Below, one piece after another: positions 1 through 64,000 of a DNA stretch of 64,000 bases; within the stretch, counting starts at the first letter, position 1; each line of letters begins with the position of its first letter. The DNA is from Leucoraja erinacea (Eukaryota). The notes beneath the pieces were generated by a model. That model ran no database searches, was not told where the DNA came from, and saw only the letters and a program-made list of their open reading frames with translations. The stretch is taken from contig NC_073393.1 of NCBI RefSeq assembly GCF_028641065.1, positions 12,028,001 through 12,092,000 of the forward strand. The letters are read 5' to 3'. A program made the position numbers and the translations under genes.

Positions 1-268
1 TATGGATGAAGTCCACTCTGTATTAATCCTTTGCTCACGCTTGAGGAGTCCCTGGTAACAACTTTCCTGTAGCAGATAGCAGGAAGGCACCATCTGTAAG
101 TTATGTAATTCAATTGCTTTCTTCCTCAAAGATGACCATAATTATAGTGTGGACCCCATCACATACTCTTTCTAGACTTTTGAATGTGAATTATAAAATG
201 CATCACAATTCACCATAGTTTATAGAACTATGATCCTGATTGACGTTTTTGCTCATTACTTAACTTAC

Positions 269-354
269 TGTAATGACGTTGTAAATGTAGCCATATTGAA
301 GGTTGGAATCCTCTCTATTAACTGCTGTTCAATGTACTTCTCTAATAAATTAAC
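269..354 (-). CDS. ARL2BP: ARL2BP coding exon 4 (86 nt; VNLLEKYIEQQLIERIPTFNMATFTTSLQ); gene continues beyond the window start
   Basis: Manual translation matches ARL2BP/BART (human ISLVEKYIEEQLLQRIPEFNMAAFTTTLQ, recalled). Acceptor tag at 355-357, donor gtaagt at 263-268, phase consistent. Confidence 0.95.
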
Positions 355-1101
355 CTAGGCAAAAAAAGTCAGCATTAATTACAGTTTACAGGAGTAAAAT
401 CTTGTAAATACCTTATGTTATGTGGGTGGAAAACGACAACATGCAAGTATTTTTTTTAAACTAACATGGCACAGCAGGTCCAGGCTCCACAACACAAAAT
501 AAAACTGAATAACATCCATATTGTTTTATTGTGACACCCTTGCAAATTAGAGTTTCACTGTACCTTAATTGGCACACGTGACAATTAAATACCCTTTGAA
601 CCCTTTGAAGTAATGAAATAAATCATTGATCAGCACTCGTCCACAAATCTGGAATAAGAAATATCTATTTTACCCTGAAAAATATTAAAAAGTGCATAAA
701 GGCAGCCCTAGATTATTGCTAACAGTTAGTTAGGCTTTGAAGCAATGTTTTTTTGTGGGACATATTTTATTCATATTTCATAGAATCAGATGTGCAACAC
801 AGACCAGGCTCTGTGACCCACCTTGTCCATGCAGAAACAGTGATGCCCATCTGCACTAATCCCATTTACCAGCAGCATTAGGCCAGCATTCCTCCACTCC
901 TTACCCATCCAAGTACCAAGTTTCAGTTTTAAACTGCCTGTTACCAACTCAGCTTCATTATAGTACTTATTTCATAACAATGTTTGATGGTCACTAGAAT
1001 GTTTCACAAAATTACACTTGTAACCTGTGTCAGCACAAAAATTTGTAAAACCTCTGCGGTGCTAAGGACACATACAAAGAAATAAAAAGTCAGTAACTCA
1101 C

Positions 1102-1208
1102 ATATTCTTGGAAAATTGAAGTGTAACTAAGTTTGTTTTCTTCAGTATTCTCAAACTCTAAGTAGTATTTGTCCATAAAATGCCGCTGTAGCATCTGAAA
1201 TTCTTCAT
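1102..1208 (-). CDS. ARL2BP: ARL2BP coding exon 3 (107 nt; DEEFQMLQRHFMDKYYLEFENTEENKLSYTSIFQEY)
   Basis: BART-domain motif FMDKYYLEFE.TEENKL.YT.IF.EY; cag acceptor, gtgagt donor. Confidence 0.96.
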
Positions 1209-2395
1209 CTGAGGGATGAAGATTAAGAAATTACAAATCACATCTTGCAGCATAGAACATTTGTCATTTATCAATTACATTGGGTAAAATGCACAGTCTT
1301 TACTTCAAAACCTTTTATGTCTTTGTTCACATTTAAAGGTAGTGGTGAATGAACAGCATCAGGAAACCAGTACATTTTCCATTTACTTGAAAATTCAAAA
1401 GATGCTAATTCTGTAAAAAGCATATTTGACAGGTAACTTAATAGGTCAGATTAACAATTAATGTGTACCATGCTGTTTGGATCGGGAGTGTTGAATACTA
1501 AATTCAACATCAAATTGAAAAACATGAATAGGCAGAGAGAAAATAAAATATGATAGGCAGAGAGAAAAATTAAAAAGTAAAAATAAATTCCATTTCACCA
1601 GAATATTTAAATGCAGCAGCCTTGCACCGTTCATTGATATTGAACAGCGAGTCTTTTAGCTATTGCACAGCTTTGGACAGCAAGTTTCTAACTCACAAAA
1701 TAACCAGAACATTTGCCTTCCAATTGCCAGTTTTTGTTATATTTATACCGGGAAGGCAGGTGTCCCTTCGAGGCCAGCATTTATTGTCCATTCCTACTAG
1801 TGCTTTAGTAAGTGATGACAGGGGTTAGCATCCGTCCAACTGTGAAAGATGATGGTAGGGCTTTGACGTTGTCCTGCTTGTAGAAAGGAAAGTTTCATCT
1901 GTGGTTGCATTTCCTGCTGTGACTGACTAGGCCTATCCTTGAGAGTAAGACCCTCTCAGGGCATCCAGTCTCCGACTGTAGTCTCTGTACATTAGATTCA
2001 CAATTGTCCTTTAGTAGGTGATGACAAATACCGTAAATCACGTCCATAGTCATAGTGGTGCAAGATAGAAAATTTGAGAAATTTGACCCTGTGAAGATGA
2101 AAGGAAGCAATATAATTGTTACTTAGGTTGATGTGCCACTTGAAGAGGGCTTTGCGGATTTAGGAGATGCTGCAGTGTACATGTAGATAGTACATAATGC
2201 ATTATGTTGATGCTCTTGTGAAGGACGCAGTAAATGCTGAAGGTGGTGGACGGGTGTAATCATTTGTGGTAAATAAAAATGACATGGCCAAAATGACACG
2301 ACACCAAGACTACAATAAAACAGATTATTCCAAATGCTCAGAGTGACATAAAACTTCATAGTAATTTAGAGTAAATAGATGTGAAAATGTTGGTA

Positions 2396-3628
2396 CAGGT
2401 GCACAACCTTTTATCCGGTGTTCCAGAAACCGAAAAGCTCCGAAAACTGGCCATTTTTTCCAGATGTCGTCTGCGCACCAAAGCTCGCGTTTGGCGCCAA
2501 ACTTGACCCAAAACGACCCACGGTCAACCCAGGTCTGTACTACTGTAGCGGCTGCCTCCTCCCTGGAGACCGGGAGACGCTTAAACATCTGTAAATCATT
2601 GCTTAAATGTTAGTCAGTTAGTTTGGAGGGCTTTTATGTGAAGGGGGGTGAAGGGGTAAACTTTAATTCTTAGTCCCCTACCTGGTCGGAGAGGCGGGGA
2701 GCGGTCAATGCCTTACCGGGTCGCCGTGCAGTAAGCTCCGCAGCGCTGTGGCCGGTGGGGCCGCGGGCGGCGCCGGTTGTAGCTCCGACCCCGGCAACTC
2801 TACCCCTGGCTGCGAGGCGCTCCAAATCCAGCGCGGCCCGCGGCCGGACGCCCCAGCTCCGCGAATGTCGGGAGTCGGCGGCGTCGCAGCGCTGGGATAC
2901 CAGCGGGGTGCGGGCAATGCCTTACCGGGTCGCCGTGCGGCAAGCTCCGGAGCGCTGTGGCCGCCGACACACAACATCGTGGAGCGTCGCTGGATTTGGA
3001 GCCGCGCAGCCAGGGGTAGAGTTGCCGGGGTCGGAGCTCCAACCGGCGCCGCCCGCGGCCGGACGGAGCCCCCAGCTCCGCGGCTCCAAATCCAGCGACG
3101 CTCCGCGAATGTTGGAAGAAGGCGGCCACAGCGCTCCGGAGCTTGCCGCACGGCGACCCGGTAAGGCATTGCTCGCTCCCCGCTGGTATCCCAGCGCTGC
3201 GATGCCGCCGACTCCCGACATTCCCGGAGCTGGGACGTCCGGCCGCGGGCCGCGCTGGATTTGGAGCGCCTCGCAGCCAGGGATAGAGTTGCCGGGGTCG
3301 GAGCTACAACCGGCGCCGCCCGCGGCCGGACGGAGCCCCCAGCTCCGCGAGGTTGGGAGTCGCCGACCAGGTAGGGGACTAAGAATTAAAGTTTCTCCCT
3401 TCACCCCTACACCACCACCACCACATAAAATCCCTCCAAACTAACTGACTAACATTTATGCAATGATTCTTCCGGTCTCCGGGGAGGAGGCAGCTGCTCC
3501 AGACTTTTCAAGCCGCCCGCGCTACCTACCTAATCTACGCTAAAAATCTTCCATTCTGAAATCCGAAAATGTCCGAAATCCGACAAGTGTCTGGTCCCAA
3601 GGCTTTCGGATAAAAGGTTGTGCACCTG
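2396..3628. mobile_element. Non-autonomous Tc1/mariner (pogo/Tigger-like) MITE with GC-rich fold-back interior
   Basis: Perfect 22-bp TIR CAGGTGCACAACCTTTTATCCG at 2396-2417 and 3607-3628, flanked by TA on both sides. Subterminal TCCGAAA repeats resemble Tigger4/MER46. No transposase ORF. Confidence 0.9.
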
Positions 3629-3702
3629 TATCTTCAAACCAAAGTTTAGAAAGAGGGATTTAGATGGTTTAAACTTACTCCTATAATATTGTCTCCTCTT
3701 AC

Positions 3703-3764
3703 CCATAATAATATCTTCTATGTGCCCAATGACTGTATCAAACTCAGCATCAACATCAGATGAA
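3703..3764 (-). CDS. ARL2BP: ARL2BP coding exon 2 (62 nt; SSDVDAEFDTVIGHIEDIIM)
   Basis: Matches SS.SDAEFD.V.G..EDIIM of ARL2BP; ttttccag acceptor, gtaag donor. Confidence 0.96.
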
Positions 3765-4841
3765 CTGGAAAAGAGATTACAATGAGCTGAATAGTAATTC
3801 ACACATACTTATACAATACTGCAGTTTCTTAGAATATATATATCCAATTGTCAGAAATAGGGAGGGAATTAATCATCTTTGTGTTAATTGGTAATGCACC
3901 TTCTCTGGCCCAGGCAAGCTGCAACTGTTAACGGAGGATATTTCTGTGGTGTTCTCTGAAATCCTTAAACTCCTGGCTGTTTGAAACATACAACCCCTGA
4001 GTGGCTTGAAGTCGTCTGAACAAATTGAACATGTTTCATTTTATTCATCCTGTTTTTGAAATTAACAGACTGAAACTTGTCATTTTCTGGACCTACAAAA
4101 CATTCTTGCTTAGAAGAGAGGTGCAATAGGATAATTATTACGTTTTGGAACTTCCACTTCAGAAAACCAAGTTCTGTTGGCATCTTCTTACAACTCCCCT
4201 TGAACTATTTCTATATCCAGATCCTTTCCGAAAACTCTCTTGGTCTGTCTATTACATTGAAACTTCACCCAATACAATCAAATTCTGTTACTTCCTTCTC
4301 AGTGCTCCCAAACACCAACACTATCCCTTTCCCAGTGTTCTTGCAAAACCCCCTTCATGTTCTCCTCGACCTTTGCATTCCTGAATACTTCCACATCAAA
4401 TGAACCATGTACCCACATTTTAGGATAACCTCCTAAATTTTGCTATATGAATTTCCTGAATTAAAAAAAACAAATAATGCACAGTTATTGTTTTGCATTT
4501 ATACTGAATCTTAAAAATGGACATAGGATAAAATCAATGCCTAATAACTGGTAGTAATTTCATGTAAAAATTTTATGATTGCAAAGGATAAGAGCGTTAA
4601 CAATAAAGCACAATTTGACATACACTCAATGCAAATCATATAATCATACAGGAGACCTTATTCTATCTTCTTGAAAAAGCCATACAGACACTCCCCGTTT
4701 CATGCTCTCTTCCTTGGTCCTGTAAATCCTTTTTGAAATGTATTAATATTTACTTTCAACAACACCAGTTATTCTCAACTTTCCCAGTTAACTGAAATCC
4801 CCACATCCATAACAATAACTGTGAACATCCTTTTTACACCA

Positions 4842-5608
4842 TATTATCTGAATGGTGGCCGATTAGGAAAAGGGGAGATGCAACGAGACCTGGGTGTCAT
4901 GGTACACCGGTCATTGAAATTAGGCATGCAGGTGCAGCAAGCAGTGAAGAAAGCAAATGGTATGTTATCATTCATAGCAAAAGGATTTGAGTATAGGAGC
5001 AGGGAGGTTCTACTGCAGTTGTACAGGGTCTTGGTGAGACCACACCTGGAGTATTGCGTACAGTTTTGGTCTCCTAATCTGAGGAAAAACATTCTTGCCA
5101 TAGAGGGAGTACAGAGAAGGTTCACCAGACTGATTCCTGGGATGTCAGGACTTTCATATGAAGAAAGACTGGATAGACTCGGCTTGTACTCGCTAGAATT
5201 TAGAAGATTGAGGGGGGATCTTATAGAAACTTACACAATTCTTAAGGGGTTGGACAGGCTAGATGCAGGAAGATTGTTCCCGATGTTGGGGAATTCCAGA
5301 ACAAGGGGTCACAGTTTAAGAATAAGGGGGAAATCTTTTTGGACCGAGATGAGAAAAACATTTTTCACACAGAGTGGTGAATCTCTGGAATTCTCTGCCA
5401 CAGAATGTAGTTGAGGCCAGTTTATTGGCTATATTTAAGAGGGAGTTAGATGTGGCCCTTGTGGCTAAAGGGATCAGGGGGTATGGAGAGAAGGCAGGTA
5501 TAGGATACTGAGTTGGATGATCAGCCATGATCATATTGAATGGCGGTGCAGGCTCGAAGGGCTGAATGGCCTACACCTGCACCTATTTTCCACGTTTCTA
5601 TGTTTCTA
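4842..5608 (+). mobile_element. CR1-clade LINE, 5'-truncated 3' end (ORF2 C-terminus + tail)
   Basis: ORF 4821-5414 has CR1 motifs ([37 protein letters not shown]); ends in TTTCTATG-type repeats. Confidence 0.92.
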
Positions 5609-6089
5609 AAGACCAGGCCACATTTCCTAAAAGGTGATGCCCAAAAATGGACACAATACTCCAGATGGATTCAGGAAAGAAATTCAACTTCCATGCCTTT
5701 GCAGCCTATTCCACTATTTGAAAAAGGAAGCATCATGTCTGTATTTATAATGCTTTTAACTTGTCGTACCACCTTCATAGACTTGTGTAGATACCTGTTC
5801 CTGCCAGCCAGCATCTTTGTATCTGAATTATCTTCAAAATTATCTTCAGAACAGTGTAAAGAACATCTAATTTGGCCCTTGTGGCTAAGGGGATCAGGAG
5901 GTATGGAGAGAAGGCAGGTACTCATGATCATATTGAATGGCGGTGCAGGCTCGAAGGGCCGAATGGCCTACTCCTGCACCTAATTTCTATGTTAATAGCC
6001 ATTCTTGACCACTGTTATGTAAAAAATATTTTAAATATTTTGAATCTAGGACTCATAGTTTGTCCAGTGATTGACAGAATCTTACTTAC

Positions 6090-6127
6090 ATAGATGTGGC
6101 AAGATTTTCGACTTCTGAATCTTCCAT
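6090..6127 (-). CDS. ARL2BP: ARL2BP coding exon 1 (38 coding nt; MEDSEVENLATS); the whole exon is 6090-6159 including 5'UTR
   Basis: ATG 6127-6125 in strong context (GAAATGG), gtaagt donor, phase 2 matches the next exon, acceptor ttcctatag at 6160. Acidic N-terminus like human MDALEGESFALS. Confidence 0.85.
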
Positions 6128-6779
6128 TTCTACAACTCGATCTCCAGTACCAAAATGAACTATAGGAACAAAAGAATCGTCAGGCTGCCACCCTCTCATT
6201 TCTTGCACATTTACAGGTGAACAAAAGACCCTGATGGTGCAAGGTCAGAAAAAATTATATCCATCTGCTGGGACTTGCAAACGTCACTATAGCCACAATA
6301 GCAGATTAGATGGGAATTAACAGCAGGTAATCTGTTTAAATGCTGCAAAACGCCAATCATCAGCATTCCAAATAGAAACACAAACTATCCAGACCATTAA
6401 ACCAAGCAGATAATGTACATATACATTTATCTGTTAATATAATTATATTTACTAATATAATTGTTTTAACAGAAAGCACATTAAAGAAACATGGGGCAGC
6501 AGCACATGTTTCATTAGCGGTCAAAATTTATATTTGGCTGAAATTAGTTCCTAGTTTCAGTATTTCACTGTTTCAATGGTTATTTGAGTTAGTATGCACA
6601 ACAGAAAGAATAAGAAATCTCAACAGCTTCTGGTAAAAAAATGTTAATTGAATTTGAACCAGCCATTTTTCTTGTCTTGATTTGGGCTAGTGCAATATTT
6701 TTTACAATACATTACACCTTACTCAGAAATGTATTTAGTTCAATTGCAACATCTTAATTGTTTCCATATACTCACGACA

Positions 6780-7545
6780 GTGTGGCCAACTTTGGATCAA
6801 ACTCCATCCACAAGTTTGCAGATGACACAATGCTGGATTACGAACAATGACAAAACTGAGTACAGGATGGAGATAGAAAACATGGTGTCAGGACAACAAT
6901 CACTCCCTCGATGGCAGCAAGATGAAGGAATTAATTATCGACTTTAGGAAATGTGGCGGAGTACATGCTCCAATCAGCATAGGTACAGAAGTGGAAATGG
7001 TTGAGAGCTTCGTTGTTTGGTACAAATATTACCAATGATCTATCGTGGATCAGATGTTTCCAAAGACAATAGACAATAGACAGTAGGTGCAGGTGTAGGC
7101 CATTCGGCCCTTCCAGCCAGCACCACCATTCACTGTGATCATGGCTGATCACCCACAATCAGTACCCCGTTCCTGCCTTCTCCACATATCCCCTATCTTG
7201 TAAAATGACTTTTACAAACTTCTACAGATGCACCATAGAAAGCACACTGTAAAGTTACATTAGAGCTTGGTTTAGCACAGTTCTGCTCAAAACCCAAAGA
7301 AATTGCAGTCATGAATGTAAGCCAGTCCATCACACAGACCTGACTCCCCACCATTTACTCCTTCTACACTTCACGCTGCATCAAGAAAACAGCCAATAAT
7401 TTCCCATCCTGGTTATCCCTTCTGCTCTCCACTCCTGTCATGTAGAAAATACAGGCGCTTGAAAGCGAGCAACACCAGCCTTGGGAACAGCTTCTTCCCC
7501 TTAGTTATGATGTCTCTGAACAGTTCATCCATGAGCATGGGTACA
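6780..7545 (+). mobile_element. Degraded Rex1/Babar LINE RT fragment, interrupted by a CR1 tail (~7063-7195, minus)
   Basis: Remnant KFADDT, FYRCTIES and NSFFP motifs homologous to the intact copy at 60.8-62.2 kb. Confidence 0.7.
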
Positions 7546-8349
7546 GTCCAATTCTCTTCTATCATTTTGCAGACATTCGAAGTGTTGGACGTGTTGATGG
7601 CAGACATTCAAAGTGTTGGAGTAACATAACGAGTCAGGTAGCATTTCTGCAGAACACATTTCGGGTCACGATCCTTCTGCAGACTGATTGTAGTAAGGGG
7701 AAGAAAACTGCAATGGTATTCTTGGCTGTCGCATCAACGTGGTTGATCCACGACAGATCGTTGGTAATATTAATGCCAGGGAACCTGAAGCTCTCAGCCA
7801 TTTCCACTTTGGCACCATTGATGCTGGCTCGGGCATGCTTCCTGAAGTCGAAAACTAGCTCCTGCGTCTTGGTGACATTGAGGGAGAAGTTGCTGTCCTA
7901 GCACTATGTTATTAAGTTCTTTATCCCCCTTCCTGTACTTCAACTTCTCTCCTTATCTCACGGCCTTGTGTCTCCTTTTCATCTCTGCCCTTTTGTGCAC
8001 ACCTCTGACCTGTATCTTCCTATCACTTGCCTGGCTTTGTCCCACCCCCATCTCTTCCAGTCTTATCTCCCCCGACTACTACAATATCACAAGATATTGT
8101 CCCTACCCGAACCGTCGCCTATCCATATCCTCCAGAGATACTGCCTGACCCGCTGAGTAACACAACACTCAATGTACAGACTAATGGAGCAGAGCTAACG
8201 CATTACACCCGCTGCATGGAGCAAGAATCATATATTTAAACCAGAAAGACCCACTGCATAGAACGTGACTGGCCTGGGCTTTTTCCGACAGGTTGTCCGC
8301 TATCGTTCGCCATTCAACCAGCACCTTCAGTGAACACAAGGTCAATATT

Positions 8350-8550
8350 GTGCAGGAAGGAACTGCTTGTGTATGAGCCGCTTTACACCGAAGACAGAGA
8401 CAAAATGCTGGAGTAACTCAGTGGGTCAAACAACATCTCTGGAGAAGTCTGAAGACAATTCTTGACCATGTTCCTTTTCTCCAGAAGAGATGCTGCTGCC
8501 TGTCCCAACTGAGCGACTCCAGCATTTTATGTGCCTGTTTTTATATTTAG
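8350..8550. repeat. Inverted pair of Penelope-derived terminal segments
   Basis: CAAAATGCTGGAGTAACTCAG...CATCTCTGGAGAA followed by the reverse-complement-like TTCTCCAGA..GATGCTG...CTCCAGCATTTT. Confidence 0.7.
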
Positions 8551-8559
8551 TGCAAATCA

Positions 8560-8990
8560 AAACGGAAGCAGTGGCTGGGATGTTCACGGAGGTGCTGGTG
8601 GAAAAGGGCAGCCGACATTTCCCGGGATGTGAGGATCCGGGGCGTTCGCTCCCACCTGGCGACATCCACGCCATTGTTGAGGGGATCCTCTCCACAGCAA
8701 CGGAACTGACAGGTACCGTCCCACCCGGGTACCGTCCCCCACTGCAACCGCGGTCCCCACCCGGGCACTTCCCCACAGCCACAGCAGCCGCGCCGCCGGG
8801 TTCCGGGCTCTGACCCTAGTGCGCGATGAAGGGCGGCAGCAGACGGTAGATCGGCCACTGACTACCAGGGTCGAGAGCGATCGGCTCCTTCTCCGGCCCT
8901 GGAGATATTTACCCGGAGCCCGGCTTCACCCAGCATCGCCCGGACTCTGGCACCAAGGACCGGTGTAAAAATAAGGAAGAGACGGGGAGT
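8560..8990 (-). promoter_or_regulatory. ARL2BP: ARL2BP CpG-island promoter with putative non-coding first exon (donor gtaaat at 8907-8912)
   Basis: CpG-rich non-repeat segment 2.4-2.8 kb upstream of the exon 6090-6159 acceptor, with a plausible CGG|gtaaat donor. The TSS cannot be determined from sequence. Confidence 0.65.
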
Positions 8991-9396
8991 TAAGAGGGTA
9001 GAATTAGCAGATGGGGAAGGAGGAGAGGAGAACGAGAGAGGAGGGAAATGGGAGCAGGGGGATAAGAATGAGAAGAGGAGAATTGGGGGGGGTGGGGAGA
9101 GATGAATGAAGAAGGGGATAAGGAATGAGGGGGTGAGGGAATGGGGAGGAACAGAGTATTGGGAAGGGAGGAGTGGGGATGGCTAAGGAGGAGAAAGGGC
9201 AAGGAGAATGGGAAGAGTATGGGGATGAAGAAAGAGTAAGTGAGGAGGATGTGGGGAAGGAGGAATGAAGGGTTGAGGAAATACAGGGTGAGGAAGAGAA
9301 TGTAAGGAGGGGAGGAAGGGAAATTGGAATGGGGATGATTGGATGGCTAGGATAGAGAGGATGTAGAGAGAAGAGGTGGGAAGAGGCACGAGGACT

Positions 9397-9434
<38 letters not shown>

Positions 9435-9580
9435 GTGGCAAGTGGAGGTAGGATGTGGAGAGTGGGGACAAAGTTGGGGAAGAGGGCCAAGAGATGGTGA
9501 GGGTTAGTACAAGAGAGGAATAGATGAAGGTCAGGGAGGATTGTTGAGGGGAGGTGGATAAGTGAAGTAGAGGTGTGGGT
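8990..9580. repeat. Polypurine (GA-rich) low-complexity tract with a long G homopolymer (~9397-9433)
   Basis: Directly visible strand-asymmetric G/A composition. Confidence 0.9.
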
Positions 9581-10789
9581 TATTTTAGATAGTAACCTCT
9601 AGTTTGCTCTGGAACTGTGGGCTGGTGTAGCATGTAATATTGACACATCCAACAGCCCTTCACTCGATCTTCAATATCCTGCTCAATCATAGGACAGGGC
9701 ACACAGCCTCCGACCTCCGAATGATTCTCATAGATATCTTCAGTCAATGAAAAATCAAAATAGAAACATAGAAAATAGGTGCAGGGGTAGGCCATTCAAC
9801 ACCACCATTCAATATGATCACGGCCGATCATCCAAAATCAGCACCCCCATTCCTGCATTCTCTCCATATCCCTCGATTCATTTGGCTTTAAGAGCCATAT
9901 CTAACTCTCTTGAATACATCAAGAGAGAAATAAAAACAAGATGTTATAGGTAGCAAAATAAATAGCTTTGTGGATCAGAACAAAAAAGAGAAAAAAAAGC
10001 TGCTGTAGGAACTCAGTGGATTAGGTGAGATTTGTTTGGAGGGGAAGAGAAAATAAATGAACCAATGCATTTCAGGTTGGGATCCTTCAAGACTTTGTGA
10101 TTTGTGTACAAGTAAACAAGAACCCTATGAACATCAACACTACCCAATCTTTCACCACTTTTGTATTATTAGCTCTAAAGTGGATAAACACCCATTTTCT
10201 ACATTCCATTTGCCAGACAAGTAATTTCCCCTGACATTATGATCCATTTAATACAGCTGAGCATTATATTATGTTCTAATTATGGATATGGGGAGAAGGC
10301 AGGAACAGGCTACTGATTGGGAATGATCAGCCATGATCATAGTGAATGGTGGTGCTGGATTGAAGTGCCGAATGGCCTACTCCTCCTCCAATAAAGAGGA
10401 CAAAGTTTCAGAATTCTGCAGTAAATCATTGATAAGTGTCCAAGTAGAATTGGAATTGCTTTTTTTTGTATGAGCAGCAGAAGACAATTCAGGCATTCAA
10501 TCTGCTGAGTCAACAAAAATGTTGGAATTGATAAATGACTGCATTTTAAACAATTATGTAAGGTTATTCAATACTGTGAATACCAATTTCAGGTTACTCA
10601 ATTGTATACTTTATATGCAAAGCATGAAAAAGTATACATAAAATTGATGGTTGTAAATGGAAGGTAAATTGGGCATATGAGCACATTTGTCAGAATTTAA
10701 ATACATATATAGCTTGTGCAAGTGTCCAAAACATTAATCTACAGTTTACTTAGTGCCAATAAACACATAAAGTCTTTAAATATTCAAAT

Positions 10790-12200
10790 TTTATTATGCA
10801 AATAATTCTGAAACACCAATTGTTCTGGTGTTTGATACTGGGCAAAGAATACCATTTTTATTTTGTGTGTTTTTGTACAGCAGTAAATAGGAATGTAGTG
10901 AGATTTTCCACAGTACTTTTAATGCAGTACAGTATGATCAGGTCACCATTTAAAACATGACCGACCAAATCATTTCAAAGTAGCATTGGTGCCGTTTTCA
11001 AGCCCATTAATTCAACAATTACTTCCAAACTGCTTCATATAAACTTTGTAGCACATGTTGATTTATCCAGTTGTGAGAATCCTTTCAACTACACCAAATT
11101 CAAAATACCAAAGTTTCATAATTAAGTCATCAGCACGTGCATTTCTGGTCCGATACAAAATTAGGAGGAGAAGGCGGAAATCTATTGCATTACAAAATGT
11201 GGTTAATGCAATCATTAAGGACAAAGGTGGATGACAACATCTTGGATCTGTAAAACATGTACTGTATTAAATAAATAATTTATAATCTTGCTATCCACGA
11301 GGCTTGGTTTTTGTGGATGGATTACAAATGCGTTCAAAACAAAATTTGTGAAATATGTTAATTACTAAAGATGTTTTGTTTAAAAAAAAATGTTCTTTGG
11401 AATCATCGTATCGCAGATTCTACCAACTAATTTGGCAAATCAGAGTTGAGTTCAGTTTCCTCTGTATTATTTATCCAGCGAATGTTGATATTGTTACTCT
11501 TGTCATGCCTGGGCCCTCATGAAACACTGCCTACAAAAGTAAACATTTCTGCATACAGGTAATAGTGTAAAGATGAAAATTCCATTATTCAAACATTGTT
11601 GCATATATCCTTCGGAATCTTCCGTAGCCCGAGAGCTACAGATGCTGAATAAAAATACAGCGTAGAAAGCATTATCGTCTTGCAGCCAGAAGGGGGGAAA
11701 AAAACAACAAATAAACCTCTTAATTCTTGAAACAAGCTGGAACTTGCATCTTGAAAATCAATTTTGTTTTGGACTTATGAAGATGAGGGATGTTCATTGC
11801 TGATGTCCATGTCAAGCATTCAGGCAAGATATGTTAAAAACAGTATAAATTTCTCTACACTGATCCAACAATGTCCCTCTTCCTTAACAAATGTACTTCA
11901 TCCCAACTTCATAGTAACACGCTACTGTTGTCGTATACCATTTCATCATTTCCCTCATTGGCCAACCTGGGTCACCAATGCAGTGCTATAATTCAGCCAC
12001 GTAGGTGCAATATATTCATGCACATAATCAACCTTGTTGAAGTTGTTCCACTGAAGTTGTGCCAAGTTAGGCTCCTTCAACTAATACGATCATCCACACC
12101 CATTGCATTTTGTAAGGTTCATGTCCCAGCTCGATAGCACGTGGTATTAATGATGATGGTAATGATGATGGTGATCAGAACAATTCTGAAAGTGAAAAAT
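10790..12200 (-). other. RSPRY1: RSPRY1 3'UTR (approximate), candidate AATAAA signals at 10790-10795 and 10857-10862
   Basis: Repeat-free AT-rich sequence after the stop codon. tttatt on + equals AATAAA on -. The 3' end is uncertain. Confidence 0.5.
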
Positions 12201-12317
<117 letters not shown>

Positions 12318-12691
12318 TTAAAAGTTTTTTAAATATCCAGCTGACTATTGTACAACCACACAATTAATCCAGTGTACATATTTTGGGTATTTGCACGACC
12401 CATCTCCCCATTTTACGTTTTAATTATTTCTCTGCAGTTTCATCAGAAGAAACCAAGGAATACATCTATGTGAATTTAGAGGCTTCCTTAGACTCAGAGT
12501 TTGACAGCTTTACAATCATCAAATCATGCTAATGATAAAAGGTCACATTAGACTAAATATTGTACAACTCCTACTGGTCAATGAAGCACATGATAATATT
12601 TGGTAATAATCATTGATAATATTTGGGAGAGATTGATAGATTCTTGGATATAATTATTTAGGGAAATTATTAATTTTGATAGATGATACTG

Positions 12692-13645
12692 ATACAGTGA
12701 GGAAACAGGCCATTCGGCCCAACTTGCCCACACATCTCAGCTACAGTAGTCCCACCTGCCAGCATTTGGTCCATATCCCTCCAAACCTGTCTTATCCATG
12801 TACCTGTCTAACTGCTTCTTAAATGTTAACTGTTGGGATATTCCCTGCCTCAACTATCTTCTCTGGCAGCTTGTTCCATATATCTACTGCCCTTTGTGTG
12901 GAAAAGTTACCCCTCAGATTCCTATTAAATCTTTTCCCCTTCACCTTAAACCTATGTTCTCTGGTCCTCGATTCACCTACTCTGGGCAATAGACTCTGTG
13001 CATCTACCGATCTATTTCTCTCATGATCTTATACACCTCTACAAGATCATCACATCCTCTTGTGCTCCAACAAAGAGTCCCAGCCTACTCAACCTCTCCC
13101 TATAGCTTCACCGTAGATTTTCCAACTTTTTGACAACATCTTTCCTATAACACGGTGCCCAGAACTGAACACTATACTCTAAATGTGGCCTCACCAATGT
13201 CTTATACAACTGCAACATGACCTCCTAACTTCTATACTCAATACTCTGGCTAATGAAGGTCAATGTGCCAAAAGCCTTTTTGACCACCCAATGTACCTGC
13301 GACTCCACCTTCAGGGAGATATGCACCTTCACTCCGAGATCCCTCTGCTCTACAACACTACCCAGAGCCCAACCATTCACTGTGTCAGTCCTGCCCATGT
13401 TAGATGTCCCAAAATCCAACACCTCACATTTCTCTGCATTAAATTCCATCAACCATTCCTCAGCCCACTCGGCCAATTGATCAAGATCCTGCTACATTTT
13501 TTCACAACCATCTTCACTATCTGCAAAACCACCCACTTTCTGTAAACTGGCTCATCTTGCCGTGTATGTTCTCATCCAAATAATTGATACCGATGACAAA
13601 CAGTAAAGCACCGTTCCCCGAGGCACGCCACTAGTCACAGGTGTG
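12692..13645 (-). mobile_element. CR1/HER1-type LINE 3' fragment
   Basis: ORF 13225-13476 (WAEEWLMEFNAEKCEVL...QRDLGV); tail shared with the SINEs (GGGCCGAATGGCCTGTTTCC). Confidence 0.88.
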
Positions 13646-13962
13646 CCTGATGTTAATGCAGGAAAACTGTGCTGAGGTCAAAGATCATACCAAATGCTCA
13701 ACCACTCAAGGCTACACATGGCTGAATGCCCTAGTCCTGCTATTTCTACGAGAAAGATAGGAAAGGGGAATAGCAGTAAACTGTTTGGAAAAGTCCACAA
13801 AGCTATATGAACTGTACTGAAACTACTGGAAGGCTGATAAATTAAATTAAATTCTTCAAGGTCAATGTGCTTCAAAATGTTGACAAGGTAGGAAATATGG
13901 AGAGAGGTGAAGATCACCCTGAACAGAACACTGCAGATTAGAGCATCAATTTGCTTTAACTA

Positions 13963-14145
<183 letters not shown>

Positions 14146-14254
14146 TCACATTTCTAATTACCTCTCCCACACTCAGATTGGTTGTAGAAAAACAACTTTC
14201 GATTTAAAAAATATAGCATAATGCAATTGGTTTGCTTCTTACTGAATGTACTCA

Positions 14255-14476
<222 letters not shown>

Positions 14477-15107
14477 TCAAAATTATATGAAACCAGTGAA
14501 AAATGTACATAGCAAGCAATATTTAAACTTGGGTGTTGAAAGGACAATAGCTTAGTAAAACTGAAAAGAGGCGTAATATATTTATTAGTGCCCTGACACC
14601 CACAACACTGACCTCGAAATTCATAGTACTTTATTCACTTTTGTTAGCTTACAAATGCAATATCGACAGGCTGCAAATTTTTACTGGTGTTCGAGAAATA
14701 ACTCCCCTTCTTTAAAAACTCATTTAAAGGATTGCGATTTGAGTATTACAATTAATACAAGCTTAGTACAAAATATTTGAATGGACCATTTTAATTGTCC
14801 CAATCAAGTAATTGTACACAGAATACCAAGTTATTTACAAAATGCCTCGTGGGCACAATGATTTTTAAAATATTCCCTAAACTATTGCAGCTTTCAAAAA
14901 TAAAATGGAAATCAGTTATACGACACCGACAAAAAGGATTGTTCAAGATATAAAATGTAAGAATAAAAATTAAGAAAAGTGAAATATTTTCATCAAGGTA
15001 TTAACCATGGAAGAACATTTTCAGCTTATTTTCAAGTTTTGCCCTTCATTGGCAAGTGGGTTTTATCAGTATCAATTCAAATCATTCTTTCTAATATCTA
15101 CTACTTA

Positions 15108-15236
<129 letters not shown>

Positions 15237-15594
15237 TTAGGTGATAGCAACACAACAAAATACTGAACCAAAGACAAAAGGCTGGAGTAACTCGGCAGGT
15301 CAGACAGCATCTGTGGAGCGAATGGATAGACAATGCGTCAAGTTTTGTCCCTTCCTTCAATCTAATTGTTTAGATACTACAGTACACTATATCGTATTTA
15401 CATAAACAAATATTACATTCGCACCAGTATCCACATCACATTTTTAATAAACCATTCAAATGTTAAATGACAAAATAATGTCTCATTTTATTTAAGGGAA
15501 GAAAGGTTGTGATGTTGAATTATAGCAACTATTCCATTATGAGATGCGTGTCAAATATCTGAAGACTGAGCCACATAATCAAATGAATTTTAGT

Positions 15595-16360
15595 TGTGGA
15601 AGACCACAAGCGAGGTCTCAAAAGACTAGTGAGAAGCTAATGTTGGCCCTTTAGTTAAGAAGGGAAGTAGAGAGAATCCAGGGAATTATAGGCCACTGAG
15701 CATCAAATCAATGGTAGGGAAGCTATTGGAGAGGAATCACTCCCAGTTGGAAGAGAATAGGTTAATTATGGACAGTCATCATGACTTCGTACACAGAAGA
15801 TCATCTTACTAACTTGATCTAGTTTTTTGAGGAGCTGACAAAAGTGATCGATAAGGGTAGGGCAGTGGATGATGTCAACATGGATTTTCATGAAGTCCCC
15901 CATGGTAGGTGAATCCGAAGATTTGCATGGGATTAGGTGACTTGGTTGTATGGATTCCGAATTGGCCTGATAGAAGACGGACAATATTTATGCTGGAGGT
16001 CTGTGACCAGTGGAGCTCTGCAGGGATCTATGCTGGGACTTCTGCCATTTGTAATATATATAAATGACTTAAGATGCAAGCGTAGACTGGTTGGTTAGCA
16101 AGTTTGTAGATTACACCATCATTATTGAGGTCATGGACTACAGCGAGATACAGATCAGCTACAGAAATGGGCAAAGTAATAGCAGGCTGAGTTTAATCCG
16201 AGCAAGTGTGAGGTGTTGCACTTTGGGAGGGCAAATGTAGCGGTTAAATTTACAACTAATGGCACGATCCTAAACAGCATTGATGTGCAGAGATATTGGG
16301 GTACAAGCCCATAACTCCTTGAAAGTGGCAACACAATTAGACAGAGTGGTATAGAACAAA
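15595..16360 (+). mobile_element. Degraded CR1 LINE RT region
   Basis: Remnants of GNYRP.S, LTNL..FFEE, VDxVxMDF, QGSxLG and FNPSKCEVLHFG motifs across frames. Confidence 0.8.
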
Positions 16361-16498
16361 CATTGTTAAATACAATCACATTTTCAAAAATATTTGCTTA
16401 CTTTAAGTAAAAAAGCTGAATTTACATTAAATCCTTTTATTTCTATATTTCTCACACAGCATAGGCAAGCCATCTGGCCCAAAAGCTTCACTTCCCTA

Positions 16499-16805
16499 TT
16501 TAGTTTAGTTTAGAGAAACAGCGCGGAAACAGGCCGTTCGGCCAACCAAGTCCATGCCGACAAGCGACCCCCGTACACTAGCACTATCCGACAAGCTAGG
16601 GGCAATTCACAATGTTACCAAGCTAATTAACCTACAAAGCTGAACATTTTTGGAGTGCAGGAGGAAACCGGAGATCCCGGAGAAAATCCATGCAGGTCAA
16701 AGGGAAAACGTACAAATTCCGTGCAGACAAGCACCCGTAGTCAGGATCAATCCAGTCTCTGGAGCTTTAAGGCAGCAACTCTACCCCTCTGCCATCGTGC
16801 TGTCC
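16499..16805 (-). mobile_element. tRNA-derived V-SINE (HE1-like), near full length
   Basis: tRNA-like head, V-domain-like core (TTTGTACGTTTTCCC...GGTTTCCTCC), CR1-type tail ending in (CTAAA)n; homologous to 50708-51011. Confidence 0.8.
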
Positions 16806-19129
16806 ATACTTCAAAATTATCTTTCTGTTCCTTTCCTTATCATTCTTTTTTACCTTCTCCTTAAAATGTCACGTGCAAGAAATAGACAAAACAAATTGGG
16901 AGCTCCACATTTTTAACAATTCCTGTATGAAATTTCTTCTGAATATCCCAAGATTCGCTGTTTCTCTTTTCAAAAATGTGGCCTGACCTACTGAGCATTC
17001 CTGCATTTTCTATTTTTACGTGCAGTTTTCTTTCACCCTCGTAGTTTCATTGGCAACTCCATTCCAAAGCGATTCCCAGTCCTCATCTCCTCCGCAGCCC
17101 CCTGATACATTGAGGCACATTATACAAAAGCAGCTATACATAATAGCTCAGGATTGCAGAGAATGGACTGATGTTTTGGGTCTAGACCCCTCTCCACACT
17201 CACCATTCTGAAGGGTCACAATCCAAAACATTGTCTGCCCATTGCCTCCATAGTGTTGCCTGACCTAGTCAATTTTTCCGATATTTGCTCAAGATTGGTA
17301 CATATACAGTTTCTTGTGTCTCCACATATGAATAACTTCACATTTTCAACTTTGCCAGCCATTAATGGGGGCACCAAAAGGGTCAATACTGGAAGTTTAA
17401 AATATTCAGCTTTGATAAAATAGAGTATAAAATTCACAATGATGCAAAAATGATGGGCAAAGGAGCTGTGAAAATCACATAAGATTATCTGCAAGTGAAG
17501 AGAAAAGTTAAACGAGTGCCAATCCCTTGACCAATCATGGGACACAACGATTGGGAAGGAAGACAGATGTGAAAAAGAGAACTTGATGGTTCATATGGCC
17601 TATTCCTGCTCGTCTTATGTTAAACTGGATAGTTCATTCATTACAAATTTGGAAAACATGGAGACTACTGAATCAACTGCCTTCATGTTTTCTTCTACCA
17701 AGGCAATGACAACAGCACCACTTAAATCGATCGAATTGTTTGAATATATTTCTCCTTCAATATTATTCAAAAATAACTAGTTCGTTAAGTTTATAGCATT
17801 TTCCTTCCCCTGCAAATAAACCTAATCATTTCCTGATTGTTACAGCTGTGTTAGCAGATTTCAACGAGCAAATGGTAATTATTGCTGAATTCATGACAAA
17901 TAGTGTTGATCCACCAAGAATCTTTAAGATACCACCACCTTTCCCCCCCCCCCCCCCCCCCCCCCCGACCGTCAGTCACTTCCACTTGGTCAATACAATT
18001 TCATTTTTGGACACACTTGCACACAACTTTAGCTTAGTGAAATATTGCAAGACATTTTAGAAGTACTTCAACAAAATTTGTCACTAAATCACACTGTAAA
18101 TCTCTGATAATCTGCTACTCGAGTATTCAGAAATCCACATGGTGCAGCATCTGGCTCACCATCCAAAATTGTGACGGTTCAACATTTGGCTTTGGTGAAC
18201 GAAATGAGCAAGGCAAATAAGCTCACAAGACATAGGAGCAGAATTCAGCCATTCAGCCTATTGAGTCTGCTCCACCATTTGATCATGGCGGATCCATCTT
18301 TCCCTCTCAACCCCATTCTCCTGCCTTTATCCTGCAACCTTTAACACCCTTACTAATCAAGAAGCTACAGGAATATACATCTACCCAAAAGGTCACCTAC
18401 TTGTTGGGGAGTTAGTCTCTTTAAACTCATCTGATTACATTGGCTGCTCTTCCTTGAAACTTAGCTGGCTCTGTTTCTGTGGTCTCCTCAAACTTGACAT
18501 TCAACCCCAAGTTTATCATTTTACAGAGAGTGAATTTTACAGAGAGGCATTAGCGCACAAAAAAAAGTCTGGAAATATCTGTTAGTCTATCTGTTAGTCC
18601 AGCAAAGTTTTGAACCTGCAGGATTAAAAGGAGGTTTAAGGAAGGCACAGAAAATAAACCAGAGTTTCATTGAGACAATTTCCGTGGCAAAGCAGCAGAT
18701 GGCTCAGATGCTAATCGGGGAGTGATTAAAAGGGGGGGGGGGGGGGGGGGAGTGAATAGATTTGGAGCACAATGATCTGAAGGCTGCAGAAATGGGGACA
18801 GTGAACCTAACAAGTCTGTGAAACATTAGAATTATGGCAGGAAGGTTGTGGAATAGGAGCCAAAATGTATCAGCAGGCATTAGATAACAGTCAACAAGAA
18901 AGACCTCAAATGCCATTTTACTTCCTTACCCAGTAATCAGCATAATGCAAAGATCAGGAACCATGTTCAAGACATGGTGTCTGGATAATTCAGTTAATTA
19001 TTGGGCTGTCAAGAAACAAGCCAATTATATTTCACATTTATCACTAGCCATTGAGGCACATCAAATTCAATTGTTTGCTGCAATCAAGTTTAAAACTGAA
19101 ATAAAGTTACGAGGGGCGAGTAAATGTCA

Positions 19130-19270
<141 letters not shown>

Positions 19271-19422
19271 TCATAAACATTCCACAAAATAGTTTTAACG
19301 AATTGGCATTGATCTGATAATACAATCATTTCTCCACAGATGCTATCTCAGCTAAGTTAGCAAAACGATTACCCCAAATTAATGAACTGTTTCTTGGAAC
19401 TAAAAATTTAAGAAACAATTTA

Positions 19423-19641
<219 letters not shown>

Positions 19642-19789
19642 TCAATGCTTGTAATAATGTGTTTTTTTTAAAGCCAGATAATTGACTGTTTGACTGAAAT
19701 TCAATGTTTAAAAATTACATAACTTGTTTTCCCACCAAACAAGCTAATGTGGCTCTGAGATTATTTGAAATGTTGGATTGCAATGTTTA

Positions 19790-19984
<195 letters not shown>

Positions 19985-20399
19985 TTATGAGCTGAACACA
20001 TGGCATTAAGAGCAATAGTACCTACAATCATGCTTTTAGATTAGCAGCAAGAGAGAACGCTCATCAATTTTGCACTGGGATTATTTTGTGTGCCAAAATT
20101 ACACCATTAATTCTGCTAATACATAATTGGTCACAACTTATTTGTGCTTTGATATTGAAGTATTAAAAAGTACTTCCACATTAAAGGTTGCTCCAGGTGA
20201 AAGTAAAATGGGGGGGGGGGGGGGGGGGGGGGGGGAAAGAGAGGAAAATGTTATCCCCAAAAAACCCCTCTGATTTGCAGCATGTTTGCCAACCAATAGC
20301 TCAAAATTAAAAAAAAACGTTCCTAATCATGACTTTGCCAGGAATCGAGGGCCTGAGTTATAGGGAGAGGTTGAGCAGACTAAGACTCTACTCCTTGGA

Positions 20400-20940
20400 G
20401 CGGGCGATGCCTTGCCTGGGTCGCCGCGCTGGAACTCCAGTGAGCTGAGACCGCCGGGTAAAACATCACGGAGCTGCGGGTCTGTGGAGCGGCCAGCTGC
20501 GGCGCTGAACTTTACACCGGGAGCCTGGAATCTCACGACGAGATCATCAGTTGTGGAGCTCCAACCGGCGTGGCCTTGTTGGCTTCGGAAGCCGCAGCCT
20601 CCAGTGCGGAAGCGGCCGTTCCAGGGTTCCCAGGCCGCTGGGAGGACTCTCCCGACGCCGGAGCAACATCACCCGGCGAGAACGGTAGGAACATCGGGCC
20701 TCCGTAGAGGCAACTGTGGAGGCCTCAATAGGCCCGACTATGGGTGAACTGGGGTTGGGGACTGGACTTTGTGCCTTCCCTCATGGTGGGAGCCATTGTG
20801 GGGGGATGTTCTATGTGTTTAAGACTCTCATTGGTGTTATGTCTGTATTTTTTTTTGTGTGCTGCAAAATGGCAAAAAGCATTTCACTTCACTACACCTG
20901 GGTGTATGTGAATGTGACTAATAAAATACCTTTGATAGAT
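20400..20940 (+). mobile_element. Unclassified GC/CpG-rich retroposon with a Rex1/Babar-type 3' tail
   Basis: GC-rich body, then a T-rich spacer and ATTTCAC...TGACTAATAAA tail similar to the LINE tail at 62176-62230. Confidence 0.55.
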
Positions 20941-20995
20941 AAATTTATTTATTAATGTTTGAAATATACTGTACATCAATCCCAGTGGCATATTA

Positions 20996-21169
<174 letters not shown>

Positions 21170-21604
21170 TTAGTACTCATTCCTGGTACATACTTACACA
21201 AATACCTACATTTGAGAATGTTTTCAGATGAATAAATATAATTTATTACAGGTGCAAAGAATTACAGTTTGCAACTTCAAAATAAATCCTATTACATCAG
21301 TTCAAATATTTATACTGGAACATTGATTGAAACCAGGATAAATTCACTATCAAAGCTTTGTCTTGCACTTTATGTCATCAATGATCAAGGGTCAAAAGTG
21401 GTATTAAATTTGTACTGAAATATTATACAGAAATTACCGTGAATAATTCTGGTCTACATTTTACTTACAGTGTTGCAATCTGGTACACAACATAAACAGC
21501 ATCTGCTATGGCATAATGCAAGACTGACTGAACAAGTAGGAGTGATCAAATAATAAGATATCAAAATGTATAGCGGTTTTTGACGAGGTAGCCAATATAT
21601 TTGT

Positions 21605-21734
21605 TAGGGGAGGGTGGGGGAAATTAGGTGCCCTAAGTAGTCACTAATATATCCAATTAGGATTTGAAGTGCAAATGCAGGACATGACGCTACATGGAAA
21701 AATTGAGGGTTGAAGGAAATCAGGGGGCGGAAAT

Positions 21735-21773
<39 letters not shown>

Positions 21774-22102
21774 GGGGAACCTCGTGCGATGATTGTGGAG
21801 GGAGGCGTCGGTCAGAGTTGGGAAGTAGGGGGGTGGGACTGAGGATAGAGCGCGTTGATTGCAGGAGGGGGATGTCCTGGTGGAGCAAAGGTCAGAGCGG
21901 AGCTTGAATCGGCCCGTTCGCGGAGCTTTTCATCGCCCAGCCCGGCGAAGCTTAAAATGGACCCCGGGATCTTCCTCCGCCCCACAGTCAAATTGCTGTG
22001 TCGAGGCGATTGAGGCTCCAGATGTTGAATCCCCCGCTGGGCGATTAAAGGCCCCGCAAACGGGCCAATCCATAAGGCCGGGGTGGTGGGTGGGGGGGGT
22101 GT

Positions 22103-22146
<44 letters not shown>

Positions 22147-22185
22147 CAATAATTGTCCCGTCCCCCCTCCCCCCCCACCCCCACC
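21605..22185. repeat. Unclassified GC-rich repeat with poly-G and a (GT)n microsatellite (~22098-22145)
   Basis: CpG-rich composition unlike the surrounding intron; microsatellite visible; ends loosely inverted. Confidence 0.5.
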
Positions 22186-22648
22186 CATGTTCTGACAACG
22201 ATTTCTGTGCCTGAAGGAAATAGTTGATCAAAACTTTCATTAGATTTCTTTCTTTAATTAATTATTTGAACTTTTCTAGGATGAATTCAGCCACAATACA
22301 TTATAAATTTCTATTGATATATCTACAGTATAATAATTTTTAAAGAAATATTTGGAACTTCAGTGTAAATCCTTGTCTTTTGGATGGATGCAAAATAACG
22401 CTACTTATTTTTCTGGTACTCTCATTGGTTGTATCACTGAGTGATTGGAGACCATGCTGCCATACACAATATTCTCACTTCTCAACCATGCTGTTGGGTT
22501 GCATCAGTTAGTGCAAGAGAATTACACAATGAATCATCCATGCGCCCCAGAAATCAGTGAACCAATAATATAAATATAGGAAAAATATTTTTACTGAACA
22601 TTTTACTGAACAACTCTATCATGGATTCATACATTATCAAAAACTTAC

Positions 22649-22715
22649 TTGTTTGTGCAAACTTTTCCAAGGCAATAAGAGAGAAAAGCATGACCATGGG
22701 GTGAGACTGTACACT
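22649..22715 (-). CDS. RSPRY1: RSPRY1 exon 6 (SVQSHPMVMLFSLIALEKFAQT)
   Basis: Matches QSHP.VMLF.LIALEKFAQTS; cag/gtaagt; 67 nt. Confidence 0.96.
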
Positions 22716-25700
22716 CTGCAATATTAAGAGTCACACAATAAATACAATGCCACAGATGTAATAGTTGTATAGTTTTTGAGTCTTGAATTAGATAATGTAA
22801 ATAATAATTTTGGATTATTTCCTGGTTGTACAAGCAGACACGATTTTAATGCTTCATTTGTGAATGGGTGAACACAAACGATAGTTCCACAATTGCTTGT
22901 GTACACTGCTTAACATTTAGCAGTAATTTATTGGTAGGGAATCATTTGAAGGCATTTCAAATATATAAAAGGCACCTTAAGGCAAATTAGTCAAATGATT
23001 AAGTGTGATACTAATCAGCTTAATTACTTGCATTCATACTGTAAAATAGTTTGGAACTCTTACCCTCAAGAACACATCCTCAAATACCATTGTCAACTCA
23101 TCCACAAGGGAAAAAACCCTGTGACAGATTATCGAGTGGCCAAGCAGCTCCTCAGGGAGCCGGGAATCATGAGGAAAAGTAGGCAAAATAACATTGGAAG
23201 GCAAAATATCATTAGATTGGCCTAAGATACAAATCCACAAAATTAGCTGGGCCTTGCATTTAGTATCATTACCCAAGGGATCAGATAATGGCAAGAATAG
23301 GTGCTAGTGACCACAATTCAGGTCCATTCATTAATGAGTGAATACTTAACACAAGTATTGATCCAGAGAAAGAAAAACAAAGAGAATCGGGGAGATCTGC
23401 TTTTGATCACTTTGTTCAATGTGGTAAATGTTTGATTGAATGGCAAATTAAAAAATGGCAAAACACTCTAGGAATTTGGAATCCACACCCATTTCTGCAT
23501 TAAAATATAACCCTTTTTTCTCTTACTTCCATCATGTATGCCAAAGGCCAAGTGAAAGTAAGAATGTGTATTTAAAATTAACAATTTTCCAATTGATATG
23601 CAAAGCACAACAGGGCAAGTTTTTTGGCACTCAAGATTTGATGTTCCTTAGCAATATCCCTGTCATTCTTGCACAAGTAGGTTTACAAAATACTTTCCTT
23701 TCAACTATTTGAGTCACTGCTTTTCAAAAAGACATCACAAGAGAACACAAACACAAACTTGTTACAAAGAACAATTAGAATTAGTCATTTATCTAGAGGC
23801 AACCTCTATATTATGGATAACAAAAAACCGGACTAACAGAAACCACAACTCTCTTCTAAAGAAAAATCCACATGCAGAGTAAGAATAGCTCTTACAGAAC
23901 TTAAATTGAAAAAAATAAATAAAAATGAACAGCTAAATATATTCTCAAATCAAATAAGCAGCTCCCGAGTGATATTGGGTGGGGAGGAATTTCACGGGCA
24001 CCTAGAAGATAAAACTGAATAGATTATTGTGACAAAGTAAGAGGACAGCTAATGTGAAACATCAGAATAGACTGCCTGCAGTGTATTTAAGAGCAGACAA
24101 TGAGTATATAAAGCAAATGAGCGGAAATGGGGACATAATTAAACAGTTAAACCTTTAAATGTGTCCATTTTAATGTCTCAAAATGAAACCGAGTTGCACC
24201 TGTAATTTCCCAATGCTCCAGCTCGACTGGAGTCAGTGTCCTGATGAACACAGATCACATTATCTGCCCATATCTTTCTGTCAATCTTCACCACCCAAGA
24301 ATCAAGTTATTTTGCTGAATGCATTCAATCATATGGCAGACATAACCAACAAAGTAATCTTTCGGTTACACCCATTAACTATGATGCATCTGAGATATGA
24401 GTCTTGATTACTTCCTCCATTTTCGTAACACCACCTCATTAATACTGTTCATAGTTCACCACCATACAGAAAGTAATAGCAACAGATCTTTACCCATGCA
24501 CCTCTTATTACAAAGTATTTTATAACACCTTTTATGGCTGTAGAAACCATGGAATACTCATCCCACTTGCCTTCTATCAAGCCAAACTCCATGGCGTCAC
24601 TTTTACTGCAGTCAATTCTTCAATTTCAAAAGTGTTTTCAAACCATCTGTATGGTTGCTACAGTAACATGCTGGGCATGTGAAAAACTCACATATTCTGC
24701 ACAGAATGAAAGATTTCCACAGTAACACCAAGCACAATGACGTACTTGCTGCAGTTTTGTGTTGCTGAGTGGGCAGAATTCAATCATTGGATTTAAAAAC
24801 ACTGGATCCAATGTCAAATTTAATACCCACTTCAGTGGATTAAGACACAAGATTGTTTTGCTTCCAAGTATCTAAACAACTTTAAATGTGAGATAAATAT
24901 TTGGCTCATAGACAAAATGCCATGTTTAAGCTACAGAAATGCGTGTAGAAATAACCTCTGTTAAAGTGGAGAAATGTTTAAATGTTTAAATCTCCAAAAT
25001 TAAATTTTTAGAGATTTAAAAATCTCAGACTTGAGAAGGTAGCCTGTTCACTATTTTCATTAATTCATAAACTCTACATCTGGTATCATCCTTGTAAAGT
25101 TTATCTATAATATCTTTAGTGTCTCTACATCCTTTTCCAATATGGAAATCGAGCACAACATCAAAGTTCTTAGGCTTAATTATCAGTTTTTCATTTCTGT
25201 AGGCTGATCTAGTCCTGCCTCATTTTATGACATCTGCCATCTTTTGTAAATCATCTCCAGCTGGAAGTAATACCTTCATTTAGCAAAACAAAATCTCCCG
25301 TAAACAAAGTTGATGCCAAGCCGCATAGAGAAGCTGGACAAAGGCTTGGTCAAAACAGAAGATTTTGGCTGAGATAATAGATTTCTGAATGAACGGTTAT
25401 TGCAACCTAGCAGTGAAGTTTATCCCAACAAAAGGATCCGCCACAACCTTATTGAATGGCTTTGCAAGCTCCAATGTTGTATGTTCCTGTTTTAATGGGA
25501 TTCTCAAAATAAGAGAGATGGGGACAAGTCTAGACGCCTAAGACCGTGGCAGCTGAAACTACAGCCACAAATGGTGGATGGTCAAATTGTGGTGCAATCA
25601 TGGTCAGAATTACAGAAGCCCAGACATCTGAAATTATTTGGCCTGGTGAAAATTACAGAATGGATGTCAGAGTTTTAAGAAATAAGTTTCAACATTGAAA

Positions 25701-26864
25701 CTTGGTTTTAACAGGAGCCAGTGCAGGTCTACAAATGCAGGCGACAATGAATGAATAGAACTTTGCAAGTTAGCAGTATTAAGTACCGGTAACTTCAAGT
25801 GAAAGGCATAGACGAAGGATTTCATGCAGCAAGTGAATTATGGAAGGGGTAACTTAAAGGTAGAAATAAGACATAGCAATAGCACTGATGTGTGCTCTAA
25901 GGTGCCAGGCTCCTTGTGGCAATTAAGTTTTAACCAAGATTGAACAAACTGTCTGGTTTGCTAGAGAGCGAGGTAGGGGTGATGTCACATAAGCAGAGTC
26001 TGTGACTGGTACTGATGATGATAACTTGATTCCGTCAAATACATAGTTGGAGAAAATTTCAGCTTAACCAGACAATATACAGAAACCAAGAACTAATGAT
26101 ATAAAAGTTAGATATCATCAGCATTGTTGAAAATTGAGTGATTGGATGAGTTCATGAGATAATAAAATAGATGGCCATGGGTAAATTCTTTGGAGATAAA
26201 GGAGGCAATGACAGATGCAGAGAAGAGGTTTGTGCTTATGATTTGCAGCATAACTTACACCAGTTAAGATCAGTTAATTGATGCTATAGGTTTTAAATTG
26301 CCCAAGAAACTAATGATCATATTGAGGATGCTGGTGAATTTACTTGAACTTGAATCATTTACTTTTCATTCTACAATAGTCATGCATTATCCCAACTTGG
26401 GTAAACATCATTGTCGTATGAATCTCCCAAAATTGTATACTTGGCTTAATAAGGATTCTAACAGATCAGTGGCATAACACCAAACAGACATTAATAATTG
26501 ATCTGGCTTGATCTACAACCCTCCAAGAACGTTGGCCTCATTTCATTTACCCAAACATTGGCATATGCGCCCTGAGAGCTGGAATACCACTTTAAAACCT
26601 TTCAAATCAAATCTTTGGTTATCTGTCTTAACATCTTCTCCATTAGTTCAGTCAGGAACTGTAACATTTTGACCAAAATTGCAGCTTATTGACATCATCT
26701 GTGCAATTTTGAATAAAATACAATATACAAATCAGACAAAAACACCAAGATTGGTACCAATTATAAGATGTATGAAATTGCAATTTTTCCATTCTGAGTT
26801 TTGGCAATAGATTAGCTATGAGATTGTTTGGTTCTTAAAAAGCTAATACATCATTTACACTCAC

Positions 26865-26923
26865 CAAACTTTCCAGTAAATATTCTAAGGTGCCTGGGCT
26901 GAGAAGACCAATGCTGGCAGGAC
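26865..26923 (-). CDS. RSPRY1: RSPRY1 exon 5 (GPASIGLLSPGTLEYLLESL)
   Basis: Matches RSPRY1; tag/gtgagt; 59 nt. Confidence 0.96.
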
Positions 26924-27609
26924 CTATAAATATTGGAAGTTTAATTAAAGAAGCAGTTTCATCACAAAAATCTAAGAGATTATCATTGGGTATTAGCCAT
27001 AATTGTGATTAAAAATGAAAAATAATTCATTCTTTGTATTTTTTTTTTAAATGGCACACGTTCACAAATCTACTAATTAAATTAAAGCACCGCATGAGAA
27101 TCAAACTATTTTAGGTAGCATTAAACTATTTCTTTACCTAGCCATAATTCTGATTAATAAGGTAACCAATAAACCCAGAAATTATGTTTTCAACTCTTCA
27201 AAAAGCTTTTACAATACCCATTGCAGCCCCTCATGGGTCAATTCAAGAGAAACTCCAAAATACTTAATAGTACATACACATAAAAGAGAAGTTTTCAATT
27301 TGGAAAGGGCTTATGCAGTATTTTTTCCACATGAGCAATGGTGAAAACAGAAAATACACCTTTGAGAAAACAAATCAGATGTTTTTCTTCCACAACGCTC
27401 CCGAAGCACAATACATTGCATCACAGATGTTGAAAGACATTTATTGCCCCATCTGTGCCTTAACAAGAATGCAAACTGCAACGGTTAACCAGTTTTCACT
27501 GGGCAAGAACCATTGTAGCTTTCCAGGCTATTTCACAGATCATTTAATGAATTAATCATATTGATATTGTAACTATGATAGTTGGGGATGGGAGGGTGGT
27601 GACCAAGTA

Positions 27610-28127
27610 ATTATATTACAATGGGTTTCAAAACTGGCTTACCCATAGAAGACAGAGGGTAGTGGTGGAAGGGTACTATTTTGGCCATGGATCTGTGATT
27701 TGTGGTGTTCTGCAGGGATCAATATTGGGATATCGGTTTTGATATATAGATATTAATGAAAATGTAGATGGGTTGATAACTCATTAGACACACAGATAGG
27801 GATGACAGTCAAATTCCTTTTCGCGGAGAGAAAATGTCAAATGCCACAAGACAAAGTTTTGAGGTGAGAGACAGTAGGTTTAAAAAGATGTGCAGGGCAT
27901 GTTTATTTTTTTCTTACAGAGTGGTAGGTGCCTGAAACATTCTGCCGAAGGTGGTGGTTAAAGCAGATACAATGGTGGTGTGAAAGAGGATTTTTATATA
28001 GGTGCATGAATATTAGGGAATAGAGGGATATTGGTCATGTGAAGCAGAAGGGTCAGCTTAATTTGGCATCATGATAAGCACAGACTTTGTGGTCTGAAGG
28101 TCCTGTGCTATACTGTCGTATGTTCTA
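27610..28127 (+). mobile_element. Degraded CR1 LINE fragment with 3' tail
   Basis: Remnant R.QRVVVEG and GV.QGS motifs, plus a CR1 tail ending GTGCTATACTGT..TATGTTCTA. Confidence 0.7.
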
Positions 28128-28247
28128 AATATGCCACTAAGCAATGACCCTATCTGAAAACATAAGCAGTTGAATTTTTTTTATAACCAGCTTTTTAAAA
28201 CTTAGAATTTTATTTAAACAGAACTCAAACAAAGAAGCCATGGTGAA

Positions 28248-28945
28248 GACTGAAGGTAGACAAAAATGCTGGAGAAACTCAGCGGGTGAGGCAGCACCTA
28301 TGGAGCAAAGGAATAGGTGACGCTTCGGGTCAAGACCCTTCTTCAGACTAATGTGGGGGGGGGGGGGGGGGGGGGTGGGGGGGGGGGGGGGGGGGGGTGG
28401 GAGGGAGGGGAGAAGAAGAAAAGAGGTGCAGACAGTAGGCTGGGAAGGGGAGGGGAAGGAGGGAGAAAGCAAGGACGGCCTGAAATTGGAGAAGTCAATG
28501 TTCATACTGCTGGGGTGTAAACTACCCAAGCAAAATATGAGGTGCCCCATTTGCGGTGGGACTCACTCTGGCCAAGGAGGCCAAGGACAGAAAGGTCGGA
28601 TTCGGAGGGGGAGGGGGAGTTGAAGTGCTGAGCCACCGGGAGATCAGGTTGGTCAATGCGAATTGAGTGGAGGTGTTGGGCGAAGTGATCGCGAAACATG
28701 TGCTTGGTCTCAGCGATGCAGAGCAGTTGACACCTAGAACAGCGGATGCAATAGATGAGTTTGGAGGAGGTGCCTCACCCGGAAAGACTGCTTGGGTCCT
28801 TGGATGGAGTCGAGGGGGGAGGTAAAGCGACAAGTGTGGCATTTCCTGTGGTTGCAAGGGAAAGTGCCAAGGGAGGGCGTGGTTTGGGTGGGAAGGGACA
28901 AATTAGCCAAGAAGTTACAGAGGGAACGGTCTCTGCGGAAAGCCA
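28248..28945 (-). mobile_element. Penelope-like element 3' end: GIY-YIG endonuclease remnant, pyrimidine-rich UTR, hammerhead-containing terminal repeat
   Basis: Frameshifted pieces AFRRDRSL...PCNHRKCHTC (Zn knuckle), DHFAQHLHS...LPVAQHFNS and HLIFCLGSLHPSSMNIDF are typical of the PLE C-terminus. Hammerhead-like motif at 28316-28350. Confidence 0.88.
28316..28350 (-). ncRNA. Minimal hammerhead ribozyme-like motif (one core mutation)
   Basis: Minus strand reads UAGU CUGAAGA A GGGUC UU GACCC GAAG CGUC ACC; the core GAAA has become GAAG. Confidence 0.7.
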
Positions 28946-29450
28946 ACAGTTCACCAACACAACCATTTTGGAACATATTAACATATGCAATATGAGTACA
29001 TCCCTGTGGCGGAGTGTCCCTACAAATATTGTGTACATAATATCAAACATCATCAGTATGTGACATTATATACTATTGTGCAGTAAAAAGCATTAGGCCA
29101 GATAATGATGACAACTGGTAATCATTACTTTAAATGGTGCAAGTACAGGATAACATTAGTATCCATTCTACAGTAATAACCAACAAACAATTTGCTCTAC
29201 ATCTACTCTCACTCTTACCCTCTTCATAAAGGCAAATAATGAATAAAGATATGATTTCAATAAAGTTCAATTTAGTACTCTGATCATGGCTAATCCATAA
29301 AATGAAAGCTTAAGGCTATCCCAACGCACAGTGAATTGCTGATATCTGGCATTTGGTTCCTTTACAATTTACTCTTTCCTTCCACCGTTGGATGGCACTA
29401 ATCTCCACACATTCTGGATTTCACAGTGATAGGGTCAGCACACTCTACTA

Positions 29451-29693
<243 letters not shown>

Positions 29694-31123
29694 CTAGTAA
29701 AAAGATATGTATATATTGTGATATTGTTCAATTTTGGATCATTTAAATAAATCAACAAAATAATTTCCATGGAATGCTTTGCTATTGTGACTATAATCAT
29801 TAAAAAAAATCTCAGTCTCCTCAAACAAGTCATTGCCAATTTGCGCCTGATAAATTTATAGGAAGGAATGTGGGGGTGGTCGCGATTATGGAGGCAAGGA
29901 ATTGCAGATGTTTGGAAGCCGAAGCAAAAAACACCAGATACTGGAGGAACTCAATAGGTCAGGCAGCATCTGTGGTGTGATCAGAGAGAGATAAATGATC
30001 TCTTGAAACATCAACTGTCTGTCGATTGAAGCCCAGATCAACGGTTGACCTGAAAATGCTGACTGCTCATTTTCCTCCACAGATGCTTCCTGACCTACTG
30101 AGTACACAACTTGTTTTCTCTGTTGCATCTTATTTATTCATGTTAGTCCAGTTTGCATGTTATTTGATACATTTTTTCCACCATGCTGTTTACTTTTAAA
30201 ATTGTCAACTTTCAGGAATACACATTGCAAACAGTAGTTACATACCAACTGAGGTGGAAAGAGAATGATTATCCCAATCACCTAGAGTACTACTGTACAC
30301 ATGAAAATTTGGTAACAGGCAATTCATGTCACATTATAGACAGGCATTATTTACAGGTAATATTAATATCAGCGCCAATATTTGAAAAAAGATCCAAAGA
30401 GGTTTGCTGGCCACAGCAGTGTGGCCTCGCACTGGCGATTTCTTCAGGGCAGCCAGCATGATGCCGCCTGCCAGCAACAAGATGGCCTTGATCATAATGG
30501 GGCTCCTCTCCATTTGCAACACTGTGACTCCCGCTGATGCTGCTGCCTCTTCCTGTCGGCTGTCGCTTTGTCCACTCTGCCACTTCCCCCCTCCACCTGC
30601 CCCTCTTCCATCCCCGGAGTTGCCAACATCTTCTACCTTGTAGTTCTCAGCCATGGCGAGCCTGCCAGAAGTCGATCTCCCCCGCCTCTCTCCTTCTTGC
30701 TTGCCCGCCCAGTGTCATACTAACAGTGGACAAGCAGCGAGTCTGGACATCGCTTTTATATCTATGAAGTGACGGGAAGCTCTCACCATCCTCCTGTTGC
30801 TAAACTTGTGTTTCTCATTTTATTAAACCCTCGGATCATGGCAAAACCTGCCCGCCCCACTTCTCTAAACATGCTGGGTCCTGACTTAACGGCTGCAAAC
30901 GGCAGTAGCACACCGCTTGGAAATTCTGCAGTGGGCTTAAAAAACTGTTTACATATGTGCGAATTTACACGTCGGGAAGTGGCTGCACATAGTTTCCTTT
31001 AGAAACTGGATTCAAAGTTTATTAACTTTGATTTGGTTAATTACGATTTCATGAAATGTCATTGTATACACCAAATTACTTTCAAATCAAATCTTCCACA
31101 CAGAACATGGTAGAGGATATTCA

Positions 31124-31321
<198 letters not shown>

Positions 31322-31839
31322 CTATTTTCAACTTTTTTTCTTAATTACTCAATGGGCGATGGGAGACTTTGTTCAATTACATATCCCAAAAACAGACATT
31401 TAAGGTTTTTTTACAATTTAAATGGTTAGAAACACAGAAAATGTTTATTACAAAAATCTCAACATTGCTCAAGTTACAGCATTAACTCAAATTACAGCAT
31501 TAACTCAAATTAAAGCCGCTTTAACCATCTAAGTAACTAATTACAATATCATCTACCTCAAATCTACACCATTTATTGAACGATAGCAACATAAGGATAA
31601 CATTTAATGCCAAACAAATGAAGTGATGTGGTAAAGCGTTTAAGGATAGTGCTCAGAAGAAAATTTCAACTTGCACTCCAAACCCCAGAACACATTACAG
31701 TTCATCAGTTGTAACACACATCTGTAAAATACCAAGACAAAAATTGCACTTATAGTTTGCTATAACTTGACAGTTGTGTTCACAAGAAACCTTGTGTGAT
31801 AGAAAAATCGCATTAGAAAAACAGTTGTGCATGGGGGCC

Positions 31840-33643
31840 CTTGGTTTTCAGAGTTACCATGGCTGAGAATCCAGCCTCACAGTGGACCAATTGGGACAGG
31901 GCCCTCTTCGAAAGGACAGGACTGTCCTTCACTTTCTGCCAAAACATGGCGAGCTCTTGTTCCATGAAGTCACTCTTGAGCTGCGCATCTTCACGAATTC
32001 GATAAAATTCAACCTTCGCAGCCACGTCAGTATTGCTGATGGCAACATCTTCAACGGAAAAGGGTCGGATGATCCACTCATAATGAGAGCGGTCGTCCAG
32101 TCCGGGGAAGTAATGTTCGATGGCTTCACTAATTGCCAGAAGGTGGGTTGAGATCGCCTCGTGGAAGTGGCATTCAGCATCTGGCATAGCATCCAGGAGA
32201 GTCATCATCTCAGGGGAGATAGTCGTGTCATCGTCCTGGACTCTTCTCTAGTAAAGGTGAATCTTCCTCCTGAACTTTGTTACGAGCAGTGTGTAGCATT
32301 GGGAGGTTTCCTTGAAGTGACAGGGTCAAGAAGTTCACCTCAGTGAGGAAGTCAGCTAAGTAAACACCTTCATCACGAACAGTTCATCCTGCATCTTTTC
32401 ATGAAGCTGATTCTCCTCTCGGTACACCCTTTCTCCAAGAACAGCACTATTTCTTCTCGAAGTTGAACCACATGATTGAGAACTTTACCACGCGAAAGCC
32501 AGCGCACGTCTGTGTGGAATATCAGAACAGTGAAATCGGCGCCCATTTCTTCACACATCACTTTGAAGATTCTTGAGTTTGGTGCGCTTCCTCGGATGTG
32601 GTTCACAAACTTCACCACATCTGGAAACACTGCTCGAAGACCAGGAGGGAGAGTCTTCATTGCTAAAGTATGGCAATGTATCATGCAGTGGGTGAAGGAG
32701 ACATGGGGAGCGACATCCTTCACGAAGGCTTTGAAGCTGGATCTGCATCCGACCATGGAAGGTTCCCATCTGTACACGCCCCGACAAGTCGTTCCCAGCC
32801 AAGCTCATGTTTGATGAGGAAGGCTTCCAGCATTCTGAACACATCTTCTCCTCGAGTGGTAGTGGCCAATGGGTCCGAGAAAAGGTACTCCTCCTTCATG
32901 GCTTCTCCGTGGAGGTAACGAACGCAGACTGGCAGTTGGGAACATGAAGCAACATCTGTTGACTCGTCCAGTTGCAGTGAATACACTGGACTGCTCTTCA
33001 CAGCGCTCACTACTTGCAGCAGAATATCATTACTCATATCTGAGATTCGACTTTTGACTGTGTCATTCGAAAGGGAAATCTGCCTGAACTTGTTTGACTG
33101 CTGTTCCCCCAGCACCAACATCGCTGCTTCGAGAAGGCATGGCTTGATAAGCTCTTCACCGACGGTGTGAGGTTTCTTAGTCTGTGTGATTCGATAAGCA
33201 ATCCGGTATGAAGCCTCCAGCGCTGCTTCATTTTGACGATGCAGTGAGTGACCCGTCGAATCGATGCGGGAACCCTTGAGTGCGGCTTCTTTTAGTTTGA
33301 AATAGTCCACGCCCTTCCCCGCCAGGTCGAAGTGACAAAACTCCAAATGGATCTTCAGTTTGCTCGACTTCATGCTCTCGTGGTTCAAAACCTTGCCGCA
33401 GATAACACATTGTGGCTTGACCACGGATTTTTGAACAATGTTTGTGAAGCCGAACTTGAGAAATGCTTCACTATGCGTGCGCTTCTTGGCAGACATGGTT
33501 GACAACACACAGTTTGTGTGCGTATAAGTAATCACATACGTGAACAAAATACTGTGTGTGGTATGTACCTAAAAATAGGCTCAACAAGTTGATATGTTAT
33601 TTTTGACTCCTTCATGACCCCCGGACAAACCCCCAAAAAACTG
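31840..33643 (-). mobile_element. hAT transposon, Buster/Charlie (ZBED5/ZBED8-like) family; frameshifted transposase (ATG ~33496)
   Basis: BED finger (PQCVICGKVL..ESMK.SKLK.HL..CH), SLQLDESTDV, CTDG, HCMIH...[15 protein letters not shown] and CEAGFS motifs split across three or more ORFs. Confidence 0.92.
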
Positions 33644-35073
33644 CCGTGTTAGAGACATCAACCAAACCTCAGGCTTACCAAAATCAACTGTTTGGAACAT
33701 CATTATGAAGAAAGAGAGCACTGGTGAGCTTACTAATCGCAAAGGGACTGGCAGGCCAAGGAAGACCTCCACAGCTGATGACAGAAGAATTATCTCTATA
33801 ATAAAGAAAAATCCCCAAATACCTGTCCGGATCAGAAACATTCTTCAGGAGTCAGATGTGGATTTGTCAATGACCCCTGTCCACAGAAGACTTCGTGAAC
33901 AGAAATACAGAGGCTACACTGCAAGATGCAAACCACTGGCTAGCTGCAAAAATAGGATGGCCCAGTTACAATTTGCCAAGAAGTACTTAAAAGAGCAACC
34001 ACATTTCTGGAAAAAAGATCTTGTGGACAGATGAGACGAAGATTAACTTGTATCAGAGTGATGTAAGAGCAAAGTATGGAGGAGAGAAGGATTCTGCTTC
34101 CACAGATTCACACAGAGTGGTGAATCTGTGGAATTCTCTGCCACAGAAGGTAGTCGAGGCCAGTCCATTGGCTATATTTAACAGGGAGTTAGATGAGGCC
34201 CTTGTGACAAAAGGGATCGGGGGTATGGAGAGAAGGCAGGTACAGGATGCCAAGTTGGATGATCAGCCATGATCATATTGAATGGTGGTGCAGGCTCGAA
34301 GGGCTGAATGGCCTACTCCTGCACCTATTTTCTATGTTTCTATGCTCAAGATCCAAAGCATACCACCTCATCTGTGAAACAGTGGTGGGGGTGTTGTGGC
34401 CTGGGCATGTATGGCTGCTGAAGGTACTGGCTCATTTATCTTTACTGATGATACAACTGCTGATGGTAGTAGCATAATGAATTCTGAAGTGTGTAGACAC
34501 ATCCTATTTGCTCAAGTTCAAACAAATGCCTCAAAACTCATTGGTCAGTAGTTCATTCTATAGCAAGATAATGATCCCAAACCTACTTCTAAAGCAACAA
34601 AGGAGTTTTTCAAAGCAAAAGAAATGGTCAATGCTTGAGTGGCCAAGTCAATCACTTGATCTGAACCCAATTGAGCATGCCTTTTATATGCTGAAGAGAG
34701 GCATGCAATACAGGCCTGGCAGAGCATCACCAGAGAAGACACTCAGCAACTGGTAATGTCCATGAATCACAGACTTCAAGCAGTCACTGCATGCAAAGGA
34801 TATGCAACAAAATACTAAACATGACTACTTTCATTGACATGACATTGCTGAGTCCTAAACATTGTGGTGCCCTAAAATGGGGGACTATGCATAAACACTG
34901 TTGTAATTTCTATATGGTGAAACCAAAATGTATAAAAATTGCCTTTATTAAATTCTGACAAGGTGCACTTTAACCACATGTGATTTTTTTTCTATTACAA
35001 ATCTCAAATTGTTGAATACAGAGGCAAATAAATAAATGATGGGTCTTTGTCCCAAACATTATGAAGGCCACTG
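33644..35073 (+). mobile_element. Tc1-family transposon, 5'-truncated and degraded; right TIR intact
   Basis: HTH region (GRPRKTS..DDRRI), WTDETKIN, QDNDPK and WPSQS.DLNPIEH remnants; terminus ...CCCAAACATTATGAAGGCCACTG|TA at 35073. Confidence 0.9.
34098..34344 (+). mobile_element. CR1 3' tail nested inside the Tc1 transposase
   Basis: Highly similar to 5365-5608; splits the Tc1 sequence between GAGAAGG and CTCAAGATCC. Confidence 0.88.
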
Positions 35074-35557
35074 TATACTGTTGAATCGTATCTACTGTGC
35101 ATAGGACTAAATCCAGCATGACCATCATTCAGAACCAAGTTCACATTATTGGGCAGTTTGAAAGCATTTTGAAGTTTTGTATATTTTGTTAAATCTCATG
35201 TATCAAATTTATGTTACAAGCTGAATGCTCTACAGTTTCAATTCTATTTTTGCGGGAAAAAACTGTTTTATTACTGAAGTGAAACCACAAGCAGCATTAA
35301 TGCCCCTGTCCAAAGAGGAGGGAAAAGGAGAGGTATTTATGAAAATTGAGAATGCATTCAAATAATGCTTCTTGAGAGACATTGATTGATCCATGTGTTT
35401 TATTTGGGTTCATAGCAATAATTGCGATCGTCACCTAGAATTTTGAACTTAATAGTTTTATTTTGTGTACTTAGCAATAAGCAATTAAATGAGCTATTTC
35501 ATTTTCAACTCAGCTGGCATGAAGTTAGTGACTTATTTAGTTAAGTTCAGTACTTAC

Positions 35558-35610
35558 CTGTTTCTGCCATCTCATGCAAGGTGATCATTGAATATGGAGG
35601 CTCTTGATCA
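35558..35610 (-). CDS. RSPRY1: RSPRY1 exon 2 (DQEPPYSMITLHEMAET)
   Basis: Identical to the recalled human peptide; tag/gtaagt; 53 nt. Confidence 0.97.
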
Positions 35611-37299
35611 CTAAAAGAAATTAAAAAAAGTTACTCAGCATATTGTACCAAAAGTCACAATCTGCAGGAATTATCGAAAGCCAGAAACAAATCTTAACGG
35701 AAGCTCTTTTGGTTACACAAGATTATTTTTTTATTGACTGTATTGTACAATGTACTGTACAATGTACTGATTAAATTAACAATGAATCATCTGCATTTTA
35801 CAATACATAGACTTTATTTGATCAAATGCAATCAATTCTTTGTCACTAACCATGTATTTTCAGCCAGACGGTGACTATATTGGCTCTCAGGGAAAAAAAA
35901 TCAACAAGGTGCATCCCAAATCATGACTAACCATTTGCATTTTACAGATAGCCACAATGAAAATTGTTGTAATCCAAATTGATGCAATGGAAATGAAAAC
36001 ACAAAATAACTGGGAACTGGAGCATTTAGCCAGCATTACACTTTCAAATGTCACAGATGAAATGCATTTCATATTTAAAGATGTACATAACTAAATGTTT
36101 TTTTTTAATATATTTACTTATCTTTCCAGACAGCCCAGATTTCACAACTCTGCTTACGAATTCATCCCCAATTTAATTACATGAATCATCCTTCTACTTC
36201 CAAGAATAAACATGTCAGATCTCCTAATCATCAGCATATGTTTTTTTACACCTAATGTAAATCATATAGTTTATGATCTGAAAAGACACCATCCAATGTC
36301 AATGAGATCACAAGTTTGACTATTGATACATGTGTTAGCTTTGTAGATAGACACAAAATGGAATAACTCAGCGGGCCAAGAAGCATCTCTGGATAGAAGG
36401 AATGGTCGATGCTTCGGGTCAAAACCCTTCTTATGTTCAGTTGCTGGAGAGAGCACCTGGATCAATGGGAAGTAGGTTTTAATTTTACTGAACAGAATCA
36501 ACACCAAAATCTTGGAGCAGTGCAATATCACAGAGTTAATTCACATCCTAAAATATGAACCTCTATTTAATGGGCAAGTCTGTTTCATAGCAAGGCTTAT
36601 ACATATTGTATGTGCTTCATTTCTTCCCCTTCCCTTTAAACTAGAAAGGGATATGGTTTTCTCATTATTATCATCACTGCACCAAAGACCTAGTTATAAT
36701 CCTGACCTCAGGTGCTGTCCATATGATTTGCATATTCCCCATGACCATGAGGATTTCATCCCATATCCCGAAGATGTGCAAGTTGAATGTTCATTGGCCA
36801 CTATAAATTGCAGCTGGTGTGTAGGCGAAGACTGGAATCTAGAGGTGGCATTGCTCATTTGTAAATAGGGCAAAAATAAAAAGGGGATTAAGAGGCAGGA
36901 TTAGTGTAAATAAGTGGCTGCCGCTCAGTGTAGATATTTTGTGCTGTATGTTTATGATCATCTATGCTGCAGGTAATCAAAATAACAAGAGCAAACTATA
37001 TTCAAGCATACTTACGTTTAAGCAAACTATTGGCTAAACTGTGAGGAAGGCAAATCACCTGCACAAGTCTTGTACTACATAACACAACCAGTTTCCCTTC
37101 ATTCTTTCCATTAACATCCCGAGCTGCATGGGATAACTTCTCTCAATAACTTCTCTTTTAAGTTTTCCCACTTTCTACGAAGGTGCAGGCATGCACACTT
37201 GCATGTTGTTTTGTTGGCTATGGGAAAGAGTCCCAGAGTAGGTTCATTCCAAATCTACTCTGGCATCCTTTGCCTACCGTTCCCCTGCTACACGTCCTC

Positions 37300-37590
37300 A
37301 CCTGACATCCCATTAACTTCCACATCCAACATATGATCCTTCACTTTTTGCCCGTCCAAAGGCATCCTGCCACCAGTCATATATCCGCTAGTCTTCGCCC
37401 CTCTTTCTGCAGGGACAATTTGTTCCACGACTCCAAGGTCTGCTCAAACCTTACTCCACCCCCTACAGTTTTGCCCCGCACTTTCAGTTGCAACCATAAG
37501 TGCTATACTTGTTCCTATACTTCTTTCCTTCCACTTATCCAGGGACATGACAGCACTTCCAAACAAGACAGAAATTCACATGCCTAATCT
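37300..37590 (+). mobile_element. Degraded Penelope-like element fragment
   Basis: ORF 37333-37587 (HF..VQRHPATSHI...FCRD...TFSCNHKCYTCSYTS.L..IQG) is homologous to 28734-28976. Confidence 0.7.
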
Positions 37591-38835
37591 ATTACATTCA
37601 TTGGTTACTCCACATTGATGTAGAATGCCTGTAACGGCTATCATGAGCAAGTTTTATATTATTTATATCAAGGCTGTTGGGTGTATGGAACAAGCTGCTG
37701 GAGGAGGTAGTTGAGGCAGGTATTATTGCAACATTTAAGAAACATTTAGTGGCACACAGATTGGATAGGTTTAGAAGGATATGGGCCACTTGCAGGCAGG
37801 TGGGATTAGTGTAGTTGGGGCTTTTTGGTTGGCGTGGGCGAGTTGGGCCAGTGGGCCTGTTTCCACGCTGTATGGCTCTATAATTTCACAAAGATAATGG
37901 TTGGGACAAATGAGCAGAGGTTTTCTTGCATTATGGTAGAGAATCATTCTCACTGATTTAAAAACATATTTCATGGAGGTTTTTGATCTGGAAGAATGCT
38001 TCCTTTTTTTGTTTATCGCTTAATGTCTATTATTTTGTGTTTCACTGTTTTAAATTAAATGACATTTAAAAATGGAAAATTTAAATGTGTACATCATTGA
38101 AGAGAAACAAAAACTCTCTCAGCAAACTCAAAATATCAGCCATCTCTGTTGGTTTGTTCAAGATGTGGGGTCTCAGCAGTGTGCCCCCCAAGGCCTATTT
38201 GCAAGTGAACTGAGCAGTAATATGCTTCTTCCCTAGCAGTAATATGTCCCTCTTCCCTTAACCATGGAAAGTTTGGCTCTAACCCCCTAGTCATTCCTTC
38301 TTCTCTTCGCTCTTGTCAACAGAAGATACAAAAGCTTGAAAGTGTGCATCATCAGACTCATTGAAAGTGTATCAGACACATCATCAGTGCATCAGACTCA
38401 TTGAAAGTGTGCATCATCAGAGCTTATTCCCCTCTGTTATCAGGCTTCTGAATGGTCGTTCCACAAGCTAGGGTACTGTCCGATTCACCTCCACCCAATT
38501 GTGGACATTGGACTTTGTCTAAGGAAATTATGTGCTACAATGCCACAAACTATATTCAGCATTCTGTAACTTCCCCTTTGCTCGACCTAATGCACTGGAG
38601 TTTGATTTGTATTTATGTATGGTATAACTGATCTGTTTGGACAGCATTCAAAACAATGCATTTCACTATACTTTGGCACACATGACAATGATAAACCCAA
38701 AACTCAGCTTTGATAAGCTAACGTTAAAAAACAATGTTGTCTTGGCAACTCAGTGACACATTCAAGTTTGCTTTCACATTGTTTGATGTGTGATAATTCT
38801 TCACTTTAAATCAGTTGCTTATAGTTATTTAGGAA

Positions 38836-38975
38836 AGTACTGCAGATGCTGGTTTAAATCAAAGGTAGACACAAAATGCTGGAGTAACTCAGCGGGACAG
38901 GCAGCATCTCTGTGGAGAGAAGGAATCAGATGCTGCCTGTCCCGCTGAGTTACTCCTGCATTTTGTGTCTACCTT
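38836..38975. repeat. Near-perfect palindrome of Penelope-derived terminal segments
   Basis: 38862-38909 pairs with 38928-38975 (48 bp, one mismatch), 18-nt loop. Confidence 0.9.
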
Positions 38976-39719
38976 GCTTATAGTTGTTGGTTGGCATAGC
39001 CAGAGCATCCCAAATTAGTAAACAAAGTGGTTTGTTTGCTCGGCATTTTGTGTTGGCTAGCTGTGTTAGAGGGTGTGGTATAATGCAATGGTAATGATAA
39101 TGCACCTCAATCCTTAAAAATACATTAGTGAGACAAGCAGATTTAAAAACATATTCCACTGCTACTGACACAAGCTTTTTATTCAATTTGGTATCTTCAA
39201 ATTTCTTCAGATGCCCCACAGAAACTCATTGCTTGATGCTGTATACAATGTTCCACCCTGCATGATAATATCACTATTGTAAGATACCAGAGATTCCCTA
39301 CAATAGAAAAGCTTTGCTAATACATCACTAATCATATCACTTGGGGACATCCGGAAAGAGCTTGCCCACCAATTAAATATTATTCCCGCGTAGCACACAT
39401 GTAATGTTGCAAGTTCTTCAACTAATTGGTCAAGACTCCAGCTAATATGTGCTCTTTTTTTGAAAGAATATCATAGGGTTACATACTTCAACCCAATAGC
39501 TGACAATACCTCCATTTAAAAATTTCAGCTGCAAAGACTCTACCTCAGAAACGAGAGCTACCTATTGACTTAAACAACATATCATTAATTTGATTGCTTT
39601 TACAAATGAGGTAGGCTGGCAAAAACAGTACATCTGATATATGCATTCCCCGAGTGATCCGATAGATTTACTTTCATTATTTACTAGTTTATTGAAGCCT
39701 CTTGCTCATTCTAATGACT

Positions 39720-40515
39720 CACCCGTTGCAGCGGCCCCTACAGCCTGTCTGCCTTTTTTTATTTTTTGTCTAGTTAAATGTAGTGTTGGTGTTTTTTTAA
39801 TACTGGTTTTAAATGTGTATATGTGGGGGGAGGGAGGGGGAAACTGTTTAAAATCTCTTCCCTGTCCAGGAGACTCGACCTTTTCCCTGTCGGGTCTCCG
39901 TTGTCGTTGGGGCCTAGCACCGTGGAGCGGCCTCCAACCTGAACGACCCGGGAGCTCGGGAGACTGCGGAGCACTCACCATCATGGGGCTGGCCGGCCTT
40001 GGAGCGTGGGGAGCGGTGGTGACTCGCTGCCGAGACTCGACTCCTGGGGCTCGGAGGCTCCAGCAACGCAGCCGCAGGTCCGGGAGTCGCGGGTCCGGGT
40101 GGAGATACCGCTTTCCGGAGCTCCCGCAACGCGACTTCTCCAGCCCGTGTCGTGGGGTTGGAACGACCCGGAGCGGGGACGTACATCACCCGGCACGGCT
40201 TCATGGCCGTGGGACATTACAGTGCCCGCCAGGGGCTCCAACATTGTGACTTTTAGACCGGGAGCGGGGCCGTACATCGCCCGGCACGGCCTAAAATGGG
40301 CGTGGGACTTAGCATCGCCCGCCTGGGGCTTGGATATCGGGAGAGAAATGGAGAACAGGGGAGAGAAAAGAACCCACTGTGATGGATGTTTGTGTGAATT
40401 AAATTGTGTGTATGTCTGTAGGAAATTGTCTTTGTTTGTATGGCTGTGGAAACGGAATTTCGTTTGAGCCTCACTGAGGCTCAAATGACAATAAATGGTA
40501 TTGTATTGTATTGTT
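39720..40515 (+). mobile_element. Unclassified GC/CpG-rich retroposon with hairpin + TGACAATAAA + (TTGTA)n tail
   Basis: Tail AATTTCGTTTGAGCCTCACTGAGGCTCAAATGACAATAAATGGTATTGTATTGTATTG; internal direct repeat (ACCCGGAGCGGGG.CGTACATC.CCCGGCACGGC, 40166 and 40257). Confidence 0.65.
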
Positions 40516-41699
40516 AATGTCTTGGGAACACTGCAGAAAACGTTGACATGTGCAAGGACATAATTTGGAGCATTGTAAATATTGAGAGAATAGTAATAGA
40601 CTCAAGGGGTGGGGGAGGGAGGAAAAGGAAGAAACTGGAGGGGTAGGAAATGCAGACAGTCGATGAAATTCAATGCAGGAAAAAGGTAGCACAAACTTGT
40701 TAGAAAAATATGAAAGATTAGGCAAGGTAAATGCAACATTTCAAAGGTAAAGCAGGAGGAAAACAAATCCAAGGTTGTCCAATCTCTTCTCACAGCTAAT
40801 CTCGTCTAATCCAGACAGTATTGTAGTAAACCTCTTATGCACCTTATCAAAAGCCTCCACATTCTTGTTCTAATAGGGCAACCAAATAGGGCAACCAAAA
40901 TGGCATACAATAGTCCAAATATAGCCTAAGAAGAGCCCTAGAAAGCTGCCATATAACTTCCTGACATACACAATGCCCCAACCTATCCTGGCAAGGATAT
41001 CATACGCCTTTTTTTATCATGGAAAAACAAAGAACTGCAGGCTCTTGTTTACTAAAAAAAATGACAAAAGTGTTGGAGTGAGACAGCTGGTCTGGTAGCA
41101 TCTTTGGAGAACATGATAGATGATATTTCAGGTTTGGGACCTTTATGGAATATCTCTTGTGTCCTAAAGGGTCCCGGCTCAAAACCCCACTTTATCCATG
41201 TTCTCCAGAGATGCTGCCCGACCTGCTGAGTTACTCTAGCATTGCAGACCATTGGGAAGTGTGTGTGGGGGGGGGGGGGGGGGGGGGGGGGGGGGAAAGA
41301 GAGGGGTGGGGGGAAATTACTGTTATTGCAGCTCATGGTGTAGCCCCCGAATACAGCACTTTCTTCAGGCCGCTACCACCGATAGGATGTGCTTGGTCAC
41401 CGTGGAACTCCCTCGCCTCTCATCAGCTGCCACTTCTACCTGTCGACTGTCGCTTTGTCTGTTCCCCATTCCACCTCAACCTCTTCCTCTTCTTCCTTTC
41501 CCATAGTCGCCAACATCTTTCAGGGTGGAGTGGGGTCACCGGTGAGATGGAGGGGGTAGCAGTAGAAGGGAGGGAAGGGAAGAGGGGGTATCCAGGTGGG
41601 CAGAGAGACGGGAGGTCTCTACATGGTTCTGTCTGCAAAGTTGTTAACCAACCCATTTACAATTATGCCCAAATCATTACATCTTTAGTGAGAATAACG

Positions 41700-42245
41700 T
41701 CGCAATCCTGCCTTCTATGAATTACCCTTGCTAAATCCAAACAACCAAGTCACCATGTATCCAACGCATCATAATCTTCTGGATCAGTCAACTTGAAGGA
41801 TTTCATCAAACTCCTCAATATAAAAACAGACATCCACTAGATATCTTCACCACCTGTTCAAAAATTTCCAAGTTCGTGAGATATGACCTGGCACAGACAA
41901 TGGCCATGCTCACTGTCCCTAATTATATCATGCTCTAACAAAGCAACAAAATCCTACTCGGAATACTCCTTCCTCTCCAGTAGCATCCCAACTAATGACG
42001 CGAGGCTCACCTGTCTATAATTTCTCGATTCTATCCATTTCGTTGCTTCAACAAAGTAACAATATTGGCTACTCTCCAATAACAATATTGGCAAGTCCAC
42101 CAGGAGCTTGTCTGTGGCTAGAGAAGATAAAGATCTTCAAGGACCCTGCAGCCCCCTCCCTCTCTCAATAACCTGGGATAGATCCCATCAGGCTCTGAAG
42201 ATTATCCACCTTAATGCTCTTCAGGAGCCCCAACACCACCATCAT
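41700..42245 (-). mobile_element. Degraded CR1 LINE RT fragment
   Basis: Reverse-strand remnants of NYR.VSL, HG.V..RS and VDVF..EEFDE motifs. Confidence 0.6.
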
Positions 42246-44541
42246 GATTTATTAACTCCCTAGTAGACGGAGCTTTTGAGACGACTTCTGCAGATTCTTT
42301 CAATTGCATCTTGTGAAATACGTGGCAGAACAGAAGAGGAAAAAGAAAAAATATGGATGCTGGAAATCCGAAATAAAACAAATAAATTCTGCAAGTTAAT
42401 AAAGTTTTAAGTTGTAGAAGACAAGGAAGACAGGAACAAGAAAAGAGCAGCGAAAGATATCTGGGGTGATAATAGGATTAATTAGGAAATTAAAGTCTTG
42501 GGAAATGAAAATATTTTTTTAATCTCAAGTAGTTGAAATTTGTGTAAAAGTGTTCAGCTCGAAATATTTCATTGTTTTGCAGCTACATTAGAACAAAGCA
42601 CGATTCCATGGTCAGGGTGTGAAAAAGAAATAAAGTGACCTAAAAAAGCTCAAGTTCTTGAGAATGAATGGATGTTTTCCACAACTCAGTCGAACAATTT
42701 GTACCAGATCGCCACATTGCAAAATGTACATCATAACATTAAATGCAGCACAGTCAATTGTAAACAATGCATACTAAATGGCAAGCACTAGAGGAAAACT
42801 GTTATTTTATTTGAAGATGCTTTGGAAAAGGAAGAAATAAAAAGGCAGGTGTTACATCTCTTGCAGCTGCAAAGGAAGTGAAAAGGGGAGCAAATGTCAT
42901 TTAAGTAAATGAGAGAAGCACAAGGACTACAGTTGTAGCAAAAAAATACTTTTACAATAGTTAAACATAAGGATATGTGTGTATTGGTGATATTGTAATA
43001 GAAAATATGGGAACTCGTGATTGAATTTCGTGTTTGGGTGGAGAAAAGTAAGGTCCAGGGAACACTATTCCAGTTTTGGAAGGCTTGAGAGAAGTGCAGG
43101 TATAAGTTCTACGTAATCATTTCATCTTTCACAGATGCCACCTGGCCTGTTATGCACTTCCAGAACATGCTCTATTTCACATTTCCAGCCAACATTTCGC
43201 TTTTACTTGAAAGTTATTTTCATTTCACACAAACTCTTTCACATGCTCAAAGTAAGTGTTGGATTATGCCCTTGTGAAAAACATTCTGATTAAGCTAGCC
43301 TTTGAATATTTGCATACCCCTGTACTCTTAAATATCCATCTCCTTTTCCAATTCATCTCTTTAATATGGCATCTAGTTTCACCTTTGTGCACACATTGAC
43401 CTTTAAAAAAAAAAAAAAAAGAGCTGCCAGAGGAAGCAGTTGAAGCAGAGGCAAAAGCATGCAAAAGACATTTTGACGGATACATGAATAGGAAAGGTGT
43501 ATAGGGATTTAGGACTGGGTTTTGAGATGGTCATTTTGGCCGAGGGGCTATTACTGTGCTGCATGACTCTACATATTTTCAAATTTGTAAATAAATAATA
43601 AACTATTTAAGTCTGCATTCATAATAAAATTCTGTTAACTCAAGTAGAAATTCAACAAAAATCTGCATGTGCTGAAACTCTGATTAAAAAGAAAATATTG
43701 AATCTGATGAAGAATCATTGACTTGACATGTTTCTCGCTTTGCCTGACCTACTGGGCAAAAGGCACAAATTCACAAATGCCAAATTGGCAATTGGGGTCA
43801 CTAAAATCATGAATGCCACAATTTGCATAACAATAAGTTTTAAATTTCTTTATTATTACTGTCCTATCAGAAATTAAAAAGATCCAAAGAAGAGTACCGA
43901 TCCGAAACATCCCCTGTTCAACCTGCTAGGTTCTTCCACAATTTGCATTTTCACAAATAAAATGGGCTTGGAGAACATACCAGTGCAGATGCGAGTTTGA
44001 TCAGATCCGAGTTCACTCATGTACACAATTGGGTGGAGCCTTTTACTCATCATTAATGAATCATAACTCCATTAAAGTTCCCATAAAGCATTTCTGAGAA
44101 ATCGAAAACGGTGGCTCCTACATAAGAGAAAATGACTTTCACCTCTTCAATTATCCCTTTCTCAATTATTCTAAATTGCACTTGGGTAAACCTGGGCTGT
44201 GTTGTATTGCCATTGCCAACCCGATACAGTAAAGTTAAAACTTAAAATTGACAATAGAAGTTTGACAGGCGACTCAATCCTTCCGGGTGTAAAGACAGAA
44301 CTCCCGTCTGTCCCAACCCTAAAGTTAGACATAAAAGATGTGTGGAAAAACTTCAAGGCAGTCAGACTTCCCGAAATTCGACCCAAATACAGTACTTGGA
44401 ACTTCTTACGTTTTGTTCCACCTCCTCAGGGCCGTTGATCACCCTCGAGATGCAAAATAAGGTGGCGGGATGGGGAGGGGTTGAGGAAAAGTGGGAGCTC
44501 GACTGCAGGTAGTTAAGGGAGAGAGAGAGCGAAGCAACTTA

Positions 44542-45410
<869 letters not shown>

Positions 45411-46213
45411 TTCATTCAATCCCATCCTTTGAAGGTATCTTACACACAACTGGAAGAAGATGAGTGAGGGGGGAAAGAAAAAAGAAATGTACTGCAAAAA
45501 AAGTGACACAAAGTGCTGGAGTCACATCACTCCAATAGTCAGGGGTCAGCCATCCAAATATGACTGCTTCCTTCTGTTTATTTACAATTCTCAATATGTG
45601 CTAACATAGTTTATTGTAAGCAACTGTAGATGCTGATTTACACTGAAGATATGCACAAATGCGGGAATCTTTGGTGCTTATGCTAACAATATCCCACGAG
45701 GGACACCAACTGCATTGTACTTTATCACTTACCTTAGTTCCACTTTATCTGCTGCTTGCACCGTTAAAATAACTCAATATACAATTGTTAAGCCGAATTT
45801 CCCTTCCATGCAATCATGTTGTCTTTGCTTAATAATATTGTGATTGCCTTTCCATCCTTTTTGCCACATAAATATAATTTTATATATATATTTTCCATAC
45901 TGATTTGAGGTATCTTTACTGTAATTCATTGCTCCCCCATTGAGTAGTGGGGTTGCCTTTGCTATCTTCCAATCCATCATCACCTCTGCAAAACTACCTT
46001 GATCCAGCTATTAATTTTTGAACCCAAGGCATTTTAAATTATCTTATTTGTGCTACCAATTACTTCATCTCCACAAAACTATTGACGCATCTAACCTCTC
46101 CCATCCTGCTTTGGCTCCTAGCTTTGTTCCTGCATGTAAAATTATGCAGACCTGACCACATTTAGACAATTATTCATCCACCAGTACATGCTCCAAGTCA
46201 ACTATATTAAGCA

Positions 46214-46949
46214 CTAGACTAAGTGGGACCCGTTGGGTCCCAGCATCACACAGGAGGGCTTGTCCCCCAACGCAATATTCCACCTCTCCACCAATTCCAA
46301 TATTGGTGGCCAAGTGGTGGGGGGTGGGGGTCTTTCTGGAGCGTTAGTACGGGTGTTGTGGGCTGAAGGGACTAGTTTCCAGTGGGCTAGTATGGACATT
46401 GTGGGCCAAACGGATTCTTGGGCTGGTGGTTCGGTTACTCAAGCATGTTGTGCTGGCAGCTCACTCATTCACGGCTGGTGGGCTGGCAGTTGACATGACT
46501 ATTCCTTGAAATTCCATTTCAAGCAGGGTGCAAGGCCACCAAATTCAAATGCAGTTTCTTACCACTTCAAGCAGGGTGCAAGGCCACCAAATTTAAGTGC
46601 AGTTTCATACCATTTCAAGCAGGGTGCAAGGCCACTAAAGACAGCGAGTCATGACCTCGCCCTCCTCCATCTTGCAGAGACTGCCATGCCCACACTTCTG
46701 GGTTTTATAGTCCCTCCCCCTCCCACCAGAAGGGGCGTGGCCTTCATGGCATGATTGACAGGAGAGAGAATCTCAACATTTTTCAAACACTAATAACTCT
46801 TATTTTTCTTCGATGGGAAAAATCCTCGGTAGGAGGGGGACTGAGTAAGATGTCCATGAATCACAGCCGTACGTGATAGTGTTTTTTTTCTAAAATCAAT
46901 ATAAAGCGCAAACAGGAAGTAGTCAAGATTAGACTTTTAATTATATAGA
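46214..46949 (-). mobile_element. Non-autonomous Helitron
   Basis: Minus strand begins TCTATATAATTAAAAG and ends with hairpin TGGGACCC-AAC-GGGTCCCA then CTAG|T. Internal ~48-bp tandem repeat x3 (46515-46636). Confidence 0.82.
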
Positions 46950-46967
46950 AGGCAAGGCAACTTTAAT

Positions 46968-47724
46968 TAGGCAACACAGCTTTAGCATTTCCAAACCAAA
47001 GGCAACACAGCTTTAGCATTTCCAAACCAAAGGCGACACAGCTTTAAGTAGGTAAGTAAGTTTATTGGCCAAGTATTCACATACAAGGAATTTGCCTTGG
47101 TGCTCTGCCCACAAGTAACAACATGACATACAGTGACAGTTACGAATGACTCAGAAAACACTAAACATTAATAATAATAAGACATTAATGATAAAACACC
47201 ATTGATCAAGCATGTGAACCAACAAAATACCAGATCAAAGGAAGGCTACAAATCTTTGCTTGTTGAGTAGAGCAACTACTCGTGGATAAAAACAGTTTTT
47301 ATGTCTGGCTGTTGCAGCTTTGACAGTCCGGAGTCATCTTCCAGAAGGAAGTTATTCAAAGAGTTTGTGGCCAGGGTGCGAGGGGTCAGTGATGATCTTG
47401 CCCGCTCGTTTCCTGGCCCTTCCAGTGTACAGTTCATCAATGGAGGGAAGGTTGCAGCCAATAATCTTCTCTGCTGATCAGACGATTCGCTGCAGCCTCC
47501 AGGTGTCGTGCTTGGTGGCTGAGCCAAACCAGACCATGATGGAGAAGGTGAGAACAGACTCTACGATGGCTGTGTAGAATTGGACCATCAATGCCTGTGG
47601 CAGATTGTGCTTCCTCAGCTGCCGCAGGAAGTACATCCCCTGTTGTGCCTTTTCGACTTTAGCATTTCCAAACCAAAGGCGACACAGCTTTAGCATTTCC
47701 AAACCAAAGGCAACACAGCTTTAG
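46968..47724. repeat. ~31-bp minisatellite (AAGGCAACACAGCTTTAGCATTTCCAAACCA)n interrupted by a LINE
   Basis: Units at 46968-47046 resume at 47657-47724. Confidence 0.85.
47047..47656 (-). mobile_element. Rex1/Babar LINE 3' fragment
   Basis: KAQQGMYFLRQLRK...FYTAIVESVLTFSIMVWFG; tail ...AATAAACTTACTTAC. Confidence 0.88.
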
Positions 47725-47756
47725 AATTTAGTCTATGCTTAGACTATGCATAGACC

Positions 47757-48960
47757 AGGCGACCATTTCACTGAACACTTGCGCTCGGTTCGTCAAGGTC
47801 TGTTGGATATCTGTTGGATATCCTAGTTGCTAACCATTTTATCTCCTCTTCCATATTGACCTTTCTGTCCTGGACTCCTCCACCATTGCCGCATGCAAAC
47901 TGGAGGAACTATTCTCTTGGGTAGCTTGCAACCCAACGGTATAAACATTGGATTCTCCAATTTTTGGTAACCAACCTACAAACTTGAAAGAGTGGGTTTA
48001 CGGGAACTAATTTTAACCTCATGTAAAAGACCAAATCTAATCAATACTTCACTCCCACAGCACCGCGTTGAATTGCACGCCAGGATTTTGCTCACAAATC
48101 CTCAAGTCCCAGACTTAGTTTAATGGGAAGTTGATCAATAAAGAGTTAAAGTAACATCAATACATTTTGCTAACCATTTTAACATGTCTTCCCATTCCCG
48201 TACTGATCTTTCTGTCCTGGGACTCCTCCATTATCAGAGTGAGGCCACTTGCAAACTGGAGGAAAAACACCTCATATTCTGCTTGAGTAGCTTACAACCC
48301 AACGTTATAAACATTGAATTCTCCAATTTTAGGTAACAACAAAACCCTCCCCCTGTCCATACTTCCTCCACATTCTCCTCGCTTCAGGAATACGGAGAGA
48401 AAAGAAATGAGCAGAAGGAGAAGGGGAATTGCTGAATGGGTGCATGAGAAGTTTGGTGTAGCCTCACTCTCAGTGGGGGAGTCCAAGGGCAGACAGGTAG
48501 GTATCGGAATTGGAAGGGAAATTAAAATGTTCAGCAACTGAGCTCCAGCAGATCCTTGTGAACAAATCGCAAGTGTTTATCAAAGTGGTTGTCTAGTCTA
48601 TGCACATCGACGTACAAGAGGCCACATCATGTTTTAGGAGCAGAATTAGGCCATTCGGCACATCAAGTCTACTGTGCCATCAGTCATGGCTGATCTATCT
48701 TTCCCTCTCAACCCCATTCTCCTGCCTTTGCCCCGTTACCCCTGACACCCTTACTAATCAAAAGCTGTCTCCAATAGACCAGGTCGGAAAAGGTGCAAGT
48801 AAACCCCTCTCCCACTGTAAGCCCGGAGGTGAGGGAGGAGGTTAGGGACAGGCAATGGTGCCTTCAATGTAGTCCCACCACCAGTCGCATCTTCCCATCT
48901 CCACCACTTTCAACACAGACCACGCTCTCCAAGATTCCTTGGTTCACTCATCTCTCCCAT
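47757..48960. mobile_element. Cluster of degraded Penelope GIY-YIG fragments in both orientations, plus a CR1 tail
   Basis: Repeated DHF.EHLRSV, VANHF, DLSVLGLLH, KLEE.HLIF.L.SLQP.INIEFSNF remnants (47757-47970 +, 48165-48335 +, ~48400-48600 -, 48850-48960 +). Confidence 0.75.
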
Positions 48961-50397
48961 CGTGAGGCACTTTCACCAACTACCTACGTAAAGGCACTAT
49001 CATCCTGAACTTCTTCTCAAGCAAATGATATTCAAAGAAAAAAATAATGAAAACTGACTGCAGTATTATACAGTTGTATCTGCAGAGTTTATAATAAATA
49101 TATGAGATACATAAGAGATCTCAAACATTCACATTCAACATTCACATGGAAAGAAACCTTCCGTAAATGTTTTATCTCTTGTGGTTGCATGAAACTCTTG
49201 CCTCTTTCTGTGCTGACTCTGGATAGTTTGGGGGTAAATACAATTTAACCAATTCATTAAAAAAAAAGTACAATTATATTTTTCTGGGTACAACTAAAAC
49301 AGTTGAATGGGCTTCATGTGGGAGATTTCAAGACTACCAAGAATATATATATTAAAAATATTAGTCTCAATAGAACTGAGCAGAGACAATGAGGGGGATA
49401 TGATAATTGGTGTCGTTGGGTTGGAACAAAAAGATTCAGTTAAAATCCTCATTCACGGTTACCTCCCTGTTACTCTCATTGCAGGAAGGAACTTCCCAAT
49501 CATTTGGTTCTATTAACTGGGAATCAGTGGCAAAAACAAACATTTCTCAGTTATGTTTGCCCAAATCTGATGTGAAGCAGATCAACGAAGCATTGCATGC
49601 ATCGCAGGTAGAATCATTTATAATGCAAACCCCATATTAAATCAACCTATTATCTGCAGTTCTATATAATTAAATAATATGTTAAAGGGATGTAGAAGAC
49701 AAAAAAAATGCAGAAAAAAGCATTCAGATATAATGAGAAATGTATAGTATGTGATAAGACCAGGAACGATTGCTATAAATACATGTTTAAAGCTAGTCAC
49801 ATTTTACAACAATTACTTAAAATATAGTAAGAAATGATAGTAAAATTAACAACGGTTGAATTGAGTTTTACTATCTTTGGTGTAAACCAGTATCTGCAGT
49901 TCCTTCCTACACTGTTTCAGTTTTAGTGGGCATTACGGAAAAGTTCCAGTTGAATTTCTTGTCACTGTGAGCACAACCACACAGATAAGAGTTTATCAGC
50001 CAGACTTTAAAGACACACATTCTCAACAGCACCACACCCCGATGGCTACTGGAATGTTGATGACAAAGATGTGGCTGCCCCTGTTCTGCAAGAGAAGAGG
50101 AAATGTGCTTCCAAGTTCAGTGAAACGTAGTTGGAGAAGCTGATAAACAATGGCACCCACAGGGATGCCCTGTGTTCAAGGAAGTGACAATAGTTAAACC
50201 TCCGGGTGAGGCAACATCTATGGAGAGAAGGAATAGGCGACGTTTTGGGTCGAGGCCCTTCTTCAGTTTCTCCAGCATTATTTGAGTTTCTCCAGCATTT
50301 TTTGTCTACCTTCGATTTTTTCAGCATCTGCAGTTCTTTGATCTGATCCACTGATTTTGGCAAACATGCCTCAGTTCTGCTTGGTTTGGCCATTGAA

Positions 50398-50705
50398 TAC
50401 AAACATAGAAAATAGATGCAAGAGGAGGCCATTCGGCCCTTCGAGCCAGCACCGCCATTCATTGTGATCATCCACGATCAGTAACCCGTGTCCGCTTTCT
50501 CCCCATATCCCTTGATTCTGCTAGCCCCAAGAGCTCTATCTAACTCTCTTTAAAATTAATCTAGTGAATTGGCCTCCACTGCCTTCCGTGGCAGAGAATT
50601 CCACAAATTCACAACTCTATGGGTGAAAAAGTTTTTTCTCATCTCAGTTTTAAATGTCCTCCCCTTTATTCTTAGACTGTGGCCCCTGCTGGACTCCCAA
50701 AACAT
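50398..50705 (-). mobile_element. CR1 3' tail
   Basis: RGHSLRIKGR.FKTEMRKNFFT.RVVNLWNSLP; same tail as 5290-5608. Confidence 0.88.
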
Positions 50706-50707
50706 TA

Positions 50708-51011
50708 AGAGATAAAGCGCGGGAACTGGCTCTTCGGCCCACCGAGTCCGTACCGACCAGCGATCCCCGCACATTAACACATCCTACACACACAAAGGAC
50801 AATTTATAAATATACCAAGCCAATTAACCTACAAACCTGCACGTCTTTGGAGTGTGGGAGGAAACCGAATATCTCGGAGAAAACCCACGCGGTCACGAGG
50901 AAAATGTACAAATTCCATACAGATAGCATCTGTAGTCAGGTTCGAACCCAAATCTCTGGCTCTGCAAGCGCTGTAAGGCAGCAAATCTACCGTTGCGCCA
51001 CCATGCCGCCC
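50708..51011 (-). mobile_element. tRNA-derived V-SINE (HE1-like), full length
   Basis: Head GGGCGGCATGGTGGCGCAACGGTAGA (A box) and GGGTTCGAACC (B box), V-domain-like core, CR1-type tail. Confidence 0.85.
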
Positions 51012-51499
51012 GTATGCCCATCACTCCCACCAATTCACTAGTTTAATGAAAACAAGTGCTTGAGAAGACTTCCCATGGCTACCTACAGGAGATTGCCACG
51101 GAGGTTTCTGTCAGGGACAACATAGACTACAGTAGAAACCAATTTTGCAAGAAACCCTCTCATTCTCCTGTATCCTCCAACCTTAGGATTGGAGCTTGCT
51201 AAATCACTCCCTCTTTGTCCCTCTTGCACTGTTTGTTCTCTCATTCACGCATACAACCTACTTATGATGTGCCTTCATTCTCCACAAACTACTGCCCTTC
51301 TCAATGCATTTTCCCATTCAACTATAGTTGAGCAACACCTGCCTTTTTACCTCTTGTCCCATTTTCCAGGAACCCATACAGTCCTTCCAGGTGAAGCAGC
51401 GATTAACTTATACTTCTCTCAATTTAGTACATATGAAGCTCACAGTATGGTTTCATTTACATTGGAGATATCAAATACCAATTGGTGACAGCTTATGTG

Positions 51500-51740
51500 T
51501 TGGAAGGAACTGCAGAGCAATGTGCTGGAGTAACTTAGCGGGTCAGGCACCATCTCTGGATAAAAAGAATGGGTGATGTTTCGGGTCGGAATCCTTCTTC
51601 AGACTGAAAGTTAGTCTGACTTTCTTGAAAGTTCTTGGCTTTCAGTCTGAAGAAGGGTTCCGACCCAAATTGTAATCCATCCTTTTTCTCCAGAGATGCT
51701 ACCCGACTACCTGAGTTACTCCAGCACTTCGTGTCTATCT
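51500..51740. mobile_element. Inverted pair of Penelope terminal repeats, each with a hammerhead-like motif, following a PLE fragment (51330-51490)
   Basis: Minus 51571-51606: CAGU CUGAAGA A GGAUUCCGACCC GAAAC AUC ACCC. Plus 51643-51680: CAGU CUGAAGA A GGGUUCCGACCC AAAU (degenerate). Confidence 0.8.
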
Positions 51741-51999
51741 TGCGTGACAGTTAGCTGAGCATGGTCTGCCTCAGTGAGCGGTGAGCTGATTGTTATCACT
51801 CTTTCCCTATCTCTGTTTATTTGCACTGACAATATGGTCCTTAAAGACAGCTCTTCCCTTCATAAGTGGCAAGCCCCATCTCCGGAATTGTTTTCTCAGC
51901 CAATCTGAGCTTTCAGCCAACAATCAGAGTAATTCTCCATACTACTTCCACTTTGATCTCTCCGTCTTCATTCTTCTCCTTTGCTTTGCTCGACATGGG

Positions 52000-52640
52000 A
52001 TACATGTACAATGTGCAGCGGGGTACAAGTACAACGTAAAATCACAGACACATAGACTCAGACAAAGACACAAAAACAAATTACACATAAGTTACACATA
52101 AATTACAGAATTTAAAAAAAAAGAAAGACATATTATGGCAAAAACATAATTAGAAAAAGAAGCAAGTCCATAGTGGTGCAAGAGATGTCCCATAATGTTC
52201 CATAGTCGAGGTAGAATTATGGCTGTGTAGGTTGCATCAAGAATTGGATTGTTGTAGGTATATAGCTGTTCCTTAATCTGGTGGTGTAGGTCTTCAGTCT
52301 TCTGAACCTCTTTGCCTGATGGTAGCAGTGAGAAGAGGGCATGGCCCGGATCATGGGGATCCTTGATACACAGACAATGGGTGCAGGAGTAGGCCATTCG
52401 GCCCTTCGAGCCAGCACCACCATTCAATGTGATCATGGCTGATCATCCACAATCAGTACCCCGTTCCTGCCTTCTTCCCATATCCCCTTGATTCTGCTAG
52501 CCCCAAGAGCTCTATCAAACTCTCTTTTGAATGCATCCAAGTAATCCGAAACATTAACACCCAGGAATTTGGAGTTTCTAACTCTCTACACCCACTGATC
52601 CATCAATAAATAACTGGGGCATGGTCTCCCGACAACTCCT
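52000..52640 (-). mobile_element. Rex1/Babar LINE fragment with a nested CR1 tail (52370-52540)
   Basis: IKDPHDPGHALFSLLPSGK and RRLKTYTTRLRNSYIP match the C-terminus of 60833-62035. Confidence 0.8.
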
Positions 52641-52764
52641 TTCTGAAATCCGCACAATGGCAATGTCCATCTTCAGTCATCCAGCAACAACAGTACTATA
52701 ATAATCTTGAATGGATTCACTCGGATTCACTTTGAGAAGCCTGTGCTGTCGTTCCATTATCCAA

Positions 52765-52931
52765 ATACGTGTGGGTTTGTAGGTTAATTGGCTTCTGTAA
52801 ATTGCTTCTAGTGTGTAGGAAGTGGGTGTGAAAATGGGATAACATAGAATTAGTGTGAACGGGTGATTGATGGTCGGCATGGACTCGGTGGGGAAAAGGG
52901 CTTGCTTCCAAGCTGCATCTCAAAACCAAAC
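52765..52931 (+). mobile_element. HE1-like SINE 3' half
   Basis: GGTTTGTAGGTTAATTGGC...GATGGTCGGCATGGACTCGGTGGG, the reverse complement of the 50708 copy. Confidence 0.75.
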
Positions 52932-55289
52932 CACTGAGAAGCGAGGAAACTCACCCAGTACAATGTTTTAATATCGTCACTCATTTAATACCTGTACATG
53001 CTGGTTTATGGGCATTTTTTTTCAAAGCAAGGAAAAAATGTAATGGTTGTCTGATATCTATGGAACTTCCGATGGTCTTGGCATTTTGTAATTAATTGTC
53101 AAAATAAAACCCTCCAAAAGTCCCCAAAAAAATCCAATATGATTTGCTTGATGTGGGGAAGTAGTAGTATGTCCTAATCTCTCTGTTTTTTCCCTATGTT
53201 TCTCTACCGTTGGAATTGGTCTCATCTGTAATTTTGTTTATTTTTATGACTTAAAATCTTCCAAGAATAGTTTTATTTTGTTAATACTTTTAAAAGAAAT
53301 GTGTTAAAAAAAAAAGGGGTGGGGGGTCTTTAGCAAGATACTGCGTTAACAGACAGTTAACTCTGGCTGGTGGACAGCGTTCTGGGCAGGGATGCTGTAT
53401 TGGAACGATGCTCTCTAACAAGCAGCCAATGCTTGGGCATGCCCGAGCACCAGCCCTGAGTTCTGCATTAAGATCCAACAGGATAATTTCTTACCCTGAC
53501 CTGGACTGGAGTACCTCGGCGGATCAGGCAACATCTCAGGAGAACATGGATAGGTGAACTTTCGAGCCCGGACCCTTCTTCAAACTGTGTCTACACCCAT
53601 CCCTCTGTTTTATAAACGTGGATAAACCCCAAATGCCAAGTAAATCCATTTATAACCCACAGTTCGGTCATCGACAGGCGAATCGACTCCTCTTTTTGTT
53701 CCCGATGGAAGGTACGAAAATAATAGTTAACGAAGAAAAGAGATAGAAGGACGTGACATCAAATCGATGAGCGTTTGTTTACCTTTGTTTCGATCGAAAC
53801 CGCGATTAGGTGAAAAGTATATTTCCAGAAAAAGTAGCGACTGTTGGAGAGCAAGCGCCATTCGCCGTGCAGCATGAGATTATTTTCGACCAGGTTGTTC
53901 CCGAGTGTGTGAAAACTACACTTGTCCCTCTCATTTTTGTCTGCACCCATCACCACGCTCTCGCCTTTAAATGAGACTTCATCCGCCCCGCTTCTAAGCT
54001 TAGCATTGCCATAACATCAAACCCCAAAATAAAATTATTTGCACAGGAAAGAAATAAAGAAATGACTGAAAACCCCCCACAACGCACCCTGATAAAACGG
54101 AAAGCAATTACTGCACCACTAAGAAGTTTGCATGCAGCCCCCGTGATGGTATGAGATGGGAGTAACGTTGATATTCTGGAACAACTGTTGGAAACAATCA
54201 AAGTCATCTGGATCATGGAACATTAGTGTTATGTGCTCGGCTCCAATATATCAGATAACAACGAGCGTACAAAATAGGGACCTGGTTTCTTGCTACACTC
54301 CAGTGCGGTTATCAGGAAGGACAACCGGCCTTTATGGTCAAGTTAAGACATAATATTTTTAACAACTTTCAACATAAAGGATATAAAAAGTGTGATGCTA
54401 GAAACGTGGCGACTCTTGTGTACTGCCTCAGTGTAATCTACTATTCTCATACTTCCCGTACTTAAGCACTTGCTTATAGTACAGTGAGATCTTTACAGAA
54501 TTGTGTGCAGGAAATTTCACTGTACCTAGTAACAATAAAGTACCATTGAACACAACTCATTCAACAGGAAAAAAAGAGGATTAATGGGTAACAGTGTAAA
54601 CTACTGACATAGGCTACAACTATTTTATTTATTGTATAACTATTACAAGAATGGGCAGTGCATCAATAAGATTTAAAGAATGGCGATCGCCGTTCCTTGT
54701 TTGAATCAATGTAGAACTAGCCACCTTATGGGGGATAGCCCTGAGGAAGTGCATAAAACCTTACTGAACAAAATGAGATACAGTACCATGTAGTTGAGTG
54801 TGCTGTTGACAGCCACCACTTATTACCCAGAATAACTGATATAAATATCACCAGCAACCGCCTGCCAGGGAAAAAATAGCAAAGATAAAACTGCTTATGG
54901 TGATAACTCTGTGGGCAGCCAGAGTGGAGATGATTGGGAAATTCTCCTGCAAATCAAGCATGTTGCTCATGCAGCTAGAAATAATTTTATGCAAACGCCA
55001 AATTTGTAACTTATCTCCCTACATTTTTCTGCTGAATTTACCCCATTTTTATTAGAAAGTGCTGATGTAGTTTATTTTATGTTCATATGTTCTGATTTTC
55101 AGTATGAATTAACGTTGCTATACATAAGGATGCTGATTCACACTGTCCCATCTTCAAATTCCTTGGCTGCACAAGACGTCAACAAACTAAAGGAACAGAA
55201 TTAAATGCTGCCATTTATTTGACACCTTTCAGGTCCAAAATTGCACAAAGCAAAACCACACGAAAAGCTATGAGATATATGGTGAGATG

Positions 55290-55515
55290 TTCTTAATTAG
55301 TGATGTTGAGATAAGTATTAACCAAAGTACTTCATCTACTCACCTTCAAAATAATGCTGTGATATCATGTACATCGATCTGAGAGGGATTCTGTTTTAAA
55401 GTGATCCAAAAGATGGTTCTTATGATTCTCTTGCACTCTCCTGCTACTGCATTGAAGAATCCGTTTAGCTTTTGTGCACCGGTTGCTTGAGTTGGACTTG
55501 AACCCCAAACTCTGT
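55290..55515 (-). mobile_element. Old Deu-domain SINE-like (SacSINE1-like) remnant
   Basis: Minus strand has a B-box-like GGTTCAAGTCC and a core resembling recalled DeuSINE sequence; related plus-strand remnant ~57700-57910. Confidence 0.5.
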
Positions 55516-58500
55516 CGGTGCATCATCAAATCATGGTGAGTACCTTAATAAAATACGTCAATTTTTTGTTCACATGTGTGCTGACCACAGCACCAACAAC
55601 TTGCATATGTGTTTTTCCAAATATAGTAAGACCTCGCAGGAGCCTGCACATGGACTTTGTGAGATTGTCTGTAAAGGTAGGGATACGGAGAAAGATTTTA
55701 AACATGATTACAAAGTAAAAAATTGGGTAAGGAATACCAGAAGGCAGGAGCATAATGGCAGAGAGAGCTGCGGAACCAAATTCCATTCAAGTTGAGATGG
55801 AATCCACCTTAAAAATGTAGATGGTAGGAGGAGAACCTCATCAAGATCCGTTGCTGGAAGGCTATGGAGGGGGAGTCACAAGGAATTAATGAGGTAAAGC
55901 TGGATGGCATGGACAAATCTGGAAACTACAGTATGTTTGCAAAATGTCACAACAGTGATGACAGTAAAAATAATGTGGCTATTGCTTCATATGCGAGTGT
56001 CGTCTTCCTAAATAATTCCAGTCTAGTTTATTAAATTGACATTAAGAAGATGGGTCTGTTCTCTTTTGAATACTACCATTTACTAAGTAACTTGGAAATA
56101 TGGTCAAAGCCGACTGTTTGATAATTTTGAAATTCAGTTTGCCAGGTCTTTTCTTCTTCATTTTCGTTCTGGATTTACTTCCGATGGCTTTACTTTTCCC
56201 TCCCTAGCTCAGGTGTTCTGTTGCAACTGAATCGGTCTTGCTGCAATTTTGTCTGAGGTGGCTAACTCAGTGCAGCTAGCAAATTTTATTCATACGGTGT
56301 TTTGGACCAAATATTTGATGTGCCATAGAGAGTCCACATGCTGGAAACGTATCCTGTGGTGAAACCCCTCCTAATACTTTTTTTTCCTTTGGAGTTCCAG
56401 TAAACTTTATGTTACATGAATAAAGTACATTAAGGATGGATTATATTGCTGTCCATAAACTTAGGAGGGAATAGAGCAGTCACAATCGCTCGACCAATAG
56501 TTTTCAAAGATGGAGGTTGGCTACAATAACTTTAAAATCAGAGCAATGGGTGAAATGATAATGAATTATTGTTTGGAGTTATGGCAAGGGAATGGTACCC
56601 AGATAGAACAGACCGCTCTGAAATGTCACTCAGCAAAATATATTTTGGAGCCACTGGCTTTTATATTTAGTTCATGTAGATGTCACTGAGTTGGTGATTC
56701 TGATATATTTTTAGATTTGACTTTGTGCCAGCTGAATCAATTGGACATAGATGTTTGGTTATGTTATAGTGTTGTACGTGGCAACAACCATCACAGAAAG
56801 ATTAAAGATCCCATCTCCTCAGCAGATCTTTACCGATATCCAGAAATGTGATCTTGCTGGATAATGAGCCTATGATTGCAATGTGAAAAGAATTTGATCT
56901 GGAGGAATGAAAAATATCTTTGCCTTATTTCTTTTAACATTGGGAGGGTGTTAAACAGCAGCTACGAAACGGACTTGCCAAAGTGAGAAATTGATCCATT
57001 GCCAAAGAGGCTCTGCTGCATGAGCTTGGAGCATACTTTGTAATGGACAGAACTGAATGTGTGCTCTTTCCTCACATTTACAGGCAGACATTAAACACGC
57101 AGCCTGAGGTCCAAGATGAACCAGATGCAGACACTTTTAACCTCGCGCTTCACCACTGGTTCCACCACGGGAGTAATGGAAGAGACTGATTTGCTGAGAG
57201 ACATTTTTTATTATTTTTGCCTCTTGCTCTTACAGGGGCGGCTGACTTTGAACTCATACAGTCTAGCTTTTAACCATCTCCCATTTAACCAAGGAACTGA
57301 ACGGGTCAGGGGGGAGGAAAAGAGGGGGGATCAAATATAAATGAGGGACACGGATGGAAGATCAGATGTTGTTTTCCCCTCTAGAAGCTGCTCCCCAACT
57401 ACTTCCGCCAAATCTTGCCTTACACTATCAAAATTTGTCTTTCCTTAGTTTAGGGATCTAACTTGAGTACTAACTTCATATTTTTCTACCTTCAAGAGGT
57501 CCATCATATAAATGTGATTTATTTTCTACCCCCTGAGGAGGTGACTAATTTGAATTTTCTAAAACTTCTTGCTTTACAGATGGGTGGAAAGGTTTAGAGG
57601 GATATGGGCCAAACATGGGCAAGTGTGTCTAGTGTAGATGAGGCATCTTGGTTGGCATGGAGAAGTTGGGTGCAGTTGCAGGTGCAGTCACAGGACAAGA
57701 TACTAAACTGAGGCCTTGTCAGCTCTCCCAAATAATTGTAAAATATCACATGCAATAATATTGAAGAAGAGTAGGGAAGTTTACTCTGTGAACCTGACCA
57801 ACTTTTAACCTTCAGTCAATGTTAAAAACAGGCTACCTTGTCAGTACTATATGTTGATTCTGGGAGATTACCAATCAAACTGCCGCATTGCAACAATGAC
57901 TACATTTCATTGTCAAGAATTCTTTTTGACTATTATATTTAAACTATGCTTTAAAATGATTTCTAAAAGTGAATAGAAAGACACAATGTTATTGCAGAAT
58001 TTCATTGTTTATTTTCATTCCATAATTGCAGGTTATGTTAAATCCTGGGTGGAACAAAAACAGTGAGAAATCTATAACAGACTGCAAAAAGGAGAAAATT
58101 CCTCCCTAATTCCCTCAGATAATCTAACAAGGTCCAGGAATCAGGGGGGTACCATGAGGCATTATTAGACATTCTCAACTATTTGCCCCTACCCTGTTTG
58201 TCGCAATCACTGCAGGATCAAGAGCAGCTGGGAATATTTCTGTCCTTCAGGCTAATCTCAGCGCTCCTGGAATACATACTTTGCATTATTTTCATATCTT
58301 GCAATAACCCTGTCTGCCAAAAAGGGTATCTAATAACCTTGTGAAACGTATAATATTGCCTGCCCCATTGCTGCATTGAGTAGTTTAAAACTGTTTGTCT
58401 TTTTAATGCTTTAATCTGTAGCCCTTTGAATGAGAGCTCCTGTTAATATTAAGCACTGCCAAGGGATCAAGCTTTTTTTCATTCATTTTAAGCTGTTAAA

Positions 58501-58809
58501 TATCCCAACTATAACCTGCAAATAAAATATCCTTTAAATCTGTAATTGTCTCCCCAAGCCGGGGTACTAATTTTCAGTAATTAACTTAATTACTTGTCTT
58601 TGTATTTACTCCAAGATCTGGATATCCCTTTGCAGTACAATTCCGGGAGTGTAATCAGTGCAAGAGCCATAATTCGTGAAAATTAATTATTACTTTTGGT
58701 TACTTTAGTTCCATCTCTCAGAATACGAGTCCTTTGATTGATTTCTCTGGAATGTCAGAGTTGTCCTGATATAAGTAGATAATATTATAAGAGGCAGAAA
58801 TAGGGTACA

Positions 58810-59125
58810 CAGTCAGAACCTTTTTCCAAGGTTGGAAATATCAAATACTAGAGGGCATGGCTTTAAGGTGAGAAGGGCAAAGTTTAAAGGAGATGTGCGG
58901 GGCAAGTTTTTTTTGTGTTTTTTTTTTACACATTGGGTGATTAGCCCTGGAGCCTGCCACTGGGGATGGTTGTGGAGAGAATTTTGAATAGGCACGTGGA
59001 TATGCAGAGAATGGAGAGATATGGATCATGTCCAGTCAGGTAAGAGTTGGTCTTGGCATCATGTTTAATACTAATGTTGTGGGCTGAAGGGACAGTTCTT
59101 GTGCTGAACTATTCTATGCTCTATA
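58810..59125 (+). mobile_element. CR1 3' tail remnant
   Basis: TRGH.FKVRRAKFKGDVRGKFF motif and tail. Confidence 0.75.
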
Positions 59126-59879
59126 TGTCTTGCCAAAACTGAACTCCTTGTAAAATCCCACAACGAGTTTCACATCTCTGTTGAAGGTCCATGCAGGGGA
59201 CATTCTACATGTAGTCAAGTCTCACTGTCTGGCTTGACTGAATAAATGCTTTGACTGGACATCGTATGTTTATTTTGCATAATTTTTCATTTATTCTAAA
59301 GCTTTCAATTTTCTAATGGTGTGTGTGTGTGTGTGTGTGTGTATTGAACTACTAATTGCTATTAAGGGATGAATGAATATATAAATATATTCACTCATTC
59401 ATTAGTAGAGTTGAAACTTTCAGCTAAATCTTTGCCTCTTCTTGCAATTTTTAATGGATGCTTCTGTATTTGTGCTCTTATTCTGCACAGTACCCCTGAA
59501 TTATTCCATGCTCCTGTTGGGATTTAAATCACACAATAAGATATATGTATTTATTTGCCGATTTCCAATGTATTTCAACCTTGGTCCAGAATTTTCTTGA
59601 AAAATACTGCATGTTCAATGGACTATATTCCCCCTGTGGCAGTAACTCCAATGAGGAAGTGAGAGCCTATAAATCATCACGTAAGGCTGATGATTAATGT
59701 TGCTACACCACATACCTAAAAAAAACACCATCGGTCATTCAAAATTTCAAGAATTTCTGCATTAGGCACAGTTAAAACCACATGACCTTGAAATTCTTCA
59801 GCATGATTGAAAGGACTTCAGTTTTGGGTCTAAGGCACAATGTGTTGTTATGATCTGGGAAGGTGGTGGAATTAGTGTC

Positions 59880-60200
59880 ATAGAGTCATACTGCATGGAA
59901 ACAGACACTTTGGCCCAACTTATCCATGCCAACCAAAATGCCCCATCTGGCTCATCACATTTGCGCACGTTTGGCCGATATCCCCCGAACCCTTTCCTAT
60001 CCATGTAACTCTCCAACTTCTGTTAACACATCTGCCTTAACTACCTCCTCAGGCAGCTCATTCCATTTATCCACTTAAAAAGTGAAAAAGTTGACCCTTA
60101 GATTTCTATTAAATCTTTCCCCTCTCACATTAAACCTATGTCCTCTGGTTTTTGATTCCCCTATCCTGGGTAAAAGACTCTGTACATTCACCCTACTTGT
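59880..60200 (-). mobile_element. CR1 3' tail remnant
   Basis: Homologous to 12692-13010. Confidence 0.75.
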
Positions 60201-60802
60201 CTTGTGTCTTCCTCGTACTCAACTGTGCATTATTTGGTTATTCCATTATTGTACTTGATAACTATTTTGCAGTACTCAGATTCTACACTATGAAATTGCA
60301 CTATTCTGTTGCACTTATTTTATTTATGTTGTATTTATCACTCCTATATGTATTCTGTGTACTCTGTGGGCATCACGTGAACAAGGAATTTCATTGCATC
60401 CTGGTGTATAATTACGATAAAATAATCCAATACTTATGAAAAATGAAAGGCAAGAAATATTAAACTATAATCACAAAAGTAAAAATGCATTTTCAGAAAA
60501 ATAGTTCAATGGTCCTTTATTGTCACATGTACCATTTAAGGTACAGTGAAATTTGATTTACCATACAGTCATACCAGAAAAAAAAGCAACAAGATAAACA
60601 ACTACATAAAAGTTACCATAAACATCCACCACAGCAGATCCCACACATTCCTCACAGTGATGGAAGGTAATAAAGTCTTATCTTCATTTATCCCACCAAT
60701 GTCTCTGCTTCAATTCAAATTCCCGAAACAAGCATCCTTCAAAATATATCTGCATTCTTCCTTTTACAGTTCTGAATAACATAATTATATAAACATATAA
60801 AC

Positions 60803-62230
60803 ACCTGCTTTAAAAGGGCATTAATTATACCGGTGCCCAAGAAGAGTAAGGTGACGTGCCTCAATGACTATCGATCAGTGGCACTAACGCCGGTGGTGAT
60901 GAAGTGCTTTGAGAGGTTGATCATGGAGCAAATCAACTCCTACCTCGACAAAAACCTGGACCCACTGCAGTTCGCGTACCGCCACAACAGATCAACGGTG
61001 GATGCGATCTCGCTGGCCCTCCACTCCGCACTGGACCACTTGGACAACAAAAACTCATATGTCAGGCTGTTATTCATTGATTACAGCTCGGCATTTAACA
61101 CAATCATCCCCTCCAAACTGGTTACCAAACTCGCAGAACTGGGTCTCTGCGCATCCCTCTGCAACTGGATCCTCGACTTCCTCGTCCACAGACCACAGTC
61201 TGTTCATATTGGTGGAAATGTGTCAGCCTCGATAACAATCAGCACGGGAGCACCTCAAGGCTGCGTGCTCAGCCCCCTGCTGTACTCACTCTATACCCAT
61301 GACTGCGTAGCGAATCACAGTGCGAACTCCATCATCAAGTTTGCTGACGACACCACTATTGTGGGGCGTATCACTGATGGGGATGAGTCAGAGTACAGAA
61401 GAGAGATCGAGCAACTGTCCATATGGTGCCAGCGCAATAACCTGGCCCTCAACACCAGCAAAACCAAGGAACTGATTGTGGACTTTGGAAGGAGTAGGAG
61501 GGGGACCCACAGCCCCATTTATATCAACGGGTCGATGGTTGAAAGGGTCAAGAACTTCAAATTCCTGGGCGTGCACATCTCTGAAGATCTTTCCTGGTCC
61601 GAGAACACTAACGCAATTATCAAAAATGCTCATCAGCGCCTCTACTTCCTGAGAAGATTACGGAGAGTCGGATTGTCAAGGAAGACTCTCTCTAACTTCT
61701 ACAGGTGCACAGTCGAGAGCATGCTGACCGGTTGCATCGTGGCTTGGTTCGGCAATTTGAGCGCCCTGGAGAGGAAAAGACTACAAAAAGTAGTAAACAC
61801 TGCCCAGTCCATCATCGGCTCTGACCTTCCTTCCATCGAGGGGGTTTATCGCAGTCGCTGCCTCAAAAAGGCTGGCAGTATCATCAAAGACCCACACCAT
61901 CCTGGCCACACACTCATCTCCCTGCTACCTTCAGGTAGAAGGTACAGGAGCCTGAAGACTGCAACAACCAGATTCAGGAATAGCTACTTCCCCTCAGCCA
62001 TCAGGCTATTAAACCTGGCTCGGACAAAACTCTGATAATTAATAACCACTTTCTGTTATTTGCACTTTACCAGTTTATTTATTCATGTGTGTATATATTT
62101 ATATCATGATATATGGACACGTTTATCGGTTTTGTAGTAAATGTCTACTAATTTTTCTGTGTGCTTAAGCAAAGCAAGAATTTCATTGTCCAAAACAGGG
62201 ACACATGACAATAAACTCACTTGAACTTGA
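60803..62230 (+). mobile_element. Rex1/Babar-clade LINE, 5'-truncated, with an uninterrupted RT ORF (to 62035) and complete 3'UTR/tail
   Basis: [47 protein letters not shown] motifs without stops. The frame extends upstream ([14 protein letters not shown]). Tail ATTTCATTGTCC..GGGACACATGACAATAAA(CTTGAA)n. Confidence 0.95.
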
Positions 62231-62520
62231 TAATTGGCAACATTGAAACGGTTCAACCAAAGAGGAATTGGAGATCACCTTCAACATCTCACATTTTTAG
62301 CATTCATTTTTTTCATTCGCCACTCCTGGTTTTCCTTCATTTTTCACAACTTGCATCAATTCCAGAGATATGTTTTTTTATTTACTAGCCATCACCATCC
62401 ACATGTAGCTAACACCACCACCACCACCACCTGTATACATTGCTCTATCATGGTCTTTTAATTTGTTATTTTTGCCTCTTTTCCTTTTAACTTAAAACGT
62501 GTTTTATTTGTACTTTTCTC

Positions 62521-62640
62521 CAGTTCTGATGAAAGTTATTTACCTGAAACGTTACCACAGTTTCTCGCGCCACAGATGCTGTATGACCTGCTGAGCAGCA
62601 CTCTAGCATTTTCTATTTCATATTACCAGCAGTATTTTCC
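62521..62640 (+). ncRNA. Hammerhead-like motif of a second, older Penelope terminal-repeat subfamily
   Basis: CAGUU CUGAUGA A AGUUAUUUACCU GAAAC GUU A, followed by the usual CACAGATGCTG..TGACCTGCTGAG segment. Confidence 0.6.
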
Positions 62641-62899
62641 TCTTAAGAAAAAAACACTCTTACCTTTGTCTCTTGCCTCACCTTTGACTTGCCATCCCTC
62701 CACCTCTCCAAGATACCTGTGCCCCATCATTGGCAGCCCTGACTTCAAGGGCCAAAATCTTTAAAGATACTCCCTCATCTGGCTTTAGTTATTCGTAATA
62801 ATATCTGCCTTAGAGACTGGATGTCAACTTTGTTTGATGACAGCTTACTACCTTGATGGTGCTGCTACATAAACACACGTTGTTGTTATTGACTGACGT

Positions 62900-63830
62900 T
62901 GCTCCAGATTGCGTCTGCCCGCCCTCCCGCAGCAGCAGTAGCTGCAGCTCCTCCCGGAACCTTCGCAAGGGGCATCAGCAGCGGAGGGAAGGAGTTGTGG
63001 AAGCGACGTGGAAGCGGTGCCAGACAGGTGAGGGTCCGGAGTGTCTCCCTGCGGCCTGGGGGCGTTCGGATGCTGGACGGAGCCTAACTTTCGGCCCCTT
63101 CCTTTGGGCTCGGGCCTTCCTTCTTGGCATGTCAGCTGGGCCCGAGCTCAGGCCGGCCCCATTGTCCGGGTTACTTGCGGCGGGGATGCTCCTGGTCCCG
63201 ATGCCGGCTCCTGAGCTCGGTGTGAGGTCGAGTTGTTGAGCTGGCGCAGTTCTGCCCCCGCAACCCATCCCCGGCTTCAATGTTCGCCCACCCGCTGTGA
63301 AATCCAGGTGAGGGGAGGTCATGTCAGGCCAGGCCAGGCGAAGAAGGTCAATGTGTCTCACACCCACCAAAGGATGGGCCTCGCGTCCTTGCCAACAGTA
63401 TCGATGGGCTGAACTCTCGTGTCAATCCCATGTCAATGTCTTCCCGCAGCATCCCGCAATCCAGCAGCTACACCAGGTCTTAGTATATTATGTAGTAGGA
63501 TACTGGAGACAACCCAGTTCTTGTTTTAACGGAGGGAGTCTAAGCAAGGTGATGTAATTTTAAACGGAGCTTGATCATTCGAGTGTGTATTGGGAAACAC
63601 TTGCACTCAAACGTAGATCATTTAAAAGTGAAATCCATAGACTCTCGAGGTAATAAAGGCACTGAAAGTTCTGCACCCAAGATAGGTGGATAGAATTGTT
63701 AGATCACCCATGATTGCATTGCATGGTGTAACGGACTTGGCTGGCCTGTTTGTATATTCCTGGGGCCGTGTGATCTTTTGTATCCACGTTGAAGAGATTA
63801 GCAACACCCATTACTGTAGTGGATATGGCT
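62900..63830 (-). mobile_element. Possible highly degraded Gypsy-like pol remnant, or an unclassified repeat
   Basis: Only weak resemblance to RNase H/integrase-region peptides; not secure. Confidence 0.25.
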
Positions 63831-63839
63831 TCAAATATT

Positions 63840-64000
63840 CAAATCACAGCACCGGAAATTGGAGGAACAGCACCTCATATTCCGCTTGGGGAGTCTGCAT
63901 CCTGGGGGCATAAACATCGAATTCTCCCAATTTTGTTAGTCCTTGCTATCTCCTCCCCTTCCTCAGTCCCCCTGCTGTCTCCTCCCATCCCCAGCCTTCG
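63840..64000 (+). mobile_element. Penelope GIY-YIG C-terminal fragment + pyrimidine-rich UTR (runs off the window)
   Basis: HRKLEEQHLIFRLGSLHPG..NIEFS translation. Confidence 0.8.

Follow-up and report, generated by a model that had tools for sequence, protein, structure and literature searches.

A minimal hammerhead in the pseudo-LTR of a high-copy Neptune-type Penelope-like element of Leucoraja erinacea, with dispersed copies that are probably inert

A hammerhead-like motif beside the remnant of a GIY-YIG endonuclease in the Leucoraja erinacea genome raises the question of whether the many dispersed copies of this motif act as ribozymes, replicate through self-cleaved RNA, or are carried along by a retroelement. 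The motif lies in a stretch of 64,000 nucleotides, analysed as a whole and called the window below (contig NC_073393.1, positions 12,028,001 to 12,092,000, assembly GCF_028641065.1). A preliminary description had proposed a dispersed hammerhead system carried by Penelope termini, an interpretation that is, taken as a whole, partly supported. We consider it probable that the feature is the pseudo-LTR (pLTR) of a Neptune-type Penelope-like element (PLE), with a hammerhead that is likely to function only in the RNA of master elements and dispersed copies that are likely inert passengers.

Window positions 28248-28949(-) hold a dead, 5'-truncated Neptune-type PLE of which only the tail piece is present, comprising the following parts.

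28479..28949, minus strand: 3' end of the Neptune-type PLE ORF (three-frame translation; tblastn to PLE protein P0004)
28352..28478, minus strand: pyrimidine-rich 3' UTR with a poly-C tract, common to GIY-selected loci
28346..28351, minus strand: initiator-like hexamer, TCAGTC in the family and TTAGTC here (5'-end pile-up; consensus from PMC5580651)
28317..28348, minus strand: minimal type I hammerhead motif, read from the sequence
28252..28316, minus strand: remaining pLTR to the first 3' end class, a 65-nt end segment; the optional 35-40 nt tail is absent here
28248..28251, minus strand: four additional bases between element end and flank, seen in the sequence

The ORF piece contains a Cx4CxxC linker and a GIY-YIG endonuclease remnant damaged by frameshifts, deletions, the change of YIG to CIA and loss of the stop codon. 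It aligns to P0004 with E values of 7e-11 and 7e-9 and is 85-88% identical to 39 other copies in its own genome. The hammerhead follows 130 nt downstream of the GIY-YIG remnant and consists of a 2-bp helix I, the core, an extra A, a 4-bp helix II with a tetraloop, and an ACGU palindrome. Read from 28348 to 28316, the minus strand gives GU CUGAAGA A GGGU CUUG ACCC GAAG CGUC ACC, which together with the translation and tblastn evidence for the ORF remnant bears out the original sighting of a hammerhead-like minus-strand motif at this place. Cleavage is predicted between 28319 and 28318. The disabling change in this copy is A15.1>G at 28323, which is not CpG decay; because A15.1-U16.1 is characterized as the most conserved and usually essential hammerhead pair (accessible text of PMC3088659), the focal copy is predicted to be dead. 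A strict definition of the minimal hammerhead includes the family consensus and, owing to A15.1>G, excludes this copy. An Rfam scan gave nine matches at E<=5, none of them to a hammerhead family. No direct target-site duplication (TSD) was found when looked for at the focal copy, and in its place a perfect 7-bp inverted repeat (TGGTGAA / TTCACCA) bounds the insertion at 28241-28247 and 28950-28956, reaching 10 matches with a 2-nt gap when adjacent bases are included. This repeat is possibly filler reverse-copied from the opposite junction.

The insertion sits in sense orientation inside an RSPRY1 intron, between the exons at 29693-29553 and 26924-26865; coding exons of this gene were mapped over window positions 12204-44940(-), with a ray protein as the best named match (76%). 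Broken DNA-transposase-like reading frames, presumably hAT/SPIN-like, also lie within an RSPRY1 intron at 31816-33568(-). Elsewhere in the window, three exons at 268-3766(-), which we take to be those of ARL2BP, match the C-terminal part of P0091 (PF11527), a fused protein in the database. Further PLE ORF fragments, of greater divergence, occur at 37279-37518(+), 47916-48333(+) and 63870-63962(+), and long reverse-transcriptase frames of other LINE-type elements at 60785-62032(+) and 4737-5411(+).

The association of ORF and hammerhead holds beyond the focal locus. Among 29 other loci picked on the ORF piece alone, 24 run through a pyrimidine-rich UTR into the hammerhead (one only partly), and five break off before it. 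Copies end at CTACC(TT) or past the optional tail, which is present in 9 of the 24 loci. After the end of the ORF come the pyrimidine UTR, the hammerhead, 65 nt, the first 3' end, the optional tail of 35-40 nt, about 35 nt more, and the ATG of the next ORF; in the partial-tandem loci listed, a pLTR is followed by the ATG. Upstream walking recovered one ORF in which reverse-transcriptase (RT) motifs, DKG among them, are joined to GIY-YIG by the linker CNRRKCYTC; it matches 85 proteins of RT-GIY-YIG type; the own-genome RT and GIY-YIG pieces score below the curated Pfam cut-offs, and none of the loci fetched carries an intact full-length ORF. RT with DKG, a CX2-5CxxC linker plus GIY-YIG at the C terminus are given as Neptune features in the accessible text of PMC8557442, and the linker in the own-genome copies, CNRRKCYTC, has this form. 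We therefore classify the element as Neptune-type, a call made by motifs, not by tree. The family also shows pLTRs, partial tandems, inverted 5' copies and the optional tail. In the family consensus, AGATGCTG in the end segment pairs perfectly with CAGCATCT in the tail, with a smaller hairpin inside; this structure is a candidate for protein binding or priming. In a derived family (L253, L263-L268), mostly on small contigs, a 3' pLTR fragment runs into a new pLTR start, and short tandem repeats have arisen in the segment downstream.

A profile trained on own-genome copies gives 26 matches in the 64,000-nt window, among them the following.

7597..7689, minus strand: decayed solo pLTR (E 2e-14)
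17156..17279, both strands: faint inverted pair (E 1e-7 and 2e-5)
36320..36435, minus strand: decayed, 5'-clipped pLTR (E 6e-24)
38826..38979, both strands: inverted head-to-head pair of 3' halves, without the hammerhead core (profile match)
41024..41243, both strands: inverted head-to-head pair, cores clipped (profile match)
43881..43919, plus strand: faint copy (E 2e-4)
50203..50341, both strands: inverted pair with G12>A in the minus-strand arm (profile match and lesion reading)
51518..51749, both strands: near-complete head-to-head pLTR pair, both damaged (profile match and lesion reading)
53506..53590, minus strand: decayed copy, C3>U and C15.2 lost (profile match and lesion reading)
62523..62617, plus strand: divergent copy with a CUGAUGA core, probably an older type (profile match)

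All seven main variant sites reported earlier are present at their places and on their strands. Of the fainter sites, those at 17202(-) (E 2e-5) and 43881(+) (E 2e-4) were recovered, and the one at 43705 was not at E<=1e-3. The strict minimal-hammerhead descriptor finds no intact motif in the window and lesions were seen copy by copy, so the claim that every copy here is damaged stands.

The family is very large. In 80 arbitrarily placed 10-kb stretches (800 kb, contigs C1-C32 only) of the 2.19-Gb genome, the profile matches 386 times, with 207 of these in the 400 kb outside the 400 kb used for training; the reversed control gives 0, so the recurrence of the motif is not due to chance. Extrapolation yields about 1.06 million matches genome-wide (bootstrap 0.87-1.26 million), the arms of inverted pairs being counted separately. 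Searched with an exact pattern, the intact motif occurs 32,660 times across the genome and 0 times in the control; figures of about 9,000 motifs in X. tropicalis and 4,000 in the coelacanth, as given in the accessible text of PMC4209133, come from another descriptor and are not like-for-like. The proposal of a high-copy PLE family whose pLTR bears a minimal hammerhead of dimer type is supported.

With compensatory changes missing, support for the fold comes from the core match and from conservation between subfamilies. Seven subfamily consensuses were built from 175 of the 178 spanning copies, one cluster of three being left out, and both CUGAnGA and GAAA-C-GUH are present in the family consensus, so that the hammerhead reading passes the sequence condition that could have overturned it. 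None of the 13 core columns differs among the seven subfamilies, whereas 23 of the 65 columns downstream do (Fisher p 0.008). Most changes within the motif are of a tolerated kind: C/U at H17, A/G at 1.1 (both of which pair with U2.1), CUCG, UUCG or CCCG in the loop, and a U-A to U-G closing pair. The consensus of the oldest subfamily (15 copies) has, by a bare majority, G16.2>A, probably CpG decay, and C1.2>U. An unpaired base after A9 and a helix II with G10.1-C11.1 are present in the family, and the 15.2-16.2 palindrome, which would permit a dimeric helix III, is ACGU in six of the seven consensuses, with a trans duplex energy of just -3.1 to -4.1 kcal/mol. The extra A after A9 and the palindrome, both pointed out in the preliminary description, are thus family features; like the dispersed solo copies, they are already known for PLE hammerheads (accessible text of PMC4209133). 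The proposed fifth stem-II pair would enclose a 2-nt loop, so 4 bp with a 4-nt YNCG loop is the realistic fold, and the search for stem II covariation found no compensatory changes: each pair has one to four both-side changes in 171-179 copies, with only the one-sided U-A to U-G, in subfamilies too close for many compensatory changes to be expected. Helix I has 2 bp, a third pair forming in 30 of 169 copies. In the structure of lowest energy the core is occluded by the 3' arm, but this fold is no stabler than with shuffled 3' arms (P 0.26-0.94), and a designed conformational on/off switch was rejected. A metagenome scan for relatives returned one match (L244:170-230), on a single contig of unrelated context; this minimal hammerhead is of the same type but has a 4-bp helix I, and one case is not enough for covariation.

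Inserted copies, by contrast, decay without regard to the ribozyme. Non-CpG mismatch per copy is 8.2% in the core versus 9.1% in the flank (p 0.21), CpG sites reach 24%, and the core is kept in 45 of 195 spanning copies. Conservation of the core between subfamilies combined with neutral decay of inserted copies indicates that selection acted on master elements and not on the copies.

The ends of copies bear on how they were made. Roughly half begin no more than a few bases from the 5' edge of the hammerhead, and 197 of 386 begin at or before C3. The 209 copies that reach the motif start are preceded by unique flank (80), an inverted partner (65), family UTR (55) or a same-strand neighbour (9); copies often invert head-to-head. 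Among the 80 unique-flank copies, family identity holds in 57 at -1, 52 at -2, 51 at -3 and 28 at -4, with background beyond. Flanking TSDs 9-14 nt long were found at 15 of 71 solo copies versus 1 of 207 shuffled control pairs, and 21 of 118 versus 3 of 353 controls in a larger solo set. Of these 21 TSDs, 18 are no more than 40 nt away from C3 (one of the three farther ones is element sequence), which does not support captured host exons ahead of solo copies; a search of a protein atlas for a host exon gave no usable match. TCAGTC fits the initiator consensus (PMC5580651) at 6/6 positions in all seven subfamilies, and 12 of 13 head-to-tail junctions in one subfamily pick up again at the A of AGT (AAT in one of the 12). 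We infer that the RNA starts at the A of TCAGT, position 28349 in the focal copy. No cap-derived extra G was found at the junction beyond background (13/80 at -4), and, TCAG-T-CTGA being nearly palindromic, fold-back synthesis could also place AG before the core.

Under the mechanism that we propose, transcription of the element would start at this A, and the uncut RNA would serve as template. The protein of the element would nick DNA and start cDNA synthesis internally on the RNA, at either of the two 3' end sites, as in the anole element PAc, for which the accessible text of PMC11167929 describes two internal start sites that define the tail and an uncut RNA template. Priming in the 5' pLTR would give run-off copies of 95-135 nt, the solo copies, and priming in the 3' pLTR would give 5'-truncated, ORF-bearing copies such as the focal one. 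For cleavage, two motifs would have to pair through ACGU and, because helix I is only 2 bp, protein would probably have to assist. The PAc hammerhead is described as cutting only with protein (PMC11167929), PLE minimal hammerheads as cutting weakly and only as dimers (PMC4209133; review PMC6765202), and eight of nine Xenopus dimers did not cut (bioRxiv 2026.07.22.740005), as far as the accessible portions of these sources go.

A further suggestion is that the hammerhead doubles as an internal Pol II core promoter, with the initiator at helix I and MTE/DPE-like bases over helix II and GAAAC-GUH, and that the million solo copies are internal-RT run-offs from the 5' pLTR of uncut RNA. We put this forward tentatively, as a combination that is improbable in its entirety; if true, the positions of the RNA start and of the two priming sites can be read from the genome to the single base, every complete solo copy is a potential promoter, and ribozyme function is reduced to a 2-bp helix I. 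A related reading, in which the ribozyme is vestigial, its helix I worn down to 2 bp, and the sequence is kept for its initiator and downstream MTE/DPE-like bases, we judge unlikely. In its favour, the initiator fit is joined by MTE matches at +18 to +29 (9/12 in four subfamilies, 8/12 in three) and DPE matches at +28 to +32 (4/5 in six subfamilies, 3-4/5 overall), both at their canonical offsets and against the consensus of PMC5580651; A2.3 is unable to pair with C1.3; and, in the accessible text of the sources, an Inr/DPE promoter lies inside D. virilis Penelope (PMC2377424) and rotifer pLTRs show Inr-like TCACT and 5' palindromes (PMC3846280). Yet the 9/12 MTE match is weak, having a probability of 0.047 once the bases required by the hammerhead are fixed, and the changes between subfamilies obey the H17 rule as well as the pairing of the hammerhead. 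In D. virilis, too, helix I of the hammerhead is 2 bp long, and weak cutting in vitro was seen with a version whose helix III had been elongated (accessible text of PMC4209133). The roles of promoter and ribozyme are not exclusive.

The preliminary description called the system retrozyme-like, and short copies could be an independent retrozyme or SINE-like family replicating via self-cleaved, circularised RNA, as retrozymes are said to derive from PLE pLTRs and to occur in a chondrichthyan (accessible text of bioRxiv 2026.07.22.740005). A head-to-tail array of about four 98-nt units does exist (G000:C11:57477462-57477810, L065), with an inverted copy ahead of it, along with further dimers. Every unit of this array, however, carries C11.1>A, which breaks the G10.1-C11.1 pair; some dimers (L258, L259) join two subfamilies, indicating template switching; only 9 of 209 copies have a same-strand upstream neighbour; and one subfamily yields 13 exact head-to-tail junction matches. 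Nor are copy ends enriched at the cut site, where 11 of 386 copies begin within three columns, a per-column rate below that on both sides. Short copies share the ends of the ORF-bearing element, and with TSDs, inversions, optional tails and rare head-to-tail junctions they look like PLE insertions. No run of tandem units with intact hammerheads, the mark of a retrozyme, was seen, though rare dimers may qualify singly; the retrozyme-like label is not supported, and we regard independent replication as very unlikely. It is harder still to credit that the AG ahead of helix I serves as a splice acceptor and that splicing alters or activates the ribozyme. A pyrimidine tract and CAG do stand directly before helix I, a donor-like AG|GTAGT lies at the stop codon, and there is precedent in D. 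virilis Penelope (accessible text of PMC4209133); but use of this donor would leave helix I unchanged. Of 14 junction-pattern matches, the eight examined were all the UTR of another subfamily and none was intron-less, compared with 8,038 matches to the unspliced form. In contigs from runs presumed to be RNA a single joint recurs, and it is off GT-AG sites. Because PLEs keep introns in genomic copies, the lack of intron-less copies does not by itself dispose of splicing.

On the preferred reading, pLTR copies laid down from uncut RNA, the copy ends argue that cleavage plays no part in making an insertion, in agreement with the in vitro result for the anole element. Consequences for the host appear slight. 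In 429 kb inside 13 genes (12 myosin-family spans and RSPRY1), copies divide into 101 sense and 102 antisense, core-intact copies into 15 and 12, and strict-pattern copies into 5 and 2, giving no sign of selection against sense-strand ribozymes in this sample, which has little power for the 27 intact copies. The lack of strand bias in introns argues that solo motifs do not cut host pre-mRNA, and the copies likely ride along uncut without harm to host genes. The role of PLE hammerheads is called open in the accessible text of PMC8557442, and this genome provides a very large natural sample, with intact motifs in the tens of thousands, more than a few subfamilies and copies whose ends are sharp. 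Its value lies in PLE mechanism and not in a new system, as hammerhead-bearing PLEs of this kind are already known. This particular family was not found in literature on hammerheads or Penelope in sharks, skates and chondrichthyans, and the figures or supplements of PMC4209133 and of the 2026 preprint, whose sampling included one chondrichthyan, may list it.

Set against the accessible portions of published descriptions, the motif resembles the minimal hammerheads that metazoan PLEs carry in their pLTR sequences (Cervera and De la Pena 2014, PMC4209133) in its type I core, the unpaired base between 9 and 10.1, G10.1-C11.1, and a palindromic 15.2-16.2 without loop 3. Those motifs likewise occur in pLTRs of fish Neptune, Poseidon and Xena elements, mostly as dispersed singles and close opposite-strand pairs. 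It departs from them in its 4-bp helix II with a YNCG loop and in its 2-bp helix I, compared with 4-5 bp in the Schistosoma families, although D. virilis also has 2 bp. The element shares with Neptune-clade EN+ PLEs (Craig et al. 2021, PMC8557442) an RT with DKG, a CX2-5CxxC linker, a C-terminal GIY-YIG with internal cysteines, pLTRs, partial tandems, inverted 5'-truncated copies and an optional tail of 30-40 bp, and differs in its very large excess of solo pLTR copies. Like the Anolis Poseidon element PAc (Frangieh et al. 2024, PMC11167929), it appears to have two internal RT start sites that define the tail, an uncut RNA template (inferred here), and a hammerhead near the ORF start. The PAc ORF starts inside stem II, whereas here the ATG lies about 165 nt after C3, and cleavage of PAc needed protein. 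Non-LTR retrozymes (bioRxiv 2026.07.22.740005) also carry a type I hammerhead in pLTR-derived sequence, and a few tandem units exist here too, but in retrozymes the units, each with its own hammerhead, are arranged in tandem, whereas the copies described here are mostly solo or head-to-head.
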